Part shown: positions 1 through 64,000 of the stretch, one piece after another | How the letters are laid out: each line of letters starts with the position of its first letter | Numbering within the stretch: position 1 is the stretch's first letter | IMG/VR virus record: IMGVR_UViG_3300043080_000590 | Location: 258,386-322,385 of that record | Direction: 5' to 3' (one strand) | Source of the DNA: a virus | Lineage: Duplodnaviria > Heunggongvirae > Uroviricota > Caudoviricetes | DNA: 64,000 bases | Position numbers and translations under genes: made by a program | The notes under the pieces: model-generated | Told to the model about the DNA's origin: nothing | Databases searched by the model: none | Seen by the model: the letters and a program-made list of their open reading frames with translations, nothing else

Positions 1-2
1 GA

Positions 3-1556
3 TATGAATTGGATTTAAGTTTTAGAGAGAATATAGGTGCAAAATTAGATAAATCTGATGTTGCAACATTAGCTAAAATACAGGCATTGTGTGAATATTG
101 TCAAGCAATAATTTATACCACTGTTGAAGGAGATACTTTAGCAAATATTTCTGTTGATTTATATGGAACTTCTATTTATGCAAGTGAAATAAAATATTTA
201 AATGTTGGTACATTACAAAAATATTCGGCAAATGATTTAATAGATGTAGGTACAAAAATTTTAGTATTTAGTTATGATGTAAAAGATAGTAAAGCAAGAG
301 AAGAATATACTGATTTATTAACAAATTCATTTGTTTCTACATTGGCAACTACTTTATATAATGAACAAACAGGTATAATAGACGTTGTAAATATGATTGG
401 TGTTACAAATTCAATGCTTACAGACCCTCTTATACCTCAAGTATTGCCTAATGAAATAATTAGTTTTGTTTTATCCGATTGTGATTCAGGTATTTATAAT
501 TCAATAGATATGAACTCAGAAACATTTATGAATGTTTATGATAATTCAGGTGCAGATTTAAAAATGAAAAGAACTGTTCCTGAGATAGATTCAATAATAC
601 ATTTTGGAGTTAGAGTAGCACCAAGTACGACAACACCACTTATAAACGCAGGTTACAACTTAGAGTTGTTAGGACACTTAATATTAGCTAAATCTGCTGC
701 TAGTAGATTTACTGCAACATTGTCAATGGTTGAAAATCCTGATATAAGAGTAGGTAATCCTATTAGGTTATTTACTTATGACGAACATCCTCAAATGGAA
801 ACAGGATTATGGAGCACTGATACATATCCTGAGCAAAGTGTTTATTATATAAATTCTATAAGTAGAAGTATTAAGGCTGATGGTGTTTCCACTATGTCGA
901 TAGATTTAGTTGGCGGTAGAATGATGGGAGAGGAAAGTATATATGATAAAATGTCAGTATTGTATTTAGGTTTTTATGTAATGCCTAATATGAATGATGC
1001 AACAAGAGCTTTAGCTGAACAATATTATAGTGAAAACTGGGGTAAAATTACTTCATCTTCTGAGGTTTCACTTAGTACAAATAGTGATGGTTCAGGTGGT
1101 ACTGATGATGGTATAACGGCTGATAATTCAAATGCAGTAGGATATTGTTTCAATACTCTTAAAAATAGACTTGGAATTAATACGGCAGCGATTTGTGGGG
1201 TATTAGGCAATTTATGGGTTGAGAGTAAATTTAACCCTGCCGCTAGTAATAAAGGTTCTCATTTAGGTCTTGCACAATGGGATAGTGTAACTAGATACCC
1301 ACGAATGAAAAAATATTGTTCTGAAAATGGGTATGATTATAAAACGGTTAAAGGTCAAATAGAATATGTTTGTTATGAAATGAAAAATTCATATGTAAAT
1401 ACATATAATTATTTAAAAGGGCTATCTAATACAGAAAGTAGCGTAACAGATGCAGCCGATTATGTAAGACTTCATTATGAGGTATGTGATGAACAAGGAG
1501 CACCGCAAAGACGGTCGCAAGCACTAAATTACTGGAAAACATATAAAGAAAGTTAA
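3..1556 (+). CDS. Tail-associated protein, 5'-truncated by window edge; LysM-like domain followed by C-terminal phage tail lysozyme-like domain
   Basis: The frame is open from the window start. A LysM-like segment (GDTLANISVDLYG...) is present. The C-terminus (GNLWVESKFNP...GLAQWD) resembles the phage tail lysozyme fold. It sits in the XkdP-like position, upstream of the baseplate genes. Confidence 0.55.
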   Translation, partial: YELDLSFRENIGAKLDKSDVATLAKIQALCEYCQAIIYTTVEGDTLANISVDLYGTSIYASEIKYLNVGTLQKYSANDLIDVGTKILVFSYDVKDSKAREEYTDLLTNSFVSTLATTLYNEQTGIIDVVNMIGVTNSMLTDPLIPQVLPNEIISFVLSDCDSGIYNSIDMNSETFMNVYDNSGADLKMKRTVPEIDSIIHFGVRVAPSTTTPLINAGYNLELLGHLILAKSAASRFTATLSMVENPDIRVGNPIRLFTYDEHPQMETGLWSTDTYPEQSVYYINSISRSIKADGVSTMSIDLVGGRMMGEESIYDKMSVLYLGFYVMPNMNDATRALAEQYYSENWGKITSSSEVSLSTNSDGSGGTDDGITADNSNAVGYCFNTLKNRLGINTAAICGVLGNLWVESKFNPAASNKGSHLGLAQWDSVTRYPRMKKYCSENGYDYKTVKGQIEYVCYEMKNSYVNTYNYLKGLSNTESSVTDAADYVRLHYEVCDEQGAPQRRSQALNYWKTYKES

Positions 1557-1573
1557 AAAAGAGGTGAAGTTAT

Positions 1574-3565
1574 ATGGCAACAAATAGTACGCCAAGTCTA
1601 TATTTAACAAATGGAACAATTGTACAGCATAATTGTAATAATGAAATGTACGCTGCTGCCCGTGAGAGAATATCAAATACTTATGTTAAAGGGCAAAGTA
1701 ATCCTGATTTAAGATTAAGATATTGTACAATTTCTAATTATAGAGACCAAAATGATAATTTACCAGAAGAACCAACAAGTGATGATTTAACTGATTTTTT
1801 CTTAGATATGAAAGGTATATATAGGGGTGATACCCATTGTGTTATTACCTCTTGGCTTTCAGGTAATGAAGGTGGTGTTTCTGGACCAACTTACTTTGGT
1901 GCAGATTGGAATTTGGAAGAAAATCAAAGTTATGAATTAAATGATAGAAAGCAACAATATAGTACAAATTCAGCACTTCCTTGTGTTAATTTATCAAGTC
2001 CTTTTATTTGGACAGGAAATGGTAGACATTGTGGTATTGATTTTGTACCACCTAAAAATAGTTTAATTATAACAGGTAAAGTTGATACAGGACAACAAGT
2101 TATATTGGGATATACAGCGACTAATCCAGAAGTAATTACTCCTGTTTTAAAACCTGGTGAAGTTTCAATTTCAGGATATGGCAATAATTATATTTATTGG
2201 GGACAATCTGACAAGATAAATATTTATTGTAAAGCAGAAAAAGATGAAAAAGATTTAGATGACCCTGATTATATGAATGATAGAGAAAATTGTAAATATA
2301 ATTCTAGTGATTGTGAATTGCAAATAAATATAAATGCAAATGATAGATTTATAGAAATTCTTGCAACAGAAGATAATGTAGAAGAAACAGAGGAAGAAGA
2401 TACAAATTACGCAAAACATAATAAATATCCACGTAAACCTGATGGTAGATGCCAAACATTAATAGTAATAACGCCACAAGATGTTACTGTCACTTGTAGC
2501 GATGAGTTTGGTTGTATTTCAAAATATAAACAAGATTCAGAATCTATATATAAAACTGTTACTACTAATGATGGCTATTTAACAGAAGAGGAAATGACTT
2601 CTGAATATATAAAAAGAAATGTTGATATTGAAGAAATAAAAATTGAAGAAGAACTGTCTGAAATAGGTATATTAAGAAAAGTATATGTTCCTAATAGTGA
2701 AGATTATGTTCAAGAAGAAATAACTCCTGATAAAATAACTAAAACTGTATATAAAGACGAAGAAAATCGTTATACAAAGCACGAAATGGACTCAGAAACA
2801 ATAGTTAAAACGGTATATACAGACGAAGGAGACCATTATACTAAAGAATCAATATCAAGAGATGAAATAATTAAAGAAATGTATAGTGGTAATGAAGAAG
2901 ATGGTGCTTATACAAGAGAAAGATTGACAACAGATAGTATTAAACGAGAAGTATTTGTTGATGAAAATAATAATTCATTATTGGAAATGACAAATGAAAG
3001 TATGAGTAAAAAAGTTGTTAAAGGTACAGAAGTTGTTGAAGAAAATATTTATTATGGTGACGATGAAGATGCAGGTAAAATTGAAGATTATGACACAATC
3101 GATGAAGCAAAAACAACATTAAGAATACATAGAAAAGTTTATGATAAAAATGACGATAAAGATAAATTGATTACAATAGAAGATGTTCAAAATGATGTAA
3201 TAAGATTTAAAACAGGTTTCTTTAAAGTAGATGCTGATAAGATTGACCTTGCTGGTCTTACATTTGGTCAAGCTTCTGATGAACCATTAAAGATTGAAGC
3301 AGATGATATTTTAATTCACGCTAGTCATAACCTTGTTATTTCAGGTGAAAATAGAATTAGTATTTATAGTACTGAATTTAAAGAACCTGATGAGGGCGGT
3401 ACTGTTGCTGATGAAAGTATTGAATATGGTGGTCTTGGAGCAAAAGGTGGATTTGGTGATAATACAGGTCAATATGAACCAGCAGATTGTGAAAATGAAC
3501 ATAGAATCGATATTGTTACAAATTATCTTACAAAGAGCTTTCCACTGGGTGAATTAACAAGTTAA
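1574..3565 (+). CDS. Tail/baseplate structural protein (XkdQ-position) with internal acidic tandem repeats
   Basis: RBS GAGGTG lies upstream of the ATG. It is in operon with the baseplate genes. Imperfect repeats of about 22 aa (TKTVYKDEENRYTKHEMDSE / TVYTDEGDHYTKESISRDE) span nt 2560-2960. Confidence 0.45.
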   Translation: MATNSTPSLYLTNGTIVQHNCNNEMYAAARERISNTYVKGQSNPDLRLRYCTISNYRDQNDNLPEEPTSDDLTDFFLDMKGIYRGDTHCVITSWLSGNEGGVSGPTYFGADWNLEENQSYELNDRKQQYSTNSALPCVNLSSPFIWTGNGRHCGIDFVPPKNSLIITGKVDTGQQVILGYTATNPEVITPVLKPGEVSISGYGNNYIYWGQSDKINIYCKAEKDEKDLDDPDYMNDRENCKYNSSDCELQININANDRFIEILATEDNVEETEEEDTNYAKHNKYPRKPDGRCQTLIVITPQDVTVTCSDEFGCISKYKQDSESIYKTVTTNDGYLTEEEMTSEYIKRNVDIEEIKIEEELSEIGILRKVYVPNSEDYVQEEITPDKITKTVYKDEENRYTKHEMDSETIVKTVYTDEGDHYTKESISRDEIIKEMYSGNEEDGAYTRERLTTDSIKREVFVDENNNSLLEMTNESMSKKVVKGTEVVEENIYYGDDEDAGKIEDYDTIDEAKTTLRIHRKVYDKNDDKDKLITIEDVQNDVIRFKTGFFKVDADKIDLAGLTFGQASDEPLKIEADDILIHASHNLVISGENRISIYSTEFKEPDEGGTVADESIEYGGLGAKGGFGDNTGQYEPADCENEHRIDIVTNYLTKSFPLGELTS

Positions 3566-3584
3566 TATATTATTAAATTATTCA

Positions 3585-3621
3585 ATATCCCTTATTTCAT
3601 TTAATAAGGGATATTTTTATT
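3585..3621 (+). terminator. Rho-independent terminator
   Basis: Hairpin atatcccttat / ataagggatat followed by a T-run. Confidence 0.6.
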
Positions 3622-3692
3622 AAATTAAAATCACAAGTAATAGTTTTTTTATTTAATATATAAAAGAAAAATAATAAAAGGGTGGTTGCAAA

Positions 3693-4181
3693 ATGAGTTA
3701 TGATATTAAAGGGTTTAATGCTTGTAATCATACTGTAAATAATAAAATTTACGATTATCAACTTTGTCCTAAATGTTATGGTAAGGGATATTATTTTGAT
3801 GTGTATTTTGATAAAGAAGGAAAAATAGCTACAACAACTGATGAAGCCAAATTGCAACAAGAAATGTTAAAGGTTATAATAGACCATAAATATGACAATT
3901 TATTTCATCAAGATTGGGGTAGTCAGTTACATTCATTAATTGGTAGTAAAAACGATACAATAACAAAAAACAAAATAAAAATGTTAGCAAGACAAGCAGA
4001 AGAATATTTACAAAAAGTTCAAGTTGTAGAATTTAATGAAAATAATACATTAGAAGCAACAGAAATAATACAAGATATTGTATCTGTAAACGTAAAAGAA
4101 GTAGGCCCAACAGCTTATTTAATTTCAATAATTGTTTCTAATACGGTTGGAGATGTAATGTCACAGACATTAGAAATTTAA
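3693..4181 (+). CDS. Small baseplate protein (gp25/XkdS-like position)
   Basis: RBS AAGGGTGG. It is a 162-aa ORF immediately upstream of the baseplate-J-like gene. Confidence 0.4.
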   Translation: MSYDIKGFNACNHTVNNKIYDYQLCPKCYGKGYYFDVYFDKEGKIATTTDEAKLQQEMLKVIIDHKYDNLFHQDWGSQLHSLIGSKNDTITKNKIKMLARQAEEYLQKVQVVEFNENNTLEATEIIQDIVSVNVKEVGPTAYLISIIVSNTVGDVMSQTLEI

Positions 4182-4202
4182 AATTATAGGAGGTGAAATG
4201 AT

Positions 4203-7200
4203 TTGATAACTTTAAAAACATTAAACGAAGTTGTACAGGGAATGATAGACAATATACACGATAAAGTACCTAAGGCAGATACCAAGGAAGGTACTTTTTT
4301 AAGAGATGTTTTTATTGACCCTGTTGCAGATGAAGTTGTTGGTTTAAACTTTGATATGAAAATTATGGAAACAAACCAATCAATATTAACTGCTACTGAT
4401 GAAGATTTGGATAGATTGGCTTCAAATTATGGTATAACAAGAAATGAAGCAACAAAATCTTCTGGTTTTATAAGGTTTTATTTTAAATCAACAGATGTTG
4501 ATACTGTTATATATGCTAGTACGGTTGTACAAACAGTTCCAACATATGCAACAGCATCTAAATCATTTACTACAACTAATACAAAAGATATTTATTATGT
4601 AAGTGATAATACTACATTAGACCGTGAACAATATGAGTATTATCAAATAATAAATCTTTCAAATTTAACATTAGGAGATAGTGGATATTACTACTACGAT
4701 GTAGAAGCATTATCTTCTGATACAGGAAGTGCTTATAATGTTAGTGCGAATACAATAATAAGAAAAAGTTCTACACTAGATACCAATATATTAACATTTG
4801 GTAATACCATTGCTTTTACAGGTGGTTCTGATAATGAAACGGATATTTCATTAAGAATGAGAATTAGACTTGCATTATTAGGTGCTAACATTGGTACAAA
4901 ATATGGTTATTTATCTTATGTTTATAATTCAGATTATGTAGAAGATGTAAATGTTGTTTCTGCTGGTGATGCTGATATGCTAAGAGATTTAAATGATAGC
5001 TATGAACATTCAGGCGGTATGGTTGATATATATGTTAAAGGTAAAAAAGCAGATACAGCAACATTTACTTCAAAAATAAGTCTTAACAATCTTGGGTATA
5101 CAGATAGTTACGCATATACCCCATTGGTTATTAATTCAAAAAGAAAACCAATTATAGATATAAATTCAATTACATATAATAGAGTTTTAAGTGACGGTAC
5201 AACAACGACAAGATATTTAAGAAATGCTTCTAATTATGATTATGAAGCCACTTATACTAATTTAACTGAATTAGGCTCTACAATGTTGTTTGAAGATGCC
5301 GATATTGAAGTTACAAGACTTTCACAAATGAGTAAAATAATAGACGAACTTGAAGAAAAGATAAATGACCCACAACAAAATTTTTATGATTTTTTATATT
5401 TAGATTCAGAAAATTCTGCTGGCTATATAGGTGCAGATGGCTCTAATTTAAATGGATATGAACCTGAATATAATGGTTCTAATAAGAATTTTAATGTTTA
5501 TAGTAATTTTTTATATTGTTTACCAGATACAGATATAAAAGCTCCATTTACATATGCAATGTATTATAGATATCTTTATACAGAAAATGGAGATATTACA
5601 GAAGACCAAAAAAGATATTTTGCCATTAAATTTTCTTTTGGTGTTGGTGCTGGTGAAACTGTAACTAATAGTATAGTAAGAGATGAAAATGGTGTAACAT
5701 TATACTACTGTAATAAATCTATTGAAAATGTCGAAGATTTTTCAGAAGAATTAAAAAGATTAGAAGATGAAAATGGTAAGGAAATAAAATTGACTGGTCC
5801 AGTTTTTGATGATAATGGATATGTAGTTACAGAAGGTACAAAGTTTTATACACCTGATTATTCATATAACAACGAAGATGATTGTTATTATTATTCTGTC
5901 GATTCAAGTACTATACAAGACTTTATTGATAAATCTACATTAAGTGGTACAGAAGATTTAGAACAAGGCAATTATTTCTTTTATGTAAAATTTAGTGATG
6001 ATATTTATAGCGGTAATATTATGGGTGATAATTTTACAAGTTATACATCTTATGAATATTATACTATAAAGCAAGAATACATCCTTTATAAGGACGATTT
6101 AGGCGAATGGACTTTTTATACTATAAATGATGACGATTTTGTTTCAGGTGCAAGTATTGATGATAGAATGAAACAAATTATGTATAATATTTGTACTTCA
6201 AATATATCTAATAATATTGTTACAAAATTAACAACAGTTGATAAGTCTATTGATATAGACCAAGAAACTTATGTTGCAGACGTTCATGGTTATATAAAAG
6301 AATATTATGGTGATGGCGAGACAACTAATGATTATTATGAATATTACAATCTTAATTATGAGGGTAATCAAAAACTCCCATATAAATTTACAGTTCATAG
6401 AAATATATATAATGAAATTATTGCTATTGATTTTGTTTTCGCTGTTGAAGATATGGTAAATACTGATGCAGAAGCAGATGCTTTTTACTATTTTCCTAAT
6501 TATGAATATACAATTATTAGATGTTTAGATACTAAAACAAAATTGTATATTTATGAAAAACTAGAAACTCCTAATAAAAATTATTTTAAAGATACAAAAT
6601 TAACTTATTCTAATTTCTTTACTACTTCAAGTACATTATTAACTGAAACAGTAGAACCTTTAGTAAATCAAGGAGTAACAAGTTCTTCCGTGGCTGTTGT
6701 TATTCTTTCTGATTATATTACTGAAACAACTATGCAGAATAATATACTTTTACAATTGAGTAATTATAAAGATAAAATGTTTAATTATAAGTCAGATATT
6801 GATTTTGGTAATGAAACAACAAATACAATAAAAGTTTATAACAAACCATATGTATATGTACAATTAGAATTAACCAATGATGAAAAAATAGTAAATGTAA
6901 AAGTATATGTTAGTTCAATTCCCAATGTTGGTATTGTTAGTTGTCATTTGATTATATATAATACTAATTATGACGATAATGTTGTTGGTTTTATTGATGA
7001 AGAAGCAATTTATTCCACAGATAATAGTGATGCTGACATAAATAATGGAGAGTATTTAGAAAATTATACAATGGTAGACGGTATTATTGATATTACTATT
7101 AGTTCAGATGCTTCTATTTATTATAGAGAGGATAAAGATACTTGTATCTTTGAAAGGAATTTCTATAGAAAAAGTTATGAAAAAGATGGTGAAACTTGTT

Positions 7201-8042
7201 ATTCGACCATGGATTTAAATTTCTCACTCAGCAATATAAATATTTATAGTGTTGATGAAATTTTAATGAGTTATGAAGCAAAAGATGCGGATATTGTATT
7301 TGGTGGACTTGAATATCCATCAACAGTTCAATTTGCTGCTGAAAATGCAGTTATTGTTATGTTCTCTATTACAGAACATATCGTAAACAGTAAAATTTAT
7401 AAAATTGATATGACATTTCCACTTTCTTATTTGGATGTAGATTATCCTTTGGATGTTACATTTGTGAAAAAAGCTGATGAATTTTATGTAAGAAATTATA
7501 CTGTACCTGATTTTGCATTAATGGAAACGAATTCTAGTTTATATAGTGGCAGCATAATGTCAAATTATAGAATCAAGTGGTTTAATCCGTATAATATTCT
7601 TGATGATACAAATACTATTGGAACAAATTGTTATATAACAGTAAGTTATAATTATAATTCTTTAATTTATACATTACAACAAAAAATAGCTTCTGTTAAG
7701 TGTTTAACAGCAGATGTTTTAATAAAATCAGCAGAAGAATATCCATTAGAAATCTTATTAAGTGTTCAATTTGATGATACACAAGAAATTAGTGATACTA
7801 AAACAAATATCATTGATACATTAACAGAACAAATAAATGATAATTCTCAGTTAGGTACAACACTTAAAAAATCAGATATTATAGCAACAGTTCAAAGAAT
7901 GGACGGCGTTTATTATGTGGAATCTTCTGAAACTGAAATAAGAAAAATGCACGGAGAAGCTCAAAAAATAATTAAATTAAAAGGTAATCAATATTTTTAT
8001 TTAAGAAATATTGCCATTACAACTATTGAAGATACAGAATAA
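4203..8042 (+). CDS. Baseplate J-like protein, greatly extended (1279 aa)
   Basis: The N-terminal 250 aa resembles the Baseplate_J/gp6/XkdT family (…EGTFLRDVFIDPVADEV…LDRLASNYGITR…). A long C-terminal extension is rich in N, Y and D. Confidence 0.6.
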   Translation: MITLKTLNEVVQGMIDNIHDKVPKADTKEGTFLRDVFIDPVADEVVGLNFDMKIMETNQSILTATDEDLDRLASNYGITRNEATKSSGFIRFYFKSTDVDTVIYASTVVQTVPTYATASKSFTTTNTKDIYYVSDNTTLDREQYEYYQIINLSNLTLGDSGYYYYDVEALSSDTGSAYNVSANTIIRKSSTLDTNILTFGNTIAFTGGSDNETDISLRMRIRLALLGANIGTKYGYLSYVYNSDYVEDVNVVSAGDADMLRDLNDSYEHSGGMVDIYVKGKKADTATFTSKISLNNLGYTDSYAYTPLVINSKRKPIIDINSITYNRVLSDGTTTTRYLRNASNYDYEATYTNLTELGSTMLFEDADIEVTRLSQMSKIIDELEEKINDPQQNFYDFLYLDSENSAGYIGADGSNLNGYEPEYNGSNKNFNVYSNFLYCLPDTDIKAPFTYAMYYRYLYTENGDITEDQKRYFAIKFSFGVGAGETVTNSIVRDENGVTLYYCNKSIENVEDFSEELKRLEDENGKEIKLTGPVFDDNGYVVTEGTKFYTPDYSYNNEDDCYYYSVDSSTIQDFIDKSTLSGTEDLEQGNYFFYVKFSDDIYSGNIMGDNFTSYTSYEYYTIKQEYILYKDDLGEWTFYTINDDDFVSGASIDDRMKQIMYNICTSNISNNIVTKLTTVDKSIDIDQETYVADVHGYIKEYYGDGETTNDYYEYYNLNYEGNQKLPYKFTVHRNIYNEIIAIDFVFAVEDMVNTDAEADAFYYFPNYEYTIIRCLDTKTKLYIYEKLETPNKNYFKDTKLTYSNFFTTSSTLLTETVEPLVNQGVTSSSVAVVILSDYITETTMQNNILLQLSNYKDKMFNYKSDIDFGNETTNTIKVYNKPYVYVQLELTNDEKIVNVKVYVSSIPNVGIVSCHLIIYNTNYDDNVVGFIDEEAIYSTDNSDADINNGEYLENYTMVDGIIDITISSDASIYYREDKDTCIFERNFYRKSYEKDGETCYSTMDLNFSLSNINIYSVDEILMSYEAKDADIVFGGLEYPSTVQFAAENAVIVMFSITEHIVNSKIYKIDMTFPLSYLDVDYPLDVTFVKKADEFYVRNYTVPDFALMETNSSLYSGSIMSNYRIKWFNPYNILDDTNTIGTNCYITVSYNYNSLIYTLQQKIASVKCLTADVLIKSAEEYPLEILLSVQFDDTQEISDTKTNIIDTLTEQINDNSQLGTTLKKSDIIATVQRMDGVYYVESSETEIRKMHGEAQKIIKLKGNQYFYLRNIAITTIEDTE

Positions 8043-8056
8043 GAGGTGATGTTGTT

Positions 8057-11000
8057 TTGAATAATGGTATAAGATTAAATAGTTTTGATTATGGCATTAA
8101 TAATACATTAAGAAATAATATCACTTCTTCAACTGAACCTGTAACCGCATATAAAGCTTTATTTGAAGCACAATTTGATATAATTTTTGGTAATAGTGTT
8201 TCATTAGTTGATGGTTCTTTTTCAGGAACATTAAAAGGTATTCCTTTTAAAAATATTATTGATAGATTAAATTTTGTTTATTGTGTTTTTAAACAAGAAG
8301 GTTCTCAAACTGGCATAATGTCTGTTTCTAATGGAATGAAATTTTGTTATGATTTAAGTATTTTTGATAGCGAACACGTTAATAGTAATAGAACCATACC
8401 ATTTTATATGGAGAACAGAAAAACAAAAGAAGTAGATGAAATATTAAATGAATTACAAGAACAAAATTCTTATTTTGATACTATAATGAGTGAATACATT
8501 AGCTCATATTCTCAAAGAAATACCTTTGCAGATGTAAAAAGAGTATTATTTATGGAAGTTGATTTTTATATTCTTGTTATTAATCAAAATGGTTCAGAAT
8601 ATACTGATTGTAAATTATATAATCTTTTTGAATATTTAAAGGAATGTGCTAAAAATACTTATAGTGAAAGTACAGAAGAAGAATTTAAACAATATGAATT
8701 GGATATAAGAAATACAGACAATACTCTTGAATTATTTAACAGCGATAATTATTATTACAAATTAAATTATCCTAATCAAGAAATATTTGATGGAGATATA
8801 TTAAGTAGTATAGTTTCCAAAATGGAAAATTTATATTCAACATATTCTACAAATAGTATTACCTCTATTAAATACTGGTTGCCTTTTGTATCTCCTGATA
8901 GATTTAGTACTTATGTGAATGATGTTTATTCAAAAATAGAAGCTGATGGTAGAAAATTTTCTCATTATCCAAATGTAGTTGAATATTATTATTGCATTTT
9001 AATAAGTAGAATTACAGGGTATTTATTAACAGGTAATACTTTGTTAAGTGCTGATTTACGTTTGGGCGGTCCTAATGTAATGGATATTGAAAGTACATGG
9101 GCGAGATATATATTATTTCATTATAAATATGATAACTCAGAATTAACTGGTGGCATAAGACAATATTTTGCTTTTTATACTTTTTATAATGATAATTATT
9201 ATTCAGCAAAAGATACTTCAAACATATATATAGATAATAAATTTCATTATGAAGATATAAAGTATTTAACAGAAGGTAATTTACTTTATGACTTAAAAAA
9301 TGATGCTGAAAAAAATATAGTTTTTACTAATGAATGTAATTATTTTAAAGTATATTCTGAATATGAATCTTTAGAAGAAGGTGTATCAACTCAAAAAAAT
9401 AGTAATGCTTATGATGAAATACAAAATATGCTTTACTTATTAAAAGTAGATACATGGTCTTTTAAAAACAAATTATTTAGTGCTGATGAAGATACAAGTG
9501 GTTTAGTTGTTTTTAAAAGTAATATAAAAGATAGTCCTAGTAATTTTATTAAAAAACCTGATTATTATTTATATAGTCGTTTAGGTAATTATTCAATAGA
9601 TTTTAATTACTTAAAAGACGATGAAGATGTAGGTGACGGTGGATATAGTCAGATAAGTTTTTATGATAGTGAAGAATCCCAAACAGATAAATTATTTATT
9701 TTATGGAATTGTACAACTTCAAGAAGATTGTTGTATTCTCATTATACAAGAAGTTATTATAAATTTGTAATACCAAACGATAGTTTAGGTTATCTCACTT
9801 ATTCAGCTGCCACAGAAGAAGAAACAAAATTAACAGGTAATCTTTATATTTACTTTGATGATGATTTAGGTATTGTTTATATTAAAGAGCATAATGATTT
9901 ATCTGCCACTACATTAAAATTCTTAACTAATAAATATACTTCAATAAATAGTTATTTTCAAACAACAATAAAACATTTATTAAATATGTTGCCATTGTCA
10001 TATAATACAGAAATTATTGATACTAACTTTTATAAAATATTACGAACTGCGGCTATTCAACTTGCAGAAACAAAATATGGATTACAAAAAGTAAAACGTG
10101 GTATGTGGCTTAACGCTTTGGATGACGATGGAATAGAACAATGTGATGATGATTTACTATATAACAACTTTGGTAGTATGATAGATTTGCCTAAAAAAGC
10201 AAAATGGAGTTACGACCAATATAGAGCTATGATTAGTGCTGTATATGAGGTTCTTATAAAAGGACCAAATAAAGAAAGTATGCAGAACGCTATAAAGAAA
10301 TTCACAGGTTATGAAAACTATTTATATGAGTTATATAAAAATGACGAATATATCTTTTCTAATTTAACAGTAGATAAACAATTTAGATTTGCTGTGCAAA
10401 TATTAAAAGATTTAGATACTTATGATGATAGTGCTGAAATGATGGAAAATGTAAAATTTTTATTGGATATGATAAAACCTGCTCACACATTATACTTAAT
10501 ATATGTTGGTTTATCTTCAAGTGAAACAATAGATGTTACTAATAATTTTACAGACACAGATTTTTTTGAAAATGAAATGCTTTTAAGAGAAGCTACATTT
10601 GGTGCTGATGTTGATAGTGCTTTTCAATTATTCCCAAGTGAAAATACATTAAGTAGATTATTATTAAATGAAGATTATTGGAAAAATGTAAATGGTTGGG
10701 ATAGTACATATAATGGAACAACACAATATATGTGGTTGCAATATGTACAAGAAAAATTAAATGAAAAAAATGCACCCTATCGTAGATTGGCTGTTAATCA
10801 AAGTAAAGTTGAAGCTATATTTGCACAAGATATGTATGCTGATTTAAAAGAAATATATACAGATATAAGAAATAATACATATAATACTCTTAAAGAAGAT
10901 TTTGAAGCATTAATTACACCTCAAACTAGTGGAGAATATTATAGTTTACAATATGTAACGGAAGATTATCATTGCGAAAACACACTTGGATATGAAACTC

Positions 11001-11737
11001 ATTTAAAAGTAGATACTGATGTAAATGGATTCCAAAAATATATTGATTTAGACCCCGAACGTGATAAAATTACTGAAATAGCTAGTATACATAACGAAGA
11101 AAAATTAAAAATGGAATTAAACAAATATAATAAAAATAGCATAAAAAGAATGAATGTAGAGGGTACTAAACTTATATATTTTGAAAATAATGAATTTGTT
11201 GATATAAAAGACAAAGAAACAATTACAGTATATCAAAATGGTGTTTCAGTTACTTATAATGCTTTTGATTTTCTTGAATTAAATGATGAATATGCTTATG
11301 GTATAATATTAAATAACAATCTTATTACTTATGAAACTTCTGATATTTTTACTATTTTATATGTACCTGTTGGTCAATATGATAGTTTAAACGATAAAGA
11401 AATAAAAGAAGATTTTAATCAAGCTACAATATTTATGAGATTAGAAGATGCAAGGATAACAGACCCATTTAAATTAGCTTCAAATAATATGGGTTATACC
11501 ACAGAAGAAAAAATAGAAAAACTATGTTATGGTAAGTTAATTGGTGCAAAGAAAAACTTTAGAACTGCAAATAATATTGGTTATACAATGTTAGGTACAT
11601 TAAGAACAAAATTAAATTCAATTATGACTATTGATATGTCAAGTAGAAATAACAAACCTTTAACGGAAGAAGAATTAAAATGGATAGATATAATGAACGA
11701 ATATCAAGAATTAAAAGTTAATATAATAAACGAATAA
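8057..11737 (+). CDS. Large tail fibre / baseplate wedge protein (1226 aa)
   Basis: It lies immediately downstream of baseplate J in the same operon, with RBS GAGGTG. The size and composition are typical of a fibre protein. Confidence 0.45.
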   Translation: MNNGIRLNSFDYGINNTLRNNITSSTEPVTAYKALFEAQFDIIFGNSVSLVDGSFSGTLKGIPFKNIIDRLNFVYCVFKQEGSQTGIMSVSNGMKFCYDLSIFDSEHVNSNRTIPFYMENRKTKEVDEILNELQEQNSYFDTIMSEYISSYSQRNTFADVKRVLFMEVDFYILVINQNGSEYTDCKLYNLFEYLKECAKNTYSESTEEEFKQYELDIRNTDNTLELFNSDNYYYKLNYPNQEIFDGDILSSIVSKMENLYSTYSTNSITSIKYWLPFVSPDRFSTYVNDVYSKIEADGRKFSHYPNVVEYYYCILISRITGYLLTGNTLLSADLRLGGPNVMDIESTWARYILFHYKYDNSELTGGIRQYFAFYTFYNDNYYSAKDTSNIYIDNKFHYEDIKYLTEGNLLYDLKNDAEKNIVFTNECNYFKVYSEYESLEEGVSTQKNSNAYDEIQNMLYLLKVDTWSFKNKLFSADEDTSGLVVFKSNIKDSPSNFIKKPDYYLYSRLGNYSIDFNYLKDDEDVGDGGYSQISFYDSEESQTDKLFILWNCTTSRRLLYSHYTRSYYKFVIPNDSLGYLTYSAATEEETKLTGNLYIYFDDDLGIVYIKEHNDLSATTLKFLTNKYTSINSYFQTTIKHLLNMLPLSYNTEIIDTNFYKILRTAAIQLAETKYGLQKVKRGMWLNALDDDGIEQCDDDLLYNNFGSMIDLPKKAKWSYDQYRAMISAVYEVLIKGPNKESMQNAIKKFTGYENYLYELYKNDEYIFSNLTVDKQFRFAVQILKDLDTYDDSAEMMENVKFLLDMIKPAHTLYLIYVGLSSSETIDVTNNFTDTDFFENEMLLREATFGADVDSAFQLFPSENTLSRLLLNEDYWKNVNGWDSTYNGTTQYMWLQYVQEKLNEKNAPYRRLAVNQSKVEAIFAQDMYADLKEIYTDIRNNTYNTLKEDFEALITPQTSGEYYSLQYVTEDYHCENTLGYETHLKVDTDVNGFQKYIDLDPERDKITEIASIHNEEKLKMELNKYNKNSIKRMNVEGTKLIYFENNEFVDIKDKETITVYQNGVSVTYNAFDFLELNDEYAYGIILNNNLITYETSDIFTILYVPVGQYDSLNDKEIKEDFNQATIFMRLEDARITDPFKLASNNMGYTTEEKIEKLCYGKLIGAKKNFRTANNIGYTMLGTLRTKLNSIMTIDMSSRNNKPLTEEELKWIDIMNEYQELKVNIINE

Positions 11738-11769
11738 TTAAATGATTCTTTTTTTAGAATAAATGATTT

Positions 11770-11820
11770 AATGGTGGGTTTTATAGGAAAACTATCTAAT
11801 AAAACTCACCATTTTATTTA
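11770..11820 (+). terminator. Rho-independent terminator
   Basis: Long hairpin aatggtgggtttt...aaaactcaccatt followed by a T-rich tract. Confidence 0.5.
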
Positions 11821-11895
11821 TATTTAAATTAAGGTATTAAGTACAAATTTCTAATATATATAAAATTAATAAAATAAAGAAGGGGGGAAATAAAT

Positions 11896-13860
11896 ATGGC
11901 TTACGACCCAAGTTTTACAAGACCTGCTATTGGTAAGTATAGTGATGATAACGCATTTGTTTCTATTGTTGGCGGCTCTGATGCTTATTTATTAGAAGAT
12001 GAAGTCAATGAAATGCAGTGGATTCAATTCAACAAAAAAAGAGAAATGATGAAACAAATGAATACCAATGGTATGATAGTTGATAAAATTAAGCAAAGAA
12101 ATAGTAGTACGCCCTCATATACAATATATAAAAATAGTGAATATGCTACAAATTCTAATACATTCTTTGTTAAGAATTTTGATTATATTATAGATGGTTT
12201 GACAGCTAATATTTATGGTGCTGCATTAGCAAATAGTAATATTGATACTATTACAAGGGAAGGATATAATGAAATTGTTCTGCCTGAACCTGAAACAACA
12301 TCAGAATATTATTATGACTTTGTTTATTTAGAAGTTTATTTAAAAATAATTGATTTTACTAATGAAGCAACATCAGTTAATATTCCTACATATGGTGGTG
12401 TTAATAATAAAACCATTTCTTTTGATATGATAGACCCAAGAATATCATTAAGAACTTCAAAAAGAGTTCAATTACAGTGGAAAATTAGTTCTACAAGATT
12501 AACAACAGAACCTACTGTAAATAACATTGGTTCTATTATGACAAGTATCACTTCTAGCATTTCAAAAAGTAATATTAAATATGATTCAGAAGAAGAATAT
12601 TATTATTCTGAATCAACAGATGCTTCTCATTTAATAGGTGAAAGTAATGAAAAGGCAAGGATATATGCAATGCCTATGTTCTCTGTTTTAAGAACAAATT
12701 CAGCACTTATTGAGAAAGTTAATATAACAGATTTCAGAGATACTTCAAGAAGTAAAAATTGTATGAGTATTACTGATGAAGAACTTAATAATTATATTAA
12801 TAGAATTGAAAAACTTGAAGAAATATTAAATTATGTAGTTATTTCTACAAATAATGACCAAAAAGCTTATGGATTATCAATGAATAGACAAACAAGTAGT
12901 TTTGTTGGTTCTGATTCTGTTGAAGATGGTAAAACAATAGATATGTATACTGGTAGAGAAGTAAAGGTTACTAATTATGCAGAAGATGATAAAGATAATT
13001 ATGTATTTGCTATTGTTAATTTAGGTAATCATTATTGTGGTCAGGTGGGTGAAGTTTGGTGCTATCAAAAAATAGATACAACACCATCTGTATCAAATAC
13101 TTATGGTACGTATTGTGTTTGCAATTCAGGTAATAGCAGTATTTTGTTTAATGCTTTTGATTTTAATAAAAACAACCAAGAAATCACCTGTGGTATTGCG
13201 ACTTCAAATGGATTAAATGGTGTTGAAATTACCATACCAAGAACATTCTTAGAAACAAATAATATTGTATCTAGTAATGCTTTGGATAAATGTATTATAT
13301 ATGCAATTCCTCTTTATGAAGAAGATAAAAAACCAACAGAAGAAATTCCAAGTGTAGGTGATATCTTCTACGATTATAATGATGCTGAAAAAATTACAAC
13401 TACAAGTGATACCGTTCATTTCTATTTGTTTAACTCAGGTGCAACAGGAATTCCGTTGCAATGGTTTGTATTATATACAGGTAATTCAACAAACTTATCT
13501 ATGGGTAATATTATATTTGATGGTACTTCAAAAGTTGATGATGCTTTTGGTTATCATTATTGTAAAAAAGTTACAACCAATGGTTTTGGTTCAATAAATG
13601 TTTTATTAGGAACTCCAAGAAAAAAAGATTATATGAAATATTATAATCCTAATGATGTTGATGATGGTTATTCAATTGAAAGAGTTGAACAAATGCCCAA
13701 ATTGGGTGAAATATATATAGAACAAAATGATGATGTATTTATGATAAATACAAGTGGTAGAGGTATTAATGGTGATGCCGATACACAAATAAGATATTTA
13801 ATATTTAAAAATGCTTATCTTTTAGCATCAGATTCTGTTGATACAGTTACAGTAATTTAA
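11896..13860 (+). CDS. Tail fibre protein
   Basis: Strong RBS GAAGGGGGG. It is a 654-aa protein of fibre-like composition in the structural module. Confidence 0.4.
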   Translation: MAYDPSFTRPAIGKYSDDNAFVSIVGGSDAYLLEDEVNEMQWIQFNKKREMMKQMNTNGMIVDKIKQRNSSTPSYTIYKNSEYATNSNTFFVKNFDYIIDGLTANIYGAALANSNIDTITREGYNEIVLPEPETTSEYYYDFVYLEVYLKIIDFTNEATSVNIPTYGGVNNKTISFDMIDPRISLRTSKRVQLQWKISSTRLTTEPTVNNIGSIMTSITSSISKSNIKYDSEEEYYYSESTDASHLIGESNEKARIYAMPMFSVLRTNSALIEKVNITDFRDTSRSKNCMSITDEELNNYINRIEKLEEILNYVVISTNNDQKAYGLSMNRQTSSFVGSDSVEDGKTIDMYTGREVKVTNYAEDDKDNYVFAIVNLGNHYCGQVGEVWCYQKIDTTPSVSNTYGTYCVCNSGNSSILFNAFDFNKNNQEITCGIATSNGLNGVEITIPRTFLETNNIVSSNALDKCIIYAIPLYEEDKKPTEEIPSVGDIFYDYNDAEKITTTSDTVHFYLFNSGATGIPLQWFVLYTGNSTNLSMGNIIFDGTSKVDDAFGYHYCKKVTTNGFGSINVLLGTPRKKDYMKYYNPNDVDDGYSIERVEQMPKLGEIYIEQNDDVFMINTSGRGINGDADTQIRYLIFKNAYLLASDSVDTVTVI

Positions 13861-13881
13861 AAGTAAAGGGGTTAAAATATA

Positions 13882-14742
13882 ATGGATAATAAAGATACAT
13901 TTAAGACACCTACTGGTCAAATAAATATGACTTTATTTAAAGGTGATTACGATATTAAGACAGGTAAAATAACTGGTGAAATTTTACAAGAAAGTGAAGA
14001 CCATAATATTATTGTAAATATGGCTTCTGTACTTATGGCAAGTAGAATGTGCCCTAAAGGTTTAACAGAAACTTCTGATACTGTCGTTGCTATTCCTTGG
14101 GTTCAGACAGATGGTTATACAATAACAAACGCTAACGGTGAACAACAATATGTTTCTAATACTAATTCAGGTTCATCAGATGGTATTGGTGTTGTTTCTG
14201 CTTCAACAATTGGTACTGCTTCTGCTACATCTAATTATTCAGCAACACAAGCATCATACCCTTTTGGTTATGGTTTTCAATGCCTAGCTATTGGTAATGG
14301 TGATTATGGTATTAATACAGGTTGGTCTGATACAGAAAAGGCTACTTATTTGTTTAATCCTGAAACCAATAATCAACCTGCTGACCAAAAATTAAAAACA
14401 GGTCTTATTCATGAAATATTTAGAAAACAGATTACAAGTTGGTCTTTCTTAGATACAGAAGGTAATGTTTCTAATACAGAAACAAATATTTTAAAATTAA
14501 CTACATTATTTACAGCTGATGAAGCACCTGGTCAATATATTGTTGAAATGGGTTTGTTTGGTGGCGATGCTAATGTAGTTGATTATAATTCTATTACTAA
14601 TGCTGTTCATATTGATGAGTATTGTAAAGAAGGTAATGCAAACGGCAATAGAAAAGGTCATATGTTCAATTATAAGATTTTTAAATCTTGGAATAAAATT
14701 GAAGGTAGTTCATTATTAGTAAATTGGATTATAACATTCTAA
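13882..14742 (+). CDS. Tail fibre / receptor-binding protein
   Basis: RBS AAAGGGG. It is a 286-aa ORF at the end of the structural operon and is rich in G, S and T. Confidence 0.35.
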   Translation: MDNKDTFKTPTGQINMTLFKGDYDIKTGKITGEILQESEDHNIIVNMASVLMASRMCPKGLTETSDTVVAIPWVQTDGYTITNANGEQQYVSNTNSGSSDGIGVVSASTIGTASATSNYSATQASYPFGYGFQCLAIGNGDYGINTGWSDTEKATYLFNPETNNQPADQKLKTGLIHEIFRKQITSWSFLDTEGNVSNTETNILKLTTLFTADEAPGQYIVEMGLFGGDANVVDYNSITNAVHIDEYCKEGNANGNRKGHMFNYKIFKSWNKIEGSSLLVNWIITF

Positions 14743-14754
14743 AATAATAATTAA

Positions 14755-14783
14755 AGAGGTAGAAAAAATCTACCTCTTTTTTT
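14755..14783 (+). terminator. Rho-independent terminator closing the structural operon
   Basis: Hairpin agaggtag(aaaaaat)ctacctct followed by TTTTTT. Confidence 0.7.
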
Positions 14784-14793
14784 AAAAAAAGTG

Positions 14794-14822
14794 TTGACAA
14801 AACATAAAAAAAGTAGTATAAT
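14794..14822 (+). promoter_or_regulatory. Sigma-A-type promoter (TTGACA-17-TATAAT), member of a conserved promoter family
   Basis: TTGACA at 14794-14799 and TATAAT at 14817-14822, with a 17-nt spacer. Confidence 0.7.
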
Positions 14823-14854
14823 GTAAATACATTAAGAGATAGGAGGAATAAAGA

Positions 14855-15196
14855 ATGACAACTTCAATAAAAGATAAAGATATTATAGAATCCGAGATAT
14901 ATTCAATTTTGTATGGTTATGGTGCAACTGATGATTTTATTGAAAAAGTAATTGCAAGTGGTAAATGTTACTTGTGTGATAGTGTGGAAGATTTTTGTTT
15001 TGATGTTCTTAAAGAATTTCAGCCTGAATTGTATGATGCACTTTATAAAACAGATAAAACATTAGGTGTTGCACCAATAGATTATTTTGATATAGATAAA
15101 TATTTTCTTTTAATAAAAGAGAAATTTGATGAATTTTTATTCTATTCAAATCATAGTGATAGGGTTTTATTTATTGACAAGTATAGAAAGTTTTAA
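14855..15196 (+). CDS. Hypothetical protein (moron-like cassette)
   Basis: RBS AGGAGG upstream of the ATG. It is bracketed by a promoter and a terminator. Confidence 0.5.
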   Translation: MTTSIKDKDIIESEIYSILYGYGATDDFIEKVIASGKCYLCDSVEDFCFDVLKEFQPELYDALYKTDKTLGVAPIDYFDIDKYFLLIKEKFDEFLFYSNHSDRVLFIDKYRKF

Positions 15197-15230
15197 AAAA
15201 GAGGTGGCATTATTTACCACCTCTTTAATT
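15194..15230 (-). terminator. Bidirectional hairpin terminator
   Basis: Hairpin agaggtgg...ccacctct with T-runs on both sides. It is stronger when read on the minus strand. Confidence 0.5.
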
Positions 15231-15288
15231 ATTAGAACTTAATTATTAAAAACTATTTGTTAAAAAATAATTTATTAAAAAACGATTT

Positions 15289-15567
15289 TTAAAGAAATTC
15301 TTTAGCATCATCAATAAAATTAACAAACTTATTAAAACATTCTTTAATATTATCTAAATCATTAAGTGCGTTAATAGGAATAATAAAACCATTCTTTGAA
15401 GCACCTGAATAACCACCCTCAGTTGTTGCAATCTTAAATTGTCTTGCATTTAACTGTAATGTTCCCTTTTGCTTGTTTTCTTCTAAAGAAAATTTCCATT
15501 CTTTATCATCACTAACTTTATAACTTGTTGAAGCTAAAGTATTAAACTTTTCATTCCAATCAGCCAT
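15289..15567 (-). CDS. Hypothetical protein
   Basis: 92-aa ORF co-oriented with the helicase block. An RBS-like AGGAG lies upstream on the minus strand. Confidence 0.4.
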   Translation of the reverse strand: MADWNEKFNTLASTSYKVSDDKEWKFSLEENKQKGTLQLNARQFKIATTEGGYSGASKNGFIIPINALNDLDNIKECFNKFVNFIDDAKEFL

Positions 15568-15628
15568 TTTATTTCAACTCCTTAATTTTTATTTAATTAT
15601 TTATATTTATTTTTTTATTTTTTGTAAA

Positions 15629-18136
15629 TTACTTTTTTAATAATCTCATATCAAACTTTTTAATTTCCCAAGCTTCTTCTGTTCTATATAATTTTTCTCT
15701 TGTTCTGGCGTGTCTACGAAGCATAGGTGTATAATCTTGAAAATCAAACACAATAGCTCTTTTCTTTTCTTTACCTGTTTCAGGATTTTTATATAGTCTT
15801 AATACTCTACCCACTCTTTGAAAAGCTCTTGTGGAACTACGACCACCACCTGCTAATATCAAAATCTCTAAGTTAGGTATGTCAAGTCCTTCATCTGCTA
15901 TTGTACTACCTATTAAGATTTCTACAAAACCATCTCTTACACCTTGAATAACAGCCTTTCTTCTTACAGCATCATCCTTACCTGATAAAAATTCTACATT
16001 AGCAATTCTAACTAATTTATCTTTACCTGTCTTATCATCAGTTACTTGAACTGCTTTTTTTACTATTTCTATCTTTTTAGATAACATTTTTAATATTGTT
16101 TCTCCGTGTTCTACTTGTTGAATTAATATTAAGATAGGTGCGTGTTTTACTTCTCTCATTTTAACTGCTATACTAACAACAATTTGATTTCTTTCTATAT
16201 TATTAGCAATAGCTTCTTTATAAACTTTATTATAAGATTTACCTTGAAAAACTCTTTTGTAAGGAATAAAGTAAATAGTACAAGGCACTAAATATCCCCA
16301 TTCAATAAGTTTGCTTGCTGAAATATCATTTTCTTCTTTTCTTCTATCTAGTGCTGCTTCTAATAATAAATCAGCACCATCTTCTCTCCACGGAGTGGCT
16401 GATACACCAATTCTATAATAAGCATTTTTAGCCCATTTAGATATTTCTACAAATGTATTAGAACCTATATGATGACATTCATCAAATAAAATCATATTAG
16501 AATCTTTAATATCTTCTTCTGTTGTTGATTGAGCAGAATAAACAGTTATATCTCTTTTCTTGTTTATGCCACCACCAACAATACCTACTTCTTCCCCTAA
16601 AAACTTTCCAATTTCATCTTTTAGCTGTGTACATAAAGTTAATTTATCAGCAAAAATTGAAACAGGTCTAACATTAAACTTATCAATTAATCCTGCCATT
16701 ATAAATGTATTATGCGTTACTATAAAATCTTTACAAATAAATGTATGTAATGGACTATCTACTGCTATACACTTCATTTCAGACTTTGTAGGTAATGGAG
16801 TTATTGAAACAATTTTTAAAGCATTATAATGATGATTTTTGCCTATTCTTCTATTCTTAAATCTTTCAGTATGTTTTTTTGATGTAAATAATTTATCATC
16901 ACAGCCACGAACATGAATATACCACGTTTTGTTTCTATATCTATCACTATTAATTGTTCTTTTATCTAATACAATTTTCGCTCTATATCCAAGACTATTT
17001 AATAAAAATTGTACATCTTCTACTAATCGTTTGCTAACGGAACAATAAGTAATATGTCCTTTACTATTTACAGTACCATCTGTATCAAATAGTCCTTGTA
17101 AAAGTGCTATTCTGTCATTAACATCAGAAAATTTATATTCTTCGGGAATAAATTTATCTTCGCTTTTAATTCTTCCAAAAACCTTATGTATATAATCTCT
17201 TAAATTATCTTTTTTTCCACCGCAACCATATGTGTATTGAATCCTGTCTTTATGTCCATTTTTAAATTCTCCACCAAATTGTCTTGCTAAATCTTTTACT
17301 TTATTAATTACATCTTCCTCTGTATTTGTAAAAGTAATTTGTCTTTGAGAAAAGCCACCATCGCCTAATAATGCTCCCAATAAATATGGCGGTAAAAATA
17401 AATCTTTTTTCTCAAACTGAATTGGCTTACATACGGGAATGCTTAGAACTAAATTTCTTCCTGTTTTGATTTTATGATTGTTTAATATTTCTTCAACAGT
17501 TTTTACTTGCCATTTATTTTTTGAAAGATTGTCTCTTGTTGCAAATTTCCATAAATGATTTTTACAACATTTAATAGTTGTACCATCGTTAAATACTATT
17601 TCATATTCTTGTTGCTCACCTTGTGGATATTCTCCGATAACAGTTGTTTTATCTCCATTTTCATCAAAAACAATACTTCCTACGTGAATATCTTTTAATG
17701 GAACAAAACCATCAGGGGTTAGAATTGGCGTATCTAAGGGAATCGACTTGCCGCCGCCCGTACTGACCCTTACTATTTCCCTGTTTGAGGCGTTATCAAT
17801 TATTTTTTGTTGATAATCTCTCGCTTTTAACTCTACTTTTGAACCATCAGGTAAAGTCAAATATTCTTGTAATGCAAAATTAGCATTTTGTTCGGGTACT
17901 ACTCTTGTATCTGTTATTTTATATCCAATATTATTTTCTTCTAATATTTCATATACATAATTTAATAAACCAGTATAGGTCTTTTTTGTTTTTCTATTGT
18001 ACAAATGTCTTATTTGAATATATTCACAACCAAATTCTTTTACTTCAAAACTTAATTTTTCCCATATCTTTAATTCAATATCTTTTGAAAAACCAATCAA
18101 CTTTGAATATACATTATCAATTATAATTTCTGCCAT
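15629..18136 (-). CDS. SF2 (DExH) DNA/RNA helicase precursor containing an intein
   Basis: Walker A STGGGK|...|T is split by the intein. Motif II is DECHH and motif VI is QRVGRVLR. The extein is about 489 aa. Confidence 0.8.
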   Translation of the reverse strand: MAEIIIDNVYSKLIGFSKDIELKIWEKLSFEVKEFGCEYIQIRHLYNRKTKKTYTGLLNYVYEILEENNIGYKITDTRVVPEQNANFALQEYLTLPDGSKVELKARDYQQKIIDNASNREIVRVSTGGGKSIPLDTPILTPDGFVPLKDIHVGSIVFDENGDKTTVIGEYPQGEQQEYEIVFNDGTTIKCCKNHLWKFATRDNLSKNKWQVKTVEEILNNHKIKTGRNLVLSIPVCKPIQFEKKDLFLPPYLLGALLGDGGFSQRQITFTNTEEDVINKVKDLARQFGGEFKNGHKDRIQYTYGCGGKKDNLRDYIHKVFGRIKSEDKFIPEEYKFSDVNDRIALLQGLFDTDGTVNSKGHITYCSVSKRLVEDVQFLLNSLGYRAKIVLDKRTINSDRYRNKTWYIHVRGCDDKLFTSKKHTERFKNRRIGKNHHYNALKIVSITPLPTKSEMKCIAVDSPLHTFICKDFIVTHNTFIMAGLIDKFNVRPVSIFADKLTLCTQLKDEIGKFLGEEVGIVGGGINKKRDITVYSAQSTTEEDIKDSNMILFDECHHIGSNTFVEISKWAKNAYYRIGVSATPWREDGADLLLEAALDRRKEENDISASKLIEWGYLVPCTIYFIPYKRVFQGKSYNKVYKEAIANNIERNQIVVSIAVKMREVKHAPILILIQQVEHGETILKMLSKKIEIVKKAVQVTDDKTGKDKLVRIANVEFLSGKDDAVRRKAVIQGVRDGFVEILIGSTIADEGLDIPNLEILILAGGGRSSTRAFQRVGRVLRLYKNPETGKEKKRAIVFDFQDYTPMLRRHARTREKLYRTEEAWEIKKFDMRLLKK
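16709..17746 (-). other. Intein (346 aa) with LAGLIDADG homing endonuclease domain inside the helicase P-loop
   Basis: It begins with Ser (SIPLDTPILT...) directly after GGGK. It ends ...FIVTHN and is followed by Thr+1, which restores GKT. The two LAGLIDADG motifs are LLGALLGDGG and LLQGLFDTDGTV. Confidence 0.7.
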
Positions 18137-18158
18137 AACTTTTTCCTTTCCTTGTAAC

Positions 18159-18569
18159 TTAACTTAAACTTAGTATTATTAATGAAATTATTAAATATGT
18201 TTGAGATATAATAAAACGAATAAAAGAATATTTGGGATTAAATATATAATCTTCTATTCTATAACTTGTCATAAGATTTCCAAATAACATATCGTAAATT
18301 AACATACCGCAATACAAGTAGCCTAAACAGTCGATTATTACATTAGTTATTAAATAATTTACAAATAGAATTACTAATATAAACGCAACAATAGAAGAAA
18401 CATAAATATTTGTAATTATTTCATCACTATATTCACTACTTATCATTCTATCAATATGTTTTTTTACTGATTTATCAAAACTTTCTTTATCTATTGTGCT
18501 TTTAACATTCATACATTTATAGATAATAAGAAAAGCAAATAACATTTTAATTAAAAACATAAACATCAT
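18159..18569 (-). CDS. Small integral membrane protein
   Basis: 136 aa with 3-4 hydrophobic helices. Confidence 0.4.
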   Translation of the reverse strand: MMFMFLIKMLFAFLIIYKCMNVKSTIDKESFDKSVKKHIDRMISSEYSDEIITNIYVSSIVAFILVILFVNYLITNVIIDCLGYLYCGMLIYDMLFGNLMTSYRIEDYIFNPKYSFIRFIISQTYLIISLIILSLS

Positions 18570-18574
18570 TCTTT

Positions 18575-18946
18575 CTATATTATAATTACTTCTATTTCAT
18601 CTTCATAATGAAGAACTGTTTCAATCATATCATCATAATCATCTTCTAACCTATAAGGATAATCTTTTAATTTAACAAAACCTCTGCAATATCTAATCAT
18701 AAATTCTATATCAGCCATATTAACAGTAATTCTTTGCCAGTTATAATTAAATAAATGAGTTAATAAATCTTCTAAATCTCTGCGAGTATATAACTTCCAC
18801 CCGTTTTTACTTTTTCTTTCCAATCGAGGAATTACATTTCTATCTTCCCATTTTCTTATAGCCTTTGTAGTTTTATTTAATAAATTAGCTACGTCTGTTA
18901 TTGTATATGTTTCTTGTTTTAATATTTCTAACATTTTTCTTGTCAT
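18575..18946 (-). CDS. MerR-like HTH transcriptional regulator
   Basis: N-terminal segment ITDVANLLNKTTKAIRKWEDRNVIP matches the MerR-type helix-turn-helix. Confidence 0.5.
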   Translation of the reverse strand: MTRKMLEILKQETYTITDVANLLNKTTKAIRKWEDRNVIPRLERKSKNGWKLYTRRDLEDLLTHLFNYNWQRITVNMADIEFMIRYCRGFVKLKDYPYRLEDDYDDMIETVLHYEDEIEVIII

Positions 18947-19069
18947 ATTTAATCACCTAATTTATATATTGATAATTAAATGAAAAATTAAATATAAGTT
19001 AAAAAATAATTAAGAATAGATAGGCAATATATTTATTTAAAAATATGTTCTATTTTATAAATGAGGTGA

Positions 19070-19972
19070 TTGTATATGATAAATATAACAAAATGCACAA
19101 GTACAGCTAATACAACAGTTAAAAGTAATAGAAGTATTAAGTATATTGTTATTCATTACACAGCTGGCACAAGAAGTACTGCTGGTTCTGCTAAAGCAAT
19201 TGCTCAATATTTTGGCAGAAGTTCAACAGGTGCATCAGCAGATTTTATTGTAGATGATGCTACTATTGTTCAGTTTAATCCTGACCCCAAAAATCGTTAT
19301 TGCTGGTCAGTAGGTGGTAGCAAATATTCAAATCCTGCCACTTCCGTGGGTGCTACTTATTATAACAAGTGTACTAATTCTAACAGTATCAGTATTGAGA
19401 TGTGTAGTAGTAAAACTAATACATCAAGTTTACTTGCCAGTGACACGGACTGGTATATTACAGATGCTACAACAAATAATGCAGTAGAATTGACAAAGTA
19501 TTTGATGAACCTTTATAATATTCCTGCAAGCAATGTTATAATGCACCACCACGTTACAGGCAAGATTTGTCCTAATCCTTGGTGTGTGAATGAGAGCAGA
19601 CTTAGCAAGTGGAATGCTTTCAAAGCAAAATTAACAGGTACTACTGTTGAAAAAGAAGAAGTAAAAGAAACTAAGAAATTTATTTTTGTTAAAGCAAATA
19701 TTTTAGGCAAGAGCTGTGAAATTACAGGCTTTAATGAAAATGATGAAAATTGGGTAAAAATTACTTCTATTTTAGAAGCTTTAGGCTACACAACAAAGTG
19801 GAATAATACAAAAAAGAGAGCTATTGCTGTTAAAGACGGTAAAGAAACTTTTTTGGATATTAGAACATATATATCTGTTGATAGTATTTCTTTTGCTCCT
19901 CTTAGGGAGTTGTGTGAATTCTTGGGATTCACAGTAACTTGGAGTAAAGAAGACGGCATAATTGTAAAATAA
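19070..19972 (+). CDS. N-acetylmuramoyl-L-alanine amidase (endolysin) with C-terminal cell-wall-binding region
   Basis: Amidase_2/PGRP signatures are present: IVIHYTAG, ISIEMC and MHHHVTGKICPNP. RBS GAGGTG. Confidence 0.8.
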   Translation: MYMINITKCTSTANTTVKSNRSIKYIVIHYTAGTRSTAGSAKAIAQYFGRSSTGASADFIVDDATIVQFNPDPKNRYCWSVGGSKYSNPATSVGATYYNKCTNSNSISIEMCSSKTNTSSLLASDTDWYITDATTNNAVELTKYLMNLYNIPASNVIMHHHVTGKICPNPWCVNESRLSKWNAFKAKLTGTTVEKEEVKETKKFIFVKANILGKSCEITGFNENDENWVKITSILEALGYTTKWNNTKKRAIAVKDGKETFLDIRTYISVDSISFAPLRELCEFLGFTVTWSKEDGIIVK

Positions 19973-20003
19973 AATATACTAATTACTTCGATTGAAAAAA
20001 AGA

Positions 20004-20036
20004 AAAGGACTACATTTGTTTGTAGTCCTTTTTTAT
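20004..20036 (+). terminator. Rho-independent terminator after endolysin
   Basis: Hairpin aaaggactaca / tgtagtcctt followed by TTTTT. Confidence 0.7.
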
Positions 20037-20060
20037 ATATATGTAAAGTTTTTAATTTTT

Positions 20061-20653
20061 GATGATTTTTAAAATTATTAGTATTAATACGAAATTATAA
20101 TTGATAATGTATATTCAAAGTTAATATTTACTTTCCAGTATATTAGTATTAATACTTTATTTTTTAATAATTCAAAAACAGGTTGGGGCATATTTACTTT
20201 CCAGTATATTAGTATTAATACAATGCAGTGTTAGACGTTGCGACGGCTAAAGTCAAATTTACTTTCCAGTATATTAGTATTAATACTCAGTTACGTTGAA
20301 GCAAGGCAATAAGTCTTTTAATTTACTTTCCAGTATATTAGTATTAATACATTTTATATTAACCTCACTTGCAACAAGCCAATATAATTTACTTTCCAGT
20401 ATATTAGTATTAATACTAAATTCACCTCTTGTTACTCCTCATCATTAGTATCATTTACTTTCCAGTATATTAGTATTAATACGAAGAAATAATGTAACTT
20501 ACGATAAATCTACTTTATTTACTTTCCAGTATATTAGTATTAATACTTTTCAACTGGTGTAAATGCAATATTCACAGCATATTTACTTTCCAGTATATTA
20601 GTATTAATACCCGTTCAGTGTACAGTAGTACATTTTATTAGTATTTGAAATAC
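20061..20653. CRISPR. CRISPR array: 8 identical 30-nt repeats (ATTTACTTTCCAGTATATTAGTATTAATAC) plus degenerate repeats at both ends; about 9 spacers of 34-36 nt
   Basis: Perfect repeats start at 20126, 20192, 20257, 20321, 20387, 20453, 20517 and 20581, with a regular 64-66 nt period and unique spacers. The reverse complement GTATTAATACTAATATACTGGAAAGTAAAT ends in GTAAAT like clostridial type I-B repeats, so minus-strand transcription is possible. No cas genes are present in the window. Confidence 0.85.
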
Positions 20654-20850
20654 TAAATCTGTCGAACCCATTGAAAAGTTAATTCCAAATATTATTTTTT
20701 ATTCATTATTTACTTTATTCTCACAAAAACATAAGTAAATAAAGTGTTTTCAAACTTTCTGTCTATCTCTTAGTAATTTTACATTATTATACATCGACAG
20801 AATTAAAAAACTAAAAAAATAAAAAGTATTTATACTATAATATTGAATTT

Positions 20851-20985
20851 GGTGAGTGGTGGGCTTCTTAGGTCAAAGCGGTGCAAGTCTTAAAGTTCTA
20901 TCGCAAGTATTGAACGATATGTGAAGTGAACTACCCTCACCTTTCGGACGGTAAATCGCCCGAAGTCACCAACTAAGGGTGCTTA
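20851..20985. ncRNA. GC-rich island (about 50% GC in a 27% GC background) with nested helices; candidate structured non-coding RNA of unknown class
   Basis: GGTGAG-t-GG at 20851-20859 pairs with CC-CTCACC at 20933-20940. There is an internal hairpin ttcgg-acgg-taaat-cgcc-cgaa. A TATAAT-like box lies at 20836-20841 just upstream. No ORF is present. Confidence 0.3.
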
Positions 20986-21181
20986 TAAAAAATAGTTTTA
21001 AAAACTTTACAATATTATAATATAATATTTTCCTTAATTTGTCAAGTGTTTTTTGTAAAAAATTGTATTGTTAAAACGTCTCAGAATCAATTTTAAGACC
21101 TATAACGATTTATTGTGAATAAATATTAAGTAAACTATTTATACCCTCTTAAAATTGATTTTAAAACTATTTAAACAATAA

Positions 21182-21215
21182 AAACGTTGAGTAGAGTTAC
21201 CCAACGTTTTTTTTA
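21182..21215. terminator. Bidirectional rho-independent terminator
   Basis: Hairpin aacgttg...caacgtt is flanked by A-runs and T-runs on both strands. It sits at the 3' end of the minus-strand gene 21213-21545. Confidence 0.6.
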
Positions 21216-21545
21216 TTGTTGAACTTCATTATCTGTTTCTTCTGCAATTTCTCCCATTTCAGCTTTAACTGCTTCTTTATATTTATTAAAAAACATAGTA
21301 CAATAACTACCAAAGTTTGAAAAATCCGTGCCCATGCTACAATTCGGATTGAAAGGATTGTTAGAATCATTTCCTGGAAAGCAACTATCTGAAATTGTAA
21401 CATTGTTTTCATTTTCAAAACTTTTAATTGCAGTAGAAAAGTTATTCATTACTCTTATTAACTCATTTCTACATAAATCAAATTGACCTTCTAATTCTTG
21501 TGTATTAATCGCAGAAGTTTTCATCAATCTTTTCATTTTTAACAA
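21213..21545 (-). CDS. Hypothetical protein (110 aa)
   Basis: ORF in an intergenic island. It overlaps the spurious ORF 21197-21418 in the other frame. Confidence 0.4.
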   Translation of the reverse strand: MLKMKRLMKTSAINTQELEGQFDLCRNELIRVMNNFSTAIKSFENENNVTISDSCFPGNDSNNPFNPNCSMGTDFSNFGSYCTMFFNKYKEAVKAEMGEIAEETDNEVQQ

Positions 21546-22143
21546 CCTCTCTATTGATTATTTTATAAATAAATATACTACCTAACGAATTTCCCAAAGT
21601 TACAAATAAAATAAATGATATAGAATAAATATTTATTTTATTTGCTAAAAATATATAAAACATATCAGCAACACAGTGTTCAGCACCAATTAAAATAAAT
21701 ACTGCTATACATAATATTACTGCTACTATTTTCATTATTGCTTCATTACTTTTTTTATATACTTCAACTGCAATAAATATTAAAATACCGCATAAAAATG
21801 AAAAAAATAAAATTTCAAAAATAGTATAATTTAATTTCAACTCAACTATTGTTTCTATATTAATGGCTTTTATTTTACAAGTATTTCTATAACACAATGC
21901 TGTAATAAAACATCCAAGCAGATTTCCTATCCATATAATTAATAATTCTAAGGAATTTTCATTCTCAGTAATATAACCAATTTTCCCTGTATACAAATCT
22001 AATTTAAAAAAAAGTATTGTTAGTAATCCTATGGAAAATAAAAAACTGCCGATAATTTTGTCAGTGGATAAGAATACGATACTTGCAATACTAATCATAA
22101 TTCCTGCTAGAAATGCAGATAAAAATAAATTAAGAAATTTCAA
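21505..22143 (-). CDS. Polytopic membrane protein (about 6 TM), possible superinfection-exclusion or abortive-infection type
   Basis: 212 aa that are strongly hydrophobic. It is divergent from the replication module. Confidence 0.45.
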   Translation of the reverse strand: MKFLNLFLSAFLAGIMISIASIVFLSTDKIIGSFLFSIGLLTILFFKLDLYTGKIGYITENENSLELLIIWIGNLLGCFITALCYRNTCKIKAINIETIVELKLNYTIFEILFFSFLCGILIFIAVEVYKKSNEAIMKIVAVILCIAVFILIGAEHCVADMFYIFLANKINIYSISFILFVTLGNSLGSIFIYKIINREVVKNEKIDENFCD

Positions 22144-22149
22144 AATAAT

Positions 22150-22800
22150 CTCCCCTTGCTAAAATTATATCTTAATTTTTATATAAAATAATTTTCAAGT
22201 TTTATAGCAAGAAAAAATAGCTAAAATGACTTCTCTATCTATATTTAAAACTTAGTTTAATTTATCAAACTTTATTTTTATTTGGACATAGTTGAAGTTT
22301 TATCTGGACACTAAATAGATAAGTAATAAATTACTTATCATCTAAATAATTTTTTATATATTAATGAAATTAATTATAAAGTAATATTAATTATAATTAT
22401 ATTAAAAATTTATAATATACAATAATTAATATTAGATGTAATAATTATTAGTATAAGATATACAATTTTTAATATTAAACAAAATTATAAAAAATAATTC
22501 ATTAAAAAATTTATAAGATTTCAGTTTTAAAAAATATAAAGTTTTTTTATTTTTAGAAAAGATAGCAAAAAAGAAAGAACAGGAAGCGGAGAATGCTTCG
22601 CATTGCTCCGCTTAGTCACTTCGTGACTGAAATAACACTGATTTGTTTTGTTGCTTTCTTTCAAAAATAAGAATTGTTGTAATTTTACAATTTATTTAAT
22701 TTACAACCACATTTGTAATATTTTTAGTTTCCATTGAAAAAATTTTCACAAATTCATTATAATACAATCAAAAGCAAAAAAAACATAAGAAAGGTTGGTG
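22150..22800. promoter_or_regulatory. 650-nt non-coding control/origin-like region with direct repeats, palindromic operators, an AT-rich tract and a GC-rich nested hairpin
   Basis: A TGGACA direct repeat is present (atttggacatag / atctggacacta). A palindrome agataagtaat-aaa-ttacttatct lies at about 22318-22345. There is an extreme A+T tract at 22360-22520. A GC hairpin gcggagaatgcttcgcattgctccgc plus gtcacttcgtgac lies at 22585-22632, enclosed by gaaagaa/ttctttc. Inverted repeats ttgtaattttacaa and ttacaaccacatttgtaa lie at 22676-22722. Confidence 0.45.
22734..22763 (+). promoter_or_regulatory. Putative promoter (TTGAAA-18-TATAAT) for the replication operon
   Basis: TTGAAA at 22734-22739 and TATAAT at 22758-22763. 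Confidence 0.4.
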
Positions 22801-22807
22801 TGAAAAT

Positions 22808-24721
22808 ATGAATTATAAAAGAGATTGCAAAAGAAAGAATATATCTTATATATCAATGTCAAAGTATTTGTATTCTCTTGTATTACCAAAATGTAATATT
22901 GTTTTGGGTTCATATTTTACATCTATCTATTTTCAAATATATTTAAATGTTTGTCATGATAAAACATTAGAGTTATGGAAACATAATAAATGTTGGATAG
23001 GACAAGATACAATTTCTAAAATATTAAATTGTTCAAGACAAACAGTAAGTAAAACAATAAATTATTTACTTCAACTTAAACTTATTAGTAAAAGCAAAAG
23101 GGGATTACATAATGTTTATCAACTTGAAAATGATAACATTGAAGAAGAAATAAATTTAGATAAGTTTAATTCTTTTATTGAAACAGAATTATTAAAACTT
23201 GCAAAGGATTTAAAAAAAGATACTTTAAAAATTACAGAGAAATTTAATATTTTAAATTCAGAAGTAGCATATCATAAAGATGGTTTAAAGAAATTTCTTA
23301 CTAAAAAGAAGTTTTATGATACAAATAAGATAAGAAAAGAAATAGCAGAAATTGAAAAAGACAATCAAGGTATAACTATATTTTATTTGAATGATGTTTT
23401 AACAATAAACAATCATAAACAAAAATATAGAGCTATTAGAAATGGTATTAGTCAAAGTTCTATTAGTAAATATATAACTTATTGTGAAAAGCGAGGATTA
23501 TTAAATACTATGAATGAGAAAGTAGAAAAGAAAAAAGAATTTGAATGTCCTATTTGTAAAAATTCTTTTGATACAAATAGAAGTTTATGTATGCACATTT
23601 CAAAGACTAAAGAAAATAATCACATATTATTAAATAAACTTCGTCAAGTAGATAAAACAAAAACTATTTTAGAAGTTTATCTTAATAATAAATCACAGTT
23701 TACAGAAATGGAAGTTTCTTATAAAAATATTGAATGTGAAAATTGTTCAGGTAATTGTAGATTGTGTTACAAAGAATTCAAAGATGAGTTTAAAACTTGT
23801 TCACAAGATAGGAAAAAAGCTTTTGTTAAACAAGAACAAATGTATATTGTTTCTATTGATAAAAAAGAAAAAGCAAAAGTAGCAAAAGCTAAACAAAAGA
23901 AGAAAGATGATATCAATAGTGTTGGTAATTTGATGAAGTATTTTTATGATAAAACGCAAACATTATCACCAAGTTTTTCTAAGGAATGTGGTCAAATAAA
24001 AATTTTATTAAATAAAGGCTATACTGGCGATGAAATAAGAATTACTATGGATTATTTGATAGATAGAAAAAATGTAGATTTACGTTTTATTAATCGTTCT
24101 ATTGAAGATGCTTTAGTAGAGCAAAAATATAAGAATGAATTAAATATGTTAAATACAGCTCCGTATTTAGTAAATCTTTTTCATACTAAGTTAGGGGTTA
24201 AATTAAATTTATTCAATTTAGTTAAAGAAAGTAATAAGATACAACAAGTATTAGATGCAGGTTATTCAGCTTTAGATATTAAAAAAACAATTAAGTATAT
24301 GCAATATAAGGATATTAAAGTACTTAATTATATTCCTAATATGATTGAAGAAGCAATAGATTTTTATGCAGATAAATCATCTGAAAATAATGATAATAAG
24401 AAAATTGAAGATATTGTTAGTGAATTAAGGTTTAGTATGACTTCAATAGAAAATATTGAAGAAAAGTATAAAGAAACGGCATTAAAATGTGCAGAGAAAA
24501 TCTTTATAGATAAATCATACTTTAAAAAAGATTTAACTAAGTTTGAATGGGCTTATACTATTAAATTAAGGTTGACAAAAGATTTAATAAAAGATGGTAT
24601 TAATGAAAAGAATAATAAAAAATGGTTATGTGAAACAAATAATTGTAATTATTCTAAAGAAGATTTTATTAGTTGGCTTAAAACTCAATTTGAAAAAAAT
24701 AATATAGATTATATTTTATAA
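22808..24721 (+). CDS. Replication initiator/organiser-like protein (winged HTH, C2H2 zinc finger, DnaD-like C-terminal repeats)
   Basis: The HTH is QDTISKILNCSRQTVSKTINYL. The C2H2 finger is CPICKNSF...CMHISKTKENNH. It is the first gene of the loader and DnaB operon. RBS AAAGGTTGGTG. Confidence 0.45.
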   Translation: MNYKRDCKRKNISYISMSKYLYSLVLPKCNIVLGSYFTSIYFQIYLNVCHDKTLELWKHNKCWIGQDTISKILNCSRQTVSKTINYLLQLKLISKSKRGLHNVYQLENDNIEEEINLDKFNSFIETELLKLAKDLKKDTLKITEKFNILNSEVAYHKDGLKKFLTKKKFYDTNKIRKEIAEIEKDNQGITIFYLNDVLTINNHKQKYRAIRNGISQSSISKYITYCEKRGLLNTMNEKVEKKKEFECPICKNSFDTNRSLCMHISKTKENNHILLNKLRQVDKTKTILEVYLNNKSQFTEMEVSYKNIECENCSGNCRLCYKEFKDEFKTCSQDRKKAFVKQEQMYIVSIDKKEKAKVAKAKQKKKDDINSVGNLMKYFYDKTQTLSPSFSKECGQIKILLNKGYTGDEIRITMDYLIDRKNVDLRFINRSIEDALVEQKYKNELNMLNTAPYLVNLFHTKLGVKLNLFNLVKESNKIQQVLDAGYSALDIKKTIKYMQYKDIKVLNYIPNMIEEAIDFYADKSSENNDNKKIEDIVSELRFSMTSIENIEEKYKETALKCAEKIFIDKSYFKKDLTKFEWAYTIKLRLTKDLIKDGINEKNNKKWLCETNNCNYSKEDFISWLKTQFEKNNIDYIL

Positions 24722-24744
24722 AGAACAAGAAAGGAAGAATTATT

Positions 24745-25455
24745 ATGCTGTTTTATAATAAAGAAGAAAAAGAAAAATTAAAATCTAAGTGGAATAATGT
24801 CTTTGTTATAAATTGTACAAAATGTGAGGGTACAGGTTTTTATAATGAAGATGGTAAGACAAAACAATGTTCTTGTATGAAAAAAGCTATTAAATGTTAT
24901 AACTTAGAATTATCTAATATTCCAGTAGTTAATTTTAATGTTTCTAAAGATTCTGTTACTAAGAAAGTTAATTATAATTTTAATGATTACTTTGAAATTA
25001 TACAGAATGAGGTTTTTAAAACTAAAAATCTGTATTTATATAATATTTCATTTACTCTTAATAGTGAAATTGTAGCATATATAGCAAGGACTTTAATTGA
25101 TAAAGAAAATAAATTATCTAAGAAACAATTAAAGATACAATATGTTGTATATGAAGATTTAGTACAATTATCTTTAAAACAAAATTCGGATAAAGAAGCA
25201 AAAGATAGATTAAATGATTTATTCCGCAAGCCTGATGTTTTATTTATAGATAACGTGGGAGCTGAAACAGGTTTTGGTAATACAAGTAAGCATAATATTA
25301 AATTACTACAATTAATTCTTAAAACAAGATATAATGATGTTAAATCTACAATCATATCTTCAAAATTAAATTATTCAGACGTTGAAAAGTTTTACAGCGA
25401 AGATGTAATTGAAATGATTTCGACATATGATTTTGTAAAAGAAGTAGAATTATAA
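24745..25455 (+). CDS. DnaC/IstB-like helicase loader homologue lacking a Walker A motif; N-terminal Cys4 zinc ribbon
   Basis: A Walker-B-like LFIDNVGAE is present but no GxxxxGK[ST]. The Cys cluster is CTKCEGTG...CSC. It is positioned directly upstream of dnaB. Confidence 0.4.
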   Translation: MLFYNKEEKEKLKSKWNNVFVINCTKCEGTGFYNEDGKTKQCSCMKKAIKCYNLELSNIPVVNFNVSKDSVTKKVNYNFNDYFEIIQNEVFKTKNLYLYNISFTLNSEIVAYIARTLIDKENKLSKKQLKIQYVVYEDLVQLSLKQNSDKEAKDRLNDLFRKPDVLFIDNVGAETGFGNTSKHNIKLLQLILKTRYNDVKSTIISSKLNYSDVEKFYSEDVIEMISTYDFVKEVEL

Positions 25456-25483
25456 AAATAAATCATAATTTTAAGGTGATAAT

Positions 25484-26830
25484 ATGGACAATGTAATAGA
25501 GAAAAAGTTTTTAGCATACTTAATGTATGATAAAAAGTATATTTCTAAAGCAATAAATACAATAGAAATAACACCCAAGCATTTACAAACAACATATGCA
25601 GTATATAGTTTAATAAGAAAATATTTTGTAAAATATGGTGTTATTATTTCTGATGATGCAATAAATAGTTCTTTTAAAAAGAATAAAATTGATGATAAGA
25701 CGATAATAACGTATAAATCAATTTTTTCAGATATAAAATATTTTAATACTGATGAATTTTCAGATGGTGAATTTGAATCTATTTGTGATGAATTAGAAGA
25801 TAATTATAAAAGATTCGAAGTATTAGAATTAGCTGAATCAATTATTACTAAAGGAAGTAATTGTAGTGAAAAATCTTTCGATGAATTAAAAACTCAAATA
25901 AGTAAATTGTCTGTTCGTTTGAATACAGATAAAAGTAATGTAAAGGAAGAGGGTTCAATCCAAGAAAGAATAAAAGCAAGAAAAGAAAGATATGAGGAAA
26001 TAAAGAACAATCCTAGTATGATTGTTACTTATCCCACTGGATTTAGTAGAATTGATGATGAAAGCGGTGGATTTGCACCAAGTGAACTTATTTACATAAT
26101 AGGTAGAAAAGGTGATGGTAAATCTGTTTTAATGCTTAACTTAGCACACAATATGTGGATAAAAGGATTAAATGTTATATTATTTAGTTTGGAAGTTCCA
26201 CAAGAAGCTTATGAAAGAAGATTTGATGCAAGAGCTGCTGGTATTTCAAGTAATGGATTAAAATTTGGCAAGTTATCAGAAGATGAAGAAGAAGTATATA
26301 ATGATTATTTGCAAAAATTAAGTGAAGGCTTATCTATCAATGGAGATAAAGTTGGTACAATGTATATTATTGACGTACCACGTATGTGTACTCCATCTTT
26401 TTTAGCCGAGAAAGTAAAAGAAGTAGAATTAAAAATGGGAATAACATTTCATGTAGTTATTTCTGACTATGCAGGTATTATGCAACCAGATATGAAATTT
26501 GGTGAATTAAGATTAGACCAAGCAGAAATAGCATTGGAATTAAAACAATATGCAAGAACAACAGATAAGGTAGTAATAACCGCCGCACAGATGAACAGAA
26601 TAGGTAAAAATCAAAAGAAAACAGAAACAGATGCTATTGCTGAGTCTGATGCTATTGCAGACCATATAGATTGGGGTATTGCTATAAAAAAAGTTAGTGA
26701 ACAAATTGGCATAATAGAATCATTTAAAACAAGAGATGCTGCTCCTTTTGAGTTTCATTTTAATAGAAAGTTTAGTAAAATGTTAATTGAAGAATTAGAT
26801 GATGATATTAGTAACTGGGATAAAATGTAA
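25484..26830 (+). CDS. dnaB: Replicative DNA helicase, DnaB family
   Basis: Walker A GRKGDGKS, Walker B IIDV..., and the H4 motif ITAAQMNR. It has a DnaB-like N-terminal domain. Confidence 0.8.
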   Translation: MDNVIEKKFLAYLMYDKKYISKAINTIEITPKHLQTTYAVYSLIRKYFVKYGVIISDDAINSSFKKNKIDDKTIITYKSIFSDIKYFNTDEFSDGEFESICDELEDNYKRFEVLELAESIITKGSNCSEKSFDELKTQISKLSVRLNTDKSNVKEEGSIQERIKARKERYEEIKNNPSMIVTYPTGFSRIDDESGGFAPSELIYIIGRKGDGKSVLMLNLAHNMWIKGLNVILFSLEVPQEAYERRFDARAAGISSNGLKFGKLSEDEEEVYNDYLQKLSEGLSINGDKVGTMYIIDVPRMCTPSFLAEKVKEVELKMGITFHVVISDYAGIMQPDMKFGELRLDQAEIALELKQYARTTDKVVITAAQMNRIGKNQKKTETDAIAESDAIADHIDWGIAIKKVSEQIGIIESFKTRDAAPFEFHFNRKFSKMLIEELDDDISNWDKM

Positions 26831-26853
26831 TTTACAAAAAAGGAACGGTAAGA

Positions 26854-27432
26854 ATGGAATTTAAAAACAAAAAGTATTTATATGATTATGTAAAATCAGA
26901 AATAAATAATATGGCTTATATACAACAATTTGTACCTTTAAAGAAAACAGGATTAGTATTTAAAGGTAAATGTCCTTTTCATACAGAAAAGACTGCTTCT
27001 TTTACTGTTTATCCAACTGGTTATACAACTAAGAAAGGTGTTCAAAATTATACAAGCTTCTATTGCTTTGGTTGCGGAGCAGCAGGAGATATAATTAAAT
27101 TTAAACAGTTAAAAGATAATATTGATTCATATTCAGAAGCTGCCTTACAATTAGCAGAAGAATATGGATTAAATGTTGTTGATGAACAAGATGTAAAAAT
27201 GAATTATTTAAAAAATAAATTGTCTTTAGGTGATAATGAAAAACTTTTAAGTTTTGAAGATATCAATTTAACTTGCAGTATGATTATTCATAACTATTTA
27301 AAACACCATCCTAATGATATGAGTAAAGTAAATGATATATTTATTTATTTAGATAATGAATTAAATGAAAGAAATACTATTGAAGCACAAAGTCTAATTC
27401 AAGAAATTGATGATAAAGTAAATAATCTTTAA
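26854..27432 (+). CDS. DnaG-type primase zinc-binding (CHC2) domain protein; no TOPRIM or RNA-polymerase domain
   Basis: The CHC2 finger is CPFHTEKTASF...CFGCGAAGDIIKF. The protein is only 192 aa. Confidence 0.6.
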   Translation: MEFKNKKYLYDYVKSEINNMAYIQQFVPLKKTGLVFKGKCPFHTEKTASFTVYPTGYTTKKGVQNYTSFYCFGCGAAGDIIKFKQLKDNIDSYSEAALQLAEEYGLNVVDEQDVKMNYLKNKLSLGDNEKLLSFEDINLTCSMIIHNYLKHHPNDMSKVNDIFIYLDNELNERNTIEAQSLIQEIDDKVNNL

Positions 27433-27500
27433 ATAGTTTTGTAAATATAATATATTATCATATAGGCTCTTTTATTTGTTAAATAAAGGGCTTAAATTGT

Positions 27501-27890
27501 ATGGAGGGGTTAATATCTGTGTATAGTATTGATGAAACTGCTGAACGACTTGAAAATCTCATTCACGAAGATGCTATTGTTAGAAATGAAATAAGAAGAA
27601 TAGTTCATGGTTATTTTATAAATAATGTTGAGAAAGCTAAGAATAGTATTATATATGAAGAAAAAGACGGTACTTTTTATTTGAAGAAAAATTATAAAGA
27701 TATTATTTTAGAAGAAATTAAAAACAACGAAGAATTTTTAAATTTGGTTTCTAAAAGATATGAAAGATTATATGCTCCACCTATTTCTTTAAGTGAAATA
27801 AAGAATAAAATGAATATATTCAAAAGAAGTATATGTGATTTTAGTTTTGAAAAATCTAGTTTCTTAGCTTTCAAAAAATGTATTTGTTAA
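27501..27890 (+). CDS. Hypothetical protein
   Basis: 129-aa ORF with RBS GGAGGGG. Confidence 0.4.
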   Translation: MEGLISVYSIDETAERLENLIHEDAIVRNEIRRIVHGYFINNVEKAKNSIIYEEKDGTFYLKKNYKDIILEEIKNNEEFLNLVSKRYERLYAPPISLSEIKNKMNIFKRSICDFSFEKSSFLAFKKCIC

Positions 27891-27924
27891 TTGTTATATT
27901 CCTTAATTTTATTTATTTTTTATA

Positions 27925-27952
27925 AAAGCTGTTAAAATAACAGCTTTTTTTG
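27925..27952 (+). terminator. Rho-independent terminator
   Basis: Hairpin aaagctgtt(aaaat)aacagcttt followed by TTTTT. Confidence 0.65.
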
Positions 27953-27994
27953 TTTATAAGATTATAAATATTTTTTAGAAAGAAGGTAATACAC

Positions 27995-30250
27995 TTGATA
28001 ATCAAGACTTTACATTTAAAAGGTTTCACTTCATATATTGATTCTGAAATGACTTTTGATACAAATGATAAGTTTATTGCAACTATTACAGCTCCAAACG
28101 GTTCTGGTAAATCTTCTATACTTGAAGCTATTACTACTGCTTTATTTTATAGAGCAAGAGGTGTAGATAGTAGAGGTACAGGTATGGATGACCTAATAAA
28201 CAATGAATGTGATTCTTTTGAAATTACATTAGAGTTTATTATGGATAATAATGATTATAAAATAATTAGAAAGAAAACAAGAGGTGGAAAACATGAATTA
28301 GAGTTTTTTGTCAATAATGTATCTCAAACAGAAAAGATAAATGACACACAAGATAAGATAAATAAAGTTATTAAAATGAACTATGATACATTTTTAGATA
28401 CTGTTTGTATTGGACAGGGTAAGTCTGATAACTTTATGAAGAAAAAGCCTAATGAGAGAAAAGATGTATTTGTTGAAATTCTTAATTTAAATCAATTTGA
28501 AGTATTAGAAAAACATACTAAGGATTTAAAGAAAGAGTTATCTACACAACTTATTGAAAAAGAAAATACTTTATATTTGTTGCAGGACAGTGTAAGTAAA
28601 GAAGATGAATATAATTCCTTAATTACTCAATATTCTTCTTATGCTAAAGATTTTAATAATAAAATATTAGATAAGGAAATAGAATTAAAGAAAGTAAGAG
28701 AAGAAAAAGCTCAATATGATTTAATTATTAAACAGAACGAACAACTTTTAAATCATAAAAAGAATATTTATTCTTCTATCAACAATACAAAGAATAAAAT
28801 ATCTACTACTGAAAATAAAGTTAATTCTTTTAATACTAAAATAAATAATTTAAAAGTTAAGTTTGTTAATAATAAGAAGAATATTGTTAATTATCAAGAG
28901 AATATAAAAGAATATGAGGAAGAATTAAATAGTATTGTTATTGAAGAAACAAATGATGATAAGACTTCAATAAATAATCAGATAGAAGAAATATTACAAC
29001 ATAAGAATGATTTAGAAACAGAAAAGACACAGCACTTAACTAATATTAAATCATTTAAGAACCAAATTGCTGAATATAAAACACAGTATAATAATTTAAA
29101 TGAATATAATAAGGGTGAATGTGAATTTTGTGGTAATGAAATTACTGCTGAACATAAAGAAAAACATTTAAATGATTTAACTAAGAAGATAAATGCTCTT
29201 ACTGAGAATATTGAAGAAAATAATAAACTTTGCGAAGATATTGTTGGTAAGGTTAATGAATTAAAAACTAAATATGTTTCTTATAAAAATGCTTTAAATG
29301 ATATTGATGAAAAAGTAAAAGAAATAAATAAATTAAAAATACGACAAGAGAAATTAAATTCTGCTATTTCTAATTATACGGATAAGATAACTTCTTTAAA
29401 AGAAGAAATGGCTGAAATTAAAGAACAAAAGACAGAGTATGATAATGAAATTATTTCTTTAAATAAAGAAATAGAAGATTTAAAAAATGAATTAATAGAT
29501 TTTAACAAGCAGTATGAAGAATGTAGTGTTGAAGAAATTGAAACTAAAACATTTAATGATGGTGAGTTAGAATTTGATATTTCTAATTTAAGAGATAAAT
29601 TAGTAAAGGCTGAATCTAACAAAGCTGTTTATGAAGAAAAGATAGTGGAAATAAATAATAATAAACAGAAATTAAATGAAGTATTGAAAGAAATTGAAGA
29701 TATAACTACGCAAATATCTGACTATGAATCTTTAATTGAAGCTTTCGGTAAGAAAGGTATACAAGCTAATATTATTGCTAATGTATTACCTGATGTAGAG
29801 AATGAAATAAATGAAGTATTAGATGTTTTATTTAATAATTCTACTACAATAGAATTTATTACGCAGAAAGACGATAAGAAAACAAAAGCTAAGAAAGAAA
29901 TATCTTTAGAAACATTAGATATAGTTATTCACGATAAAGATAGAGATAGAAATTATGAAACTTATAGTGGTGGAGAAAAGTTCAGAATCGACTTTGCGTG
30001 TCATATAGGTATGGCTAAATTCTTAGCTAAGAGAGCTAAAGCTAATATAGAGTTCTTTATGATTGATGAGGGATTAGGTAGTCAAGATGATGAAGGTAGA
30101 GAGAATTTTATATTAACTGTAAATAAGTTAAGTGATATGTTTAAACAGATATTTATAATTACTCATATAGATGAAGTAAAGGATGCTTTTGATAAAAAGA
30201 TAATTATAAATAAAGATAATGTTTATGGCTCAAAAATTGAAGTACTTTAA
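27995..30250 (+). CDS. SbcC/Rad50-family SMC-like recombination ATPase
   Basis: Walker A APNGSGKSS, a long coiled coil, a zinc hook CEFC, the signature YSGGEKF and the Walker B/D-loop FFMIDEGLGSQDDE. Confidence 0.75.
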   Translation: MIIKTLHLKGFTSYIDSEMTFDTNDKFIATITAPNGSGKSSILEAITTALFYRARGVDSRGTGMDDLINNECDSFEITLEFIMDNNDYKIIRKKTRGGKHELEFFVNNVSQTEKINDTQDKINKVIKMNYDTFLDTVCIGQGKSDNFMKKKPNERKDVFVEILNLNQFEVLEKHTKDLKKELSTQLIEKENTLYLLQDSVSKEDEYNSLITQYSSYAKDFNNKILDKEIELKKVREEKAQYDLIIKQNEQLLNHKKNIYSSINNTKNKISTTENKVNSFNTKINNLKVKFVNNKKNIVNYQENIKEYEEELNSIVIEETNDDKTSINNQIEEILQHKNDLETEKTQHLTNIKSFKNQIAEYKTQYNNLNEYNKGECEFCGNEITAEHKEKHLNDLTKKINALTENIEENNKLCEDIVGKVNELKTKYVSYKNALNDIDEKVKEINKLKIRQEKLNSAISNYTDKITSLKEEMAEIKEQKTEYDNEIISLNKEIEDLKNELIDFNKQYEECSVEEIETKTFNDGELEFDISNLRDKLVKAESNKAVYEEKIVEINNNKQKLNEVLKEIEDITTQISDYESLIEAFGKKGIQANIIANVLPDVENEINEVLDVLFNNSTTIEFITQKDDKKTKAKKEISLETLDIVIHDKDRDRNYETYSGGEKFRIDFACHIGMAKFLAKRAKANIEFFMIDEGLGSQDDEGRENFILTVNKLSDMFKQIFIITHIDEVKDAFDKKIIINKDNVYGSKIEVL

Positions 30251-30374
30251 TTAGATTTTGTAAATTATAAATATATGAAATTATAATTATAGAGTTTTTT
30301 TGTTTTTAAGTTATAGATATAAGGTCGTAAAAAATAAAAAAATGAAAAAAATAAACATTTTTTGTTAAAAACAC

Positions 30375-30403
30375 TTGACAAAAAATGTATATTGTAGTAG
30401 AAT
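30375..30403 (+). promoter_or_regulatory. Sigma-A-type promoter (TTGACA-17-TAGAAT)
   Basis: TTGACA at 30375-30380 and TAGAAT at 30398-30403. It lies upstream of the HU gene. Confidence 0.55.
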
Positions 30404-30487
30404 GAAGCTATCAAATAGAAAACAATGTTTGATAAAGCAATAAAAAATCATTATACAAAAAAATAAAAAAGAAAGGAAATTAAAAAA

Positions 30488-30775
30488 ATGACAAAGAAAG
30501 AATTTGCACAGAAGGTAGCAGAAAGACTTGACACAACACAGGCAAATGCAGCAAGAAGCATTGATGCAGTTTTTGACATTCTTGCAGAAACATTAGAGGC
30601 TAATGATACATATAGCCAGCAGGGTTTTGGTACATTCAAGACTAAGAAGCAGGATGCCGCAACAAGAAGAAATCCTGCAACAGGTGAGGTTATGGAGTGT
30701 CCTGCAAAGTATGTTCCTAAGTTTTCTTATTCACCAAAGGTTAAGACTGCAATCGCAAGCATTACAGTTGAGTAA
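30488..30775 (+). CDS. hup: HU/IHF-family histone-like DNA-binding protein
   Basis: The GFGTFKTKKQDAATRRNPATGE arm motif is present. The gene is markedly more GC-rich than its surroundings. Confidence 0.85.
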   Translation: MTKKEFAQKVAERLDTTQANAARSIDAVFDILAETLEANDTYSQQGFGTFKTKKQDAATRRNPATGEVMECPAKYVPKFSYSPKVKTAIASITVE

Positions 30776-30814
30776 TTTGGTTATTAGCTATAAGTAAAAA
30801 CCTTCTTTCAAGAG

Positions 30815-30851
30815 AAATGTAGATAAGTATTTTGCTTATCTACATTTTTTA
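30815..30851 (+). terminator. Rho-independent terminator
   Basis: Hairpin atgtagataag(tattttg)cttatctacat followed by TTTTT. Confidence 0.7.
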
Positions 30852-30868
30852 TAACACAGAGGAATACT

Positions 30869-31615
30869 ATGAAAATATTAAAAAGATTATTACCAATTAT
30901 ATTTATTTTAATATTATGGGGTATAGGTAGTTTATTTACAAAACCTTTATTTTTACCATCGCCGATAAAAGTATTTAATACATTTATCTCTTTATTACAA
31001 AATGGTATGCTAGTAAAAGGGTTTGTATATTCATTTATTAGAATATCTATTGCAACATTATTATCAATGTCTATAAGTGTTATTTTATCTATTTTAATTA
31101 TGAATAGTAAAGTAATTGATGATTTAATGACACCTATAACGAATTTTTTAAGATATTTACCTATTACAGCATTTTATCCATTGTTAATGATGTGGTGCGG
31201 AATAAATGAAAGAATGAAAATAAGTTTTTTATTTTTAGCAACTTTTGTTTATTTTTTACCTACATTAGTTTTAACAATGAAAGATATAGACCAAAATCTA
31301 ATAGATACGGCATTAACAATAGGAGTTAAAAAATATCAGTTAGTATATAGAATAATCTTACCTTATTGCTTACCTGTTATTTGTAAGACTTATTTAATGA
31401 TGTATGGAATTGGTTGGACTTATATAGTGATTGCTGAAACAGTAAATGCTAAGTTTGGATTAGGGCATTTAATAAATGTTGCAACGTCAAGAGGTAGAAC
31501 TGACCAAGTATTTGTTGTATTGATAATAATTATTTTATTTAGTTATTTATTTGATACATTATGCTCTTATGTAATTGAAAAAATATTTAAATGGAAATAT
31601 ACAGAAAGGAAGTAA
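30869..31615 (+). CDS. ABC transporter permease, NitT/TauT (SsuC/TauC-like) family
   Basis: It has 6 TM helices and matches BPD_transp_1-type sequence (…IAETVNAKFGLGHLI…). Confidence 0.7.
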   Translation: MKILKRLLPIIFILILWGIGSLFTKPLFLPSPIKVFNTFISLLQNGMLVKGFVYSFIRISIATLLSMSISVILSILIMNSKVIDDLMTPITNFLRYLPITAFYPLLMMWCGINERMKISFLFLATFVYFLPTLVLTMKDIDQNLIDTALTIGVKKYQLVYRIILPYCLPVICKTYLMMYGIGWTYIVIAETVNAKFGLGHLINVATSRGRTDQVFVVLIIIILFSYLFDTLCSYVIEKIFKWKYTERK

Positions 31616-31619
31616 TATA

Positions 31620-32429
31620 ATGAATAATAAAAACAATAAAGATAAGTTTAATTTTTTAAAATCTATAATTATTATAGGTGTTATCGTTTTAATTTTAATT
31701 ATATTGTTACTTTGTTCAATAAGAGTTGTTCCTGGCGGTTCAACAGGTGTAGTAGTTAGATTAGGTGCAATACAAGAAGATACTTTAAAAGAAGGTTCAA
31801 GCTTTGTTACACCATTTATTACAAAAGTTGTTAAAATAAATAATAAAGTAGTAAGAACTGATGTAACAGGTACTTCTGCTTCTAAAGATTTACAAACAGT
31901 AACATTTACTGTATCTGTTAATTATCAAGTAATTCCTGAAAAGTCTGCTTACATATATAGAACATTAGGTGAAGATTACGAAAATGTAGCATTAAGACCT
32001 GCTGTACAAGAATGTGTAAAGTCTGTTGTATCTAAATATACAGCAGAAGAATGTATTACTAATAGACAAGAATTAAGTACTCAAATGAAAGAGGAATTAA
32101 ATCATAAAGTCTATGAGTATGGTATTGTTGTAGCAGATATAAATGTAATAAATTTTGATTTCTCAGCTGAATTTAATGCTGCAATTGAACAAAAAACTAC
32201 TGCACAGCAAAACGCTTTAAAGGCTGAACAAGATTTAGCAAGAATTAAAATAGAGGGAGAACAAAAGATTGCACAGGCAGAAGCTGAAGCAAAGGCAAAT
32301 GAGATTAAAAATGCTCAAATTACCGATAATACTTTAAAAATGAAGTTCATTGAAAAATGGAATGGTGAACTTCCTGCTGTTGTTGGTTCAGAGGATAATT
32401 TATTTAGTGTAGATAATTTCATAAAATAA
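31620..32429 (+). CDS. SPFH/band-7 (stomatin/prohibitin/HflC-like) membrane protein
   Basis: An N-terminal TM helix is followed by an SPFH core (VVPGGSTGVVVRLGA...) and a C-terminal A/E/Q-rich coiled coil. The start was moved to the ATG at 31620, after RBS GGAAG. The ORF-track start overlaps the permease. Confidence 0.7.
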   Translation: MNNKNNKDKFNFLKSIIIIGVIVLILIILLLCSIRVVPGGSTGVVVRLGAIQEDTLKEGSSFVTPFITKVVKINNKVVRTDVTGTSASKDLQTVTFTVSVNYQVIPEKSAYIYRTLGEDYENVALRPAVQECVKSVVSKYTAEECITNRQELSTQMKEELNHKVYEYGIVVADINVINFDFSAEFNAAIEQKTTAQQNALKAEQDLARIKIEGEQKIAQAEAEAKANEIKNAQITDNTLKMKFIEKWNGELPAVVGSEDNLFSVDNFIK

Positions 32430-32523
32430 TTTTTCAGACAAGAGGACTTACTAAAAGTCCTCTTATTTTTATATTTTAAATATTTATTTTAATTATAAAT
32501 AAATATAAGGAGCGTTTTTGTTT

Positions 32524-33642
32524 ATGAAAAATAGAATTTTAAAAAGATTATCTGCAATTAATTTGACAGATAAGGAAGAAAATTTTTTATTTTTACTTGA
32601 AGATTTAGATTTTGGTAAGGCTACAATTAATGATATAAGAAAAGAATTGTCAAATGGTGAGAAAACAATAAATGATATTGCTAAAGAATTAAAACTTACT
32701 GATGAGAAATTAGATGGTTTTGATTTAGGTGAGGATGAAAAAGCTAATAAAGATTCATTTAGTGCAGGTACTACTAAAGCACTTAAAGATTTTATTAAAG
32801 ATAATAGATTTCCAATAGAAGATTTAAAAGATATTGGTGATATGGTAAATAGTAGTAATACAGCTTTCTTTGAAAGTTTAGTAAAGGCTGATAGTAGAAA
32901 AGAATTTAGTGCTGATGTTTATATTAAAGCATTACAGTTAAATGACCAGTATAGTTCTGATAAGATGGATAAGCTTATTGTTTATCTTTCAAATGTTAAG
33001 AGAAAAGTAAGTTTAAATACTCTTGATTATTTTGAAAATATGTTTTTACCAGCAGATATTGAAAAACTTTCTGACGATAGATTTAAACATACTTTTATTG
33101 CAAGTGGTACACTTAATGCTGTTGCTTCTTTAGCAAAAGTTCCTAGGTCATCAGAATTAGTAAATGATATTATTACTGTAATGGTTGATTTTGACGTACA
33201 TCACGCAATTGCTAATATGGTTTATTGTTATTTGAAGAATAAGAATAATATGGACTTAATGGAAGAATTTTGCGAGGAAGTTCCAAGAGCAGACAAGGGT
33301 ACAGAAGATGATGCTGCTTGGAAAGTAATTAGAAGAATCCTTGCTGAAAATGATAGAAGTTTCGCAGAGTTTGTTTTGGATGATTTAGGTATTGTAAAGA
33401 AATTCTTAAATGATGATGAAGCAATGAAAGATATGGAAGATTTGTATGAGGAATACAAGGGCAATGCAACAAAGTTTAAGATTTTTAAAGATTGTCTTGC
33501 AGATGGCATAATTGATGAAGAAGAAATTTCAGAAATAATGTTCCAGAATGATACTGATAGAGAACATTTTGAGGATGAAGAAGAATATATCAATACATAT
33601 AGCAAGAGAAATAAAATTCGTATGAGAATGGGTAAAAGATAA
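32524..33642 (+). CDS. Acidic hypothetical protein
   Basis: About 372-aa ORF with RBS AAGGAG. Confidence 0.45.
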   Translation: MKNRILKRLSAINLTDKEENFLFLLEDLDFGKATINDIRKELSNGEKTINDIAKELKLTDEKLDGFDLGEDEKANKDSFSAGTTKALKDFIKDNRFPIEDLKDIGDMVNSSNTAFFESLVKADSRKEFSADVYIKALQLNDQYSSDKMDKLIVYLSNVKRKVSLNTLDYFENMFLPADIEKLSDDRFKHTFIASGTLNAVASLAKVPRSSELVNDIITVMVDFDVHHAIANMVYCYLKNKNNMDLMEEFCEEVPRADKGTEDDAAWKVIRRILAENDRSFAEFVLDDLGIVKKFLNDDEAMKDMEDLYEEYKGNATKFKIFKDCLADGIIDEEEISEIMFQNDTDREHFEDEEEYINTYSKRNKIRMRMGKR

Positions 33643-33659
33643 TTATATAAAATTATTAT

Positions 33660-33690
33660 AAGGGAACTTTATTGAGTTCCCTTTTTTATA
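33660..33690 (+). terminator. Rho-independent terminator; a second hairpin plus T-run lies at 33741-33772
   Basis: agggaact...agttccct followed by TTTTTT, then agtagttt...aaactact followed by TTTTTTTT. Confidence 0.65.
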
Positions 33691-33798
33691 TTTTGAAAAA
33701 TCATTCAATAATACTAAAAGAAAATATGTATAGTTTACTTAGTAGTTTAAAAAAACTACTTCTTTTTTTTATATTTTAAAAAAAGGTAGGTGATATAA

Positions 33799-34065
33799 AT
33801 GAATGAAAGTTTAACAGTAGAAATTTCTTCATATACAAAGGAAGATAAGCTTATTACAAGTGAAAAATTTGATATACCGCTTAAATTATTTAGTGACCAA
33901 ATGTTTATTCCTATTTTCTATAATGGTCTTAAAAAAACATATTATGACAATGATGTAATTGAAAATTATGAAGAAACACATAATGGTTTCTGTGAAGTTA
34001 CAATTAAGGCTTTTAATAAAAAATTAAATGCTAAAGTAGTAACAGATATAAAAAGAAACTTCTAA
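33799..34065 (+). CDS. Hypothetical protein (88 aa)
   Basis: RBS GGTAGGTG. Confidence 0.35.
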   Translation: MNESLTVEISSYTKEDKLITSEKFDIPLKLFSDQMFIPIFYNGLKKTYYDNDVIENYEETHNGFCEVTIKAFNKKLNAKVVTDIKRNF

Positions 34066-34083
34066 AAATAATTATTAAAAACA

Positions 34084-34112
34084 TTGACAATGTTTAAAAT
34101 TTGTTGTATAAT
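34084..34112 (+). promoter_or_regulatory. Sigma-A-type promoter (TTGACA-17-TATAAT)
   Basis: TTGACA at 34084-34089 and TATAAT at 34107-34112. It lies inside the ORF-track start of the ATPase gene, which implies a downstream start codon. Confidence 0.6.
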
Positions 34113-34154
34113 GAACTTGTTAAAATACCTATATTTTATGGAGGTACAACCGAA

Positions 34155-34751
34155 GTGATTATTAAAAATTTACATTTTCAATATGATAATAATATTGTTT
34201 TTGATAAATTAAATTTAAAATTTGAAGATAATCAAATAAATTGTATTGTTGGTAAATCTGGTGTAGGCAAATCTACATTATTAAAATGTATTGCAGGTTT
34301 GTTAAAATATAAGGGAGATATTTTAATAAATGATGAAAAAATAAATATTGATGATGTTTTTATGATGCACCAAAGCTATACTAATTTTCCTTGGCTTACT
34401 TGTTTAGATAATGTTTTATTCCCTATAAAAATAAAAAGAAAAATAAATAGTGAAGATAAACAGCAAGCTATTGATTTGTTAAATAAAGTAGGACTTAAAA
34501 ATAATTTAAATGATTATCCCAATCAATTATCAGGTGGTATGCAACAAAGACTAGCATTAGCAAGAACATTATTAATACAACCTAAAATATTACTTATGGA
34601 CGAACCATTATCCGCATTGGATAATAATACAAGAACTCAAATGCAAAACCTAATATTAGACTTACACAATTCTATACATAACACAATTATTCTTGTTACG
34701 CATAGTGAATATGAAGCTAAATTATTAGGTGATAAAATAACAAAATTATAA
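34155..34751 (+). CDS. ABC transporter ATP-binding protein (NitT/TauT family)
   Basis: Walker A GKSGVGKST, ABC signature LSGGMQQR and Walker B LLMDEP. The start is reassigned to the GTG at 34155, after GGAGGT. Confidence 0.75.
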   Translation: MIIKNLHFQYDNNIVFDKLNLKFEDNQINCIVGKSGVGKSTLLKCIAGLLKYKGDILINDEKINIDDVFMMHQSYTNFPWLTCLDNVLFPIKIKRKINSEDKQQAIDLLNKVGLKNNLNDYPNQLSGGMQQRLALARTLLIQPKILLMDEPLSALDNNTRTQMQNLILDLHNSIHNTIILVTHSEYEAKLLGDKITKL

Positions 34752-34771
34752 AAGAAAGGAAGTTTTTACTT

Positions 34772-35320
34772 ATGGCAAAAAGTTTATTTGAAAAATTAGG
34801 ATTGGTGGAAAGTGAACCTATACAACCTATTTCTTATGACGTTGAAGATATATCGTCTGATGATACAGAAGAAGAAATAGAAACAACAGATTTTAATGAG
34901 GAATTGATTTATCCTGATGAAATTTATAAAAATGCTAAATACGAAAATGAAAATAGTATTTATAAAATTCAGGAATTTAAAGAGGCATTACCTAAAACAA
35001 TGTCAACAGAAATGATGAAGCAATCAGTTTTGGGTATATTAAAACCTACTAACTTAGATGTAAATGATTTAATTGAAGATGGTAAGGCAAGAATAAATAT
35101 CTTAAATCATAATATAGCATCTCTTAATGCAGAAAAAAATGATTATGTAGATATTCTTTCAAAAGAAATTGCCGAATTACAGGCTAAGATAGAAAAGAAT
35201 AAAATTGATATAAATAATAAAGAAGTTTTCTCTGCAAAGCAATTAAGTGTAATTGAAGATGAAATTAATAAGATAAATAGTATAATTAATTTCATTAGTA
35301 GTTCTACGGAAGGAGAATAA
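34772..35320 (+). CDS. Acidic coiled-coil protein
   Basis: 182 aa. Confidence 0.4.
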   Translation: MAKSLFEKLGLVESEPIQPISYDVEDISSDDTEEEIETTDFNEELIYPDEIYKNAKYENENSIYKIQEFKEALPKTMSTEMMKQSVLGILKPTNLDVNDLIEDGKARINILNHNIASLNAEKNDYVDILSKEIAELQAKIEKNKIDINNKEVFSAKQLSVIEDEINKINSIINFISSSTEGE

Positions 35321-35323
35321 AAA

Positions 35324-36127
35324 ATGATTAATGGCACGTTATTTGGAATAGGTGCAGTATTAGCAATATTGGCAACAACCAAAGTTTTATTTCCTAATGC
35401 TAAATTATTTATTCTTATTGAAGGTTTCTTTAGTGGTTGGGTAGAAGATAAAACTAAAACCCCTGACGGAGCTAAAGCTGTATATAATAAAAAAATTCAA
35501 GAATTACAAGAATCATATAATAAGGCAAATGATACTTTACAAAAAGTAACAGGTAGAAAAATGACAATTCAAAAAGAATTAGATAGTTATACGGAAGAAT
35601 TATCTAGTATAGAAAAGAATTGTGAAGCGTTAGCAAAGAAACAAATGTTTGATAAGATAGAACCTTTATCAGAACGTAGAGAAGATATTCTTTTAGAAAT
35701 AGAGCAAAGGAAACACATTCTTGAAGAATTAATTCCGCAGGTTGAAGAAGCTAAAATGATAAATACTAAACTTCAAGAAAACCTTTCTAATATGAAAAAA
35801 GAAAAAGAGAGAATTTTAAGAGAATTAGAAACTAAGAAGCAAATGAAAGAAATCTATGATGAAATGGATGAACTTAAAAATGTTTCAACAACAAATCAGA
35901 TGATAAATACAGTTCGTGAAGGAGTTAAGGAGCTTTCAGAACAGGCTGAGGGTGCTAAAGAGATTTATAATAATAAAAAGTCTACTAAGTATGAAAGAGC
36001 CAAAGAAGAAGCTCAAAAAGCCATATCTTCTAATTATGTAGAAGAATTAAAAAAGAAATATGGTAATAATTCTACTAAGACAAATAGTGCTGAGGTAGAG
36101 AAACAAAAAGTAACTGTTAAAGCTTAA
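35324..36127 (+). CDS. Membrane-anchored long coiled-coil protein, PspA/IM30-like organisation
   Basis: An N-terminal TM helix is followed by about 230 aa of heptad-rich coiled coil. RBS GGAAGGAG. Confidence 0.3.
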   Translation: MINGTLFGIGAVLAILATTKVLFPNAKLFILIEGFFSGWVEDKTKTPDGAKAVYNKKIQELQESYNKANDTLQKVTGRKMTIQKELDSYTEELSSIEKNCEALAKKQMFDKIEPLSERREDILLEIEQRKHILEELIPQVEEAKMINTKLQENLSNMKKEKERILRELETKKQMKEIYDEMDELKNVSTTNQMINTVREGVKELSEQAEGAKEIYNNKKSTKYERAKEEAQKAISSNYVEELKKKYGNNSTKTNSAEVEKQKVTVKA

Positions 36128-36208
36128 TTTTGTTGTTTAGAGAAAAATTCTCTTTACATATATACTATTTATAATACTTTTTTAAAAAGAAAGGAGCAGT
36201 ACAAAACA

Positions 36209-37762
36209 ATGTTGAGATTGACAACAAAAGGGAAAATTGCCATTTTAATTTTGCTTTTAATTATTATTGGCGTAGCAGGATTCTTTGGTGTAAAAAAGGG
36301 TTGGATTAAGACAGGTAATATTAAAGAAAAGATTGAAAATATTACTTCTTCTGTTGGTTCAACAAGTAAGGCAAGTAAGAGTAAAACAACGCAGGAAAAG
36401 ACCAATGTAATCAATTTATCTTATGACGAATGGACAGGGTGGAAAGAGATTTTAGATGCTCAATCAAGAGGATATTATGATGAAGAAGGTATTACTGTTA
36501 ATATCAGTGTAATGAATGATGCTACTGATAGTTCTAATGCTTTAATTAGCGGAGATTTAGATGCAGCAGGTTATACTGTTAATAGATATGCTTTCTTAAT
36601 GGATAAATTCAAGCAGAACAATGTTGATGTTGCAATGCCTATTATTATTAATAGAAGTAGCGGAGGTGATGGCATTATTGCTGATGCTGATATCAATTCT
36701 ATTAAAGATTTAGTAGGTAAAAAGGTTGGTGTTCCAAGATTTAGCGAAGCACAAACTTTAGTTGAATGGTTTGTTTCTAAGTCTGATTTAACAGACGATG
36801 AAAAGAGTAAAATAGAATATGTATATTTTGATACACCTGACGAAACTGCAAGTGCTTATTTCGCAGGTGAAATAAATGCTGCTGCTACTTGGCAACCATA
36901 TTTAACACAAGCACAAGAAAGCACAGATAGTCATATTCTTATTGATACAAGCAATGCTACAAGTCTTGTATTGGACGGTATTGTATTTAGACAGGATTAT
37001 CTTGATGTAAATGCAGATACAGTTGAAAAGTTCATCAGAGCTACTTTAAAGGCTTATGATGATTACAACGATACTGATTATACAGCATTAAGAAATAATA
37101 TGTCTATGTTTTCAAGTATGAGTGATGAAGAAATTGCTGATACATTACCTGATGCAACATTATTAAATTGGAATGAAAATATGGAAGTATTAGCCGATGA
37201 AGCTGTTATTCTTTATAGAGATATGTCTAATATTTGGAATGATTTAGGAGAAACAGCTTATCCTGATATGGCAGAACAAGCATTTACTACTACATATATG
37301 AGTGCTTGTGAAGATTTAAAAACTGCTGATATAAAAACTGTTTCAGTTACAGCAGAACAAAAGGAAGAAGTTAAGAATAATTCAGATAATTATGATGCTT
37401 TAATAAATGCACAAGCAACAATTAACTTTAAGGCAAATTCAGCAGTATTTGCAGACCAAGAAGAAGCTGCTAAAGCATTAGACGAATTTGTTGATACTGC
37501 TAAAATGCTTGATGGTGCAATTATTATGATTGAGGGTAACTCAGCTAATACAAATGGTGCTACTGAAAATAGTGAGTTTGATATTAAACTTACAGAACAA
37601 AGAGCTAAGACTGTTGCTAATTATTTCATTAGTAAAGGTATTGATAGTTCAAGATTTATTACTGTTGGTAATGGTATTGGTAATCAGATAGCAGATAACT
37701 CCACAGAAGAAGGTAGAGCTAAGAATAGAAGAACTGATATTAAATTCATTATTGCTGAATAA
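36209..37762 (+). CDS. Fusion protein: NitT/TauT-family substrate-binding domain (NMT1/SsuA-like) plus C-terminal OmpA-like peptidoglycan-binding domain
   Basis: It has an N-terminal TM anchor. The SBP region is …DAAGYTVNRYAFLMDK…. The OmpA-C motif is TVANYFISKGIDSSRFITVGNGIGNQIADNSTEEGRAKNRRTDIKF. Confidence 0.65.
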   Translation: MLRLTTKGKIAILILLLIIIGVAGFFGVKKGWIKTGNIKEKIENITSSVGSTSKASKSKTTQEKTNVINLSYDEWTGWKEILDAQSRGYYDEEGITVNISVMNDATDSSNALISGDLDAAGYTVNRYAFLMDKFKQNNVDVAMPIIINRSSGGDGIIADADINSIKDLVGKKVGVPRFSEAQTLVEWFVSKSDLTDDEKSKIEYVYFDTPDETASAYFAGEINAAATWQPYLTQAQESTDSHILIDTSNATSLVLDGIVFRQDYLDVNADTVEKFIRATLKAYDDYNDTDYTALRNNMSMFSSMSDEEIADTLPDATLLNWNENMEVLADEAVILYRDMSNIWNDLGETAYPDMAEQAFTTTYMSACEDLKTADIKTVSVTAEQKEEVKNNSDNYDALINAQATINFKANSAVFADQEEAAKALDEFVDTAKMLDGAIIMIEGNSANTNGATENSEFDIKLTEQRAKTVANYFISKGIDSSRFITVGNGIGNQIADNSTEEGRAKNRRTDIKFIIAE

Positions 37763-37779
37763 TTATTCTAAATATTATA

Positions 37780-37815
37780 AAGACCTGATAATATTTCAGG
37801 TCTTTTTTATTTTTC
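37780..37815 (+). terminator. Rho-independent terminator
   Basis: Hairpin agacctga(taatattt)tcaggtct followed by TTTTTT. Confidence 0.7.
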
Positions 37816-37843
37816 TTAAAAGGACTTTTTTCGGGGGAATATT

Positions 37844-38680
37844 ATGGAAAGGTTAATTAAAGAAATTCCTAATAATACATTTCATAGATTGTTAAAAAGT
37901 GAATTAGAAGATAACGTAAAAGAAAAATTCTATTTCTGTATTAATGATAAAAAAGTTAGTATAGATAAAATTAATACTTTTAATACTGGAATTGTTTTTT
38001 ATTTTGATGGAAATAAAATTATTTGTTTAGATAATATTGATGAAGAAGAAATAACAGAATTATTTTCTAATGTAAAAGAATATTTAATAGATATATTTGA
38101 TAATTTCAATTATGAAATATATTCTAATAATAAAAAATTAGAAGTTGGCTTGTTAGATATTATACAAGAATTTAGTTCAGCAAAAACTTCAACAAATATA
38201 ATTAATCGTATATATAAAAATACTGAATTTACCCCTAATTCACTTGTTTTAGATTATGGTGGTGGCAAATATGACAGTTCTATTGAATATTTAGCTAAAA
38301 AAGATGTAACTGTTTTAGTTTATGACCCATATAATCAAACTTCTGAACATAATAAAAGAGTTCTTAATATTGTTGAAGAAAACAATGGTGCTGATTATGT
38401 TGTTTGTTCAAATGTATTAAATGTAATTAAAGAATGTTCTATTATTGAAAATATATTAGAAGATTTAGATAAATATTGTAAAAAAGGTGGCATCATTAGA
38501 ATTTGTGCTTGTGTTCTTGATGGTTCTAATAAAGCCAAACCTAATAAGAAAAATGATACATTTCAAAAGAACAAAAAAACAAAGTATTATAATGATTTAA
38601 TAAATAATTTTTTTGGAGATAAAGGTTATACTGTTGAAACAGTTAAAGACCATTCTGAAATTTTTAACATAAAAAAGTAG
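37844..38680 (+). CDS. Class I SAM-dependent methyltransferase-like protein
   Basis: Motif I-like LDYGGGKYD and a post-I acidic residue VLVYDPYN. Confidence 0.4.
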   Translation: MERLIKEIPNNTFHRLLKSELEDNVKEKFYFCINDKKVSIDKINTFNTGIVFYFDGNKIICLDNIDEEEITELFSNVKEYLIDIFDNFNYEIYSNNKKLEVGLLDIIQEFSSAKTSTNIINRIYKNTEFTPNSLVLDYGGGKYDSSIEYLAKKDVTVLVYDPYNQTSEHNKRVLNIVEENNGADYVVCSNVLNVIKECSIIENILEDLDKYCKKGGIIRICACVLDGSNKAKPNKKNDTFQKNKKTKYYNDLINNFFGDKGYTVETVKDHSEIFNIKK

Positions 38681-38687
38681 GTGAAAA

Positions 38688-39275
38688 ATGATGCTTGATA
38701 AAAAAGCCTTACTTTATACAAAAACAACAATAGTTGAGTTTTTAAGAGGTTATATATATAATTCAGAAAACTATGCACATCTATTGCCCGATAAGGTTAC
38801 TGTTGAAGATATACAAGCTATTAAAGTATATGATGGTACACCTGATGTATTAACAGACTTTCCTATGGTTGTTATTTCTGGTACGACAGGTAATGTACAA
38901 CAGCTAGGATTGGCTGATTTTAAACAAGAACAGTATAATGAATTTGGTGATGTAATAGGTTACTTATATGGTGGTAATTATACATTTAGTTTAACAATGG
39001 AATGTGCCTCTTTAAGTTCTTATATGAATGAATTTTTGGCAGACTTTTTAGTTTCTGCATTAAGAATATATTTGTATAGAAAGTTAGAACAAAAAGGCAT
39101 ACTCATTACTCAAATTAATTATAACGGTGATTCTACTGTTATGGATAAGAATAATGTAATATATATATCAAATGTAGGATTTTCAACATTTAATCAATGG
39201 TCAGAATATATTGACTTGCTTGACATTAAAAATGTTACTATTGATATGGATGTTGAAGATAAAACTAAAAAATAA
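38688..39275 (+). CDS. Hypothetical protein
   Basis: 195-aa ORF with RBS AGGTGA. Confidence 0.4.
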   Translation: MMLDKKALLYTKTTIVEFLRGYIYNSENYAHLLPDKVTVEDIQAIKVYDGTPDVLTDFPMVVISGTTGNVQQLGLADFKQEQYNEFGDVIGYLYGGNYTFSLTMECASLSSYMNEFLADFLVSALRIYLYRKLEQKGILITQINYNGDSTVMDKNNVIYISNVGFSTFNQWSEYIDLLDIKNVTIDMDVEDKTKK

Positions 39276-39283
39276 ATATTATT

Positions 39284-39316
39284 AGAGAGGAAATTGATTT
39301 TTCCTCTCTTTTCTTA
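39284..39316 (+). terminator. Rho-independent terminator
   Basis: Hairpin agagagg...cctctct followed by TTTTCTT. Confidence 0.65.
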
Positions 39317-39341
39317 TATATTAAAATGTAATGAAACAATA

Positions 39342-39370
39342 TTGACAAACAATAAAAAATATGGTATAAT
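39342..39370 (+). promoter_or_regulatory. Conserved-family promoter with extended -10 (TTGACA-17-TGgTATAAT)
   Basis: TTGACA at 39342-39347 and TGGTATAAT at 39362-39370. Confidence 0.7.
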
Positions 39371-39394
39371 AAAACATAAACAAGGAAATTAAAA

Positions 39395-40483
39395 ATGAAA
39401 ATATTAATAAGTTTTTTAAATCAAAATAGTAAAGATAAAATTATTTCACCTTTTGTTAATTATAAAGATTGTGCGGCTAATGATGATAATTTAATTATTC
39501 CAGGTATTTTAAAAATTGATTATTCATCAACAGGAATTAAATGTTATTGTTATTCTTTATATATTGCTGAAATAATTATTTCTTCTATATGTACGGTAAG
39601 TGTTTCAGAAGATAATAATAATGGAAATGTTGTATTTCCTAACAATTTAGATTCAATTATGTTGGATTGTAATATATTTAGTTTTAATAAAATATTAGAA
39701 CTTGCTGTTAATGGTACAACTAATTACATAAATACAGAGAAAGAACAAATAAAAGCAAATATGTCATTATCTCAATGGCTGTCTGCTGATATAAATGTTA
39801 ATGATGGTAAAGCACTTATTAAACTACAATGCAATAATTATAATGTTTCTGTTAGTGATAAATCAGCAAAAGTATTTTGTGATAGAATAAAAGAACATCC
39901 TTTAATATTTGCGGATAATTTAAAGAAATATTTTGATTTTGGTTCTGAAATAAAAATTGAACCTAAAATTGAATATATTTATTTTTATAAAATGCTTAAA
40001 TCTGATACTGGATATAAAAAATATTCTAATTTTATCAATGACAACAAAAATTTAAACTTCAAATATAATGCAGGGAAAGAATATACTTGTAATTTATCTG
40101 ATACAGGTAAGATTGAATTTAAACTTGTTGATATAGGAGATAAATATCCCAAAAGAATTATTTTTCAATCGGGGGAATATGATGATTTAAGCGTTTTAAC
40201 TAAGTTGAAGAAATATTTTAATATAAATAATATTTCAATTATTGCAAAGGTTAGTAATTTAAAACTGTCTTTAGATAGTCTTTTAAATAAATTGAATTTT
40301 TACAAGGACGAAGATTTTTTTGTTTTTGCTAATGTAAAAGATAATTTAAAAGCTACATATAATATTTATAACAATATTATGAACATTAGACAGGATATAA
40401 AAATTGATGAAATAGATACAATAGATAATGAAAAAAATAAAGTTGAGGAATTAATAGAGGAGTTTGTAAGTTATAATGAATAA
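39395..40483 (+). CDS. Hypothetical protein (362 aa)
   Basis: RBS AAGGAAA. Confidence 0.45.
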   Translation: MKILISFLNQNSKDKIISPFVNYKDCAANDDNLIIPGILKIDYSSTGIKCYCYSLYIAEIIISSICTVSVSEDNNNGNVVFPNNLDSIMLDCNIFSFNKILELAVNGTTNYINTEKEQIKANMSLSQWLSADINVNDGKALIKLQCNNYNVSVSDKSAKVFCDRIKEHPLIFADNLKKYFDFGSEIKIEPKIEYIYFYKMLKSDTGYKKYSNFINDNKNLNFKYNAGKEYTCNLSDTGKIEFKLVDIGDKYPKRIIFQSGEYDDLSVLTKLKKYFNINNISIIAKVSNLKLSLDSLLNKLNFYKDEDFFVFANVKDNLKATYNIYNNIMNIRQDIKIDEIDTIDNEKNKVEELIEEFVSYNE

Positions 40484-40503
40484 AATATAAGGAGCTGATA
40501 TTC

Positions 40504-41016
40504 GTGAAACAATATGTTTATTTTGTAAAAGCAGGTTTTTTAGGTAAACTCAGTGACGAAATACATTGTGAGTATGATAATTTAAACTTTGTAATAAATA
40601 ATGGTAATATATATAAGACAGAATTATTACATCTTAAATTAAATAAAGACTTTAATGAAACAACTTTTCATTTAAGTAGAAAAGTAAAAGAAAAATTATT
40701 TTTCTTAACTCCAAGAGGTATATCATTATGTATAGAAAAGATTTATACTAAGATAGACAAAAAACATATTAAGAACGAATATCATATTATATTAAAATAT
40801 CATGACATTGCATATACACCTATGACAGCTTATCTCGATAAAAAAATAAGTTTTGCAGAAATGAAAAAGATATATGCTGTTTTTAATGAATGTTCTAAAA
40901 AAGAAAAGTATATAGTTTTTGAAACAAAAAAAGAAGCTATAAAATATTGTAAAAGTTATAATTTGGAAATTGTTCAAAATTATTTAATAAACACAATAAG
41001 AGAAGTAGAATTGTAA
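40504..41016 (+). CDS. Hypothetical protein
   Basis: GTG start after AAGGAG. Confidence 0.4.
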   Translation: MKQYVYFVKAGFLGKLSDEIHCEYDNLNFVINNGNIYKTELLHLKLNKDFNETTFHLSRKVKEKLFFLTPRGISLCIEKIYTKIDKKHIKNEYHIILKYHDIAYTPMTAYLDKKISFAEMKKIYAVFNECSKKEKYIVFETKKEAIKYCKSYNLEIVQNYLINTIREVEL

Positions 41017-41043
41017 AAATAAAATGTAAAGGAAGAATTGATA

Positions 41044-41382
41044 GTGAAAATTTTGAAAATGGATAGTAAACCAATAAAAAATTACGAAAATCTATTTGTT
41101 TGTCATATAAATCAATTAGATAGTAATTTTACGGAAACAAATAAATGGTTGAATTGTTTTCTTATTATTCCTAATATAACTACGTTAGTAAAGACTAAGA
41201 AAAAGAATTCAGACCAATATTATTATATAATGATACACGATATAGTTAAGTTTAATACATTATGGGCAGGACTTTTAAATTTAGCAAAGCAACCTGTTGT
41301 TGTAGATACGATAGTAAGTAATAGATTAGTAGTATGGTTTTATAAAAAACTTTACTTTACTAAGGAGGCAAATATAAAATGA
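41044..41382 (+). CDS. Hypothetical protein
   Basis: The exact start is uncertain among TTG, GTG and ATG. The end overlaps the next gene (ATGA). Confidence 0.3.
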   Translation: MKILKMDSKPIKNYENLFVCHINQLDSNFTETNKWLNCFLIIPNITTLVKTKKKNSDQYYYIMIHDIVKFNTLWAGLLNLAKQPVVVDTIVSNRLVVWFYKKLYFTKEANIK

Positions 41383-42104
41383 TTTATTTAACAGGAGATA
41401 CACACGGTGATTTCAGAAGAATAATAAGATATGATTTAACTGATAAGGATTATATAATTGTATGTGGTGATTTTGGTATTTGGCATAAAGGTCAGAATGT
41501 CAGTTTCGATTATCTTGCTAAATTACCTTATAAAATATTATTTGTAGATGGTAATCATTCTAACTTTGATTGGTTAAAAGAATTTCCTATTGAAGATTGG
41601 AATGGTGGTAAAGTTCAATTCATAAGAAAGAATATTATTCATTTAATGCGTGGATATGTTTTTAACATTGAAGGTAAAACAATATTTACTTTCGGTGGTG
41701 CAAGGTCAGTAGATGTACAAGGTGGTATATTAGATAAAAATGACCCAGATTTTAAAAATAAAAAGTTGTTTGCAGAGAATACAGGCAGACCTTATAGAAT
41801 AGACCATGAATCTTGGTGGAAAGAAGAAATGCCTAATGAAGAAGAAATGAAACGTGGTATTGATAATCTTAATAAAATAAACAATAAAGTAGATTATGTG
41901 ATTACTCACGCTACTTCTGATTGTATATTAAAACAAATATCAGATTTCTTTACTGATGATTTAATTACTAATTATTTTGCTTTAATAAGAAATAAAATAA
42001 CTTTTGATAAATGGTATTTTGGTCATTATCATATTGATGAAAATATTACAGATAAAGATATTTGCTTATATTATAGAATAATAGAATTAGGTGAAACTTT
42101 ATAA
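41379..42104 (+). CDS. Calcineurin-like metallophosphoesterase (Ser/Thr phosphatase or Mre11-like core motifs)
   Basis: Motifs GDTHG, GDFG and GNHSN are present. The protein is 241 aa. Confidence 0.65.
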   Translation: MIYLTGDTHGDFRRIIRYDLTDKDYIIVCGDFGIWHKGQNVSFDYLAKLPYKILFVDGNHSNFDWLKEFPIEDWNGGKVQFIRKNIIHLMRGYVFNIEGKTIFTFGGARSVDVQGGILDKNDPDFKNKKLFAENTGRPYRIDHESWWKEEMPNEEEMKRGIDNLNKINNKVDYVITHATSDCILKQISDFFTDDLITNYFALIRNKITFDKWYFGHYHIDENITDKDICLYYRIIELGETL

Positions 42105-42123
42105 GTACGAAGGGAAGATAAAA

Positions 42124-42552
42124 ATGTATTATGTTTATTGTTCAAAAATCTATGAAAAGAAAAAGGTTAATAAAGAACTATTGAAAAGGTCAATAAGTGA
42201 TTTTATGTTAAATTTAAAAGATATAATACCTGTTTATCGTTATCTTGTAAGAACAGAAGATAAATCTTTAAAGTTTTTATTTAAACTAATGGGGTATCAA
42301 TTATTTTACCAACAAATTGATAATGACGATTTATATGACATACATATTTATAATGGACGAAACCGTGTAAGTGATTTAGAAACAACTGTTTCAGAATATC
42401 TTTATGTTGAAGATATTCTCTTATCAGACGATATTGTTTTTAAAGATAAAATCCTTAAAGGCGTATTGGTAAAAAATTTTGGTAATATTGTAGAAATACA
42501 AGATAACTTTAAAAATTGTCAATTTGAATATTTTTATTTAGAAAATAAATGA
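42124..42552 (+). CDS. Hypothetical protein
   Basis: Start set at the ATG after GAAGGGAAG. The ORF-track start overlaps the upstream gene. Confidence 0.4.
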   Translation: MYYVYCSKIYEKKKVNKELLKRSISDFMLNLKDIIPVYRYLVRTEDKSLKFLFKLMGYQLFYQQIDNDDLYDIHIYNGRNRVSDLETTVSEYLYVEDILLSDDIVFKDKILKGVLVKNFGNIVEIQDNFKNCQFEYFYLENK

Positions 42553-42561
42553 GGTTTTAAT

Positions 42562-42933
42562 ATGAAAGATTTAATTTTAGGTATAATTTTTATTTTAATG
42601 TGTGTTGCTTTTGATGATTTTATTTTTACTTTAATATTTGAATATATTAGAAGAATGATAAAAGTTAAGCATAAACATATATTGGTTTTTTCATTTTGTT
42701 TTGTATGTGCTGTATTTTATGTTATAACTATGTTTTTTATAACCAATATATTCGCAAAGTTATTTGTATCTGGTTTTTTGCTTGCTATTGTAAATATATT
42801 CCATTTAGAATTTCAGGATATATTTATAGAATATGATTGTAGCTTTTTTACAAGATGTATTGTTCAATTATTGTCTTGGGTTGTTTTATTCTTCTTGACA
42901 TTATTGTTCTTTTCAACACCTATAATTGTATAA
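42562..42933 (+). CDS. Small membrane protein (about 4 TM)
   Basis: 123 aa that are hydrophobic. Confidence 0.45.
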   Translation: MKDLILGIIFILMCVAFDDFIFTLIFEYIRRMIKVKHKHILVFSFCFVCAVFYVITMFFITNIFAKLFVSGFLLAIVNIFHLEFQDIFIEYDCSFFTRCIVQLLSWVVLFFLTLLFFSTPIIV

Positions 42934-42942
42934 AAATATTTT

Positions 42943-42973
42943 ACCCACGGTATTTTATCGTGGGTATTTTTAT
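42943..42973 (+). terminator. Rho-independent terminator
   Basis: acccacg(gtattttat)cgtgggt followed by a T-run. Confidence 0.65.
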
Positions 42974-42986
42974 ATTTTAAAATAAG

Positions 42987-43217
42987 GTGATAAAAATGGT
43001 TAAAGTTATAAAGTTAAATAAGAAAAAAATAGATTTGCAAGATATATTTGAAAATCATCAAGAACTTTTAGAACTGACAAGTAAATTATGTTTAAATGAA
43101 AATATAATGGATAAAGAAATTGCTGATAAAATAAATAGTTATTATGAAAAGTTAAATATTTTATATAATGACTTGTTTGATATTGGTATTAATATGGAAT
43201 TTTATAATAAAGTATGA
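42987..43217 (+). CDS. Hypothetical small protein
   Basis: 76 aa with RBS AAGGTGA. Confidence 0.35.
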   Translation: MIKMVKVIKLNKKKIDLQDIFENHQELLELTSKLCLNENIMDKEIADKINSYYEKLNILYNDLFDIGINMEFYNKV

Positions 43218-43284
43218 ATTTGAGGTTTAATTTTTAAAATTTTCCTTTTATATTATAAAAAACCTAATGAAAGGAAGATTGAAA

Positions 43285-43818
43285 ATGAAGAAGTATGATG
43301 TAAACAACAATTGTATTTATTACAAAGAAAAACAAGGAGTAACAACCACATCAAATTGGTGGGATTTGACTTTACCGCAGCAGGAAGTAAGTTTAACACA
43401 AGAAGATTATGATTTTTGTAACTGTTGCAAGGAAGTATATAATGCTAACGATATTGTTAATGTAGAAATTCCTTGTGAAAATAAGGTTGTTATCGTTACA
43501 TTTGCAGATGGCACTAAGATTAAGACAGTATGTGATGAACAGGACACATTCACATTAGAAATGGCTATTTCTATCGCTATTACTAAGAAGTTGCTTGGTG
43601 GTACAGGAGCTTATAATAGAGCAATTAAACAGGGTATAAATGCTTATAAGGATAGAATTAAGGCAGAAGAAAAACAAGCCGAAAATGATAGAATTTATTA
43701 TGCAAGAAAGGCTAAGAAGGAAGCTAAGAGAAAATTAAAAGAAGAAAAGAAAAGAGAACAGTTCAAAAATGATTTAACATCAGCTATTGTTGAAGCATTA
43801 AAGACGTTGGAAAAATAA
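43285..43818 (+). CDS. Hypothetical protein with Cys cluster and basic C-terminal tail
   Basis: Start at MKKYDV after AAAGGAAG. CNCC...C...C motifs are present. The C-terminus is K/E-rich. Confidence 0.4.
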   Translation: MKKYDVNNNCIYYKEKQGVTTTSNWWDLTLPQQEVSLTQEDYDFCNCCKEVYNANDIVNVEIPCENKVVIVTFADGTKIKTVCDEQDTFTLEMAISIAITKKLLGGTGAYNRAIKQGINAYKDRIKAEEKQAENDRIYYARKAKKEAKRKLKEEKKREQFKNDLTSAIVEALKTLEK

Positions 43819-43834
43819 TTTGGGGTGAATATAT

Positions 43835-44098
43835 ATGGAAAAAAGAGATGAGGTAATTAATTATTACTATAAGAAGTTAAAGCAATTACATAAAAGAGCT
43901 TTTCCTGAATTAACAGTAGGTCAGGTTATTAGTAAAGCCATCGAATATAATAATTCTTTCTATAAGGAAGAACTTACAGATATTGCTGATATGACCGAAG
44001 AAGAATTACTTAAATTATTTGAAGCGTTTGCTGAATATTATAATGAAAAGAAAAATTTGCAAGTAGAAGAAAATGAAGAGGAAGAAAAGGTAGAATAA
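43835..44098 (+). CDS. Hypothetical small protein
   Basis: 87 aa with RBS GGGGTGA. Confidence 0.35.
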   Translation: MEKRDEVINYYYKKLKQLHKRAFPELTVGQVISKAIEYNNSFYKEELTDIADMTEEELLKLFEAFAEYYNEKKNLQVEENEEEEKVE

Positions 44099-44379
44099 TG
44101 AAAAATTCTAAAGAGCAGGTATTTTTTTGTAAATGCGGTTGTCATAATGGCATTTGTTTTAAGTTTGATTATGATGAGGAATGTACTCCTACTTTGAATA
44201 TTTCTTTAGTAAATGATTTGTTTTATATAAATCAATTAGGATTTTTTAAAAGATTTATTGAAAAATTAAAGAAAATATATTGTATTATTTTCAATAAAGA
44301 ATATTATTACTTTGATATAGTTATCGAATACGAAGAAATTAATCGTTTAAAAGAAATAATAAATTGTATAGGAGAATAA
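44098..44379 (+). CDS. Hypothetical Cys-rich small protein
   Basis: Contains CKCGCHNGIC. It is translationally coupled to the upstream gene (TAATG). Confidence 0.35.
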   Translation: MKNSKEQVFFCKCGCHNGICFKFDYDEECTPTLNISLVNDLFYINQLGFFKRFIEKLKKIYCIIFNKEYYYFDIVIEYEEINRLKEIINCIGE

Positions 44380-44382
44380 AAA

Positions 44383-44610
44383 ATGTCTTTTGATGAATTA
44401 AGTTATGAGGAATTAACGGAAAAGTCTGTCGAGAAGTCAGATAGATTTGGCAGATGCTTTATTTGTAGGGGTACAACAAAGTATAAGGATTTTTGTTCTG
44501 ATTTATATGTTTGCTGCGAAGCTTGTTTAAAAGAAGAACTGAAATGGTTAGAACAAAATCAAGATGTTGAGGAAGAAAGTTTTATAGGAAAAATGAGAAG
44601 TTATTACTAA
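44383..44610 (+). CDS. Hypothetical zinc-ribbon small protein
   Basis: Contains CFICRG...CCEAC. Confidence 0.35.
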   Translation: MSFDELSYEELTEKSVEKSDRFGRCFICRGTTKYKDFCSDLYVCCEACLKEELKWLEQNQDVEEESFIGKMRSYY

Positions 44611-44616
44611 TATTAC

Positions 44617-44648
44617 AAGAGGAGGATTAATTGCCTCCTCTTTTTTAT
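44617..44648 (+). terminator. Rho-independent terminator
   Basis: aagaggagg(attaattg)cctcctctt followed by TTTTTT. Confidence 0.75.
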
Positions 44649-44658
44649 TAAAAAACAG

Positions 44659-44687
44659 TTGACAAAACATAAAAAATATGGTATAAT
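44659..44687 (+). promoter_or_regulatory. Conserved-family promoter with extended -10 (TTGACA-17-TGgTATAAT)
   Basis: TTGACA at 44659-44664 and TGGTATAAT at 44679-44687. Confidence 0.75.
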
Positions 44688-44718
44688 ATATGTAATCAAA
44701 TAAAAGGGAGAAAAATAA

Positions 44719-45012
44719 ATGAATAATGATGTACATAGTATAAATATGTTACTAATGGCAAAAGAAATAATACGATATGAAATACAAGAAGTTTTAGATA
44801 ATGAAAATGATTTACCAACTCATATATTCTTTTGGTTGAAATATCATTTTGACTCTGCTTATCCAGTAGTCGCTATGGAAAGTATTTTAAATAGTGAGGG
44901 TAAAGAAAGCGAATATTATAAAACTTTTAGTTCTTATAAACAAGTAATAGATATTTTTAAAAGACAATTAATTACAACAAGTATGAACTTGCAAGCTGAA
45001 CAAAACAATTGA
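44719..45012 (+). CDS. Hypothetical protein
   Basis: 97 aa with RBS AAGGGAG. Confidence 0.4.
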   Translation: MNNDVHSINMLLMAKEIIRYEIQEVLDNENDLPTHIFFWLKYHFDSAYPVVAMESILNSEGKESEYYKTFSSYKQVIDIFKRQLITTSMNLQAEQNN

Positions 45013-45043
45013 ATTTAAAAAATTATGAAAGGGGATTTGATTT

Positions 45044-45208
45044 ATGGAATATATTATTGTTGGTGCTATAGTTATTTGTGCGATACATCTTTTAGTAGTT
45101 GGCATAGATAATATTATAAATAATAGAATATCTTTGCATACAATAGCTTGGGTATTCTTAATCATTGTGACATATATTTTATATAAATGGAATCCCTTGG
45201 GATTGTAA
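45044..45208 (+). CDS. Unlisted small membrane peptide (54 aa)
   Basis: The ATG at 45044 follows AAAGGGGA. It has two hydrophobic segments (MEYIIVGAIVICAIHLLVVG...). It is absent from the ORF track, which appears to use a 60-aa cut-off. Confidence 0.35.
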   Translation: MEYIIVGAIVICAIHLLVVGIDNIINNRISLHTIAWVFLIIVTYILYKWNPLGL

Positions 45209-45217
45209 GGTGAATTT

Positions 45218-45760
45218 ATGAGAAAATATGCTAATAACGAAGAAGTTTTCGAATATTATTCTATTCCATACAAATATCCATATTTAAGTGATGCTCAAAT
45301 TTTTGTTTATTTATATACAGAAGAAATAGATAAAGATTTAGTTTCTCAATATATGGATGAACCACAATTTTTAATGAACTTATACAAGTTCTTGTCAGGA
45401 GGAGATAAAATTGAGTTAATAAAGAAAATAACAAGATTATGGAAATTACTTGATTTAAATGATAATGACGAATTTATATTTTTTCAGTCAATAGTTTTCT
45501 TGTCTAATATAAATAAAAAATTATACTGTCAAGGATATAATATATACTGTGATATTGATGTACTTGTAAATCAGTTACCATTTCTTTTATTCAAGACAAG
45601 CGAAAGACGTGAAGAAATTATAAATAATGTACAGATGTATGCTTCAGACGATACTAATAATAGTATGGACTATCAACTAAATATGCTATTTGCAGAACTT
45701 TCTGTTCTTATTGGCAAAGAACATATTAAGATTTATTCACTGCTTTTAAATAAACAATGA
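45218..45760 (+). CDS. Hypothetical protein
   Basis: 180 aa with RBS AAGGTGA. Confidence 0.4.
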   Translation: MRKYANNEEVFEYYSIPYKYPYLSDAQIFVYLYTEEIDKDLVSQYMDEPQFLMNLYKFLSGGDKIELIKKITRLWKLLDLNDNDEFIFFQSIVFLSNINKKLYCQGYNIYCDIDVLVNQLPFLLFKTSERREEIINNVQMYASDDTNNSMDYQLNMLFAELSVLIGKEHIKIYSLLLNKQ

Positions 45761-46268
45761 GAGGTGTTGAATAATATGTATTTGAATTTAACGGACGTTT
45801 TTGACATAGGATGTAATATAGATTGTAATTCTGATTATCTAATAGATAATTTTGATTGGTATGATTTTTGTTATAATCATATTGATTATTATTATGACGA
45901 TGATAATTGTGTAGAGGATTATGATTTTTCAATTTATGAAAAGAAAGATTTAAATATACTGAAAAGTTATTTAACTAATTGTATTGAATTTCCTAATAAT
46001 GGAGATATTCAAAAGTGTTTGGATTTATTTAAAGTTAGAAATATCTCTGAACTTAAAGACAATTATTTAAAAGAACTTAGTCTTTTCCGAGTTACAGACA
46101 ATGTTGAGGAAATTGTTGCAACAATAAAGAATTGTTGTAATTTCAATGTAGAGAGGTTAAAGAAATCAGTTGTAGATACTATTATTGAAATAAGGCAACC
46201 GCAATCTCACTGGCTTTAGACGGTGGGTTAAGGTTGCCAAAAGTATAAAATTGTAGTATAATCTTATT

Positions 46269-46673
46269 ATGGAAGTATGGAAATCAAAGAACAGACACAA
46301 GTATTTATTACAATATCATATAATCTTTGTATGTAAATACAGAAAGAAATTATTTACATTTGATAGAATATTAGATGACATAAAACAGTTTTCGTATGAG
46401 ATATGTCAAAAACACAGTGTAATAATTAAATATATGGAAACTGATAAAGACCATATCCATTATATGATAGAAACAGAACCAACGATGTCTGTTAGTAAAA
46501 TAGTAAATCTTATGAAAAGTTATACAACATATCATATATGGAAACGCTATTCGGTTTATTTAAGAAAACGCTATTGGAAAGAAAATACTTTTTGGACTAA
46601 TGGATGTTTTGCTTGCAGTGTAGGAAATGTTTCGGAAGAAATGTTAAAAGAATATATAGAAAATCAAGGTTAA
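46269..46673 (+). CDS. tnpA: IS200-like Y1 transposase TnpA
   Basis: 134 aa. The HxH motif is HIHYMIE and the catalytic Tyr region is YTTYHIWKRY. Confidence 0.8.
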   Translation: MEVWKSKNRHKYLLQYHIIFVCKYRKKLFTFDRILDDIKQFSYEICQKHSVIIKYMETDKDHIHYMIETEPTMSVSKIVNLMKSYTTYHIWKRYSVYLRKRYWKENTFWTNGCFACSVGNVSEEMLKEYIENQG

Positions 46674-46680
46674 AAAGGCG

Positions 46681-47794
46681 GTGACAGCGATGTTAAAGGC
46701 ATACAAATACAGGATTTATCCCAATGAAGAACAAAAGATATTGTTAGCAAAAACATTCGGCTGTTGCCGTTTTGTTTATAATAAAACACTTGCATACCGT
46801 AAAGAAAAATATGATAGTGAAAGAAAGTCTGTTAGTAAAACAGATTGTAATAATTACTGCAACAGAGAATTAAAGACAGCATATGAATGGCTGAAAGAAG
46901 TGGATAAATTTGCCCTTACCAATGCTGTTTACAATATGGATAATGCTTATCAAAAATTTTTTAAGGAACATACAGGCTATCCTAAATTTAAAAGTAAGCA
47001 CGACAATAACAAATCATATACAACCAATTATACCAATGGTAATATTGACGTAGATTTTGAGAACGGAAGAATAAAACTCCCAAAACTTAAACAAGTAAAG
47101 GCAAAACTACACAGAGTTTTTGACGGACAAATAAAATCAGCCACAGTTTCACAAGTACCGAGCGGAAAATTTTTTGTATCTGTTCTGGTGGAAACCGAGC
47201 ATAAAGAACTTCCACATAAACAAACGAATATTGGGTTAGATTTAGGAATTAAGGATTTGTGTATAACATCTAATGGTAAAATTTATAAAAATCCTAAAGT
47301 AATAAAAAGGTATGAGAAAATGTTGACAAAGTTGCAAAGACAACTTGCACACAAAAAAAGAGGAAGTAATAATTATTATAAAGCAAGGAAACGGGCTGCA
47401 TTGTGTTATGAAAGAATAAAAAATACAAGAAAAGATTATTTGCATAAAATTTCAAAAGAGATTATAAGCGAAAACCAAGTTATAGTTTCAGAAGATTTGC
47501 AAATAAAAAATATGATGAAAAACGATAATCTTTCAAAAAATATAGCTGATGTATCATGGTATGATTTGACAAGGCAGTTGGAATATAAAGCAAAATGGAA
47601 TGGCAGAGAATACGTTAAAGTAGATACTTTTTATGCAAGCAGTCAAATTTGTTCCGAATGTGGATATAAGAACGCAGAAGTAAAGGATTTGTCTGTTAGA
47701 AAAATGGATATGTCCGAAATGCGGAAAAGAGCATAACAGAGATACAAATGCAGCAAAAAATATATTAGCGGAAGGACTAAGACAAATAGCATAA
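46681..47794 (+). pseudogene. tnpB: IS605 OrfB/TnpB (RuvC-like, Zn finger) with +1 frameshift in an A-run near 47700-47710
   Basis: The ORF stops after ...[15 protein letters not shown]. The +1 frame continues [29 protein letters not shown], which is the canonical TnpB zinc-finger end, down to the stop at 47792-47794. Confidence 0.7.
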
Positions 47795-47901
47795 AACAAA
47801 TATATAGGGCAGGAACTGTCCGAATTTACGCCTGTGGAGATAGTAGGTTGCGAGGTCTGAGAAACAGGAAGCCCGTTGGCTTTAGACAACGGGTAGTTCA
47901 C
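47795..47901 (+). ncRNA. Putative TnpB omega-RNA (right-end element RNA) scaffold
   Basis: A GC-rich structured right end lies directly 3' of tnpB (…gcccgttggctttagacaacgggtag…). By the known architecture of TnpB systems, the guide would be the about 16 nt immediately downstream (atttatacaactaatg). Confidence 0.4.
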
Positions 47902-48118
47902 ATTTATACAACTAATGAAGATGCTATAAATACTATAATAGTTAATATTGGTGAAGATTATGTAAATGATTTTAAAGAAAAGTATTATTCAGAAAAATAT
48001 TATTAATATAATTTAAATGTTGTAAGGCAGGTAATGTAACAGTTATCTGCTTTTTTTGTATATAAAATATATTCTTTTTTAATAGATTTATTTTTTTAAT
48101 AAAAAGGTGGGTAATATA

Positions 48119-48634
48119 ATGAAAAGATTATTAAAGAAAGCATCTAAATCTTTGAATTTAGATTTGAATGCTGTTTTTAATCTTTGCAATAGTGAAGATT
48201 GCTTTGATTATATTGAAGATAATTTCAATTGGTACGATTTTTGCTCAGACTACGTAGAATATGAATATGACGAAAATTCAGTAGATACTTATGATATTAC
48301 AATTAGTGAAAATTCAGTATTAAGAATTGTTAAAGAGTTTTTAGAAGAAAATATTGTTTTTCCTAGTAATATTCAAGAATGTTTAGACTTATTTAAAGAC
48401 AATAATTTATCTGAACTTAAAAATACATATTTAAAAAATTGTGATATCTTTGATTATTTAAATGATGAAGAAGCTATTGAAGAAATTAAACAAATTAGTG
48501 GTTTTAATGCAGAAAAATTAAAAAAGGCTGTATTGAATTGTCTTGTTGAATCTTGGATTTTTGCAGAAAAATATGGTCAAGTAGAAAGAAACATAATTGA
48601 AATAGGTAATGAATACGCAGACGAATTTAAATAA
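48119..48634 (+). CDS. Hypothetical protein, intact paralog of the IS-interrupted gene
   Basis: RBS AAAGGTGG. Conserved motifs N(F)xWYDFC and ...ECLDLFK...LSELK are shared with 45764. Confidence 0.5.
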   Translation: MKRLLKKASKSLNLDLNAVFNLCNSEDCFDYIEDNFNWYDFCSDYVEYEYDENSVDTYDITISENSVLRIVKEFLEENIVFPSNIQECLDLFKDNNLSELKNTYLKNCDIFDYLNDEEAIEEIKQISGFNAEKLKKAVLNCLVESWIFAEKYGQVERNIIEIGNEYADEFK

Positions 48635-48789
48635 GAGGAAATTTGCAGTTTTGAATGTTATCTTAACATATAAAAATTCTTCTTTAAAAAAATAATTATA
48701 TTTTTATATAAGTAGGTAAATAAAATGTTTACCTACTTATTTTTTGTGCGTAAACATATTATTAAATTATTTTATAAGGAGGAAATAAT

Positions 48790-49047
48790 ATGGATATGGA
48801 TTTACATATTAAAACTTTTAATAAATCTCAAATGAATGAGATATTAAAATTATTAGCTTGGATGGAGCTGTGTGGTAATATTGGTCATTGTTCAGATTTT
48901 ACAGTAAGATTTGATGGCGATGGTCAAGCTAATTTAAAAGTTAGTTTCGATAATGAAGCTATACAAAATTCTTATGATGAAATGAGAAGAAAGTCACTTA
49001 GACAATATGATGAAAGTAGTAAAGAACCAAAGTTTATTATTGAGTAA
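48790..49047 (+). CDS. Hypothetical small protein
   Basis: 85 aa with RBS AAGGAGG. Confidence 0.4.
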   Translation: MDMDLHIKTFNKSQMNEILKLLAWMELCGNIGHCSDFTVRFDGDGQANLKVSFDNEAIQNSYDEMRRKSLRQYDESSKEPKFIIE

Positions 49048-49062
49048 AGGAGGAACAAAGTT

Positions 49063-50019
49063 TTGATTTTAGAAAATCAAACAGTTGTTATTCAATGGAC
49101 GGGGCGTAATAGAAAAGAATATGAGGAATTAGGATATATCTTTACTAAATTTGGAGACCCGTTAGAAATTAAAGTAGAACATTTACATAAAGGTTCTCAT
49201 GAAGAAGTTTGGTATGAATGTGATAATTGTCAAAAAAAAGATAAAAGAGAATATAGAAAACTTCTTAAACAAGATATACATTATTGTAAAAAATGTTGTA
49301 CAATTAGACGAGAAGAAACTTGTATGAAAAAATATGGAGTAAAAAATACATTTCAGAGTGAAGAAAAAAAGGAAAAAATGCGACAAACTTGGAATAGAAA
49401 ATATGGAGTAGATAGCCCTTTAAAAAATAAAGAAATACACGATAAAGTAGAAGCAACCTGTATGAAAAAATATGGGGTAAAAAATACTTTTCAAGTAAAA
49501 GAGTTTCAAGAAAAAGGTAGACAGACAATAATTGAACGCTATGGAGAAGATTATTATAAAGAAAAAGCACTTACAATGATAAGAGCTTTAAATAATAAAA
49601 ATAGCTCAACAAGAACTTCTAATAATCAAGCAAGTATTTGTAATTGGACAAATGGTACTTTAAATTATAGAGTAAATAAATATTCTTTAGATATTAGAGT
49701 AAATGATAATTTGTATATTGAATACGATGGTTCAGGACATACATTACCTGTTATTTTAAAACAAGTTTCTAAAAAAGTTTTTAAGAAAAAAGAATTATAC
49801 AGAAACAAATATATGGAAAACTTGGGATATAAACTTATAAGGGTTATTAATCGTCAAGATGTTGATTTAAATAAAGATGAATTTTTAAAGTTATATAATT
49901 TCTGTGTTGATTATCTTAAAAATACAAATTATAAATGGATAAAAATTTATTATGACAAACAAATTGTTATAAGTAATATTTTTAAAAAAACTTTTGAAGA
50001 GGTGATAAATAATGAGTAA
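49063..50019 (+). CDS. Putative free-standing homing-endonuclease-like protein: N-terminal triplicated KYGVxNTFQ modules plus C-terminal Vsr/DUF559-like (PD-(D/E)xK) nuclease domain
   Basis: Three repeats of C(M)KKYGVKNTFQ... are present. The C-terminal segment YIEYDGSGH...ENLGYKLIRV resembles the DUF559/Vsr fold. It abuts the gyrB start, and the stop and start overlap. Confidence 0.45.
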   Translation: MILENQTVVIQWTGRNRKEYEELGYIFTKFGDPLEIKVEHLHKGSHEEVWYECDNCQKKDKREYRKLLKQDIHYCKKCCTIRREETCMKKYGVKNTFQSEEKKEKMRQTWNRKYGVDSPLKNKEIHDKVEATCMKKYGVKNTFQVKEFQEKGRQTIIERYGEDYYKEKALTMIRALNNKNSSTRTSNNQASICNWTNGTLNYRVNKYSLDIRVNDNLYIEYDGSGHTLPVILKQVSKKVFKKKELYRNKYMENLGYKLIRVINRQDVDLNKDEFLKLYNFCVDYLKNTNYKWIKIYYDKQIVISNIFKKTFEEVINNE

Positions 50020-50329
50020 TAATTATGATGTTGGGCAAATATCGTCTTTGGAAGGATTAAAATCCGTGCAATGTAAGCCAGCCATGTATGTAGGTTCTAC
50101 CTCCCAAGATGGTGTAAACCAAATAATTTATGAAGTATGGGATAATTCATTTGATGAATACAATGCAGGGTATGGAAATAGTGTTGATGTTCTTATTGAT
50201 AAGGACAATTATATAACTATTGAAGACCACGGTAGAGGTATTCCTGTTGGACCTCATGCTACTTGGAAAAATCCCGATGGTACACCGCAAGATACATTAA
50301 CAGGCGTATTAACAAGATTACACTCAGGT
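50012..50329 (+). CDS. gyrB: DNA gyrase subunit B, exon 1 (ATPase N-terminus, ends ...TRLHSG)
   Basis: Sequence ...VQCKPAMYVGSTS...EVWDNSFDE...EDHGRGIPV... is GyrB-like. The ORF stops 5 codons into intron 1. Confidence 0.8.
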
Positions 50330-50661
50330 AAGGGAATGATTGCTTGAGTATAAAACCACTTTAATTGAATTTTATATAAATAAAAATAATATAAAATTGC
50401 TGGAAACCTCTAAGATTTAAATTACTACAACATAATCGGAAATGATAGGTGTGAAAGTTAAAAAAATTTAAAATACATGAGCAATCAGCAGCCAAAATTC
50501 TAAGTATGATTAAGTTATATATGAATAAGGTTCAACGACTATCGAAAACGTAAGAAATATTTTTACAAGTGAGTAGAGTACATATATGAAAATATATGGA
50601 AACGAGTGGCACATTTTTTATGTGAAGATATAGTCTAATTTATATTGAAAAATATAAGTTG
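50330..50661 (+). ncRNA. Group I intron 1 (ORF-less, 332 nt)
   Basis: P1 forms between exon CUCAGGU and the IGS GCUUGAG at 50343-50349, with a U-G wobble at the splice site. Core elements are P aattgctggaaa (50393), Q aatcagcagcc (50481), R gttcaacgactatcg (50529) and S aagatatagtct (50624). The 3' terminal nucleotide is G, and the spliced product reads LHSG|GKLF. Confidence 0.8.
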
Positions 50662-51658
50662 GGTAAATTATTTGCTAATGGGGAATCAGGATATTTTAGT
50701 ACGATAGGCACGTATGGTCTGGGAGCAAAACTTACTAACGCTTTATCTGATGATTTTATCGCTAAAGTGAAAAGAAATGGTAGAATTTATCGGCAAACAT
50801 TTAAAAAAGGTAGACCTACCTCTGATGTTGAAATTATTGGTACTGTTGATTTAAATGATACAGGAACTAAAATTACGTTTCATCCTGACTCTACAATATT
50901 TAAAACGACAATTCAACCAAATGATAAAAAATTACAAAACAGACTTGATGAAATAACTTCTTTAAATACTAATTTAAAAGTTAATTATAAAAATGAATTG
51001 GCTAATGTAGATACAACATTTTATTATCCTAATGGTATCGCTGATTATATAAATAAGAAGTTGTTAAAAGATAAAAAACTTTTGTTCGAAGAACCAATTT
51101 ATTATTCAAGTGAATACGTGGATAATGATGAAACTATTAAAGTTGAATTTTCTTTAATGTATGTTGATGATGTGGAAAGTAATGAAATTATTAAAACATT
51201 TGCTAATAATGTATCAACAAAAGAACACGGTACACATTTAGTAGGTTTTAAAGAGGGTTACAAAGAAGCTATTAATCAATATTCAATAAGTAAAAAATGG
51301 ATAACCGAACCCATTGAGATTAAATATCTAATGGATAATATTTGTTTAATTGTATCTGTTAAGTTAAGAGAATGTGAGCTTGATGGACAAACAAAAAATA
51401 AATTAGGTAATTTAATAGCTAAAGATGGTGTTGCTAATGTTGTTAAAGAATACTTTAATAAATTAAGTAAAGAACAACAAGTAGTAATACAAACAATAGT
51501 TGAAAGAGCTAATAAAGTAAAAGAAGCAGAAGAAGCTGCAAGGAGAGCAAGAATAAACACAAGGACTGCTAATAAAATAAAGAAAATAGCATTACCTGGT
51601 AAACTTGCTGATTGTAGTAGCAATAAAGGATATAGTGAGTTATTCTTAGTTGAAGGAG
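50662..51658 (+). CDS. gyrB: DNA gyrase subunit B, exon 2 (…GKLFANGESGY…LADCSSNKGYSELFLVEG)
   Basis: GyrB ATPase-transducer and the start of TOPRIM. The ORF-track ORF is 50659-51666. The exact 3' boundary is uncertain by 1-2 nt. Confidence 0.75.
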
Positions 51659-52038
51659 TAGCCTAAGGCAGAAACTCCCTATTAAGTAGTAATATTTAAT
51701 AGAAAATTTCTTTAATTGCTGGAAGTTCCTAAAATTAATTATACCTTATAAAAGGTTGCGAAAGTAGAAAAAAATAATTAAATGATATATGGTGATAGTA
51801 AACCTAAGTATTATAAGAAATAATAATTTCTAACAATGGATAATCAGCAACAAAATATATAAATAAAAAATATATATGTTCAACGACTATGCTTTAAAAA
51901 GCAGTAGGATAAAAGTTTATCTGAAATGGGAAAATACTTAAATGTTTAAGTATATGATATAGTCTATGCACTAATGAAAGTTAGTGAAAAACTAAATGTT
52001 TTTATTATAGTTTAACAAACTATGGTTAATGTAATTAG
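51659..52038 (+). ncRNA. Group I intron 2 (ORF-less, about 380 nt), same subfamily as intron 1
   Basis: Core elements are P aattgctggaag (51711), Q aatcagcaac (51843), R gttcaacgactatgc (51879) and S atgatatagtcta (51954). The 3' end is G at 52038. The 5' junction is placed by protein homology (EG|DSAGG). Confidence 0.7.
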
Positions 52039-52106
52039 ATTCTGCTGGTGGTTCAGCAAAGAACGCAAGATATAGAGAATTTCAAGCTATATTACCATTA
52101 AGAGGT
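52039..52106 (+). CDS. gyrB: DNA gyrase subunit B, exon 3 ((D)[22 protein letters not shown])
   Basis: 68-nt micro-exon encoding the invariant [16 protein letters not shown] segment. It is absent from the ORF track. Confidence 0.75.
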
Positions 52107-52416
52107 AAGGAATTTGCCTCTACATTTCTAACTGTTTGATATAACAGGGTATGCTTAAAAACGATTTAAATTCGTTTTAAGGCTTGCTAACGAGGAAAGC
52201 TTAACATTATACATATAAGTCAAAATATGTTCAGGTGAAGTCAATCTCGTGCGAAATATAGCGATTTAATAATCGCTGTTCGTGTATCGACTATCCTAAG
52301 TTAGATTAGGAGTACAGGTTTTATAAAACTTGGAAATGGAATGACCGTTTTAAAAAGTTTGACAAACTTATAGGCTAAGAAATAGTCAGTGCTATTAGAA
52401 ATAATAGATTATAATG
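52107..52416 (+). ncRNA. Group I intron 3 (ORF-less, 310 nt), different subfamily
   Basis: P1 forms between exon AGAGGU and the IGS GCCUCU at 52116-52121, with a U-G wobble at the splice site. The 3' terminal nucleotide is G at 52416. The spliced product reads LRG|KILNTEKA. Confidence 0.7.
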
Positions 52417-53216
52417 AAAATCCTTAATACTGAAAAAGCCAGTTTTGAAAAAGCATTAAATTCAGATGTTATTAAATCATTTATTGCTGCAATAGGAACA
52501 GGTATAGGAAAGAATTTTAATATAGATAAATGTAGATATGATAAAATAATTATGATGTGTTTTACAGAAGATACGCAAGTAAAACTTTTAAATGGTACAA
52601 ATCCAACTTTTAAAGAATTAGTTGAAATGGAAGAAAAAAATCCCAATCAAACTTATGAAGTTTATTCAAAAAATAGTAATGGAAAAATTGTACACGGTAA
52701 AGCACATAACCCAAGAATTACAAGTTATATTCACGAATTAGTTGAGTTGACATTAAATAATAATGAGGTTGTTAAATGTACAAGAAATCATTTATTTATG
52801 CTTAATGATGGTACATATAAAGAAGCTCAATTATTAACGACAGAAGATTGTTTAATGAGTATGCAGGAAGAATGTAATAGGATTATTAATAAACAAATTG
52901 TTACTCTTGACCATTTAATTCCTGTCTATGATATAACAGTAGAGGAATATCATAACTTTGCTTTAAATAGTGGTGTGTTTGTTCATAACTGTGATGCGGA
53001 CGTTGACGGTTATCATATCTCAAACTTAATTTTAACTTTTATATATAATTATATGCGACCTTTAATTGAAAATGGTTATATATATTTAACAGTACCACCT
53101 CTTTATAAAGTTATTACTAAAAAGGAAAGTCTTTATATAAGAGATGATATTGAGTTAAAAGAATATAAAAAGAAACACCCAAGAGAAAATTTAGAAGTAC
53201 AAAGATTTAAGGGGCT
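52417..53216 (+). CDS. gyrB: DNA gyrase subunit B, exon 4 (TOPRIM), containing a mini-intein
   Basis: Sequence KILNTEKASF...IGTGIGKNF...KIIMM[intein]CDADVDG...PPLYKV...QRFKGL. The ORF-track ORF is 52414-53250. Confidence 0.8.
52558..52989 (+). other. Mini-intein (144 aa, no endonuclease domain) in the GyrB TOPRIM motif
   Basis: It starts CFTEDTQVKL with Cys1. Block-B-like CTRNH is present. It ends GVFVHN and is followed by Cys+1. Removing it restores IIMM-CDADVDG, matching the conserved IIMTDADVDG motif. Confidence 0.75.
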
Positions 53217-53587
53217 AACTCTTTGTCCTGACCCCTATTCATTTTATTAAGTAAGTTTAATACTTGCAAACGGAAAGAGCCTAAGTATGTTTAGAAAAAT
53301 ATTTTTGTAATAATTTAAAATATTTTTGCAATATAAGGTAATCCCGTGGGAAGATATTTAGAAAATATTTTTTTAGAAAGTGTTTTTTAGAAAGTGTTTT
53401 TAAATAATTATTTTTTAAATATAGCCTGTACAGACTAAAGGTAGGAAACCTTGTAGGAATAAATTAAATTCCGAAACAGTGAATAGTTATATTATGTTGG
53501 TATTGTTTTTATAAATCTTTAAATACTGTTAAAATAATATAAATAAAGATATAGTCGGCGGTTTATAGAAATATAAATTAAACGCAT
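53217..53587 (+). ncRNA. Group I intron 4 (ORF-less, about 371 nt)
   Basis: P1 forms between exon AAGGGGCU and the IGS GACCCCU at 53230-53236, with U53216 wobble-paired to G53230. An S-like aagatatagtcgg lies at 53546 and R-like gtacagactaaa and P-like aatcccgtgggaag are present. It contains a 15-nt tandem repeat at 53377-53406. Confidence 0.65.
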
Positions 53588-53774
53588 AGGAGAAATGGAT
53601 TACGAAGAACTCAAAGTCACTACAATGGACCCAGCAACAAGAGTGTTAGAAAAGATTGCTATTGATGATGTTGAAGAAATGGTAGAAGCATTTAATGTAT
53701 GTATGGGAAGTAATGTAGAGATAAGAAGAAAATTTATTGAAGAAAACGCTCAGTCAGTAAATTTAGATAATTAA
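53588..53774 (+). CDS. gyrB: DNA gyrase subunit B, exon 5 (C-terminus (L)GEMDYEELKVTTMDPATRVLEKIAIDD...FIEENAQSVNLDN)
   Basis: It matches the conserved GyrB C-terminus GLGEMNxEQLWETTMDP...RRxFIEENA. It is absent from the ORF track. The 5' boundary is uncertain by 1-3 nt. Confidence 0.7.
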
Positions 53775-53822
53775 AATTGTTTTATATCGTATTTTTACTA
53801 TAAATAAAACAAGGAGTGTTGG

Positions 53823-54032
53823 ATGATGAATAAAATCAAAAATAGATTAAATAAATTTGCAGCTGATGAAGAATGGACAGTTGAAACAGCTTGGGATAAG
53901 TTGTTAGATTTAGGTGTAAGTGAAGAAACATTACAGGTAGTAACAGACATAAATGGTTATAGATTGGATGTACTTGAAGATGTTCTTTATGCAACACAAG
54001 GTTATCATTCTTTTGACCAACTTGATGATTAA
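53823..54032 (+). CDS. Hypothetical small acidic protein
   Basis: 69 aa with RBS AAGGAG. Confidence 0.4.
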   Translation: MMNKIKNRLNKFAADEEWTVETAWDKLLDLGVSEETLQVVTDINGYRLDVLEDVLYATQGYHSFDQLDD

Positions 54033-54042
54033 TTATTTTAAT

Positions 54043-54078
54043 AAAGTCTTACTTTTTTAGTAAGGCTTTATTTTTTTA
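54043..54078 (+). terminator. Rho-independent terminator
   Basis: aaagtcttac(ttttttag)taaggcttta followed by TTTTTTT. Confidence 0.65.
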
Positions 54079-54127
54079 TTTAAAAATAATATAATAAATC
54101 AAATAATTTAAAAAAGGAGATAATTTT

Positions 54128-54499
54128 ATGAGTTTGGCAAATATTTTAACAGAAGCAGTAGAACTTAATGTTATACCTAATGATAAGAAACTTTATGTTG
54201 TATATGATATTAATGAAGTAAAGTTTGATAATGAATTACACCCTAAATTATTAGATTGGTTAAATGAAGATTGTTACAAAAATTGTGATTATATTGCATT
54301 TCTTATTTATTTTTTTGATATAAAGGGTAATAATTACAATCCTGTTATACTTACAAATGGAAGATTACAAATTGTAAATTATTCGGCAGTAGGAATGTAT
54401 TCTTATGATGATTTTTATAATGCTAAGATATTTAATAATAAAAATATTTTTGTTAATAACGGTGTTAATATTATTAATAGAGGCATTGACAAAGAATAA
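54128..54499 (+). CDS. Hypothetical protein
   Basis: 123 aa with RBS AAGGAG. Confidence 0.4.
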   Translation: MSLANILTEAVELNVIPNDKKLYVVYDINEVKFDNELHPKLLDWLNEDCYKNCDYIAFLIYFFDIKGNNYNPVILTNGRLQIVNYSAVGMYSYDDFYNAKIFNNKNIFVNNGVNIINRGIDKE

Positions 54500-54514
54500 A
54501 AAATATGGTATAAT
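54486..54514 (+). promoter_or_regulatory. Conserved-family promoter with extended -10 (TTGACA-17-TGgTATAAT)
   Basis: TTGACA at 54486-54491 and TGGTATAAT at 54506-54514. Confidence 0.7.
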
Positions 54515-54534
54515 GAAGTAAGGTGATAATGATT

Positions 54535-54693
54535 GATGAATAAAACAAAAGAAATAATTATTTCACTTGTTTATTTTTTAATAATACTAATAGTGGCGAT
54601 TTTTTATAGTGTATTAGAATTTGCAATACTAGTTATCTTTCTCTTTTGTTTTGCAATTTATTTAATATACAATTTTATAAAAAAGAAAGGGTA
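54535..54693 (+). CDS. Unlisted small membrane peptide (52 aa)
   Basis: The ATG follows AAGGTGA. It has two TM-like segments and is the first ORF after the promoter at 54486. Confidence 0.35.
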
Positions 54694-54701
54694 AATTTTA
54701 A

Positions 54702-55337
54702 ATGTATAAAATTATAATATTTAATACAATATTTAGTATAGTATTAGGTTTTTTAATATTATCAACGTATAAACTTGTTCGTTATAATAAACCTTTAGAA
54801 AATAAAGTTGCTACTATTTTTTCGTCTTTTGTTATTGGATATTTATATTATTATTTAATACAAACCATTCCAATAACCTTTAATTATTTTGTAATTGCTT
54901 TAAGTAGTATTATATTTTCATACTTAGTTGCTCGTTTAATTGATACACGGGTTGTCAATAAAATTATAGAGATTTTAAAAATAAGAAGGACAAGTAATCC
55001 TATAATTTGGACGGATTTAATTGATATGAAAAATACAATGAAGTTAGAAATAAAAATGTCTGATGGATATAAATATATAGGCTATATGGGTGTTACTGAG
55101 GAATACAATCAAACTCCTATGGTATCTTTATATGGTTATAAAGTTTTTAATATTCAAAATGAAATAATAGCAGACTATTCAAAGATTCCTAATAGATTGA
55201 TTGTTTTGAATACTGCAAAAGCAACTTCTATTGAAGTTATATATGGAAAGAATACTATCAAAGGAAAAGAATATAAAGAGTTTTTAGAAAACATAAAAGA
55301 TGAAGATTATAATTATGTATTTGAGAAAGGAGAATGA
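54702..55337 (+). CDS. Membrane-anchored hypothetical protein
   Basis: 211 aa with N-terminal TM helices. Confidence 0.4.
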   Translation: MYKIIIFNTIFSIVLGFLILSTYKLVRYNKPLENKVATIFSSFVIGYLYYYLIQTIPITFNYFVIALSSIIFSYLVARLIDTRVVNKIIEILKIRRTSNPIIWTDLIDMKNTMKLEIKMSDGYKYIGYMGVTEEYNQTPMVSLYGYKVFNIQNEIIADYSKIPNRLIVLNTAKATSIEVIYGKNTIKGKEYKEFLENIKDEDYNYVFEKGE

Positions 55338-55805
55338 GTGTTGAGAAAAGTAGCTATTTATACAGATGGAGCTTGTTCAGGAAATCCTGGCAAAGGTGGA
55401 TATGCTTTTATTTTAAGAACTAAGATTGAAGATAAAATACACGAAAAATCTTTTAGTAAAGGCTATCAAATGACAACTAATAATAGAATGGAACTATTAG
55501 GTGTTATAGATGCTTTATCAAGATTAAAATATCCTTGTGAGGTAACTGTTTATTGTGATAGTCAGTATGTAGTAAATGCAATAAATAAGAATTGGTTGCA
55601 AAGTTGGATAAATAATAATTGGAAAAATGGCACGGTTAAAAATATTGATTTATGGAAAAAACTTTTACCTCTTTTAGGAGAACATACAGTAAAGTTTGTA
55701 TGGGTAAAAGGTCATAGTGACAATGTTTTCAATAATAGATGTGATGAATTAGCTGTACAGGCTATGAGTGGTGAACTATTTATTGACGAGGGATATAATA
55801 AATAG
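55338..55805 (+). CDS. rnhA: Ribonuclease HI
   Basis: Motifs VAIYTDGACSGNPG, NNRMEL, VYCDSQYV and VKGHSD..N.CDELA are present. The GTG start follows AAAGGAG. Confidence 0.8.
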   Translation: MLRKVAIYTDGACSGNPGKGGYAFILRTKIEDKIHEKSFSKGYQMTTNNRMELLGVIDALSRLKYPCEVTVYCDSQYVVNAINKNWLQSWINNNWKNGTVKNIDLWKKLLPLLGEHTVKFVWVKGHSDNVFNNRCDELAVQAMSGELFIDEGYNK

Positions 55806-55824
55806 AAAGAAAGGAGTAATATTT

Positions 55825-56007
55825 ATGCAAACACCTGAATTAGAATTTCAATATAAACAAGTTGTTCATAAGGAAACAGGAAAATTATTTACTGTATATA
55901 ATGTAAGAGATAAAAATGGTTTTCCATTTTTCTTAATATTTGATAATAATGAATGGAAATATGTTTCTGCTAAATATTTTACTCCTATGGTATGGAGAAA
56001 TATATAA
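55825..56007 (+). CDS. Hypothetical small protein
   Basis: The ATG follows AAAGGAG. The ORF-track start at 55768 lies inside rnhA. Confidence 0.4.
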   Translation: MQTPELEFQYKQVVHKETGKLFTVYNVRDKNGFPFFLIFDNNEWKYVSAKYFTPMVWRNI

Positions 56008-56019
56008 GGAATTGATGTT

Positions 56020-56502
56020 ATGCAAATAAACAAACAAAATAAAATATGTTTCTTTTGTGATAATTGTTTTAATACTTATTTTATTGATTTGAACGTAAAA
56101 AATCATAATTTAGAATATCCTTATATATTTGTTTCAATGTATTGTACTAATTGTGAATCAGAAGGTAATGTTTTTGAAGTTGATGAAAATATTATTGATA
56201 GTATTGCTTTGCTTAATAAAAAAGGTTATACTACAAGATATTCCTGTGGTGGTCATGAATATGAGGATGATTCAGCAGGATATATTCAATTCGAAAGTAG
56301 TATGAAAAATAAAGAGATATTTACAACATTACCTGAGAGTTGGATATTAGAAGATTTAACAAATAAAAAGGATATTTATAAATCTTACATAATACGACAA
56401 AAAGATAAATTAAGTAAGCATTTTACTAATGAACAATTATTAAAAGTAAATAATGAATTATATGATTGGGTAGTAAGTTTGCCAAATATAAGAAAGGGAT
56501 AA
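56020..56502 (+). CDS. Hypothetical Cys-rich protein
   Basis: 160 aa with CFFCDNC and CTNC motifs. Confidence 0.4.
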   Translation: MQINKQNKICFFCDNCFNTYFIDLNVKNHNLEYPYIFVSMYCTNCESEGNVFEVDENIIDSIALLNKKGYTTRYSCGGHEYEDDSAGYIQFESSMKNKEIFTTLPESWILEDLTNKKDIYKSYIIRQKDKLSKHFTNEQLLKVNNELYDWVVSLPNIRKG

Positions 56503-56504
56503 AA

Positions 56505-56729
56505 ATGAGAGATAAAAATAGATTGTATGACTTTTATGATGAATTAAGAGATATACATATAAAATATTTTCCTGACTTAAGATTTACACAACTTGTTGAG
56601 GTTGTTAATAATTATATAACTAAATATCACTATGTAGATTCTTTTTATGTAGAAGAAAAAGCTTTTATTGGATATTTAAAACAATATACAAAACAAGTGT
56701 TCGGTGATAAATATGAAGAAAGAGAGTAG
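56505..56729 (+). CDS. Hypothetical small protein
   Basis: The ATG follows AAGGGA. Confidence 0.35.
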   Translation: MRDKNRLYDFYDELRDIHIKYFPDLRFTQLVEVVNNYITKYHYVDSFYVEEKAFIGYLKQYTKQVFGDKYEERE

Positions 56730-56752
56730 AAAACTACCCTCTTTCTTTTTAT
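56721..56752 (+). terminator. Convergent terminator hairpin
   Basis: agagagtag(aaaa)ctaccctct followed by TTCTTTTT. Confidence 0.55.
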
Positions 56753-57330
56753 TCTCCTAAAAGTTTATTTATTTCTTCTAATCTTGCAAGTAACTTGTTT
56801 TTTTCTTCGATGAGTTTATCTCTATCAGTTTTATCTTCAATAACTTCAACTTTTACATTTTCATCAGGATTTTCAAGATACTTCTTATAAAGATGCTCAG
56901 AAACATTTATAAGCTCCATCACTGTTCCTTTGTCAATAGAAGAACCCCAATATTTAGCACTACCGCCACTATCAATGTTACCTGAGATAAGAGCTACATC
57001 ATCATCTGTAATATATCCACCACTATCTCTACTTGTAGCGTGGCAAAGTATCTTACCAAACATTGTAATATCTCCACGTTCTTCCCAAGCATCTTCCAAA
57101 AATGTAAGTCTGAGTTTCAACTTATTACAATCAACTTCATCAGTTTTACCATATACGTCAAACATTATGTTCCTGCACCGTTCTACAAATTCTTTAGGAA
57201 TTGACCAACACTTTTTTGAAGCGTTCCATCTTGCACCGCCAATACCTTTAATCTTTTTTACAAAATCTGCATTATATGGTGTGAATATATTAGCCTTTTC
57301 TTCTTCTACTTTAATCATTAAATCTGTCAT
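56749..57330 (-). CDS. Hypothetical protein (193 aa), coiled-coil C-terminus
   Basis: It is driven by the minus-strand conserved promoter at 57382-57410. Confidence 0.45.
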   Translation of the reverse strand: MTDLMIKVEEEKANIFTPYNADFVKKIKGIGGARWNASKKCWSIPKEFVERCRNIMFDVYGKTDEVDCNKLKLRLTFLEDAWEERGDITMFGKILCHATSRDSGGYITDDDVALISGNIDSGGSAKYWGSSIDKGTVMELINVSEHLYKKYLENPDENVKVEVIEDKTDRDKLIEEKNKLLARLEEINKLLGE

Positions 57331-57381
57331 AATTATTATCTCCTTAAAAAAGTTTTAATGTTTTTGTTTTACTGTAAGTAT

Positions 57382-57410
57382 ATTATACCATACTTTTTAT
57401 CATTTGTCAA
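57382..57410 (-). promoter_or_regulatory. Conserved-family promoter on minus strand (TTGACA-17-TGgTATAAT)
   Basis: The reverse complement reads TTGACAAATGATAAAAAGTATGGTATAAT. Confidence 0.7.
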
Positions 57411-57623
57411 GTATTTTTAGTAATTTTGTGATTTAAATAAAAAATATAAGGAGCAATTGAAATGAAAAAATTGGTTGGAAAAGTCTGCTAATATTAGTAT
57501 ATACAAAGCTGTTGGTAATGTAAAAATTATTGTTAATAATTTTATTGAAGATATTTTAACTGCTTTATGATGAAGAATTAATTAATGATAATTATGCGTT
57601 GTATTTATTAGGTGAATTTAAGA

Positions 57624-57655
57624 AAGGGTGGATTTTATTCCACCCTTTTATTTTT
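57624..57655. terminator. Hairpin terminator
   Basis: aagggtgga(ttttatt)ccaccctt followed by a T-run. Confidence 0.55.
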
Positions 57656-58229
57656 AAAGTTTTGTTTCAGTATAACTTGCAAAGTATGGTGCTACCATAT
57701 TTTCATATACCATAAGGTGTTCTTTTTTTAAAGTGTCTGCAAGCCAACTTAAAACGCAATTTTCATCATAAGCTTCTTTTGAAATTGATTTAGAATTGCA
57801 TATATTGTTTTTTAATCTGTTTATTTTTACTCTATTGAGATTGATAAAAGCCATAAAATCTTCAAAGTAGATATATGGACTCATTCCTAACTCATTAAGT
57901 TTTGTGTTACATTCAACTACTCTTTGAATAAGAGAAACAAATATAGAATCCTTACCATAAGTATTTATAATATTTAAAAACGTATTAATAGTTTCAGTAT
58001 CTTCTATAAGATTGTTAATTCTTAAAAATCTAAGACTTCTCCAATATTTAACATCATATTTAGCATATATTTCAAAATGCTCAGGCTTATTACCATAAAT
58101 AGTCAAACAATCCGTTCCCATACTTTTAATGTCTTTTATTTGTTTTTCGTTTAACATAGGTTTAATTGATTCAAACAATTTTAATACCAATAATTTTTCA
58201 TTATTTTCGTTTGTTTTTGATTTTTCCAT
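57654..58229 (-). CDS. Hypothetical protein, paralog A of a tandem pair
   Basis: The start is reassigned to MEKSK after AAGGAGG, because the ORF-track start at 58289 overlaps its own promoter. Confidence 0.5.
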   Translation of the reverse strand: MEKSKTNENNEKLLVLKLFESIKPMLNEKQIKDIKSMGTDCLTIYGNKPEHFEIYAKYDVKYWRSLRFLRINNLIEDTETINTFLNIINTYGKDSIFVSLIQRVVECNTKLNELGMSPYIYFEDFMAFINLNRVKINRLKNNICNSKSISKEAYDENCVLSWLADTLKKEHLMVYENMVAPYFASYTETKL

Positions 58230-58260
58230 TATAAATCCTCCTTTATTGTTTTCTAAGTGT

Positions 58261-58289
58261 ATTATACTATATTTTTTATTATTTGTCAA
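58261..58289 (-). promoter_or_regulatory. Conserved-family promoter on minus strand
   Basis: The reverse complement reads TTGACAAATAATAAAAAATATAGTATAAT. Confidence 0.65.
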
Positions 58290-58305
58290 TATTTTTTTAT
58301 AAAAA

Positions 58306-58328
58306 AGAGTGGATTATATCCACTCTTT
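58306..58328 (-). terminator. Rho-independent terminator (minus strand)
   Basis: The reverse complement reads hairpin agagtgga...tccactct followed by TTTTTT. Confidence 0.6.
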
Positions 58329-58925
58329 AAATACTTCTTTTCATTTCATAACTCGGAAAATATGGTGCTACTATATTTTCATATATCATTAGATGCTCTT
58401 TTTTATGTAACTTGTAAGCCAATTTAAAACGCAATTTTCATCATATAATAACTTTGACGGTGCGTGAGAAGAATTAGAATTTTCTGTCAATCTAATTATA
58501 TCATTCTTGTTTTCTACAAGGAATGAAATTAAATCATCAAAATATATATAGTTGCTTAATCCTAAATAATTAAGTTTTATATTACATTCAACAACTCTTT
58601 TAACAAGACAGACAAATATTGATGTTTCTCCAAATTCCTCTACAAGTTCTAAAAACTTAGTAATACTTGTTGTATCAAAAATATTATTGTTCTTGAAAAA
58701 TCTTACATGATACCAGTACTTAAAATCATAGTTAGAATATATTTTAAAATCTTCTGGTTTTGAACCAAAATCTAATAAACAATCCACTCTTTGATTTTCA
58801 ATATCTTTTATTTGTTTTTTATTTAATATAGGCTTTATAGTTTTAAATAATTTAGTGCTTTTTTTTATTATTTCTTTTGATATGAATATTTCTTTTGATA
58901 CAAAATCATAGTACATTTTAAACAT
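58323..58925 (-). pseudogene. Paralog B of the tandem pair with a frameshift near 58390-58400
   Basis: The ORF ends ...TSYIKKSI at 58389. The next frame encodes HLMIYENIVAPYFPSYEMKRSI, which is homologous to the paralog A C-terminus EHLMVYENMVAPYFASYTETKL. Confidence 0.5.
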
Positions 58926-58949
58926 CCCCTTTTTGAATTTATTGAGTAT

Positions 58950-58978
58950 ATTATACTATATTTTTTATCATTAGTCAA
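58950..58978 (-). promoter_or_regulatory. Conserved-family promoter on minus strand (TTGACT-17-TATAAT)
   Basis: The reverse complement reads TTGACTAATGATAAAAAATATAGTATAAT. Confidence 0.65.
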
Positions 58979-59051
58979 GTATGTTAAAAATTTTTTTTAT
59001 TAAAAAAAATAAATATTTCAATTATATAAGAAAAAAGCGAGGTGAAAAAGA

Positions 59052-59522
59052 ATGAGTAAGTATAGTGGAAAATGTGATTTCTGTGATATGATTGAAATTC
59101 ACGGTATAGACAAAATATTGAATAGCAGAGTTTTTGTTGGTGACGAAGAAGTATTTTTAAAATCAGAAAAAGATTGTATTAAATATTATCCTTATGTTGT
59201 TTCTACTTCTCATACAGATAAAGACGGTGGTACATTTCATTTAACAGATAGGTCTTGGGTAGATATTGAAGAAGAAGGAATGTTGAAAATTTATTTAAAT
59301 ATATTTATTAGATACTTTAATAAATGCCAAAGAAATAATATAGAATATAAGATAGAAGATGCTGTTAAGCAAACATTAAGTAGTGATGAAAAAGCCGTTT
59401 TAGAATTAGCTAATAGAGTAAAAGATAATGGTAAAAAAGCTACTTATGAAGGTGTACATTTAAAATTGTATGATTATTATAGAAATGAGTTGAAAAAGAA
59501 ATTAGAAGAAAGTATTGAATAA
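59052..59522 (+). CDS. Hypothetical protein
   Basis: 156 aa with RBS GAGGTGA. Confidence 0.4.
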   Translation: MSKYSGKCDFCDMIEIHGIDKILNSRVFVGDEEVFLKSEKDCIKYYPYVVSTSHTDKDGGTFHLTDRSWVDIEEEGMLKIYLNIFIRYFNKCQRNNIEYKIEDAVKQTLSSDEKAVLELANRVKDNGKKATYEGVHLKLYDYYRNELKKKLEESIE

Positions 59523-59567
59523 TTATATTAAATTATTTATTAATTAAAAAATATAGGGGGAATAATA

Positions 59568-59849
59568 ATGGAAAATAAAAAGAGTAGTATTTTTACAAAG
59601 ATAGTTCTTTATGTTCTTGTCTTTCTAATTGGCGGTGCTATTGCTTGTGCTTCTACTGTTTATGTATATAGCTCAAAAACTTTTGCTATTGAAGTATTTG
59701 ACGAAGATAATAATTATTTATCCACAATAACAGAAAGATGGAGAAGCTGTCAGATAAAGAATAATTCTATTGTTGCTATTAAATCAGATAATAGTACAGA
59801 AGAAATTGGTTTTGGAGAAGGTAGTGTAATAATAAGACCTATTGAATAA
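59568..59849 (+). CDS. Small membrane-anchored protein
   Basis: 93 aa with RBS GGGGGA and an N-terminal TM helix. Confidence 0.4.
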   Translation: MENKKSSIFTKIVLYVLVFLIGGAIACASTVYVYSSKTFAIEVFDEDNNYLSTITERWRSCQIKNNSIVAIKSDNSTEEIGFGEGSVIIRPIE

Positions 59850-59853
59850 TTTA

Positions 59854-59882
59854 AAGAGAGGATAATTTCCTCTCTTTTTTAT
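59854..59882. terminator. Bidirectional terminator
   Basis: aagagagg(ataattt)cctctctt followed by TTTTTT. Confidence 0.65.
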
Positions 59883-60325
59883 TTTCTTAAATACTCATTG
59901 GCTAATAATAAAAACTCCATAGGGTCAGAAATGATTTTCCTCTTATTATCATTAATTACTTTTACAGATTTATTTTTAGGTAAACTTAAAAAATGATGTA
60001 AACAAACAGTTATATCTTTATTATTAGCTATTTTAAAAAGTAAAGGAATACAATTATCTCCACAATTAGAAATATTAAAAATCATTTTAGGTTTAGAGTA
60101 AATAAGTATTAATGTTTTTACTCCCATAGAAAGATTTATAGGAGAAAATGTACCTAAAATATCGTTTTTTATAATATTATTATCTATAACTTCTGAATTA
60201 TCTATTTCTTTAATCATTCTTTTTACAAAATTATCAGAAAACCATTTATCTTTATAAGAATTATTAAAATATAAATCTGTATTATATATTTCGTCTTTAT
60301 GACTTCCAAAATATATTTTAAGCAT
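59879..60325 (-). CDS. Hypothetical protein (148 aa), divergent partner of the AAA ATPase
   Basis: ORF on the minus strand. Confidence 0.4.
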   Translation of the reverse strand: MLKIYFGSHKDEIYNTDLYFNNSYKDKWFSDNFVKRMIKEIDNSEVIDNNIIKNDILGTFSPINLSMGVKTLILIYSKPKMIFNISNCGDNCIPLLFKIANNKDITVCLHHFLSLPKNKSVKVINDNKRKIISDPMEFLLLANEYLRK

Positions 60326-60419
60326 TTAAAAACACTTCCTTTCTTTTAATAATATTTATTTTAATAAACTTTCTTAATATATATTTATATATAGATTTAA
60401 ATAATTGAGGTGTAAGATA

Positions 60420-61376
60420 ATGAGTGATAAACAAAATTTAGATATATTTAGCTCTCCTAAGAGATTATATGAAAAATTAAATGAGAATGGGTATATATGT
60501 ACGAAAGAGTTAGCTTTAATTGTTTATTTAGCATATAAGTTAGATAGACCTATAAATCTTGCAGGTTTACCTGGTTGTGGTAAAACAGAGATAGCTAAAC
60601 AGGTAGCATTTTTAATGAATGGTACAGACCCCATTAGATTACAATGCTATGATGGACTTAGTGCAGAAGAAGCATTATATTCTTGGAATTATCAAAAACA
60701 ATTATTATATATTGAAGCTAATAAGAATAATCAAGATTGGGAAGCTATGGAGAATGATTTATATTCAGAAAAATTTATTTCTCCACGTCCATTATATAAA
60801 GCAATTACATCTGATAAGAAAGAAGTATTGTTAATTGATGAAATAGATAAAGCCGATGAAGATTTTGAATCTTTTTTATTAGAGTTTCTTGCAGAACAAC
60901 AAATATCAATAGCTGAGAATAAAACAATAAAAGCTAAGAATAAACCATTGGTTTTTATTACTTGTAACGATAAAAGAGAACTTTCAGAGGCATTTAAAAG
61001 AAGATGTTTATTTCTATATATCGATTATCCATCTGTAGAAGAAGAAATAAAAATAGTGTTAGCTCACGTTCCTAATATAAATAATTTATTAGTATCACAG
61101 ATAGTTACGTTTGTAGATAAAATAAGAAATGATAAATTAAAAAAAGCTCCGTCTATTTCAGAAACTATTGACTGGGCAAAAACATTAGTTACTTTAAATG
61201 TAAAAGAATTATCTCCATCTGTTATTAAGCAAACAATGAATGTGTTATTAAAAACTCAATCTGATATTGAAATAGGCAATAGAAAAACTAATCAATATTA
61301 TAAAGAATTACCTAAAGAATCTATTGTTAAGATAGATACAGTAGAAGATGTTAGTGATGATGAATGGAATTTTTAA
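60420..61376 (+). CDS. MoxR/AAA_5-like AAA+ ATPase
   Basis: Walker A LAGLPGCGKTE and Walker B LLIDEIDKAD are present. The ATG start at 60420 follows GAGGTG. The ORF track uses the TTG at 60405. Confidence 0.65.
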   Translation: MSDKQNLDIFSSPKRLYEKLNENGYICTKELALIVYLAYKLDRPINLAGLPGCGKTEIAKQVAFLMNGTDPIRLQCYDGLSAEEALYSWNYQKQLLYIEANKNNQDWEAMENDLYSEKFISPRPLYKAITSDKKEVLLIDEIDKADEDFESFLLEFLAEQQISIAENKTIKAKNKPLVFITCNDKRELSEAFKRRCLFLYIDYPSVEEEIKIVLAHVPNINNLLVSQIVTFVDKIRNDKLKKAPSISETIDWAKTLVTLNVKELSPSVIKQTMNVLLKTQSDIEIGNRKTNQYYKELPKESIVKIDTVEDVSDDEWNF

Positions 61377-61383
61377 AAAACAC

Positions 61384-61411
61384 TTGACAAAATATAAAAG
61401 TGTAGTATAAT
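61384..61411 (+). promoter_or_regulatory. Conserved-family promoter (TTGACA-16-TATAAT)
   Basis: TTGACA at 61384-61389 and TATAAT at 61406-61411. Confidence 0.6.
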
Positions 61412-61470
61412 ATAATTATAAAAAAGTAATAACATGTATTATTTATTTAATAAAAAAGGAGATAATAAAA

Positions 61471-61968
61471 ATGAAAAGATTAGCAGATAATGAAGAAAGT
61501 TCTTGGTTAGGAATAATTGAAGCAAATGAAAATAAAATTATTGATGCAATAGCAGAAGCTTATGCTATAACAATAAGACGTTCAGACCTCAAAGCAACTG
61601 TTAGTATCGATGACGAAGGTAATGTAGAAGTATGGACACAGCCACAAGGTGGAACTTCTTTCAATAGTAGAGAAGATGTAATAGATTTGTGTAATATTGA
61701 AAATGTTAATTATGAACTTGTAATTAGCGATAAAGATTTTAAAGCGGAATTAAAAGATAGTTTGTCAGAAGAAGATTTTGCAGAAATTGAAGAATATGTA
61801 AAAGAAAATGATTGTTCTTATATAGAAGCAGTTGAGGACTACTTTGATGAATATATTGATTTGCTTCACGCATTAGAAGGTGAAGAAATTGAATACGAAG
61901 CAACCGAAGGTGCAAGAGATTATGCTAATGTTAAGTATGATGATATAGTTGCAGAGTGGATGTATTAA
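61471..61968 (+). CDS. Highly acidic hypothetical protein
   Basis: 165 aa with RBS AAAGGAG. Confidence 0.4.
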   Translation: MKRLADNEESSWLGIIEANENKIIDAIAEAYAITIRRSDLKATVSIDDEGNVEVWTQPQGGTSFNSREDVIDLCNIENVNYELVISDKDFKAELKDSLSEEDFAEIEEYVKENDCSYIEAVEDYFDEYIDLLHALEGEEIEYEATEGARDYANVKYDDIVAEWMY

Positions 61969-61983
61969 AAAAAATAAATTTTT

Positions 61984-62013
61984 AAGGGTATGTTTTATAC
62001 ATACCTTTTTTTA
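61984..62013 (+). terminator. Rho-independent terminator
   Basis: aagggtatg(ttttata)catacctt followed by TTTTTT. Confidence 0.65.
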
Positions 62014-62085
62014 TTGCAAAAATTAACAAAAAGTAAGATTCTTAATATTAAATAATAAGATGTTTGTATAAAAGGAAGTGAAGAA

Positions 62086-62394
62086 ATGACAGCTGAAACA
62101 AAACAAGGTATTATTTTTAATAGAATGGAGAAGGAGCTAAATATTTTTAAAAACTCTATATTTTGCAAGAGTAAAAAAACTATTGAAAATAATAATTATG
62201 AATATTTTGTAAAAAAGTGTATAGTTGATTGTTTTGATTTGTTTTCTTTTAATATTAAAATATTAAACAATTTAATGGATAAAGATACACCGTTACAATA
62301 TTTGTACGATACATACCTTGCTGATTGTGAAGTTAATGTTCTTTTTTTCTTTAAAGATTATATCAACAAAACAGGAGAAATTAAAGATGGTTGA
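62086..62394 (+). CDS. Hypothetical protein
   Basis: 102 aa with RBS AAGGAAG. Confidence 0.4.
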   Translation: MTAETKQGIIFNRMEKELNIFKNSIFCKSKKTIENNNYEYFVKKCIVDCFDLFSFNIKILNNLMDKDTPLQYLYDTYLADCEVNVLFFFKDYINKTGEIKDG

Positions 62395-63415
62395 ATTAAT
62401 AAATGGTGATTGCATAAAAAAAATGAAGAATATACCAAGTAAATCAATAGATTTAATTTTATGTGATTTACCTGATATAAAAAATAATAATATTTATAGT
62501 ACGGATAAGACCATTCCACTTAATAAGTTATGGAAGCAATACAACAGAATAATTAAAGATAATGGTGTAATTGTTTTATTCAGTCAAGAACCATATAGTT
62601 CATTATTAAGAATTAGCAACTTAAAAATGTATAAATACGATTTTGTATGGGTGAAAGATACAAAAACTAATTTTATGAATTGTAACTATCAGCCATTAAA
62701 CAACTTAGAATATATATCTGTATTTTCTAAAGCTACAGCTTGTAAATCAGATAATATAATAAAATACAATCCTCAATTCACAATAGAAAATAATTCAAAA
62801 ATATACCCTTACAATACTTTATTTTATGATACTGTTAAACCAAGTAAAAAAATACATCCACAAGAAAAACCAATTGATTTATTAGAATATTTAATAAAAA
62901 CATTTACTGATAAAAACGATTTAGTGTTAGACAACTGTATGGGCAGTGGAAGTACAGGCATTGCTTGTATTAATACTAATAGAAATTTTATAGGAATAGA
63001 AAAGGATAAGAATTATTACATAAAAGCAAGTAATAGAATTGAAGACTATAAAAATAGTATTTTATTAACTCAGGCAGTGAATGTAACAGTTGATTATATT
63101 AACGAAGATTATGAAGAATATGATGAAAATTATGATGAAGAAGAAAACATTGAAGATAGTGTTCAAGATTTTGAAATAAATTGTTTTGAATTACCTAAAC
63201 GTGATATTGAAGATATTTCAGAAGATATTAAAAATGATGAAATACAATTAGGAAATAATTATTTTTTTAGAAAACCTGAGCAATTAGATAAGGTAGAATT
63301 TATTTCTTTTAAAAAACCTTACGATGAGTATTCAGAACCATTTAATTCTGAAAGATTTGAAAATATTTTTGAAAAGGAAAGGTTTTATGAAGAAAAGCCT
63401 TTAGAAAGAAAATAA
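62387..63415 (+). CDS. DNA methyltransferase (N6_N4_Mtase family, beta-class) with atypical DLPD in place of DPPY and an acidic C-terminal tail
   Basis: The SAM motif is LVLDNCMGSGSTGIAC. A DLILCDLPD segment occupies the usual position of DPPY. Confidence 0.55.
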   Translation: MVELINGDCIKKMKNIPSKSIDLILCDLPDIKNNNIYSTDKTIPLNKLWKQYNRIIKDNGVIVLFSQEPYSSLLRISNLKMYKYDFVWVKDTKTNFMNCNYQPLNNLEYISVFSKATACKSDNIIKYNPQFTIENNSKIYPYNTLFYDTVKPSKKIHPQEKPIDLLEYLIKTFTDKNDLVLDNCMGSGSTGIACINTNRNFIGIEKDKNYYIKASNRIEDYKNSILLTQAVNVTVDYINEDYEEYDENYDEEENIEDSVQDFEINCFELPKRDIEDISEDIKNDEIQLGNNYFFRKPEQLDKVEFISFKKPYDEYSEPFNSERFENIFEKERFYEEKPLERK

Positions 63416-63423
63416 TTAGAAGG

Positions 63424-64000
63424 GAAATAAAACATGAAATTATATAACAAAGATTGTTTAGAAGTTTTAAATAGATTAGAAGATAATTCAATAGATTTAT
63501 TGATTACTGACCCCCCCTATCCCGTAACTTCAAGAGGTTCAGCAGGTAATAGTGGTGGTATGATGCAGAAAGATGTAAATAAAAAAGGTAAGGTTTTTCA
63601 ATTTAATGATATTAAATGTGAAGATTATGCACCTGAATTTTTTAGAATATTAAAAGACGGTAGCCATTGTTATGTAATGACTAATCACGTTAATTTAATT
63701 AATATGCTTAATACTTTTACTAATTGTGGTTTTCATTTTATTAAATGCTTAATTTGGAATAAAGGCAATAAGATTATGGGTCAGTATTATATGTCACAAT
63801 TTGAATACATACTCTTTTTTAGAAAAGGCAAAGGCGTAAAAATAAATAATTGTGGTACATCTGATATTTTATCTATTCCTAATAAAAAGAAAAAAGATGA
63901 GAATGGAAAGAACTTGCACGATACAGAAAAACCAGTTGAGCTTATGGAAATATTAGTTGGTAATTCAAGTAAAGAAAATGATACAGTTATTGACCCATTT
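63424..64000 (+). CDS. DNA methyltransferase (N6-adenine/N4-cytosine, DPPY motif), 3'-truncated by window edge
   Basis: The DPPY motif is IDLLITDPPYPV. The ATG follows GAAGGGAAA. The frame is open to the window end. Confidence 0.65.

Follow-up and report, generated by a model that had tools for sequence, protein, structure and literature searches.

The intergenic spacer that precedes the DNA-replication genes of an uncultivated huge phage, a gap of about 665 bases at positions 22144–22807, is tentatively interpreted as a cis-acting control region of the replication module, most likely its replication origin (a probability of about 45%). Positions refer to the window, the whole 64-kb stretch of DNA analysed, a portion of a genome some 500 kb in size, the rest of which may contain better candidates for an origin. 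An origin is the interpretation that best fits the anatomy of the spacer, the statistical extremeness of its parts, their conservation and the substitutions that preserve their structure. Rightwards along the plus strand, the spacer contains repeats and a palindrome in a conserved operator-like block, an extreme A+T tract, a GC-rich double hairpin and the putative promoter of the replication operon.

The spacer and its flanking genes

A preliminary description of this DNA had placed a non-coding region at 22150–22800, between divergent gene blocks, and both statements hold. The gene to the left (21505–22143, minus strand) encodes a formate/nitrite-transporter-like (FNT-like) membrane protein of 212 aa (Pfam PF01226, E = 4e-25) and reads away from the spacer; an FNT-like gene is found at the equivalent position in the relatives L001, L019, L020, L004 and L005. 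A candidate promoter for this leftward gene, TTGAAA-18-TAAGAT (22169–22198, minus strand), was recognized by its match to the consensus, and a conserved block of 30 nt (22159–22188) includes its −10 part. The alignment with L001, a relative with 82% identity, contains gaps of 8, 5 and 13 nt, and, as these lengths are not multiples of three, a conserved reading frame, including the small conserved ORF that had been considered, is ruled out. The orientation of the flanking genes and these indels leave neither an ORF nor a ribosome-binding site in the spacer between the divergent modules. GC skew in the window tracks gene orientation only and, therefore, provides no independent signal of an origin. 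The CRISPR repeat had no match in 185,579 reference genomes, and a search of the unassigned ORFs of the window for Cas proteins was negative.

The replication operon announced in the preliminary description lies directly downstream from the spacer and encodes a winged-helix (wHTH) protein, a DnaC/DnaI-like loader, DnaB and, at 26854–27432, a DnaG-type (CHC2) primase; an SbcC-like protein is also encoded among the downstream genes. The first gene of the operon (22808–24721, plus strand) encodes a 637-aa winged-helix (HTH_36) protein that is a candidate replication initiator or organiser. Its N-terminal domain, about residues 1–170, matches Pfam HTH_36 and PHROG 8102, 270 and 391 (“replication initiation protein”), and the whole protein is 25% identical to gp224 of Bacillus phage G across 98% of its length, with an identical order of downstream genes; the gene order of the operon recurs in phage G as gp224–gp229. 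It was assigned as a candidate initiator from gene order and from its HTH match, which is weak (E = 4e-6) and N-terminal. A search for related solved structures returned none, and there is no iteron array inside the gene. A contig of 502,690 bp carries an identical initiator gene, and the spacer lies directly upstream from the wHTH initiator gene in the window and in all relatives. The operon promoter, TTGAAA-18-TATAAT (22734–22763, plus strand), had already been proposed; it matches the consensus at 11 of 12 positions, and at 10 of 12 at the aligned position in L001. The inverted repeats ttgtaa/ttacaa reported next to it are indeed present (22677–22690 and 22701–22718), but this part of the spacer is not conserved in L001.

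Repeats, A+T tract and double hairpin, and their conservation

The operator-like block spans 112 nt (22253–22364) and is 90% identical to L001, versus 72% identity, with 161 gap columns, for the rest of the spacer. If neutral identity is assumed to be 0.80, the chance of such identity over 112 nt is 0.003; the third codon positions of the flanking genes have an identity of 0.69–0.83 to L001. The TGGACA direct repeats of the preliminary description were located at 22283–22288 and 22305–22310, within two 13-nt direct repeats, TTTTATYTGGACA (22276–22288 and 22298–22310, plus strand), with a period of 22 bp. These repeats, which may be protein-binding sites or −35-like boxes, are both kept in L001 with equal spacing. 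No further copy with one mismatch or fewer was found in the spacer, and the TGGACA-repeat motif is not enriched across the window (8 matches versus 11.6 expected). The term “iteron-like” is an overstatement, as an iteron array has at least three direct repeats and there are only two here; 22144–22807 also lacks any DnaA box (TTATCCACA) with up to two mismatches and does not, in this respect, resemble oriC.

The palindrome with 9-bp arms was found as described, with GATAAGTAA at 22318–22326 and TTACTTATC at 22331–22339. This element, GATAAGTAA-N4-TTACTTATC (22318–22339), is a candidate operator; as single-stranded DNA it folds with −5.7 kcal/mol (z = −4.5), and its arms co-vary in L001, L019 and L020, in which a change from G to A is accompanied by a change from C to T, such that symmetry is preserved. 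Two rightward promoter-like sites extend over the palindrome (22305–22362, plus strand): TGGACA-16-TAAATT (22305–22332) and TTATCA-16-TATATT (22335–22362). Both were identified by consensus matching, and the same scan finds the identical two sites in L001; such matches are not commoner in the spacer than in shuffled sequence (13 versus 16.3 ± 5.2).

The long A+T-rich tract begins 14 nt beyond the palindrome, an adjacency also expected of an iteron origin. It occupies 22353–22552, with 14 G/C per 200 nt (7% GC), the lowest value of the window; 200-nt segments of the window contain a mean of 51.8 G/C (sd 9.3), and the next lowest contains 28. The preliminary description had suggested that it might be a DNA-unwinding element, for which it remains a candidate. 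At the locus of each relative, the stretch of lowest GC content lies in the equivalent spacer, and in the four close lineages it adjoins the hairpin; the minimum per 200 nt is 12 G/C in L001, 7 in L002, 1 in L022, 13 in L006/L007 and 35 in phage G. The alignment with L001 further reveals a conserved A/T block, CAGTTTTAAAAAATATAAAG...TTTTATTTTTAGA (22520–22553, plus strand), just to the left of the hairpins.

The GC-rich double hairpin reported previously was recovered by folding at 22584–22628. Hairpin 1, AAGCGGAGAATGC-TTC-GCATT(G)CTCCGCTT (22584–22613), has a 13-bp stem with a single bulged base, and its 3-nt loop reads TTC on the plus strand and GAA on the minus strand. It is abutted by hairpin 2, AGTCAC-TTC-GTGACT (22614–22628), the 6 bp of which carry an identical 3-nt loop, closed by C-G, and which is unchanged in L001. 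The RNA fold of the hairpins (−23.9 kcal/mol over 60 nt) is the best of 12,789 segments on the plus strand of the window (mean −5.85, sd 3.33). Relative to shuffled sequences, z-scores on the two strands are −4.2 and −4.3 for RNA and −4.9 and −5.9 for DNA, the last of these corresponding to a minus-strand DNA fold of −16.1 kcal/mol. The minus strand contains GCGAAGC, in hairpin 1, and CACGAAGTG, with the GNA loop and C-G closing pair that characterize single-strand initiation (ssi) signals; only three C-GAA-G hairpins in 128 kb (both strands) have stems of 4 bp or more, and two of the three are hairpins 1 and 2. The bracketing sequences, GAAAGAA (22573–22579) and TTCTTTC (22656–22662), are where they were expected, and these purine-/pyrimidine-rich arms (22573–22662) could close a 7-bp helix around the hairpins in the consensus fold of the window and L001; support for this helix is weak because the arms are of low complexity and pair in different registers in the two sequences. 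Past hairpin 2, GAAATAACAC (22629–22638, plus strand) is unpaired, and L001, L019 and L020 share it unchanged with the window.

The preliminary description had named conservation of the hairpin in relatives as a test of its own proposal. Structure is retained in L001, L019 and L020, in which hairpin 1 differs by two compensatory pairs, from A-T to G-C; this covariation is that of two distinct sequences, because L019 and L020 are almost identical to L001. In L001, L002, L003 and L007, too, the hairpin or hairpins upstream from the initiator gene form the top fold, with unrelated sequences; the three more distant of these lineages have an equally dominant hairpin at the equivalent place. The order of the elements is kept wherever it is readable (window, L001, L002 and L003/L022), in sequences otherwise unrelated; in L006, only the hairpin was seen, together with an A+T tract to its right. 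The ssi-type loop is not found in L002 (TTTT), L003 (CTAG or AAA) or L006 (TTTTAA), and motifs common to the lineages do not exceed chance level.

A DNA similarity search of 50,697 phage records, exact-pattern scans for the hairpin in viral and metagenome contigs, and initiator-based locus searches of metagenome and genome contigs found nothing, and the initiator-based search of viral contigs found one locus only, L006. A DnaB-based search added no close relative, and a profile search of a protein database recovered no clusters beyond the four already obtained, the members of which yielded L019, L020 and several contigs of the L003 lineage that end short of the hairpin. Rfam 15 has no match in the spacer at gathering thresholds, and the best score at E values of up to 10 is 17.8 bits, versus a threshold of 112. 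A covariance model, R1, built from the window and L001, detects no additional copy, either in the window or in any relative; its weak matches were rejected as ordinary terminators.

The origin model and its rivals

The origin model can be formulated as follows. A DNA-binding protein, for which the adjacent winged-helix protein is the candidate, alone or with a repressor, would bind the conserved block at 22253–22364, with which the two rightward promoter-like sites overlap. We infer that the 200-nt tract of 7% GC would then serve as the unwinding element, at which the DnaC/DnaI-like loader would place the phage DnaB helicase and replication would start. Where the tract ends on the right, the double hairpin may form a structure-dependent boundary: its stem-loops would stop or pause non-coding transcription across the A+T tract and, once the duplex had opened, might be extruded as two very stable stem-loops marking the edge of the bubble. 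About 100 nt further to the right, the TTGAAA-18-TATAAT promoter would drive the operon encoding the initiator, loader, helicase and primase.

To our knowledge, which includes the literature searched for phage G, the replication origins of huge phages (at least 500 kb) have not been mapped so far. The spacer provides a concrete conserved candidate, in which a potential binding block, unwinding tract and hairpin boundary lie beside the genes that would act on them. If confirmed, it would serve as a reference point in studying replication and in estimating the in-situ replication of the clade from read depth, and it would define a small structure-conserved element without an existing family. If it does no more than start and end transcription, it is routine.

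Such control of transcription alone is unlikely. The block would be an operator and early-gene promoter, the A+T tract an ordinary promoter-rich spacer, and the hairpins an intrinsic terminator or insulator, either bidirectional or confined to the minus strand, that ends a short transcript, whether non-coding or spurious, ahead of the neighbouring transcription unit. Strong intergenic hairpins in this phage are normally terminators, with an A-run, a stem and a T-run, and the persistence of stability despite a complete turnover of sequence is typical of terminators. On the minus strand, the hairpin has a T-rich tail in the window (TTCCTGTTCTTTCTTTTTTG), L001 (TTTTCTTCTCTTTCC) and L002 (TTTTATTATTTTATTTTT), the last of which also looks canonical as a terminator on this strand. 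On the plus strand, a canonical hairpin and T-run is seen in L003/L022 and a fair one in L002. A terminator scan flags 22599–22583 on the minus strand, but this site is a partial alternative stem, and the scan calls none in L001. In the window, L001 and L002, the hairpin sits between divergent genes and, therefore, no gene ends at it. Moreover, the element is far more GC-rich than the usual terminators of the phage, it is doubled, and its loops have 3 nt. Rightwards of the hairpin, the minus strand has no promoter-like site in the window or L001, and a small-RNA gene on this strand, in a position comparable to that of lambda oop, was likewise rejected. Nor does this reading account for the position, beside the hairpin, of the most extreme A+T tract at every locus.

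The hairpins might instead act as a structured RNA, either a cis-acting leader, transcribed from an upstream rightward promoter, that modifies RNA polymerase or the translation of the operon, or a small regulatory RNA. It could act, for example, by processive antitermination, as do the put RNAs of phage HK022, with two hairpins; the operon that follows on the plus strand has many terminator-like hairpins for a read-through device to pass. The compensatory changes in the stem, the conserved rightward promoter-like sites upstream and the plus-strand consensus fold, a closed multi-helix junction with GAAATAACAC conserved and unpaired, are consistent with such an RNA, but the operon has a good promoter of its own downstream from the hairpins, no G-U pair distinguishes the strands, distant relatives differ in sequence and loop type, and the searches with Rfam and the two-sequence covariance model were negative. 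This reading is distinctly unlikely. A further proposal is that, once the A+T tract has opened, the minus strand exposes two C-GAA-G mini-hairpins as single-stranded DNA signals recognised by the DnaG-type primase of the phage or by the loader. The two GAA loops closed by C-G stand side by side on that strand, where they are two of only three such hairpins in 128 kb and the DNA fold is most extreme relative to shuffled sequence; the adjacent operon contains a primase gene, and in L022 the single substitution leaves a pair on the minus strand only, in the form of G·T. Similar mini-hairpins are present at the G4 primase site, RSF1010 ssiA and the N4 early promoters (PMC13037366). On the other side, loops of this type are missing from the hairpins of L002, L003 and L006, and the evidence for strand is circumstantial; we regard this reading as very improbable. 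The variant in which the hairpins form a promoter, as in phage N4, is less likely, and no N4-type RNA polymerase was seen in the window. It is likewise improbable that repeats/operator, a tract of at most 7% GC and a double hairpin, in this order, constitute the lytic origin of a phage-G-like clade of huge phages, with the two abutting C-GAA-G stem-loops, exposed on melting as single-stranded DNA signals, directing the phage primase or helicase loader. If true, this would be a hairpin-signalled theta origin, a type undescribed for tailed phages with a DnaB/DnaC-type replisome.

Comparison with known systems

The double hairpin resembles intrinsic terminators in its GC-rich stem-loop, in the T-rich sequence nearby and in the conservation of structure over sequence across lineages. 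It differs from them in being doubled, in its 3-nt loops and in the apparent absence of a T-run directly after the stem (window and L001); it also differs from the 13 typical terminators of this phage, and it is not at the end of any gene.

The lambda origin has iterons beside an A+T-rich segment (PMC12663957). In the spacer, as in the iteron theta origins (lambda ori and RSF1010 oriV), direct repeats adjoin an A+T-rich segment beside or inside an initiator gene, here in the order repeats, A+T tract, hairpins. However, lambda has four repeats, versus two here, the repeats of the spacer lie outside the initiator gene, and the sequence of the lambda O protein is unrelated to that of the initiator candidate beyond the HTH match. 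GAA-loop mini-hairpins are found at the G4 primase site and RSF1010 ssiA, the early promoters of N4 have a 5-bp stem with a GAA or GGA loop, and, in RSF1010, the A+T-rich part has flanking hairpin signals that include a mini-hairpin of the CGAAG type (PMC13037366).

The origins of the lactococcal Ceduovirus phages are non-coding, lie between divergent modules and are flanked by two tandem promoters; they have no sequence relationship from one type to another, and they depend on a non-coding transcript for their function (PMC7150918). The spacer resembles those of the c2, bIL67 and 923 types, also from low-GC phages, in its non-coding position between divergent modules (PMC7150918), in the absence of an intervening ORF or ribosome-binding site, and in the retention of the arrangement among lineages in which the inter-promoter sequence is unrelated. 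Two promoters of the same direction, the second driving the first early gene, would have their counterparts here in the promoter-like sites at 22305–22362 and 22734–22763, as judged from sequence. The Ceduovirus origins have no sequence similarity to the spacer, and those of c2 require the PE1 transcript and no phage proteins, whereas here the neighbouring genes encode an initiator candidate, a loader, a helicase and a primase. The published definition of these origins includes neither an extreme A+T tract nor a GC-rich double hairpin.

The spacer upstream from gp224 of phage G, for which no characterisation was found in the literature searched, differs in having a co-directional rather than divergent upstream gene, a milder A+T tract and no strong hairpin. 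It is, like that of the window, non-coding (745 nt) and placed before the homologous initiator, and it contains two 17-nt direct repeats with a period of 21 bp, followed by the A+T tract; a GC-rich segment, also short, is present as well. Bacillus phage G has a weaker version of the arrangement found in the window.

A five-gene replication module in a huge phage

The window has a GC content of ~25% and encodes tape-measure-like and baseplate proteins together with an amidase endolysin; strong Shine-Dalgarno sequences and the wall-binding domain of the amidase suggest a low-GC Firmicutes host. The phage is a huge one, given that a 502,690-bp metagenomic contig carries an identical copy of its 637-aa initiator candidate. 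The gene for this protein (22808-24721), the N-terminal winged helix of which matches PHROG 'replication initiation protein' families and Pfam HTH_36, is the first of a five-gene replication module that opens a long plus-strand gene block and also encodes, on the same strand, a DnaC/DnaI-like AAA+ loader (24745-25455), a DnaB-type helicase (25484-26830), a CHC2 zinc-finger primase (26854-27432) and an SbcC-like protein (27995-30250). Among sequenced phages, the sole relative of the initiator is gp224 of Bacillus phage G (25% identity, 98% of the length), which keeps the gene order gp224, gp225, gp226 (helicase), gp229 (primase), as in the window.

Several mobile or unusual features accompany these genes. 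A group I intron (50356-50657; Rfam RF00028, 52.6 bits) is flanked by ORFs 50012-50347 and 50659-51666; as the latter encodes a DNA gyrase B domain, the interrupted gene is probably one for a topoisomerase. A minus-strand helicase gene (15629-18136) contains a LAGLIDADG intein; L002, a relative found through the initiator, has the helicase as two separate opposite-strand genes (203-1132 and 3308-4279) with intein-splicing matches in each, which may reflect a split intein or a rearrangement. A TnpB-like gene (46681-47736; OrfB_IS605, HTH_OrfB_IS605 and Cas12f1-like TNB domains) and the local fold ranking second in stability within the window (46181-46240), ~450 nt upstream of it, may constitute an IS200/IS605-type element within the phage. 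In ORF 36209-37762, an NMT1/THI5-like periplasmic-binding domain is fused to an OmpA/MotB-like domain at the C-terminal end, an unusual combination for a phage.

A CRISPR-like array (20099-20650) comprises eight full repeats (core ATTTACTTTCCAGTATATTAGTATTAATAC, period 64-66 nt) with unique spacers, and degenerate copies of the repeat occur at ~20076 and ~20633. No Cas gene was found near the array and no Cas protein among the unassigned ORFs of the window, and the repeat is absent from 185,579 reference genomes; the array of L001, the closest relative, has only three or four repeats, with different spacers. The non-coding DNA to its right (20612-20990; 2650-3030 in L001) is ~93% identical to that of L001, above the value for coding DNA. 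It contains a GC-rich element (20848-20990) with a 10-bp long-range helix (GGTGAGGGTA/TACCCTCACC), inner hairpins showing compensatory changes relative to L001, and a segment of ~20 nt (20866-20886) that differs wholly between the two phages. This element, which matches no Rfam family, may be a structured RNA in which one part varies in the manner of a guide.

Anatomy and conservation of the spacer

A 665-nt spacer (22144-22807) separates the replication operon from a minus-strand gene (21505-22143) of the formate/nitrite-transporter family (FNT-like; Pfam E = 4e-25), which is kept in L001, L019 and L020 and is possibly an unusual auxiliary gene or a holin-like membrane protein. All of the elements listed for this spacer in the preliminary description were recovered. 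Both TGGACA hexamers are present, each ending a 13-nt direct repeat (TTTTATYTGGACA) of which there are two copies, 22 bp apart, although 'iteron-like' is too strong a term for repeats that number two. The palindrome with 9-bp arms lies at 22318-22339, and the A+T-rich tract (22353-22552) holds 14 G/C per 200 nt, far under all other stretches of the window (mean 51.8, sd 9.3, next lowest 28). The GAAAGAA/TTCTTTC bracket was found, the putative promoter is a good sigma-70-type match (TTGAAA-18-TATAAT, 22734-22763), and the ttgtaa/ttacaa repeats exist but are not conserved in L001. Searches revealed no DnaA boxes in the spacer, and the initiator gene itself has no iteron array. A hairpin with 13-bp arms after the SbcC-like gene (30799-30837) includes the 10-mer TAGATAAGTA, which also makes up the left half of the palindrome (22316-22325).

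The GC-rich double hairpin proved to be two abutting stem-loops, hairpin 1 (22584-22613) having 13 pairs, one bulged base and a 3-nt loop, and hairpin 2 (22614-22628) having six pairs and the same loop. No other 60-nt stretch of the entire plus strand folds as stably as the two together (-23.9 kcal/mol; mean -5.85, sd 3.33), and they stand out from shuffled sequence as RNA or DNA, on either strand (z -4.2 to -5.9). No Rfam family matches the spacer, and a covariance model of the hairpin element found no further copy in the window or its relatives.

Across six flanking genes, third codon positions at which the window and L001 encode the same amino acid match in 69-83% of cases; outside two conserved blocks, the spacer reaches 72% identity and its alignment has 161 gap columns. 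One block (22253-22364; 90% identity over 112 nt) spans the two repeats and the palindrome as well as a pair of overlapping rightward promoter-like sites (TGGACA-16-TAAATT and TTATCA-16-TATATT), and the symmetry of the palindrome is kept by a G to A change in one arm and a C to T change in the other. The other is the hairpin segment (22584-22638; 91% identity), in which four of the five differences amount to two A-T to G-C replacements at paired positions of hairpin 1, which keep its structure, the fifth being the bulged base. The operon promoter and 5' leader are likewise conserved. Gaps of 8, 5 and 13 nt between the two sequences rule out a conserved reading frame. Whatever its role, the spacer can be called a constrained cis-element with a function far more confidently than it can be called an origin.

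Recurrence of the layout in distant lineages

DNA-level searches found no relatives of the region. Four other lineages were reached through the initiator protein: L001, L019 and L020 (82% identity), L002 (51%), L003 and L021-L024 (52%; gut and other metagenomes) and L006/L007 (47%); L004 and L005 are identical to the window. The spacers of the more distant lineages are not alignable with that of the window, and no sequence motif is common to the lineages, yet the layout recurs. In L001, L002, L003 and L007, the strongest 60-nt fold of the whole locus sits upstream of the initiator gene, 180-390 nt from its start codon; it consists of a GC hairpin and then a 16-bp A+T hairpin in L002, and of two GC-rich hairpins in L003/L022, and L006 has one long hairpin with a second ~120 nt further left. 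In each locus, the lowest-GC 200 nt adjoins the hairpin (7 G/C in L002, 1 in L022, 13 in L006/L007), and the order A+T tract, hairpins, promoter region, gene is found in the window, L001, L002 and L022, where the sequence permits. Six independent contigs (L003, L021, L022, L023, L024 and the 101-kb L006) break off 130-700 nt before the start of the initiator gene, at different positions but all within a tract of ~0.5-7% GC, probably through assembly dropout in A+T-rich sequence rather than at a genome end. In phage G, the 745-nt spacer before gp224 carries two 17-nt direct repeats (21-bp period), followed by the lowest-GC stretch of the locus and then a short GC-rich segment; a fold scan of the locus detected no strong hairpin in this spacer.

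Possible roles of the spacer and its hairpins

The spacer may be the control region and origin of the replication module, a tentative reading to which we assign a probability of about 0.45. The origin or operator complex initially proposed from the sequence is partly supported: the data fit a control region that is a candidate origin. In such an origin, proteins would bind the block overlapping the rightward promoters, the A+T tract would melt as an unwinding tract for replication initiation, and the GC-rich hairpins would act as a structure-dependent boundary, after which comes the operon's own promoter.

Three rival roles for the hairpins have to be weighed, because the strand cues conflict and no G-U pair tells the strands apart in the comparison of the window with L001. 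A plain terminator or insulator is unlikely, but the best placed of the three: a canonical hairpin with a T-run is present on the plus strand in L003/L022, with a fair one in L002, and on the minus strand of the window, L001 and L002 the sequence after the hairpin is T-rich, but a terminator scan picked up no site in L001 and, in the window, nothing beyond a partial minus-strand stem. The hairpins also differ from the usual terminators of this phage, which have an A-run, a moderate stem, a T-run and 5-8-nt loops and lie at gene ends. A structured RNA leader or small RNA is less probable still; conserved rightward promoter-like sites left of the A+T tract are a plus-strand cue. Least probable is a single-stranded DNA priming or promoter signal. 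On the minus strand, both loops are GAA closed by C-G, hairpin 1 contains GCGAAGC, and two of the three C-GAA-G hairpins in 128 kb (both strands) are these two; the lone L022 substitution is compatible with pairing on that strand only, as G·T. The heptamer CTGTTCT directly follows the hairpin in the window (22576-22582, minus strand), L022 (373, plus strand) and phage G (L018, 4553, minus strand), the strand in the L003/L022 lineage being opposite to that in the window; it occurs 10 times in the 128 kb and is absent from L001.

The element belongs to a known kind, phage origins or regulatory spacers in which a hairpin is conserved in structure. Hairpin signals with GAA-type mini-hairpins occur in the origins of RSF1010 and phage G4 (PMC13037366), and in the lambda origin an A+T-rich segment lies next to repeats (PMC12663957). 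Among documented systems, the closest is the origin of Ceduovirus (c2) phages, which is non-coding, separates divergent modules and is flanked by two promoters of the same direction; the origin types of this genus have unrelated sequences and require a non-coding transcript for function (PMC7150918).

Follow-up and report, generated by a model that had tools for sequence, protein, structure and literature searches.

The genes for an ABC permease, an ABC ATPase, an acidic adaptor, a PspA-like protein and a substrate-binding protein fused to an OmpA-like domain (SBP-OmpA), which lie in the 64,000-nucleotide stretch of DNA analysed here (the window), form, with high confidence, one conserved phage module, an operon of jumbo phages resembling phage G. 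We found no description of the phage version of this module in the literature. Among 85 phage loci the gene order is fixed, with the PspA-like protein and SBP-OmpA encoded in all 85, the adaptor in 82, the ATPase in 81 and the permease in 80. The co-occurrence elsewhere that the initial annotation had proposed to look for was thus found in these loci and also in Bacillus phage G. The full gene set was found in 208 IMG/VR contigs, and it occurs in jumbo-phage-like contigs within Clostridia assemblies, where two gene orders are used by homologous proteins (hhalign 99.8% for the PspA-like protein and 98.5% for the adaptor). All-against-all clustering of the ORFs of 88 loci gave no sixth conserved gene, nor do the phage loci examined share an AAA+/Vps4-like partner. 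Gene absences among the 85 loci mostly fall at contig ends.

Gene order is kept across 25-55% protein identity and hundreds of genomes, and the pattern is that of an operon inherited vertically, not of an island with fast turnover. The dN/dS values are 0.03 for the permease and 0.05 for the ATPase (0.03-0.11 for the transporter, against a 92% identical relative); together with those of the inserted genes, they indicate that the core and the inserted genes of the window are under purifying selection. In Lak megaphages and a 735-kb phage, the three transporter genes are accompanied by two further genes. These two, which scored 30% and 67% by hhalign and lack a PF04012 match, are positional and architectural analogues only.

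Signals and inserted genes at the locus

The window is phage DNA, as judged from its baseplate J, tail lysozyme, DnaB and SbcC genes. Its baseplate protein is nearest to gp188 of Bacillus phage G (35% identity), and the source phage is a relative of phage G. All eight ORFs of the cluster were confirmed on the + strand at the positions given in the initial annotation; the domains and membrane anchors described there are also real (ORF list, Pfam), with hydrophobic N-terminal segments at aa 31-49 of the SPFH protein, 1-19 of the PspA-like protein and 10-28 of SBP-OmpA. The proposed ATPase start was right as well: GTG 34155 follows a GGAGG ribosome-binding site at 34141, 3′ of the promoter at 34084. 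The coordinates are collected in Table 1.

Table 1. Genes and predicted signals of the module and its surroundings, in window positions.
Feature	Position	Strand	Evidence and remarks
Sigma-70-type promoter, TTGACA-17-TAGAAT	30375..30403	+	11/12 match; 5′ of HU gene and permease
HU gene	30488-30775		Pfam; neighbour, outside the conserved module
Terminator-like hairpin and T-run, atgtagataag...cttatctacat	30817..30853	+	Between HU and permease; seen by reading the sequence
ABC importer permease, TauC/SsuC/SaoP-like, 248 aa (core gene 1)	30869..31615	+	Pfam BPD_transp_1, 63.6 bits
SPFH/Band-7 protein, HflK/C type (insertion gene 1 of 3)	31620..32429	+	Pfam Band_7, 121.6 bits
Intrinsic-terminator-like hairpin	32440..32464	+	3′ of SPFH gene; terminator scan
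Acidic soluble protein (insertion gene 2 of 3)	32518..33642	+	pI 4.74; 374 aa from TTG, 372 aa from ATG 32524
Intrinsic-terminator-like hairpin	33660..33683	+	3′ of acidic 372/374-aa gene; terminator scan
88-aa ORF (insertion gene 3 of 3)	33799..34065	+	No family (Pfam, PHROGs)
Sigma-70-type promoter, TTGACA-17-TATAAT, perfect	34084..34112	+	12/12 match; predicted to drive ATPase, adaptor, PspA-like protein and SBP-OmpA
ABC ATPase, 198 aa (core gene 2)	34155..34751	+	Pfam ABC_tran, 103 bits; GTG start
Acidic coiled-coil adaptor, 182 aa (core gene 3)	34772..35320	+	pI 4.37; no Pfam family
Membrane-anchored PspA/IM30-like (ESCRT-III-type) protein, 267 aa (core gene 4)	35324..36127	+	PspA_IM30, PF04012
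Binding protein SBP-OmpA, 517 aa (core gene 5)	36209..37762	+	Pfam NMT1 71.7 bits and OmpA 54.7 bits, both over cut-off
Bidirectional terminator-like hairpin	37779..37805	.	Operon end; scan matches on both strands

Predicted host-type (sigma-70-like) promoters precede the operon. The two sites that had been proposed, at 30375 and 34084, are the two top-scoring matches of the region in a promoter scan, and the window contains 15 near-consensus members of this class where 2.9 would be expected. The terminator scan (7 observed, 1.3 expected in total) recovered the terminators placed at 33660 and at 37780 (37779 in the scan); the one placed at 30815 corresponds to the hairpin at 30817, which was seen in the sequence and not reported by the scan. 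The HU gene lies near the module in only 2 of the 85 loci.

The initial annotation had called a transporter split by membrane-scaffold proteins atypical. The split is not part of the module's design: the three genes between permease and ATPase are a lineage-specific insertion that is common only to one ∼92% identical relative (L087), and other relatives carry different, unrelated cargo at this junction. The ATG of the SPFH gene lies 4 nt past the permease stop, in an ORF open from TTG 31575; the product matches phrog_200 (5.9e-52), is nearest to HflK/HflC in NCBIfam, carries an N-terminal TM anchor and has a dN/dS of 0.10. Of the loci compared, the window and L087 alone have an SPFH gene within the module; in 8 other loci SPFH genes adjoin or neighbour it at differing positions. 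The acidic 372/374-aa protein (dN/dS 0.33) gave no match in Pfam, PHROGs, NCBIfam or PADLOC and no similarity to the inserts of loci L086 and L090; its sole homologue is in L087 (80% identity). The L087 copy of the 88-aa ORF is 95% identical, with a dN/dS of 0.05.

Properties of the core proteins

The permease, which shares 55% identity with gp243 of phage G, carries the coupling (EAA) loop motif. The ATPase is limited to a minimal nucleotide-binding domain, in whose translation the Walker A, Q-loop, LSGGQ, Walker B/D-loop and H-loop motifs are all intact, and its orthologues in the relatives' loci are likewise 198 aa long. None of the transporter components reached an NCBIfam equivalog cut-off, the nearest families of the permease being SaoP, TauC and SsuC.

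SBP-OmpA consists of a signal-anchor TM segment, an S/T/K-rich linker, an NMT1/TauA-type domain (aa ∼63-330) and an OmpA-like domain (aa 407-507). It matches phrog_25518 over its full length (6e-174), is 49% identical to phage G gp249 and has at least 647 homologues, with JGI/NCBI names such as 'NitT/TauT family transport system substrate-binding protein' and 'putative aliphatic sulfonates-binding protein'. The fusion, which had been considered atypical, is the rule within this large phage family. In the PDB the nearest entries are TauA (6ssy) and Rv0899/YiaD, TauA being the sole solved relative of the SBP part (E 1e-5 to 3e-7). The invariant residues D154 and D256 align with Glu106 and Asp205 of TauA, which hold the amino group of taurine, and this match hints at an amine-bearing ligand. 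Because the OmpA-like domain of the window has GNSA in place of the canonical GNTD, peptidoglycan binding by this copy is uncertain. In a close relative (a sister lineage) a TnpB element interrupts the SBP gene in three samples; this gene is therefore accessory, and the binding protein is dispensable at least in some settings.

The PspA-like protein, which matches phrog_33389 over its full length, combines a TM helix at the N-terminus with the conserved motif EDxxKTPxGA and a long helical hairpin. The window copy scored 28.1 bits against PF04012 (E 1.9e-6), under the cut-off of 33.9, and 21 of 29 family members matched (best 1.4e-12). The AF2 model is a helical hairpin with pLDDT >90 across aa 50-170, and the best Foldseek matches are Vipp1/PspA, at an E of only about 1e-2; the family profile did not retrieve PspA/Vipp1 from the PDB sequences. 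The adaptor consists of an N-terminal SLFEKLGLVE motif, an acidic disordered linker, a small helical domain and an 80-residue helix. It is a new family without a name, and is unrelated to PspA.

Proposed role and alternatives

The most likely role, which we propose tentatively, is solute uptake coupled to membrane stabilisation in long infections, where we infer both the ligand and the coupling. A small solute would be taken up by a functional type-I ABC importer, of the NitT/TauT kind, in which two copies each of permease and ATPase work with the tethered SBP, and the OmpA-like domain would probably pin the SBP, and hence the transporter, to the cell wall. The TM-anchored PspA-like protein may polymerise on the cytoplasmic face, like PspA, Vipp1 and LiaH, and stabilise the membrane and the proton-motive force, and the adaptor may link or regulate it via the peptide motif at its N-terminus and the coiled coil at its C-terminus. 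As a net effect, the host envelope would be kept whole and supplied while a very large phage completes its long infection cycle. The window's lineage has gained an HflK/C-type SPFH scaffold, in parallel to bacterial PspA-Band-7 pairings. The physical coupling of transporter, adaptor and PspA-like protein we infer from gene order alone. A membrane-maintenance or remodelling role alongside transport is compatible with the parts, and would echo the bacterial PspA/Snf7, ABC and PBP-OmpA operon described below.

A strict linkage of an ESCRT-III-type protein and a dedicated adaptor with a transporter could also mean that the ATPase cycle, acting through the permease and the wall-bolted SBP, drives or gates an ESCRT-III-like polymer that remodels or repairs the membrane, i.e., that the module is a trans-envelope mechanical device. 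Lysis timing, invaginations or vesicles for replication, and resistance to membrane-depolarising abortive-infection effectors are possible outcomes. The SBP is anchored twice, by its TM helix and the OmpA-like domain, the ATPase is minimal and without a regulatory extension, SPFH genes recur nearby, and the bacterial analogue joins the same parts to an AAA+ remodelling ATPase. We nevertheless consider this unlikely, since the fold of the permease is that of a type-I importer, its coupling loop and SBP are ordinary, the invariant pocket-like SBP residues suggest genuine ligand binding, and the phage loci have no conserved AAA+/Vps4-like partner. The module could also be a plain auxiliary metabolic importer (e.g., for sulfonate, taurine, nitrate or phosphonate) recently captured from a host, with the coiled-coil and SPFH genes as unrelated neighbours. 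The components are of the NitT/TauT type, the database names of the SBP homologues agree, and the PHROG category of the ATPase is 'moron, auxiliary metabolic gene'. This reading is improbable: the PspA-like and adaptor genes stand beside the transporter in 82-85 of the 85 loci and in both gene orders, so their association is not due to chance; close cellular homologues did not turn up, and the inspected GTDB match (L095) sits in a jumbo-phage-like replication-gene neighbourhood. Every equivalog cut-off was missed, and the acidic amine-binding residues are conserved while TauA Gln30, which contacts the sulfonate, lies outside the alignment.

The initial annotation had also raised superinfection exclusion or anti-phage defence, by which an altered envelope would block DNA injection by competitors or the completion of their infection. 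Every part lies in or at the membrane, behind host-type promoters, the permease-ATPase junction is a hotspot of variable cargo, the SBP gene is dispensable in the sister lineage, and Al-Shayeb et al. (2020) point to membrane and surface proteins of huge phages as possibly affecting susceptibility to other phages. We judge it very improbable, as nothing positive emerged in its favour: PADLOC yielded just generic ABC-ATPase and MotB/ZorB-type OmpA matches and no known defence family, the long conservation of gene order is more in keeping with an accessory operon of housekeeping character than with a defence island under rapid exchange, and exclusion would not need a complete importer with intact catalytic motifs.

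Relation to known systems

The phage module is the same three-component type-I importer as TauABC/SsuABC (NitT/TauT, TC 3.A.1.17), with catalytic and coupling motifs present, and its SBP is nearest to the SsuA family and TauA. In contrast to those systems, its components score far under the equivalog cut-offs, its SBP has both a membrane anchor and an OmpA-like domain, its ATPase is reduced to 198 aa, and its substrate may not be a sulfonate. In Bacillus subtilis, LiaI-LiaH and PspA-YdjI (SPFH) anchor a PspA-type polymer at the cytoplasmic face of the membrane. The window likewise has a PspA-type protein with a membrane anchor and an SPFH/Band-7 gene nearby; as differences, the anchor here forms part of the PspA-like protein itself, where it replaces the amphipathic helix α0, and the SPFH protein looks HflK/C-like, lies within the module only in the window's lineage and, by the positive-inside rule, is probably extracytoplasmic.

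A bacterial counterpart, likened by make-up and not by sequence, is the PspA/TM-Snf7, ABC and PBPB-OmpA operon of Candidatus Handelsmanbacteria (OGG56892.1 neighbourhood), which receives a brief mention in Ravi et al. (mSystems 2024, PMC11237479, section 18, Text S2.2, Table S3). For the bacterial operon these authors propose that membrane remodelling is linked to the transport of solutes, and they report that PspA-Band-7 links recur in bacteria; phages go unmentioned. Both systems have the SBP-OmpA fusion, the ABC permease and ATPase and a membrane-anchored ESCRT-III-superfamily protein, but the gene orders differ; the anchored protein is a Snf7 in the bacterium and scores as PspA/IM30 in the phage, and the bacterial operon adds a soluble PspA and a two-domain AAA+ ATPase, in place of which the phage module has the acidic adaptor.

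Gp243-gp250 of Bacillus phage G (JN638751), labelled 'ABC-like transporter permease', 'ABC transporter', 'OmpA/MotB domain' or left without a name in the record, are an orthologous module. Phage G has a 63-aa ORF (gp244) where the window has its three inserted genes, as well as an extra gp248 and two tandem SBP-OmpA paralogues (gp249 and gp250); the order is identical, and the ATPase and the PspA-like protein each share 45% identity and the adaptor 32% with their counterparts in the window.

Gene content and transcription signals of the cluster

The window has a G+C content of ~25% and also encodes a baseplate J protein, a tail lysozyme, DnaB, SbcC/Rad50, HU and gyrase. The baseplate protein is nearest to gp188 of Bacillus phage G (35% identity) and, together with the phage gene content, it therefore places the window in a large phage of the phage G kind. 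Eight ORFs, all on the plus strand, were found in 30869-37762. The initial annotation had described here a phage ABC importer intermixed with SPFH, PspA-like and OmpA-fused binding proteins and having its own promoters and terminators, and this description was confirmed as a whole. The domain assignments of all eight ORFs were borne out by Pfam, PHROGs, NCBIfam and the hydrophobic segments. The ATPase gene starts with a GTG (34155) preceded by GGAGG, in agreement with the 198-aa orthologues called in other loci.

Both previously annotated promoters were recovered as the top matches of the region (see the table). They are looser members of a promoter class with an extended shared motif (TTGACAAA.AATAAAAAATATGGTATAAT, with a TG-extended -10), of which the window holds 15 near-consensus copies against 2.9 expected, at sites that include 14794, 39342, 44659, 54486, 57382(-) and 58261(-). 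A terminator scan found 7 sites versus 1.3 expected; it returned those annotated at 33660 and 37780 (the latter at 37779), and the one at 30815 was seen by eye. Transcription probably runs in the following units: HU, subject to attenuation; the permease and SPFH genes; the 372/374-aa gene; the 88-aa ORF, perhaps by itself; and the genes for ATPase, adaptor (an acidic 182-aa coiled-coil protein), PspA-like protein and binding protein.

Directly 3′ of the operon lies a methyltransferase-like gene (37844-38680; weak match to Methyltransf_23), which is missing from L087, an otherwise collinear, ~92% identical relative, and thus represents an indel between close relatives. Two likely intein/homing elements were also observed in the window: a LAGLIDADG_3 domain within a ResIII/Helicase_C replication protein (15629-18136, minus strand), and an Intein_splicing/HINT domain beside Toprim in the gyrase B region (50659-53250, plus strand).

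Genes and signals of the cluster, with the corresponding features of related loci (window coordinates unless a locus is named)
Feature	Location	Strand	Remark
Permease gene	30869-31615	+	core module
SPFH gene	31620-32429	+	insertion
372/374-aa gene	32518-33642	+	insertion
88-aa ORF	33799-34065	+	insertion
ATPase gene	34155-34751	+	core module
Adaptor gene	34772-35320	+	core module
PspA-like gene	35324-36127	+	core module
Binding-protein gene	36209-37762	+	core module
Promoter	30375	+	one of the two best matches in the region
Promoter	34084	+	perfect TTGACA-17-TATAAT; one of the two best matches in the region
Hairpin	near 30815		recognised by eye in the sequence
Terminator-like hairpin	32440		after SPFH gene
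Terminator-like hairpin	33660		after 372/374-aa gene
Terminator-like hairpin	37779		after binding-protein gene
Junction cargo, L086	54-kb contig		116-aa and 317-aa genes
Junction cargo, L090	301-kb contig		148-, 55-, 113- and 326-aa genes
Junction cargo, phage G			single 63-aa ORF
Distant SPFH genes	L020, L035, L066: 6346-7269
Distant SPFH genes	L006, L009, L011: ~1700-4900

A conserved five-gene operon with a lineage-specific insertion

Megablast against 50,697 phage records gave no match for the region, nor did a single-protein scan of IMG/VR, and homologues were recovered only by protein-level and alignment-based searches. With tblastn, the binding protein matched gp249 of phage G (52% identity), a human-gut phage contig, all Lak megaphages (~27%) and a 735-kb phage (24%). 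Phage G encodes, in succession, the permease (gp243), gp244, the ATPase (gp245), gp246, gp247, gp248 and the binding protein-OmpA fusions gp249 and gp250, where gp246 and gp247 are the homologues of the adaptor and the PspA-like protein, respectively. An alignment-based scan of IMG/VR matched 208 contigs, 80 of which were fetched.

The initial annotation had staked its proposal on the homologues of these genes occurring together elsewhere, and they do. Among 85 loci, the PspA-like and binding proteins were encoded in all, the adaptor in 82, the ATPase in 81 and the permease in 80, in the fixed order permease, ATPase, adaptor, PspA-like, binding protein; the absences were mostly at contig ends. 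This co-occurrence rules out a chance juxtaposition of genes. When all ORFs of 88 loci were clustered, only the five core genes were conserved throughout, and no conserved AAA+ (Vps4-like) partner was found among the clusters. The sole AAA_5 gene among the scanned window ORFs (60405-61376) is 23 kb from the module. In L090, MoxR-type AAA_5 ATPase and VWA (CoxE-like) genes (14658-15605 and 19498-20537) follow the module at a distance of a few kb. At L036, where no adaptor was detected, a 286-aa ORF (9039-9899) matches both ABC_tran and the PspA-like family and so joined the two in the ORF clustering; a rearrangement, fusion or frameshift could account for it.

The sizes of the families also suggest that the module is widespread: at E≤1e-10 at least 647 relatives of the binding-protein fusion were counted, with contigs reaching 595 kb, and clustering at 50% left 682 representatives of the adaptor. 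When one genome per species was scanned with a 12-sequence alignment of the binding protein, 30 loci were added, nearly all in Clostridia MAGs or isolate assemblies. The latter, with the module on large contigs (L094, L095, L093, L114 and L117), include Hominicoprocola fusiformis CLA-AA-H269, Dysosmobacter segnis BX15 (387,785-bp contig), Lacrimispora amygdalina, Acetatifactor muris DSM 23669 and Oscillospiraceae 50-58. The flanks of L095, the only GTDB locus in which they were inspected, encode NAMPT, NadE, a primase-helicase, PolIII-alpha and a PD-(D/E)XK nuclease, and are jumbo-phage-like. The isolate strains may harbour cultivable jumbo phages or episomes.

A second gene order was also found (adaptor, PspA-like, binding protein, permease, ATPase), with proteins homologous to those of the first (hhalign 99.8% and 98.5%). 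Lak phages and the 735-kb phage carry the three transporter genes and, upstream, acidic and TM coiled-coil proteins of like build; homology of these two proteins to their phage-G-type counterparts could not be established. Some genomes have two paralogues of the binding-protein fusion per permease/ATPase pair, as in phage G (gp249 and gp250; L001, 9806-13011) and L107 (5957-7417 and 9872-11356). L107 comes from a Clostridia MAG of the sheep gut (766-kb contig), and its module adjoins genes for VWA, TelA and SLH-domain proteins and for a coiled-coil protein that has two TM segments and an acidic tail.

The SPFH, 372/374-aa and 88-aa genes are found between permease and ATPase only in the window and L087; in relatives at 60-70% protein identity this junction holds unrelated genes. 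It is therefore a hotspot of insertion, and the separation of the transporter genes by scaffold proteins, which the initial annotation had called atypical, is not a design feature. The 372/374-aa protein (pI 4.74) matched no family in four libraries. Apart from a similar N-terminus, it showed no similarity to the 317- and 326-aa proteins that take its place in L086 and L090. The SPFH protein (PF01145, 121.6 bits versus a cut-off of 23.6) is HflK/C-like with one N-terminal TM segment (aa 31-49). In 8 other loci an SPFH gene lies near the module, directly upstream of the permease (3) or 3-6 kb upstream (5), and these proteins are only 20-25% identical to that of the window; SPFH genes thus occupy three different positions beside or inside the module. 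The association is only suggestive, and recalls the PspA-Band-7 links reported in bacteria (PMC11237479).

Properties of the module proteins

The permease matched BPD_transp_1 with 63.6 bits (cut-off 26.4), carries the EAA coupling-loop motif DTALTIGVKKYQLVYRIILPYCLP, and is nearest to SaoP/TauC/SsuC in NCBIfam. The ATPase (ABC_tran, 103 bits) contains GKSGVGKST, LSGGMQQR, LLMDEPLSALD and VTHS, and its Walker A, Q-loop, LSGGQ signature, Walker B with the catalytic Glu, D-loop and H-loop are all present. The binding protein is encoded alongside (NMT1, 71.7 bits; NMT1_2, 43 bits). As judged from their sequences, the three proteins have the features of a type-I ABC importer, and ligand-dependent transport is predicted. 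No component reached an NCBIfam equivalog cut-off (TauABC, SsuABC, NrtABC, SaoXPA). The best scores (SaoP, 97.9 vs 295; TauC, 90 vs 342; SsuA_fam, 74 vs 163.5; SsuB-type, 151 vs 395) are so far below the cut-offs that identity with TauABC or SsuABC was rejected. The module genes are routinely named sulfonate or phosphate transporters, which is likely a mis-annotation. Relative to L087, dN/dS was 0.03-0.11 for the cluster genes and 0.33 for the 372/374-aa gene.

The binding protein (517 aa) consists of a signal-anchor (aa 10-28), an NMT1-type binding domain and an OmpA-like domain. The sole solved relative of the binding domain, by PDB comparison, is Escherichia coli TauA. The family-invariant Asp154 and Asp256 align to TauA Glu106 and Asp205, which hold the amino group of taurine (PMC6906117), and Glu180 aligns to Thr132; the sulfonate-contacting Gln30 of TauA falls beyond the aligned stretch. 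Since identity to TauA is ~20%, this is only a hint that the ligand may carry an amino group. The OmpA-like domain (PF00691, 54.7 bits versus 27.2) has Rv0899, YiaD and PA0833 as PDB relatives. In such domains (AbOmpA, Pal), a conserved Asp (G-x-T-D) and Arg (LSxxRA) hold diaminopimelate. The Arg is invariant in the family, and the canonical form (GNTD...LSxQRA) is present in about half of it: 57 of ~120 relatives have TD and the remainder [IVL][AN], phage G among them. The window has GNSA, so that window and phage G fit GN[S/V][A/N].

In L087 (7864-11251; JGI 3300035498 contig), the binding-protein gene is cut after residue 75 by a ~1.85-kb IS605-type TnpB element, at the equivalent of 36433/36446 in the window. 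The anchor is thereby separated from the 416-aa remainder, and the identical disrupted allele was observed in three samples (L087, L088 and L089). The gene is thus dispensable for the persistence of this sister lineage, which fits an accessory role. The window gene is intact, and a separate TnpB gene is at 46681-47736.

The PspA-like protein (267 aa, N-terminal TM) matched PspA_IM30 (PF04012) over nearly its full length with 28.1 bits, against a gathering threshold of 33.9. PF04012 was the only family hit consistently, by 21 of 29 members at E≤0.01 (best 1.4e-12), and several database relatives bear a precomputed match to it. The AF2 model (pLDDT 76 overall, >90 for residues 50-170) consists of a TM helix, a short helix, a long hairpin (47-105 and 109-187) and one more helix, and contains the PspA-type hairpin core. 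Foldseek placed Vipp1/PspA structures at the top of the PDB (6zvr, 8qbr, 7o3w, 4whe; TM-score up to 0.74, E~1e-2); weak statistics are usual for coiled coils. The family profile did not retrieve PspA or Vipp1 from PDB sequences, and a BFVD fold search returned coiled-coil noise only. The amphipathic helix alpha-0 of PspA/IM30 is absent and a hydrophobic TM helix (aa 1-22) is found instead, a different mode of attachment. From the charge distribution, the PspA part should be on the cytoplasmic side.

The adaptor (pI 4.37) begins with a conserved peptide (...FEKLGL(V/I)E), followed by an acidic, disordered linker whose length varies greatly (30 to >200 residues in relatives), a small helical domain and, at the C-terminus, a long helix. 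It matched no known family in Pfam and other searches, and is not PspA-like (hhalign 1.5%). Its build would suit a tether with two binding ends.

Possible role of the module and comparison with known systems

We conclude that five phage genes, conserved and under selection, form an operon in which the transporter motifs are intact, and that in this lineage the operon carries an SPFH-containing insertion. We infer that solute import and PspA-type membrane stabilisation are its joint role: the transporter, probably tethered to the cell wall, would import a small, possibly amine-bearing solute and, in the course of long infections, would act jointly with a PspA-type polymer that stabilises the membrane. 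Phages carry single transporter parts, e.g., pstS. A plain nutrient importer is disfavoured here because the transporter is strictly linked to two coiled-coil genes.

Superinfection exclusion is a less likely rival to the joint role. The initial annotation had suggested defence or membrane remodelling; for all components, PADLOC gave no specific defence-system match, the models hit being those for ABC ATPases in general and for the MotB-type domain of ZorB, and a known anti-phage defence system was rejected on these grounds. That interpretation is partly supported: the phage-borne nature and the co-occurrence of the genes stand. The other rival is a mechanical trans-envelope device, which we consider rather improbable: the five genes would form one machine, a hallmark of very large phages, in which a wall-bolted ABC motor, linked by the adaptor to a membrane-anchored ESCRT-III-type polymer, draws on ATP hydrolysis, ligand sensing or both when the host membrane is remodelled or repaired. 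Such a machine could time lysis, withstand membrane-targeting abortive infection or form membrane compartments, and would be the first virus-encoded prokaryotic ESCRT-III-like system with a defined motor.

The retention of a complete importer and a PspA-type protein in hundreds of giant-phage genomes, with hosts among Bacillus, Clostridia and possibly Bacteroidota, points to a common envelope need of very large phages. PspA/ESCRT-III biology gains a compact, self-contained viral system that brings its own membrane anchor and a novel partner family (682 clusters, 50% identity). Phage G and Bacillus (Priestia) megaterium are a cultivable pair for a direct test, and the Dysosmobacter, Hominicoprocola, Lacrimispora and Acetatifactor isolate assemblies offer further candidate systems.

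A literature search for a phage-borne PspA and ABC module returned nothing specific, the searchable phage papers being silent, and in the phage G record the transporter and OmpA/MotB parts alone are labelled. The published account that comes closest is a brief mention by Ravi et al. (PMC11237479) of an operon in Candidatus Handelsmanbacteria. It combines the genes for a permease and an ABC ATPase with those for PspA, a PBPB+OmpA protein, a divergent Snf7 with a TM anchor and a double AAA+ ATPase, and these authors propose for it a link between membrane remodelling and solute transport. The phage module differs from it in gene order, in being without the soluble PspA and the two-domain AAA+ ATPase (88 loci), in having its own adaptor family, and in an anchor protein that scores as PspA/IM30 rather than Snf7. 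Both combine in one operon a PBP+OmpA fusion, a permease, an ABC ATPase and a TM-anchored ESCRT-III-like protein.

Follow-up and report, generated by a model that had tools for sequence, protein, structure and literature searches.

Evidence for an IS200/IS605-family insertion in one copy of a duplicated megaphage gene

The window, by which we mean the whole stretch of 64,000 nucleotides analysed here, is part of a phage-G-like megaphage with contigs of up to 502,690 bp. Two related genes lie on its + strand, one interrupted and the other intact, and BLASTP of the ORF at 45764–46216 against that at 48119–48631 gave 63 identities over 136 positions (46%; E = 1e-32), which bore out the paralogy proposed in a sequence-only reading of this DNA. 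The intact paralogue (48119–48634) encodes a protein of 171 aa, P0002. The 5' part of the interrupted gene spans 45776–46189, that is, 138 codons from an ATG at 45776 that is preceded by the ribosome-binding site AGAGGTG; an earlier count of 142 codons had placed the start at GTG 45764. The two proteins align as far as residue 142 of the first ORF (46189) and residue 144 of the paralogue, with 27 paralogue residues left over. Past this codon the ORF reads through nine extra codons (IRQPQSHWL*) inside an insertion sequence (IS) to a stop at 46217–46219. Left ends of related IS copies align to this stretch, in agreement with the claim that homology stops at codon 142 and is followed by the left end of an IS. 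The resulting truncated product of 147 aa, P0001, was found on 8–9 contigs.

On the far side of the IS, a 3' remnant of the interrupted gene occupies 47902–48006 of the + strand and comprises 34 sense codons (47902–48003; IYTTNEDAINTIIVNIGEDYVNDFKEKYYSEKYY*) and a stop codon at 48004–48006. BLASTP with the remnant by itself returned no match. When it was compared without gaps to the C-terminal tail of the paralogue, the score of 41 was equalled by 3 of 5000 shuffles (p ~6e-4); against the whole paralogue the same score was equalled by 228 of 5000 (p ~0.05), and hence the similarity is weak if the remnant is taken alone. A conceptual fusion of 45776–46189 with 47902–48003, however, aligned with the paralogue in one HSP (residues 3–163, E = 1e-30) that reaches the last codon of the paralogue. 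The shuffles of the tail and this single HSP are what one would expect if homology resumes at 47902 in a remnant of 34 codons, as had been claimed, and the demand that both flanks align to a single intact homologue was answered by an end-to-end alignment of the rejoined halves, with the adjacent paralogue as the only comparator. A terminator-like hairpin followed by a T-run, identified by pattern match only, lies on the + strand at 48024–48063, 18 nt past the stop codon, as would be expected if the remnant is a genuine gene 3' end.

HMMER, run in full over 1.84 billion representatives, recovered only the two paralogues of the window and, weakly, the repeat protein P0003 (E = 6e-4), which was judged a chance match rather than a third family member. 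A word-indexed protein search for an intact orthologue of the split gene returned the truncated product alone, and Pfam, NCBIfam and PHROGs held no match for the interrupted gene, the paralogue or their neighbours; an AlphaFold model of the paralogue, built from a 2-row alignment, had a pLDDT of 39, too low to be of use. The family is an orphan in the collections searched, so that the neighbouring paralogue is its sole intact comparator. The IS-free junction (GATACTATTATTGAA followed by ATTTATACAACTAATG) gave no match in IMG/VR, which carries no information, as that collection seems to lack the phage altogether. Since neither an IS-free allele nor a third family member was found, the state of the gene before the insertion is reconstructed solely from a paralogue of 46% identity. 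The interrupted gene has most likely become a pseudogene, its function being covered, if at all, by that adjacent paralogue.

The sequence between the two halves (46190–47901, + strand, 1712 bp) is a complete IS200/IS605-family element with tnpA, tnpB and subterminal hairpins, and its GC content is 31% versus 25.7% in the rest of the window. Six independent related IS copies from gut Clostridia were used to define its ends. Their mutual similarity ends exactly after ...GGGTAGTTCAC (47901), with GTTCAC as the right end, and nothing is conserved among them past this point. At the left end, the sequence upstream of TTGAA (46185–46189) is unrelated in each of the six, and the motif itself reads TTGAA in five of them and TTAAA in the sixth. 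In the phage, TTGAA is formed by the host-gene codons ATT-GAA, and the paralogue keeps it at the homologous codons GTT-GAA (48545–48549). By analogy with the pentanucleotide target of ISDra2, TTGAT, we regard TTGAA as the target motif and the putative TAM of TnpB (PMC13565253). If the element ends at 47901, an open frame into the remnant is recovered for starts at 46184, 46187, 46190 and 46193, and any other start from 46183 to 46195 meets a stop within 3–8 codons; 46190 is the in-frame option that keeps the whole of TTGAA in the flank. Comparison of the left flank (...TATTATTGAA, ending in TTGAA) with the right flank (ATTTATACAA..., beginning with ATTTAT) revealed no target duplication. The proposed 1712-bp extent and the proposed lack of a duplication were hence both upheld, the former by the six copies, the family models and the in-frame rejoining, and insertion 3' of a conserved motif of 4–5 nt without target-site duplication is a characteristic of the IS200/IS605 family.

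A further characteristic of the family is a Y1 (HUH) single-strand DNA transposase, TnpA, and the element encodes one of 134 aa (46269–46673, + strand) that appears intact. Its product matched Pfam Y1_Tnp (2e-34) and the NCBIfam equivalog NF033573 (transpos_IS200; 125 bits, cut-off 55), and, when aligned with the ISHp608 TnpA structure 2a6m (E = 8e-18), it retained both the HUH motif, here HIH, and the tyrosine motif of the active site, YIENQ. The element thus looks to be still mobile through TnpA. A sigma-70-like promoter, TTGCCA-17-TATAAT, was identified by consensus match only at 46234–46262 (+ strand), inside the left end and 6 nt before the tnpA ATG; it matches at 11 of 12 positions and is the best such site in 45600–48200. 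A promoter so placed would give a near-leaderless mRNA.

Downstream on the same strand, tnpB as it stands covers 46690–47736 and encodes 348 aa from an ATG at 46690, or 351 aa from a GTG at 46681. The region 46681–47736 matched HTH_OrfB_IS605, OrfB_IS605 and Cas12f1-like_TNB in Pfam, and the product scored 456 bits against NCBIfam NF038281 (IS200_TnpB; cut-off 425); the HTH, RuvC-like and zinc-ribbon (TNB) domains typical of TnpB in this family are therefore encoded by a gene that is present but frameshifted. One extra A in a run of five (47700–47704) places the conserved C-terminus in the +1 frame, where 29 residues (47705–47794, + strand) include the second CxxC pair as well as the NRD motif with the third RuvC Asp; the segment hnrdtnaa corresponds to hdrdenaa in the alignment with a solved TnpB-type nuclease. 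Relatives read SVREW in a single frame across this site. Once the frameshift is repaired, TnpB is 367 aa long, as in nearly all close relatives, and it aligns over residues 3–363 with the ISDra2 TnpB structures 8bf8, 8exa and 8h1j (E = 7e-84). Because the extra A truncates TnpB early, the last Cys pair of the zinc finger and the third RuvC aspartate are lost, and the RNA-guided retention nuclease function of TnpB has most likely been lost with them in the phage copy. The element is accordingly not fully intact. The truncated 348-aa TnpB is identical on all eight contigs carrying the tnpB product; the three loci shown represent three samples.

Each end of the element contains an imperfect subterminal hairpin on one strand, without terminal inverted repeats, as is usual in the IS200/IS605 family. 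The left-end hairpin (46194–46238, + strand), defined by a consensus fold and an ssDNA fold, has two tiers: an outer stem of GGCAACC/GGTTGCC (46194–46200 with 46232–46238) and an inner stem of CTCACTG/CGGTGGG (46206–46212 with 46221–46227) around the loop GCTTTAGA. Two of its 14 pairs show compensatory changes among the six copies. Folded as ssDNA, the + strand gives -9.8 kcal/mol (z -2.4) and the - strand a z of -0.8, the fold being specific to the + strand because G:T pairs occur on that strand alone. The right-end hairpin, (G)CCCGTTG-GCTTTAGA-CAACGGG(T), lies at 47871–47894 of the + strand, 7–8 nt before the terminal GTTCAC (47901); three of its eight pairs show compensatory changes among the six copies, and its folding energy is -8.6 kcal/mol (z -3.6). 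The loop GCTTTAGA is common to both ends in direct, not inverted, orientation. Consistent with the hairpin motif that had been noticed at both ends, GGCTTTAGAC occurs at only two sites in the window, 46212 and 47878, both in the loop region of a hairpin.

The non-coding right end as a whole (47795–47901, + strand) is presumed to be the 3' part of an omega-RNA (reRNA) scaffold and includes the predicted TnpA-binding hairpin; Rfam has no family for this RNA. It is 79–83% identical to the copies L006 and L036 versus ~75% for the tnpB coding sequence, and so is conserved at least as much as the coding sequence. The 16 nt of flank that follow (47902–47917, + strand; ATTTATACAACTAATG) are the predicted guide of the omega-RNA, as judged from the ISDra2 mechanism (PMC13565253), and on this analogy TTGAA and the guide flank ATTTATACAACTAATG would together recreate the IS-free allele. 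Further guide targets in the window are at chance level (8 matches with up to 3 mismatches versus 6.35 expected).

Insertion of an IS200/IS605 element into one copy of a duplicated gene is supported by these data, since the family models, the six related copies, the compensatory changes in the hairpins and the in-frame, end-to-end alignment agree. We are highly confident that the IS at 46190–47901 split a + strand phage gene 3' of TTGAA without target duplication. The IS would have entered the gene as single-stranded DNA, on the + strand and directly 3' of TTGAA, leaving the 138-codon 5' part, which now stops after 9 codons of IS sequence, and the 34-codon 3' remnant. The ancestral IS-free allele would have been a contiguous gene of 172 codons in which ...ATTATTGAA was joined directly to ATTTATACAAC.... 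If the element behaves as IS608 and ISDra2 do, TnpA would bind both subterminal hairpins on the top (+) strand and cut after TTGAA and after GTTCAC, and the excised single-stranded circle would be reinserted 3' of another TTGAA, preferentially on the lagging-strand template. By the same analogy, a transcript consisting of the tnpB 3' end, the right end and ~16 nt of flank (ATTTATACAACTAATG) would form the omega-RNA and direct TnpB to cleave the IS-free allele, recognized as TTGAA plus guide; the element would then be regained by recombination with a sister genome that carries the IS.

Other explanations of the locus have to be weighed against this one. The upstream ORF could always have been short, with the IS in an intergenic spacer and the 34-codon frame resembling the C-terminus of the paralogue by chance; the failure of BLASTP to match the remnant alone and the 228 shuffles that equal its score against the whole paralogue are compatible with such a coincidence. 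We nevertheless consider it very unlikely, as the alignment of the N-terminal part breaks off precisely at the edge of the IS with 27 paralogue residues unaligned, the fused product forms one collinear HSP to the last codon of the paralogue, the score for the expected tail was reached in just 3 of 5000 shuffles, and a terminator-like hairpin follows the remnant; moreover, a third of the starts leave the frame open (46184, 46187, 46190 and 46193), and 46190 is the boundary given by the other copies. An IStron-like, self-splicing insertion, from which the host gene would be expressed intact through a spliced mRNA, would be in keeping with the sense orientation of the element within the ORF, the in-frame rejoining of the halves and the presence of group I introns nearby in this phage, and the pentanucleotides after which IStrons insert are similar (PMC13565253). 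An Rfam scan of 45500–48900 at a permissive cut-off (E up to 1) nonetheless found no group I intron, on the 5' side of the element or elsewhere, and no other family, whereas the scan of the whole window at the gathering threshold does detect one (Intron_gpI, 50356–50657). All of the end sequence is explained by IS200/IS605 hairpins common to ordinary bacterial copies, and a ribozyme does not fit since the left end is only 79 nt from tnpA, which makes splicing extremely improbable. Equally hard to credit is an assembly chimera in which a bacterial IS was misjoined into the phage contig. The closest IS relatives are bacterial, and two short Logan contigs end at 46237, within the IS left end; yet JGI contig L001 covers both junctions, L004 the left and L078 the right, in different samples and assemblers and all at 100% identity, and the composition of the IS is phage-like (31% GC, GC3 0.22–0.24) versus 35–38% GC in bacterial copies. 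The stops at 46237 also raised the idea of a multicopy IS, which was set aside because another Logan contig from that run picks up at ~46463 with unchanged sequence.

The frameshift in tnpB may be no defect at all, if +1 slippage on A-AAA-A yields a low, regulated level of full-length TnpB, or if the truncated protein is a nuclease-dead, RNA-guided DNA binder in the manner of TldR repressors. All eight contigs with the truncated tnpB encode the same product, the A5 run would let tRNA-Lys re-pair perfectly after a shift of one base, and the downstream frame is fully open and conserved. Against this, relatives lack the shift at this site, neither a slow codon nor a stimulatory element is evident, and a second guide target is absent from the window; the apparent fixation of the frameshift may mean one clonal phage, because the contigs are 100% identical overall. 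We regard a functional frameshift as very unlikely. We hold it to be very unlikely, too, that the IS serves as an RNA-guided homing or competition device in this ~500-kb phage, with slippage-made full-length or nuclease-dead TnpB cutting or blocking IS-free siblings. The protein would then be guided by ATTTATACAACTAATG to TTGAA in the split gene during co-infection, which, if true, would explain the insertion in every sampled genome.

The wider importance of the locus is small. It may be of use as an annotation example with exact ends, a TTGAA target and both gene halves readable, and it adds a megaphage-resident member to a TTGAA-targeting, ISDra2-like clade of TnpB. A broken tnpB beside an intact-looking tnpA is a small data point on the decay of such elements. 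The abundance of the closest relatives in gut Lachnospiraceae/Eubacteriales provides a weak hint on the host range of this uncultured phage-G-like megaphage.

Near-identical DNA searches gave no match for the left flank (40000–46189) in phage records or for the IS region in plasmids, and an exact search for the right end gave none in IMG/VR and one related copy, L005, in metagenome contigs. Likewise, a near-identical donor of the phage IS was not found in the collections searched, and since its nearest relatives are only 76–80% identical there is no evidence of recent movement. The gut Lachnospiraceae/Eubacteriales copies (for example L006, L036 and, from Lachnoanaerobaculum saburreum, L011/L019) are 75–77% identical in nucleotide sequence over the full 1.7 kb and have the same TTGAA, hairpin loops and GTTCAC end; their TnpB is 367 aa long and 77–80% identical to that of the phage. 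The phage IS differs from them by ~20% divergence, a broken tnpB and a lower GC content (31% versus 35–38%).

Among characterized elements, ISDra2 of Deinococcus radiodurans (IS605 group) has the same gene order, tnpA then tnpB on one strand, and, like the phage IS, has subterminal hairpins, inserts without duplicating its target and is preceded at its left end by a target of five nucleotides; the non-coding right end of the phage IS is conserved, as expected of an ISDra2-type reRNA/omega-RNA. The target differs (TTGAA versus TTGAT), and a two-tier left hairpin, a frameshifted tnpB and a megaphage host set the phage IS apart. IS608 (ISHp608) of Helicobacter pylori is matched by the phage TnpA, with the HUH and YIENQ motifs aligned, and the single-strand 'peel and paste' mechanism of the family is applied here to the phage IS (PMC13565253); IS608 targets TTAC, the identity between the two TnpA proteins is modest, and the end sequences differ. 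Relatives of TnpB and TnpA were found in 389 and 79 phage records, respectively, the best match over essentially the whole query having ~50% protein identity; one 'Bacteriophage sp.' fragment of 5.2 kb, MT838469, reaches 77% across 86% of the query. The near-identical DNA search with the IS region gave a single partial match in phage records, at 77%. IS200/IS605 elements are known from Clostridium phage c-st, Helicobacter phages, Streptococcus thermophilus phages and the Prevotella Lak megaphages, and the phage copy described here is a tidy but unremarkable case from a family that is already well known and common in phage records.

A duplicated gene interrupted in one of its copies was the core of the sequence-only reading, which held that ORF 45764 and ORF 48119 are paralogues, that their homology halts at codon 142 and gives way to IS sequence, and that it resumes at 47902 as a 34-codon remnant. 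All of this was borne out by alignment. The 5' part of the interrupted gene (45764-46219, most likely starting at ATG 45776, with an AGAGGTG ribosome-binding site upstream) shares 63 of 136 residues with the paralogue ORF (48107/48119-48634; E 1e-32). The alignment stops at residue 142, nucleotide 46189, with 27 paralogue residues still left, and beyond that point the first ORF continues for nine codons (IRQPQSHWL, then stop) of insertion-element sequence. The frame from 47902 is open for 34 codons (to 48006 with the stop), and a terminator-like hairpin, a pattern match only, lies after it. BLASTP by itself did not detect the short remnant. An ungapped comparison with the paralogue's C-terminal tail scored 41, a value matched by 3 of 5000 shuffles against the tail but by 228 of 5000 against the whole paralogue. 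A chance resemblance is nevertheless unlikely, given the collinearity, the frame and the matching boundary: when 45776-46189 was fused to 47902-48003, tblastn gave one collinear HSP over residues 3-163, reaching the paralogue's last codon (E 1e-30).

The two flanking fragments hence align to a single intact homologue, with the neighbouring paralogue as the only usable comparator, since neither another family member nor an IS-free allele was found by sequence search. The interrupted gene has no match in Pfam, NCBIfam or PHROGs, and a full HMMER search across 1.84 billion representatives recovered only the two window paralogues and one weak match, judged probably spurious. The AlphaFold model of the paralogue (pLDDT 39) was unusable.

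When TnpB was searched against one genome for each bacterial species, 71 loci came up, the closest being from gut Clostridia (Eubacterium and Lachnospiraceae MAGs, and Lachnoanaerobaculum saburreum), and a right-end sequence scan of metagenomes added one further copy, L005. BLASTN of the related copies against the window stopped on the right at 47901 (47902 for L005) and started on the left at 46180-46185. Side by side, six of six right ends close with ...GGGTAGTTCAC followed by unrelated sequence, and TTGAA (TTAAA in one) precedes the left end in all six, the sequence further upstream being unrelated. For a right end at 47901, left boundaries at 46184, 46187, 46190 and 46193 all keep the frame into the remnant, and every other start within 46183-46195 runs into a stop after three to eight codons; among the in-frame boundaries, 46190 leaves the whole TTGAA in the flank. 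The related-copy ends, the open frame and the flanking TTGAA thus place the element at 46190-47901 (1712 bp), with its target motif at 46185-46189 and no target duplication, exactly as had been proposed. TTGAA occurs at 217 sites on the + strand of the window and 164 on the - strand.

The subterminal hairpin motifs noted earlier at both ends were also recovered. The decamer GGCTTTAGAC occurs twice in the window, once per IS end in direct orientation (repeat family D8), and forms the hairpin loop at each. Its right-end stem, CCCGTTG/CAACGGG (folding z -3.6), has compensatory changes at three of eight pairs among the six copies; the left-end inner stem, CTCACTG/CGGTGGG, lies within an outer one, GGCAACC/GGTTGCC, where compensatory changes are also seen. 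When the left end is folded as single-stranded DNA, clear structure appears on the + strand only (z -2.4 vs -0.8), because its G:T pairs turn into A:C on the opposite strand. This predicted layout matches the strand-specific arrangement that the ends of an IS200/IS605 element should have (review PMC13565253). From the tnpB stop to the right end, a 107-nt non-coding stretch shares 79-83% identity with the two full-length bacterial copies, compared with ~75% for the tnpB coding sequence. Such conservation fits a presumed TnpA binding site plus scaffold of the omega-RNA (the presumed TnpB guide RNA); no Rfam family covers the stretch.

The tnpA gene (46269-46673) encodes a Y1/HUH transposase (Pfam Y1_Tnp, 2e-34; NCBIfam equivalog transpos_IS200, 125 bits vs a cut-off of 55) whose product aligns with solved ISHp608 TnpA and keeps the HIH and YIENQ tyrosine motifs. 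Of the promoter-like sites nearby, the best is a strong sigma-70-like TTGCCA-17-TATAAT found by pattern match only (46234-46269 region). It sits within the left end of the IS, where it overlaps the outer stem of the hairpin, and ends 6 nt upstream of the tnpA ATG, with no Shine-Dalgarno sequence visible. This suggests a near-leaderless mRNA and a putative promoter that would be occluded on hairpin formation.

The tnpB gene (46681/46690-47736) matches Pfam HTH_OrfB_IS605, OrfB_IS605 and the TNB zinc-ribbon, and NCBIfam IS200_TnpB at 456 bits vs a cut-off of 425. A conserved 29-residue C-terminus sits in the +1 frame past an A5 run (47700-47704); relatives carry ...DLSVREW.CP.CG..HDRD.NAA... in a single frame. 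Removal of one A gives 367 aa, a length shared by nearly all the nearest relatives in a set of 6103 strong matches, and the repaired protein aligns with solved ISDra2 TnpB over nearly its full length (E 7e-84). As encoded, TnpB is without the second CxxC pair and the (H/N)RD-motif aspartate; in alignments with solved TnpB-type nucleases, this aspartate falls on the third RuvC catalytic residue, as assigned in ISDra2 TnpB. The identical 348-aa shortened product occurs on eight contigs (the three loci displayed come from three samples), and every contig that overlaps this part agrees with the window at 100% identity, which makes the frameshift real and not an assembly slip. These contigs may represent one clonal phage.

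By analogy with IS608 and ISDra2 (PMC13565253), TnpA would bind both hairpins on the + strand and cut after TTGAA and after GTTCAC, excising a single-stranded circle that would reinsert 3' of another TTGAA. An omega-RNA with the flank ATTTATACAACTAATG as guide would steer TnpB to the IS-free allele, and recombination would then restore the element. This RNA-guided arm is most likely dead in the present copy because of the frameshift. That the frameshift is functional, through +1 slippage or by yielding a nuclease-dead binder, is very improbable: nothing speaks positively for it, and the window holds no further target for the guide. A self-splicing element, IStron or other, is excluded: no ribozyme would fit into the left end, and a permissive Rfam search around the IS found nothing, whereas a whole-window scan at gathering threshold does detect a group I intron, 2.5 kb downstream from where the IS ends on the right. 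A chimeric assembly is likewise excluded, as independent contigs cover both junctions. The IS has 31% GC vs 25.7% in the remaining window, and related bacterial copies have 35-38% in genomes of 42-47%; the phage copy is thus compositionally nearer its phage host. Together with the lack of IS relatives above ~77% nucleotide or 80% protein identity, this counts against a chimera and against any sampled bacterium having supplied the element very recently. Position 46237, within the left end of the IS, is where two Logan contigs of different runs break off; in one of these runs a further contig resumes at about 46463. A local fall in coverage could account for this, as could a sampled variant or second copy.

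The group I intron (50356-50657; Rfam RF00028, 52.6 bits vs a gathering score of 50) lies in a gyrB/topoisomerase-II-like gene (50012-53250) broken up by selfish elements. It separates exon 1 (50012-50347) from exon 2 (from 50659, ending ...ELFLVEG); sub-threshold group I signals at 51891-51984 (E 1e-3) and 52227-52408 (E 0.14) flank a 24-codon mini-exon (52038-52109), and a 144-aa mini-intein (CFTEDT...FVHN, 52558-52989) sits within the YDKIIMM|CDADVDGYHI motif. A free-standing homing-endonuclease gene (49063-50019; phrog_12131 at 1e-35, repeated MKKYGVKNTFQ motifs) ends just within the start of the gyrB-like gene.

PHROGs matches, including baseplate wedge protein, tape-measure protein, DnaB-like helicase and SbcC-like protein, mark the window as phage DNA, part of a very AT-rich megaphage (~26% GC) whose contigs reach 502,690 bp, the contig of that length carrying the truncated gene product. 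No tRNA genes were found in the 64-kb window. GC skew flips sign over ~15-22 kb, coinciding with a block of minus-strand genes, among them a helicase/terminase-like ORF (835 aa, 15629-18136). The product of 36209-37762 (517 aa) shares 52% identity with gp249 of Bacillus phage G but only 26-27% with Lak megaphage proteins; the phage G genome is 497.5 kb and reported to carry a transposase (PMC12484599).

Among phage records, 389 carry TnpB relatives and 79 TnpA relatives, including the jumbo Clostridium phage c-st and Lak megaphages. In a Ruminococcus MAG, a 1.3 kb element (L007:2377-3710) shares both ends with the phage IS but has TTAAA in place of TTGAA and no tnpA, with tnpB almost directly after the left end; it looks like a non-autonomous derivative within this IS lineage that keeps only tnpB. 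The family models, the ends and the rejoined halves show that an IS200/IS605 insertion in one copy of a duplicated gene was the correct overall reading. The general importance of such an insertion is low; the phage IS is a new, well-delimited member of the known IS200/IS605 family, in a new host genome.

Follow-up and report, generated by a model that had tools for sequence, protein, structure and literature searches.

A complete IS605-group element in a very large phage, with tnpB probably inactivated by a recent one-base insertion

In a 64,000-nucleotide stretch of phage DNA (the window, here always meant at its full length), the tnpB gene of a transposable element ends in a short tail after a run of five adenines, and the C-terminus typical of a TnpB protein is encoded in the +1 frame. 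An earlier note on this DNA left two possibilities, i.e., a sequencing error or an inactivated RNA-guided nuclease, and pointed to an omega-RNA and a guide at the right end of the element. The question that this locus raises is whether the extra adenine is real and, if it is, what the element has kept and what it would have lost.

The window is phage DNA, with tape-measure, baseplate, DnaB-like helicase and SbcC-like genes; no tRNA genes were found in the window, and megablast of 16 kb of flank on each side of the element returned no phage relative from GenBank. The longest contig with this locus has 502,690 bp, which makes it probable that the window, at 26% G+C, comes from a megaphage-sized genome.

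The element, its ends and the phage gene around it

The element is an IS200/IS605-family (IS605-group) insertion sequence of 1712 bp on the + strand (46190..47901), and its boundaries were taken from relatives, from an empty site and from the restoration of a reading frame. On the left side, T-T-G/A-A-A directly precedes 48 independent insertions of relatives, whose flanks diverge 5' of the motif, and the empty site of one relative (L006), recovered in seven viral contigs, reads ...GAAATTGAA followed immediately by ATTGTGATG, without gap or duplication; the element thus starts directly after TTGAA (46185..46189, +), the target site and TAM that abuts the left end on its 5' side. On the right side, related insertions are conserved up to ...GTAGTTCAC and then run into 59 distinct right flanks, setting the boundary at 47901; counted by locus, the conserved sequence stops at ...GGGTAGTTCAC and the following 20 nt are different in 59 of 68 loci. 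Typically, members of the IS605 group insert 3' of a specific 4-5-nt target and do not duplicate it, as seen at the relative's empty site. A pattern search of viral and metagenome contigs for the empty site of the window's own insertion found none.

The left end (46190..46268, +) combines nested hairpins with a promoter-like site. A GGCAACC...GGTTGCC stem encloses CTCACTG-GCTTTAGA-CGGTGGG, and TTGCCA-17-TATAAT (46234-46262) is near-consensus, matching at 11 of 12 positions. The right-end hairpin is CCCGTTG-GCTTTAGA-CAACGGG and has its loop in common with the left-end hairpin, the GGCTTTAGAC loop being found at both ends. Such subterminal hairpins at both ends, in place of terminal inverted repeats, are again an IS605-group trait; compensatory changes are seen in them among relatives, and the left-end outer stem of the window shows a compensatory A:T to T:A swap when compared with relatives.

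Both genes of the element lie on the same strand, tnpA first. The tnpA gene (46269..46673, +) encodes an apparently intact Y1 (HUH) transposase of 134 aa (Pfam Y1_Tnp, E 2.3e-34), which aligns with the TnpA of IS608 (2a6m, E 7.7e-18) and keeps the HUH motif (DHIHYM) and the C-terminal KEYIENQ tyrosine; public gene calls start tnpA at a later codon on identical DNA. Besides the HUH motif and the catalytic Tyr, the element resembles IS608 of Helicobacter pylori, the model for Y1 TnpA transposition, in its subterminal hairpins with a shared loop at both ends and in inserting 3' of a short, fixed motif, with no duplication of the target. It differs in its end sequences and in its target, TTGAA rather than the TTAC of IS608. 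The closest relatives have 75-80% amino-acid identity and are abundant in gut Lachnospiraceae genomes and viral contigs. A literature search returned nothing relevant on TnpB proteins that use a TTGAA TAM or on tnpB pseudogenes with a frameshift.

The insertion splits a phage gene. The 5' part (45776..46189, +) continues into the left end as far as a stop at 46219, and the 3' part (47902..48006, +; IYTTNEDAINTIIVNIGEDYVNDFKEKYYSEKYY and stop) comes back into frame when the element is removed: taking out 46190-47901 joins ...VVDTIIE to IYTTNEDAINTIIVNIGEDY... in an open frame with a 172-aa product. This joined product aligns across the junction with a neighbouring paralog at 48119-48634 (43% identity, E 1e-35). 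A protein search with the reconstruction, looking for an uninterrupted version of the gene, returned the interrupted version only. Neither the interrupted gene (45764-46219, 47902-48006) nor the downstream paralog (48107-48634) has a Pfam match; redundancy between the two may explain why the insertion is tolerated.

On the + strand, a phage gyrB/topoisomerase-II ATPase-like gene (50012-53774) lies in pieces, i.e., 50012-50347, 50659-51666, 52414-53250 and 53595-53774 (GyrB_C). A group I intron sits at 50356-50657 (Rfam RF00028, 52.6 bits vs a gathering score of 50), the piece at 52414-53250 contains a Hint/intein insert (...MMC/FTEDT...VHN/CDADVDGYH), and two gaps remain, of ~750 nt after 51666 and ~345 nt after 53250, with sub-threshold group I intron matches at 51891-51984 (24 bits), 52227-52408 (16.9) and 53544-53576 (19.9). 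Directly upstream of this intron-bearing gyrB, a 318-aa DUF7487 protein with repeated KKYGVKNTFQ motifs (49063-50019, +) may be homing-endonuclease-like.

The adenine run in tnpB and its predicted consequence

As it stands, the tnpB ORF (46690..47736, +) encodes 348 aa, of which 338 are native and 10 are out-of-frame residues, from the ATG at 46690 to a TAA stop at 47734-47736. All relatives start three codons downstream of the GTG at 46681, from which the earlier reading had started the gene; the true start is the ATG at 46690 (MLKAYKYRIYPN...), which the public gene call uses as well. The frameshift itself was described correctly, with respect to the tail of the ORF, the +1 frame and the repair, and the run that had been put near 47703 is located at 47700..47704 (+), an A5 run with a 1-nt insertion in the context GTT AGA AAA A TGG. 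Past the run, the +1 frame stays open to a stop at 47792-47794, and this out-of-frame 3' end of tnpB (47705..47794, +), 29 codons long, carries the second zinc-finger CxxC and the third RuvC aspartate. When one A is deleted from the run, a 367-aa protein results that has matches to all three Pfam domains, i.e., HTH_OrfB_IS605, OrfB_IS605 and Cas12f1-like_TNB; in the unrepaired gene the TNB domain is split by the frameshift.

Relatives agree with the repaired version. A length of 367 aa is that of nearly all of the best 120 relatives (>100 relatives), and all 67 relatives whose right end could be located are in frame at the site of the A run, where they read V-R-[E/K/T/D/Q]-W; two of these 67 have AGAAAATGG with A4. 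The closest copy is a sibling that we found through a protein cluster: the 90% cluster of the truncated protein has one more member, P0123, encoded on L121, a 2,042-bp contig of JGI 3300035520, in which a copy of the element with ~96% nucleotide identity to that of the window sits at a different site and adjoins a Peptidase_M16 gene. At the run, L121 reads GTTAGAAAATGG (A4) and its tnpB C-terminus is intact. Since this sibling, inserted elsewhere, has A4 and an intact C-terminus, A4 is, by sequence comparison, the ancestral state and the window carries a one-base insertion; the agreement of relatives and sibling on the frame is, by the same comparison, far beyond chance. This sibling (L121 1-760), whose right flank is GCCGTTATTACAGGTT, may mark the bacterial lineage that gave the phage the element.

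For the protein, ISDra2 TnpB is the natural reference, and residues 3-363 of the repaired TnpB align with it (8bf8/8h1j, E 7e-84). In ISDra2 TnpB the catalytic centre is formed by D191, E278 and D361, and the zinc finger by C331, C334, C351 and C354 (PMC10097598); mutation of any residue of the DED triad abolishes the nuclease activity of TnpB (10.1101/2023.11.30.569447). The equivalents of D191 (GLDLG), E278 (VSEDL), C331 and C334 are upstream of the frameshift and kept, and those of C351, C354 and D361, i.e., C341, C344 and D351 of the repaired protein, are downstream of it. As it stands, tnpB encodes no single polypeptide with the complete RuvC D-E-D triad, the third D being encoded only in the +1 frame, and the CCCC zinc finger of the TNB domain is likewise incomplete, with its second CxxC out of frame. 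Having lost two zinc-finger cysteines and the third RuvC aspartate, the 348-aa product is predicted to be nuclease-dead and unable to cut DNA.

The right end as a predicted omega-RNA, with a putative guide

The earlier note had also proposed that the right end has the architecture of an omega-RNA, and suggested a structural comparison with known omega-RNAs; conservation, covariation and features in common with ISDra2 all point in that direction. The noncoding part, 47795-47901, has 48% G+C vs 26% for the window, and is nearly invariant among relatives although the synonymous sites of tnpB are saturated. With 57 distinct right ends aligned, RNAalifold and pair counts gave a predicted scaffold core at 47774..47901 (+). 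Its parts are a GGACU pseudoknot strand within the last tnpB codons (47774-47778), a hairpin at 47807-47821, a stem of 47831-47835 with 47864-47868 that contains an inner stem, and the right-end hairpin at 47871-47894 with a UUUA loop (47881-47884), after which the RNA would end in GUUCAC.

Over the 57 distinct right ends, this five-helix model has 97.6% of cells paired and nine pairs changed on both sides; none of 500 shuffles reaches any of the observed measures, and slid controls pair 24-43% of cells. The double changes are confined to two helices, i.e., the hairpin at 47807-47821 and the right-end hairpin, and the other three are supported by conservation and one-sided changes only. Please note that the covariation in the right-end hairpin is not specific to an RNA role, because TnpA is expected to bind the same hairpin as DNA. 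The partner of the 3' strand at 47774-47778 is GGA(U/C)U, and synonymous variation is depressed in codons 362-367. Another candidate partner of the 3' UUC, the loop GAA at 47813-47815, was rejected: a loop of 3 nt cannot pair in this way, and a subset of relatives has neither GAA nor GGA there. Scanned against Rfam at E up to 1, 45500-48600 matched no family, and this predicted omega-RNA is thus covered by no curated one.

The comparison with ISDra2 of Deinococcus radiodurans found an ISDra2-like GUUCA 3' end and UUUA tetraloop. Both elements have the order tnpA-tnpB and an omega-RNA drawn from the 3' end of tnpB and the right end; the repaired TnpB has the DED triad and CCCC zinc finger in place, and the TAMs are near-identical (TTGAA here vs TTGAT). 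The pseudoknot strand of the ISDra2 omega-RNA is specified at four positions, -6G, -5U, -3C and -2A (PMC10097598), and the scaffold of the window, with G-U-U-C-A at -6 to -2, agrees at all four. The UUUA tetraloop of the last hairpin lies at -21 to -18 here vs -20 to -17 in ISDra2. In contrast to ISDra2, the middle stem is shorter, without a counterpart of stem 3b, and the pseudoknot partner is further upstream, at ~-128 to -124; the two elements also belong to different lineages, and the tnpB of the window is frameshifted.

The extra A lies ~200 nt upstream of the right end, outside the omega-RNA core, and the scaffold of the window differs from that of the intact sibling in a single place, one compensatory G:C/A:T pair; for these reasons the omega-RNA scaffold looks intact. 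The 16 nt of phage DNA that flank the right end (47902..47917, +; ATTTATACAACTAATG) had been suggested to be the guide, and the boundary at 47901, fixed by independent insertions and by the relative's empty site, places the predicted guide exactly there. Right flanks are insertion-specific in relatives. In the 64-kb window ATTTATACAACTAATG has no other close match, the best having two mismatches, and matches are no more frequent than for shuffles; judged from this, the only sensible target of the guide would be the emptied donor site.

Age of the insertion, competing readings and meaning

Against relatives, the dN/dS of tnpB is 0.05-0.09 at saturated dS and does not differ from that among intact relatives, and at 230 positions that are >=95% conserved in 113 relatives, the TnpB of the window departs at 10, all 10 changes being conservative. 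Of the five that fall within the region covered by the L121 fragment, three are also present in this intact sibling. When relaxed selection was sought in the window lineage after the frameshift, the polarised amino-acid changes were few and conservative. The downstream frame is undecayed, with 27 of the 29 out-of-frame codons identical to those of the sibling. On these patterns we take the frameshift to be recent and the gene to have been under purifying selection until very recently, because of the low dN/dS, the conservative changes and the sibling-like codons.

Broken tnpB copies are uncommon, not exceptional: among full-length relatives, 96 of 99 have an intact tnpB and three a disrupted one. 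Premature tnpB stops are found at codon 118 in the copy on L023 and L024 and at codon 217 in that of Roseburia inulinivorans (L081). In two top-scoring relatives, P0001 (412 aa) and P0007 (398 aa), stretches of 30-45 residues are internally duplicated in tandem, which is either an artefact of assembly or a real duplication within tnpB. Within tnpB itself, synonymous variation over 59 relatives dips to 0.32-0.48 at ~47440-47545 (codons ~251-285) vs ~0.6 elsewhere, which hints at an embedded constraint, e.g., an internal promoter or RNA element; a weak promoter-like site lies at 47487-47516.

The pristine downstream frame fits equally well a very recent mutation or continued use of that frame via frameshifting. 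If the frame were still in use, leaky or programmed recoding, i.e., a +1 slip of tRNA-Lys on AAA-A or polymerase slippage, would yield some full-length TnpB and a down-tuned nuclease. A slip from AAA (47701-47703) to AAA (47702-47704) would re-pair perfectly, and the +1 frame does still encode a conserved, undecayed C-terminus; against this, a frameshift at this place occurs in none of the 67 relatives, nor in the 96%-identical sibling, the 0-frame codon in the A site, ATG, is neither rare nor a stop, and a Shine-Dalgarno-like stimulator at the right spacing is absent. For efficient slippage of the polymerase, five A's are a short run, and the recency of the insertion already accounts for the preserved downstream frame. 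We consider recoding improbable.

Distinctly improbable, too, is a sequencing or assembly error with a true sequence of A4 and an intact tnpB, a reading that draws on the position of the change in a homopolymer, the classic site of errors, on the intact and conserved sequence downstream and on the A4 of the closest sibling. What speaks against it is reproducibility. The exact 348-aa frameshifted product is encoded on eight public contigs (longest 502,690 bp), i.e., all eight contigs on record have the frameshifted tail, and five contigs, assembled from four samples by two pipelines, JGI (L029 in 3300043081; L031 and L033 in 3300043006) and Logan (L030 in SRR11793810; L032 in SRR11793812), agree with the window at 100% identity over their covered parts, the A run included; these samples may share one project or habitat, and their independence is one of libraries and assemblers, not of separate phage populations. 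The repaired 367-aa sequence, the A4 product of the window's own copy, is absent among ~15 billion public proteins. A pattern search of viral, genome and metagenome collections found no A3-A7 variants of the window's copy, with a pattern strict enough to miss L121, which escaped through two nearby substitutions. Five A's are moreover a short run for a systematic error, and a random sequencing error is unlikely; an A4 subpopulation of low frequency may still be present. Of the two possibilities in the earlier note, real mutation is thus favoured over error by the same A5 in independent assemblies, by the lack of any recorded A4 version and by the A4 of the closest sibling.

That the one-base insertion has been kept because it benefits the phage, either as a trickle of TnpB via +1 slippage on AAA-A or as a nuclease-dead, omega-RNA-guided binder, seems to us very doubtful; were the latter true, such a binder would be a first step of TldR-like TnpB domestication in a megaphage, with tnpA and both ends still attached. 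Like TldRs, which are TnpB-like nuclease-dead repressors, the truncated protein has lost the C-terminus with RuvC-III and zinc finger; the remainder of its fold and the scaffold of the guide RNA are kept, and the setting is a phage. Unlike here, TldRs come without tnpA or transposon ends, form conserved clades and have promoter-aimed guides; the present case is a single fresh frameshift within a complete transposon, in which tnpA, left end and right end are all present and intact, and the inactivation is found in one clonal contig set only, with the sibling and 96 of 99 relatives intact. Incipient exaptation of the truncated TnpB as a TldR-like, nuclease-dead RNA-guided DNA binder for the phage has the intact omega-RNA scaffold in its favour and is the least credible reading of all, as tnpA and both transposon ends are still attached, the guide is a mere insertion flank without another close target in the window, the truncation is limited to one clonal lineage with no sign of selection on the truncated form, and the discarded frame is still pristine.

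We are left with a reading that we hold with considerable, though not full, confidence, namely that an A4-to-A5 insertion has recently inactivated the tnpB of an otherwise complete IS605-group element, with TnpA mobility probably kept and TnpB-dependent retention lost. In this proposal, an IS605-type element would have inserted into a gene of a very large and AT-rich phage, directly 3' of a TTGAA, and in the phage lineage tnpB would then have gained an extra A in its A4 run. The 348-aa product would keep the first two RuvC acidic residues and the first CxxC and, without the second CxxC and the third catalytic aspartate, is predicted not to cut DNA. Because nothing has changed in tnpA, in the two ends or in the omega-RNA scaffold, TnpA could still excise and transpose the element, and we infer that the omega-RNA may still be expressed. 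What would be lost is the cutting by TnpB of the emptied donor site (TTGAA followed by ATTTATACAACTAATG), which normally restores the element by recombination.

It is not our intention to make more of this copy than it is. The element is an ordinary, recently broken copy of the well-known IS200/IS605 kind; that kind is already known, the 1.7-kb copy adds one more IS605-group element to it, and the finding matters little by itself. What it records is an ISDra2 relative, with TTGAA as TAM, that occurs widely in gut Lachnospiraceae and in their viruses; here it has been caught inside a very large phage, shortly after an insertion in a homopolymer had broken tnpB. For annotation, the frameshifted tnpB should be labelled a pseudogene and the split phage gene joined, and for this TnpB clade the locus provides a defined TAM, a right-end boundary and an omega-RNA model. 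It also shows, in nature, the kind of C-terminal loss that could be the starting point of nuclease-dead TnpB derivatives.
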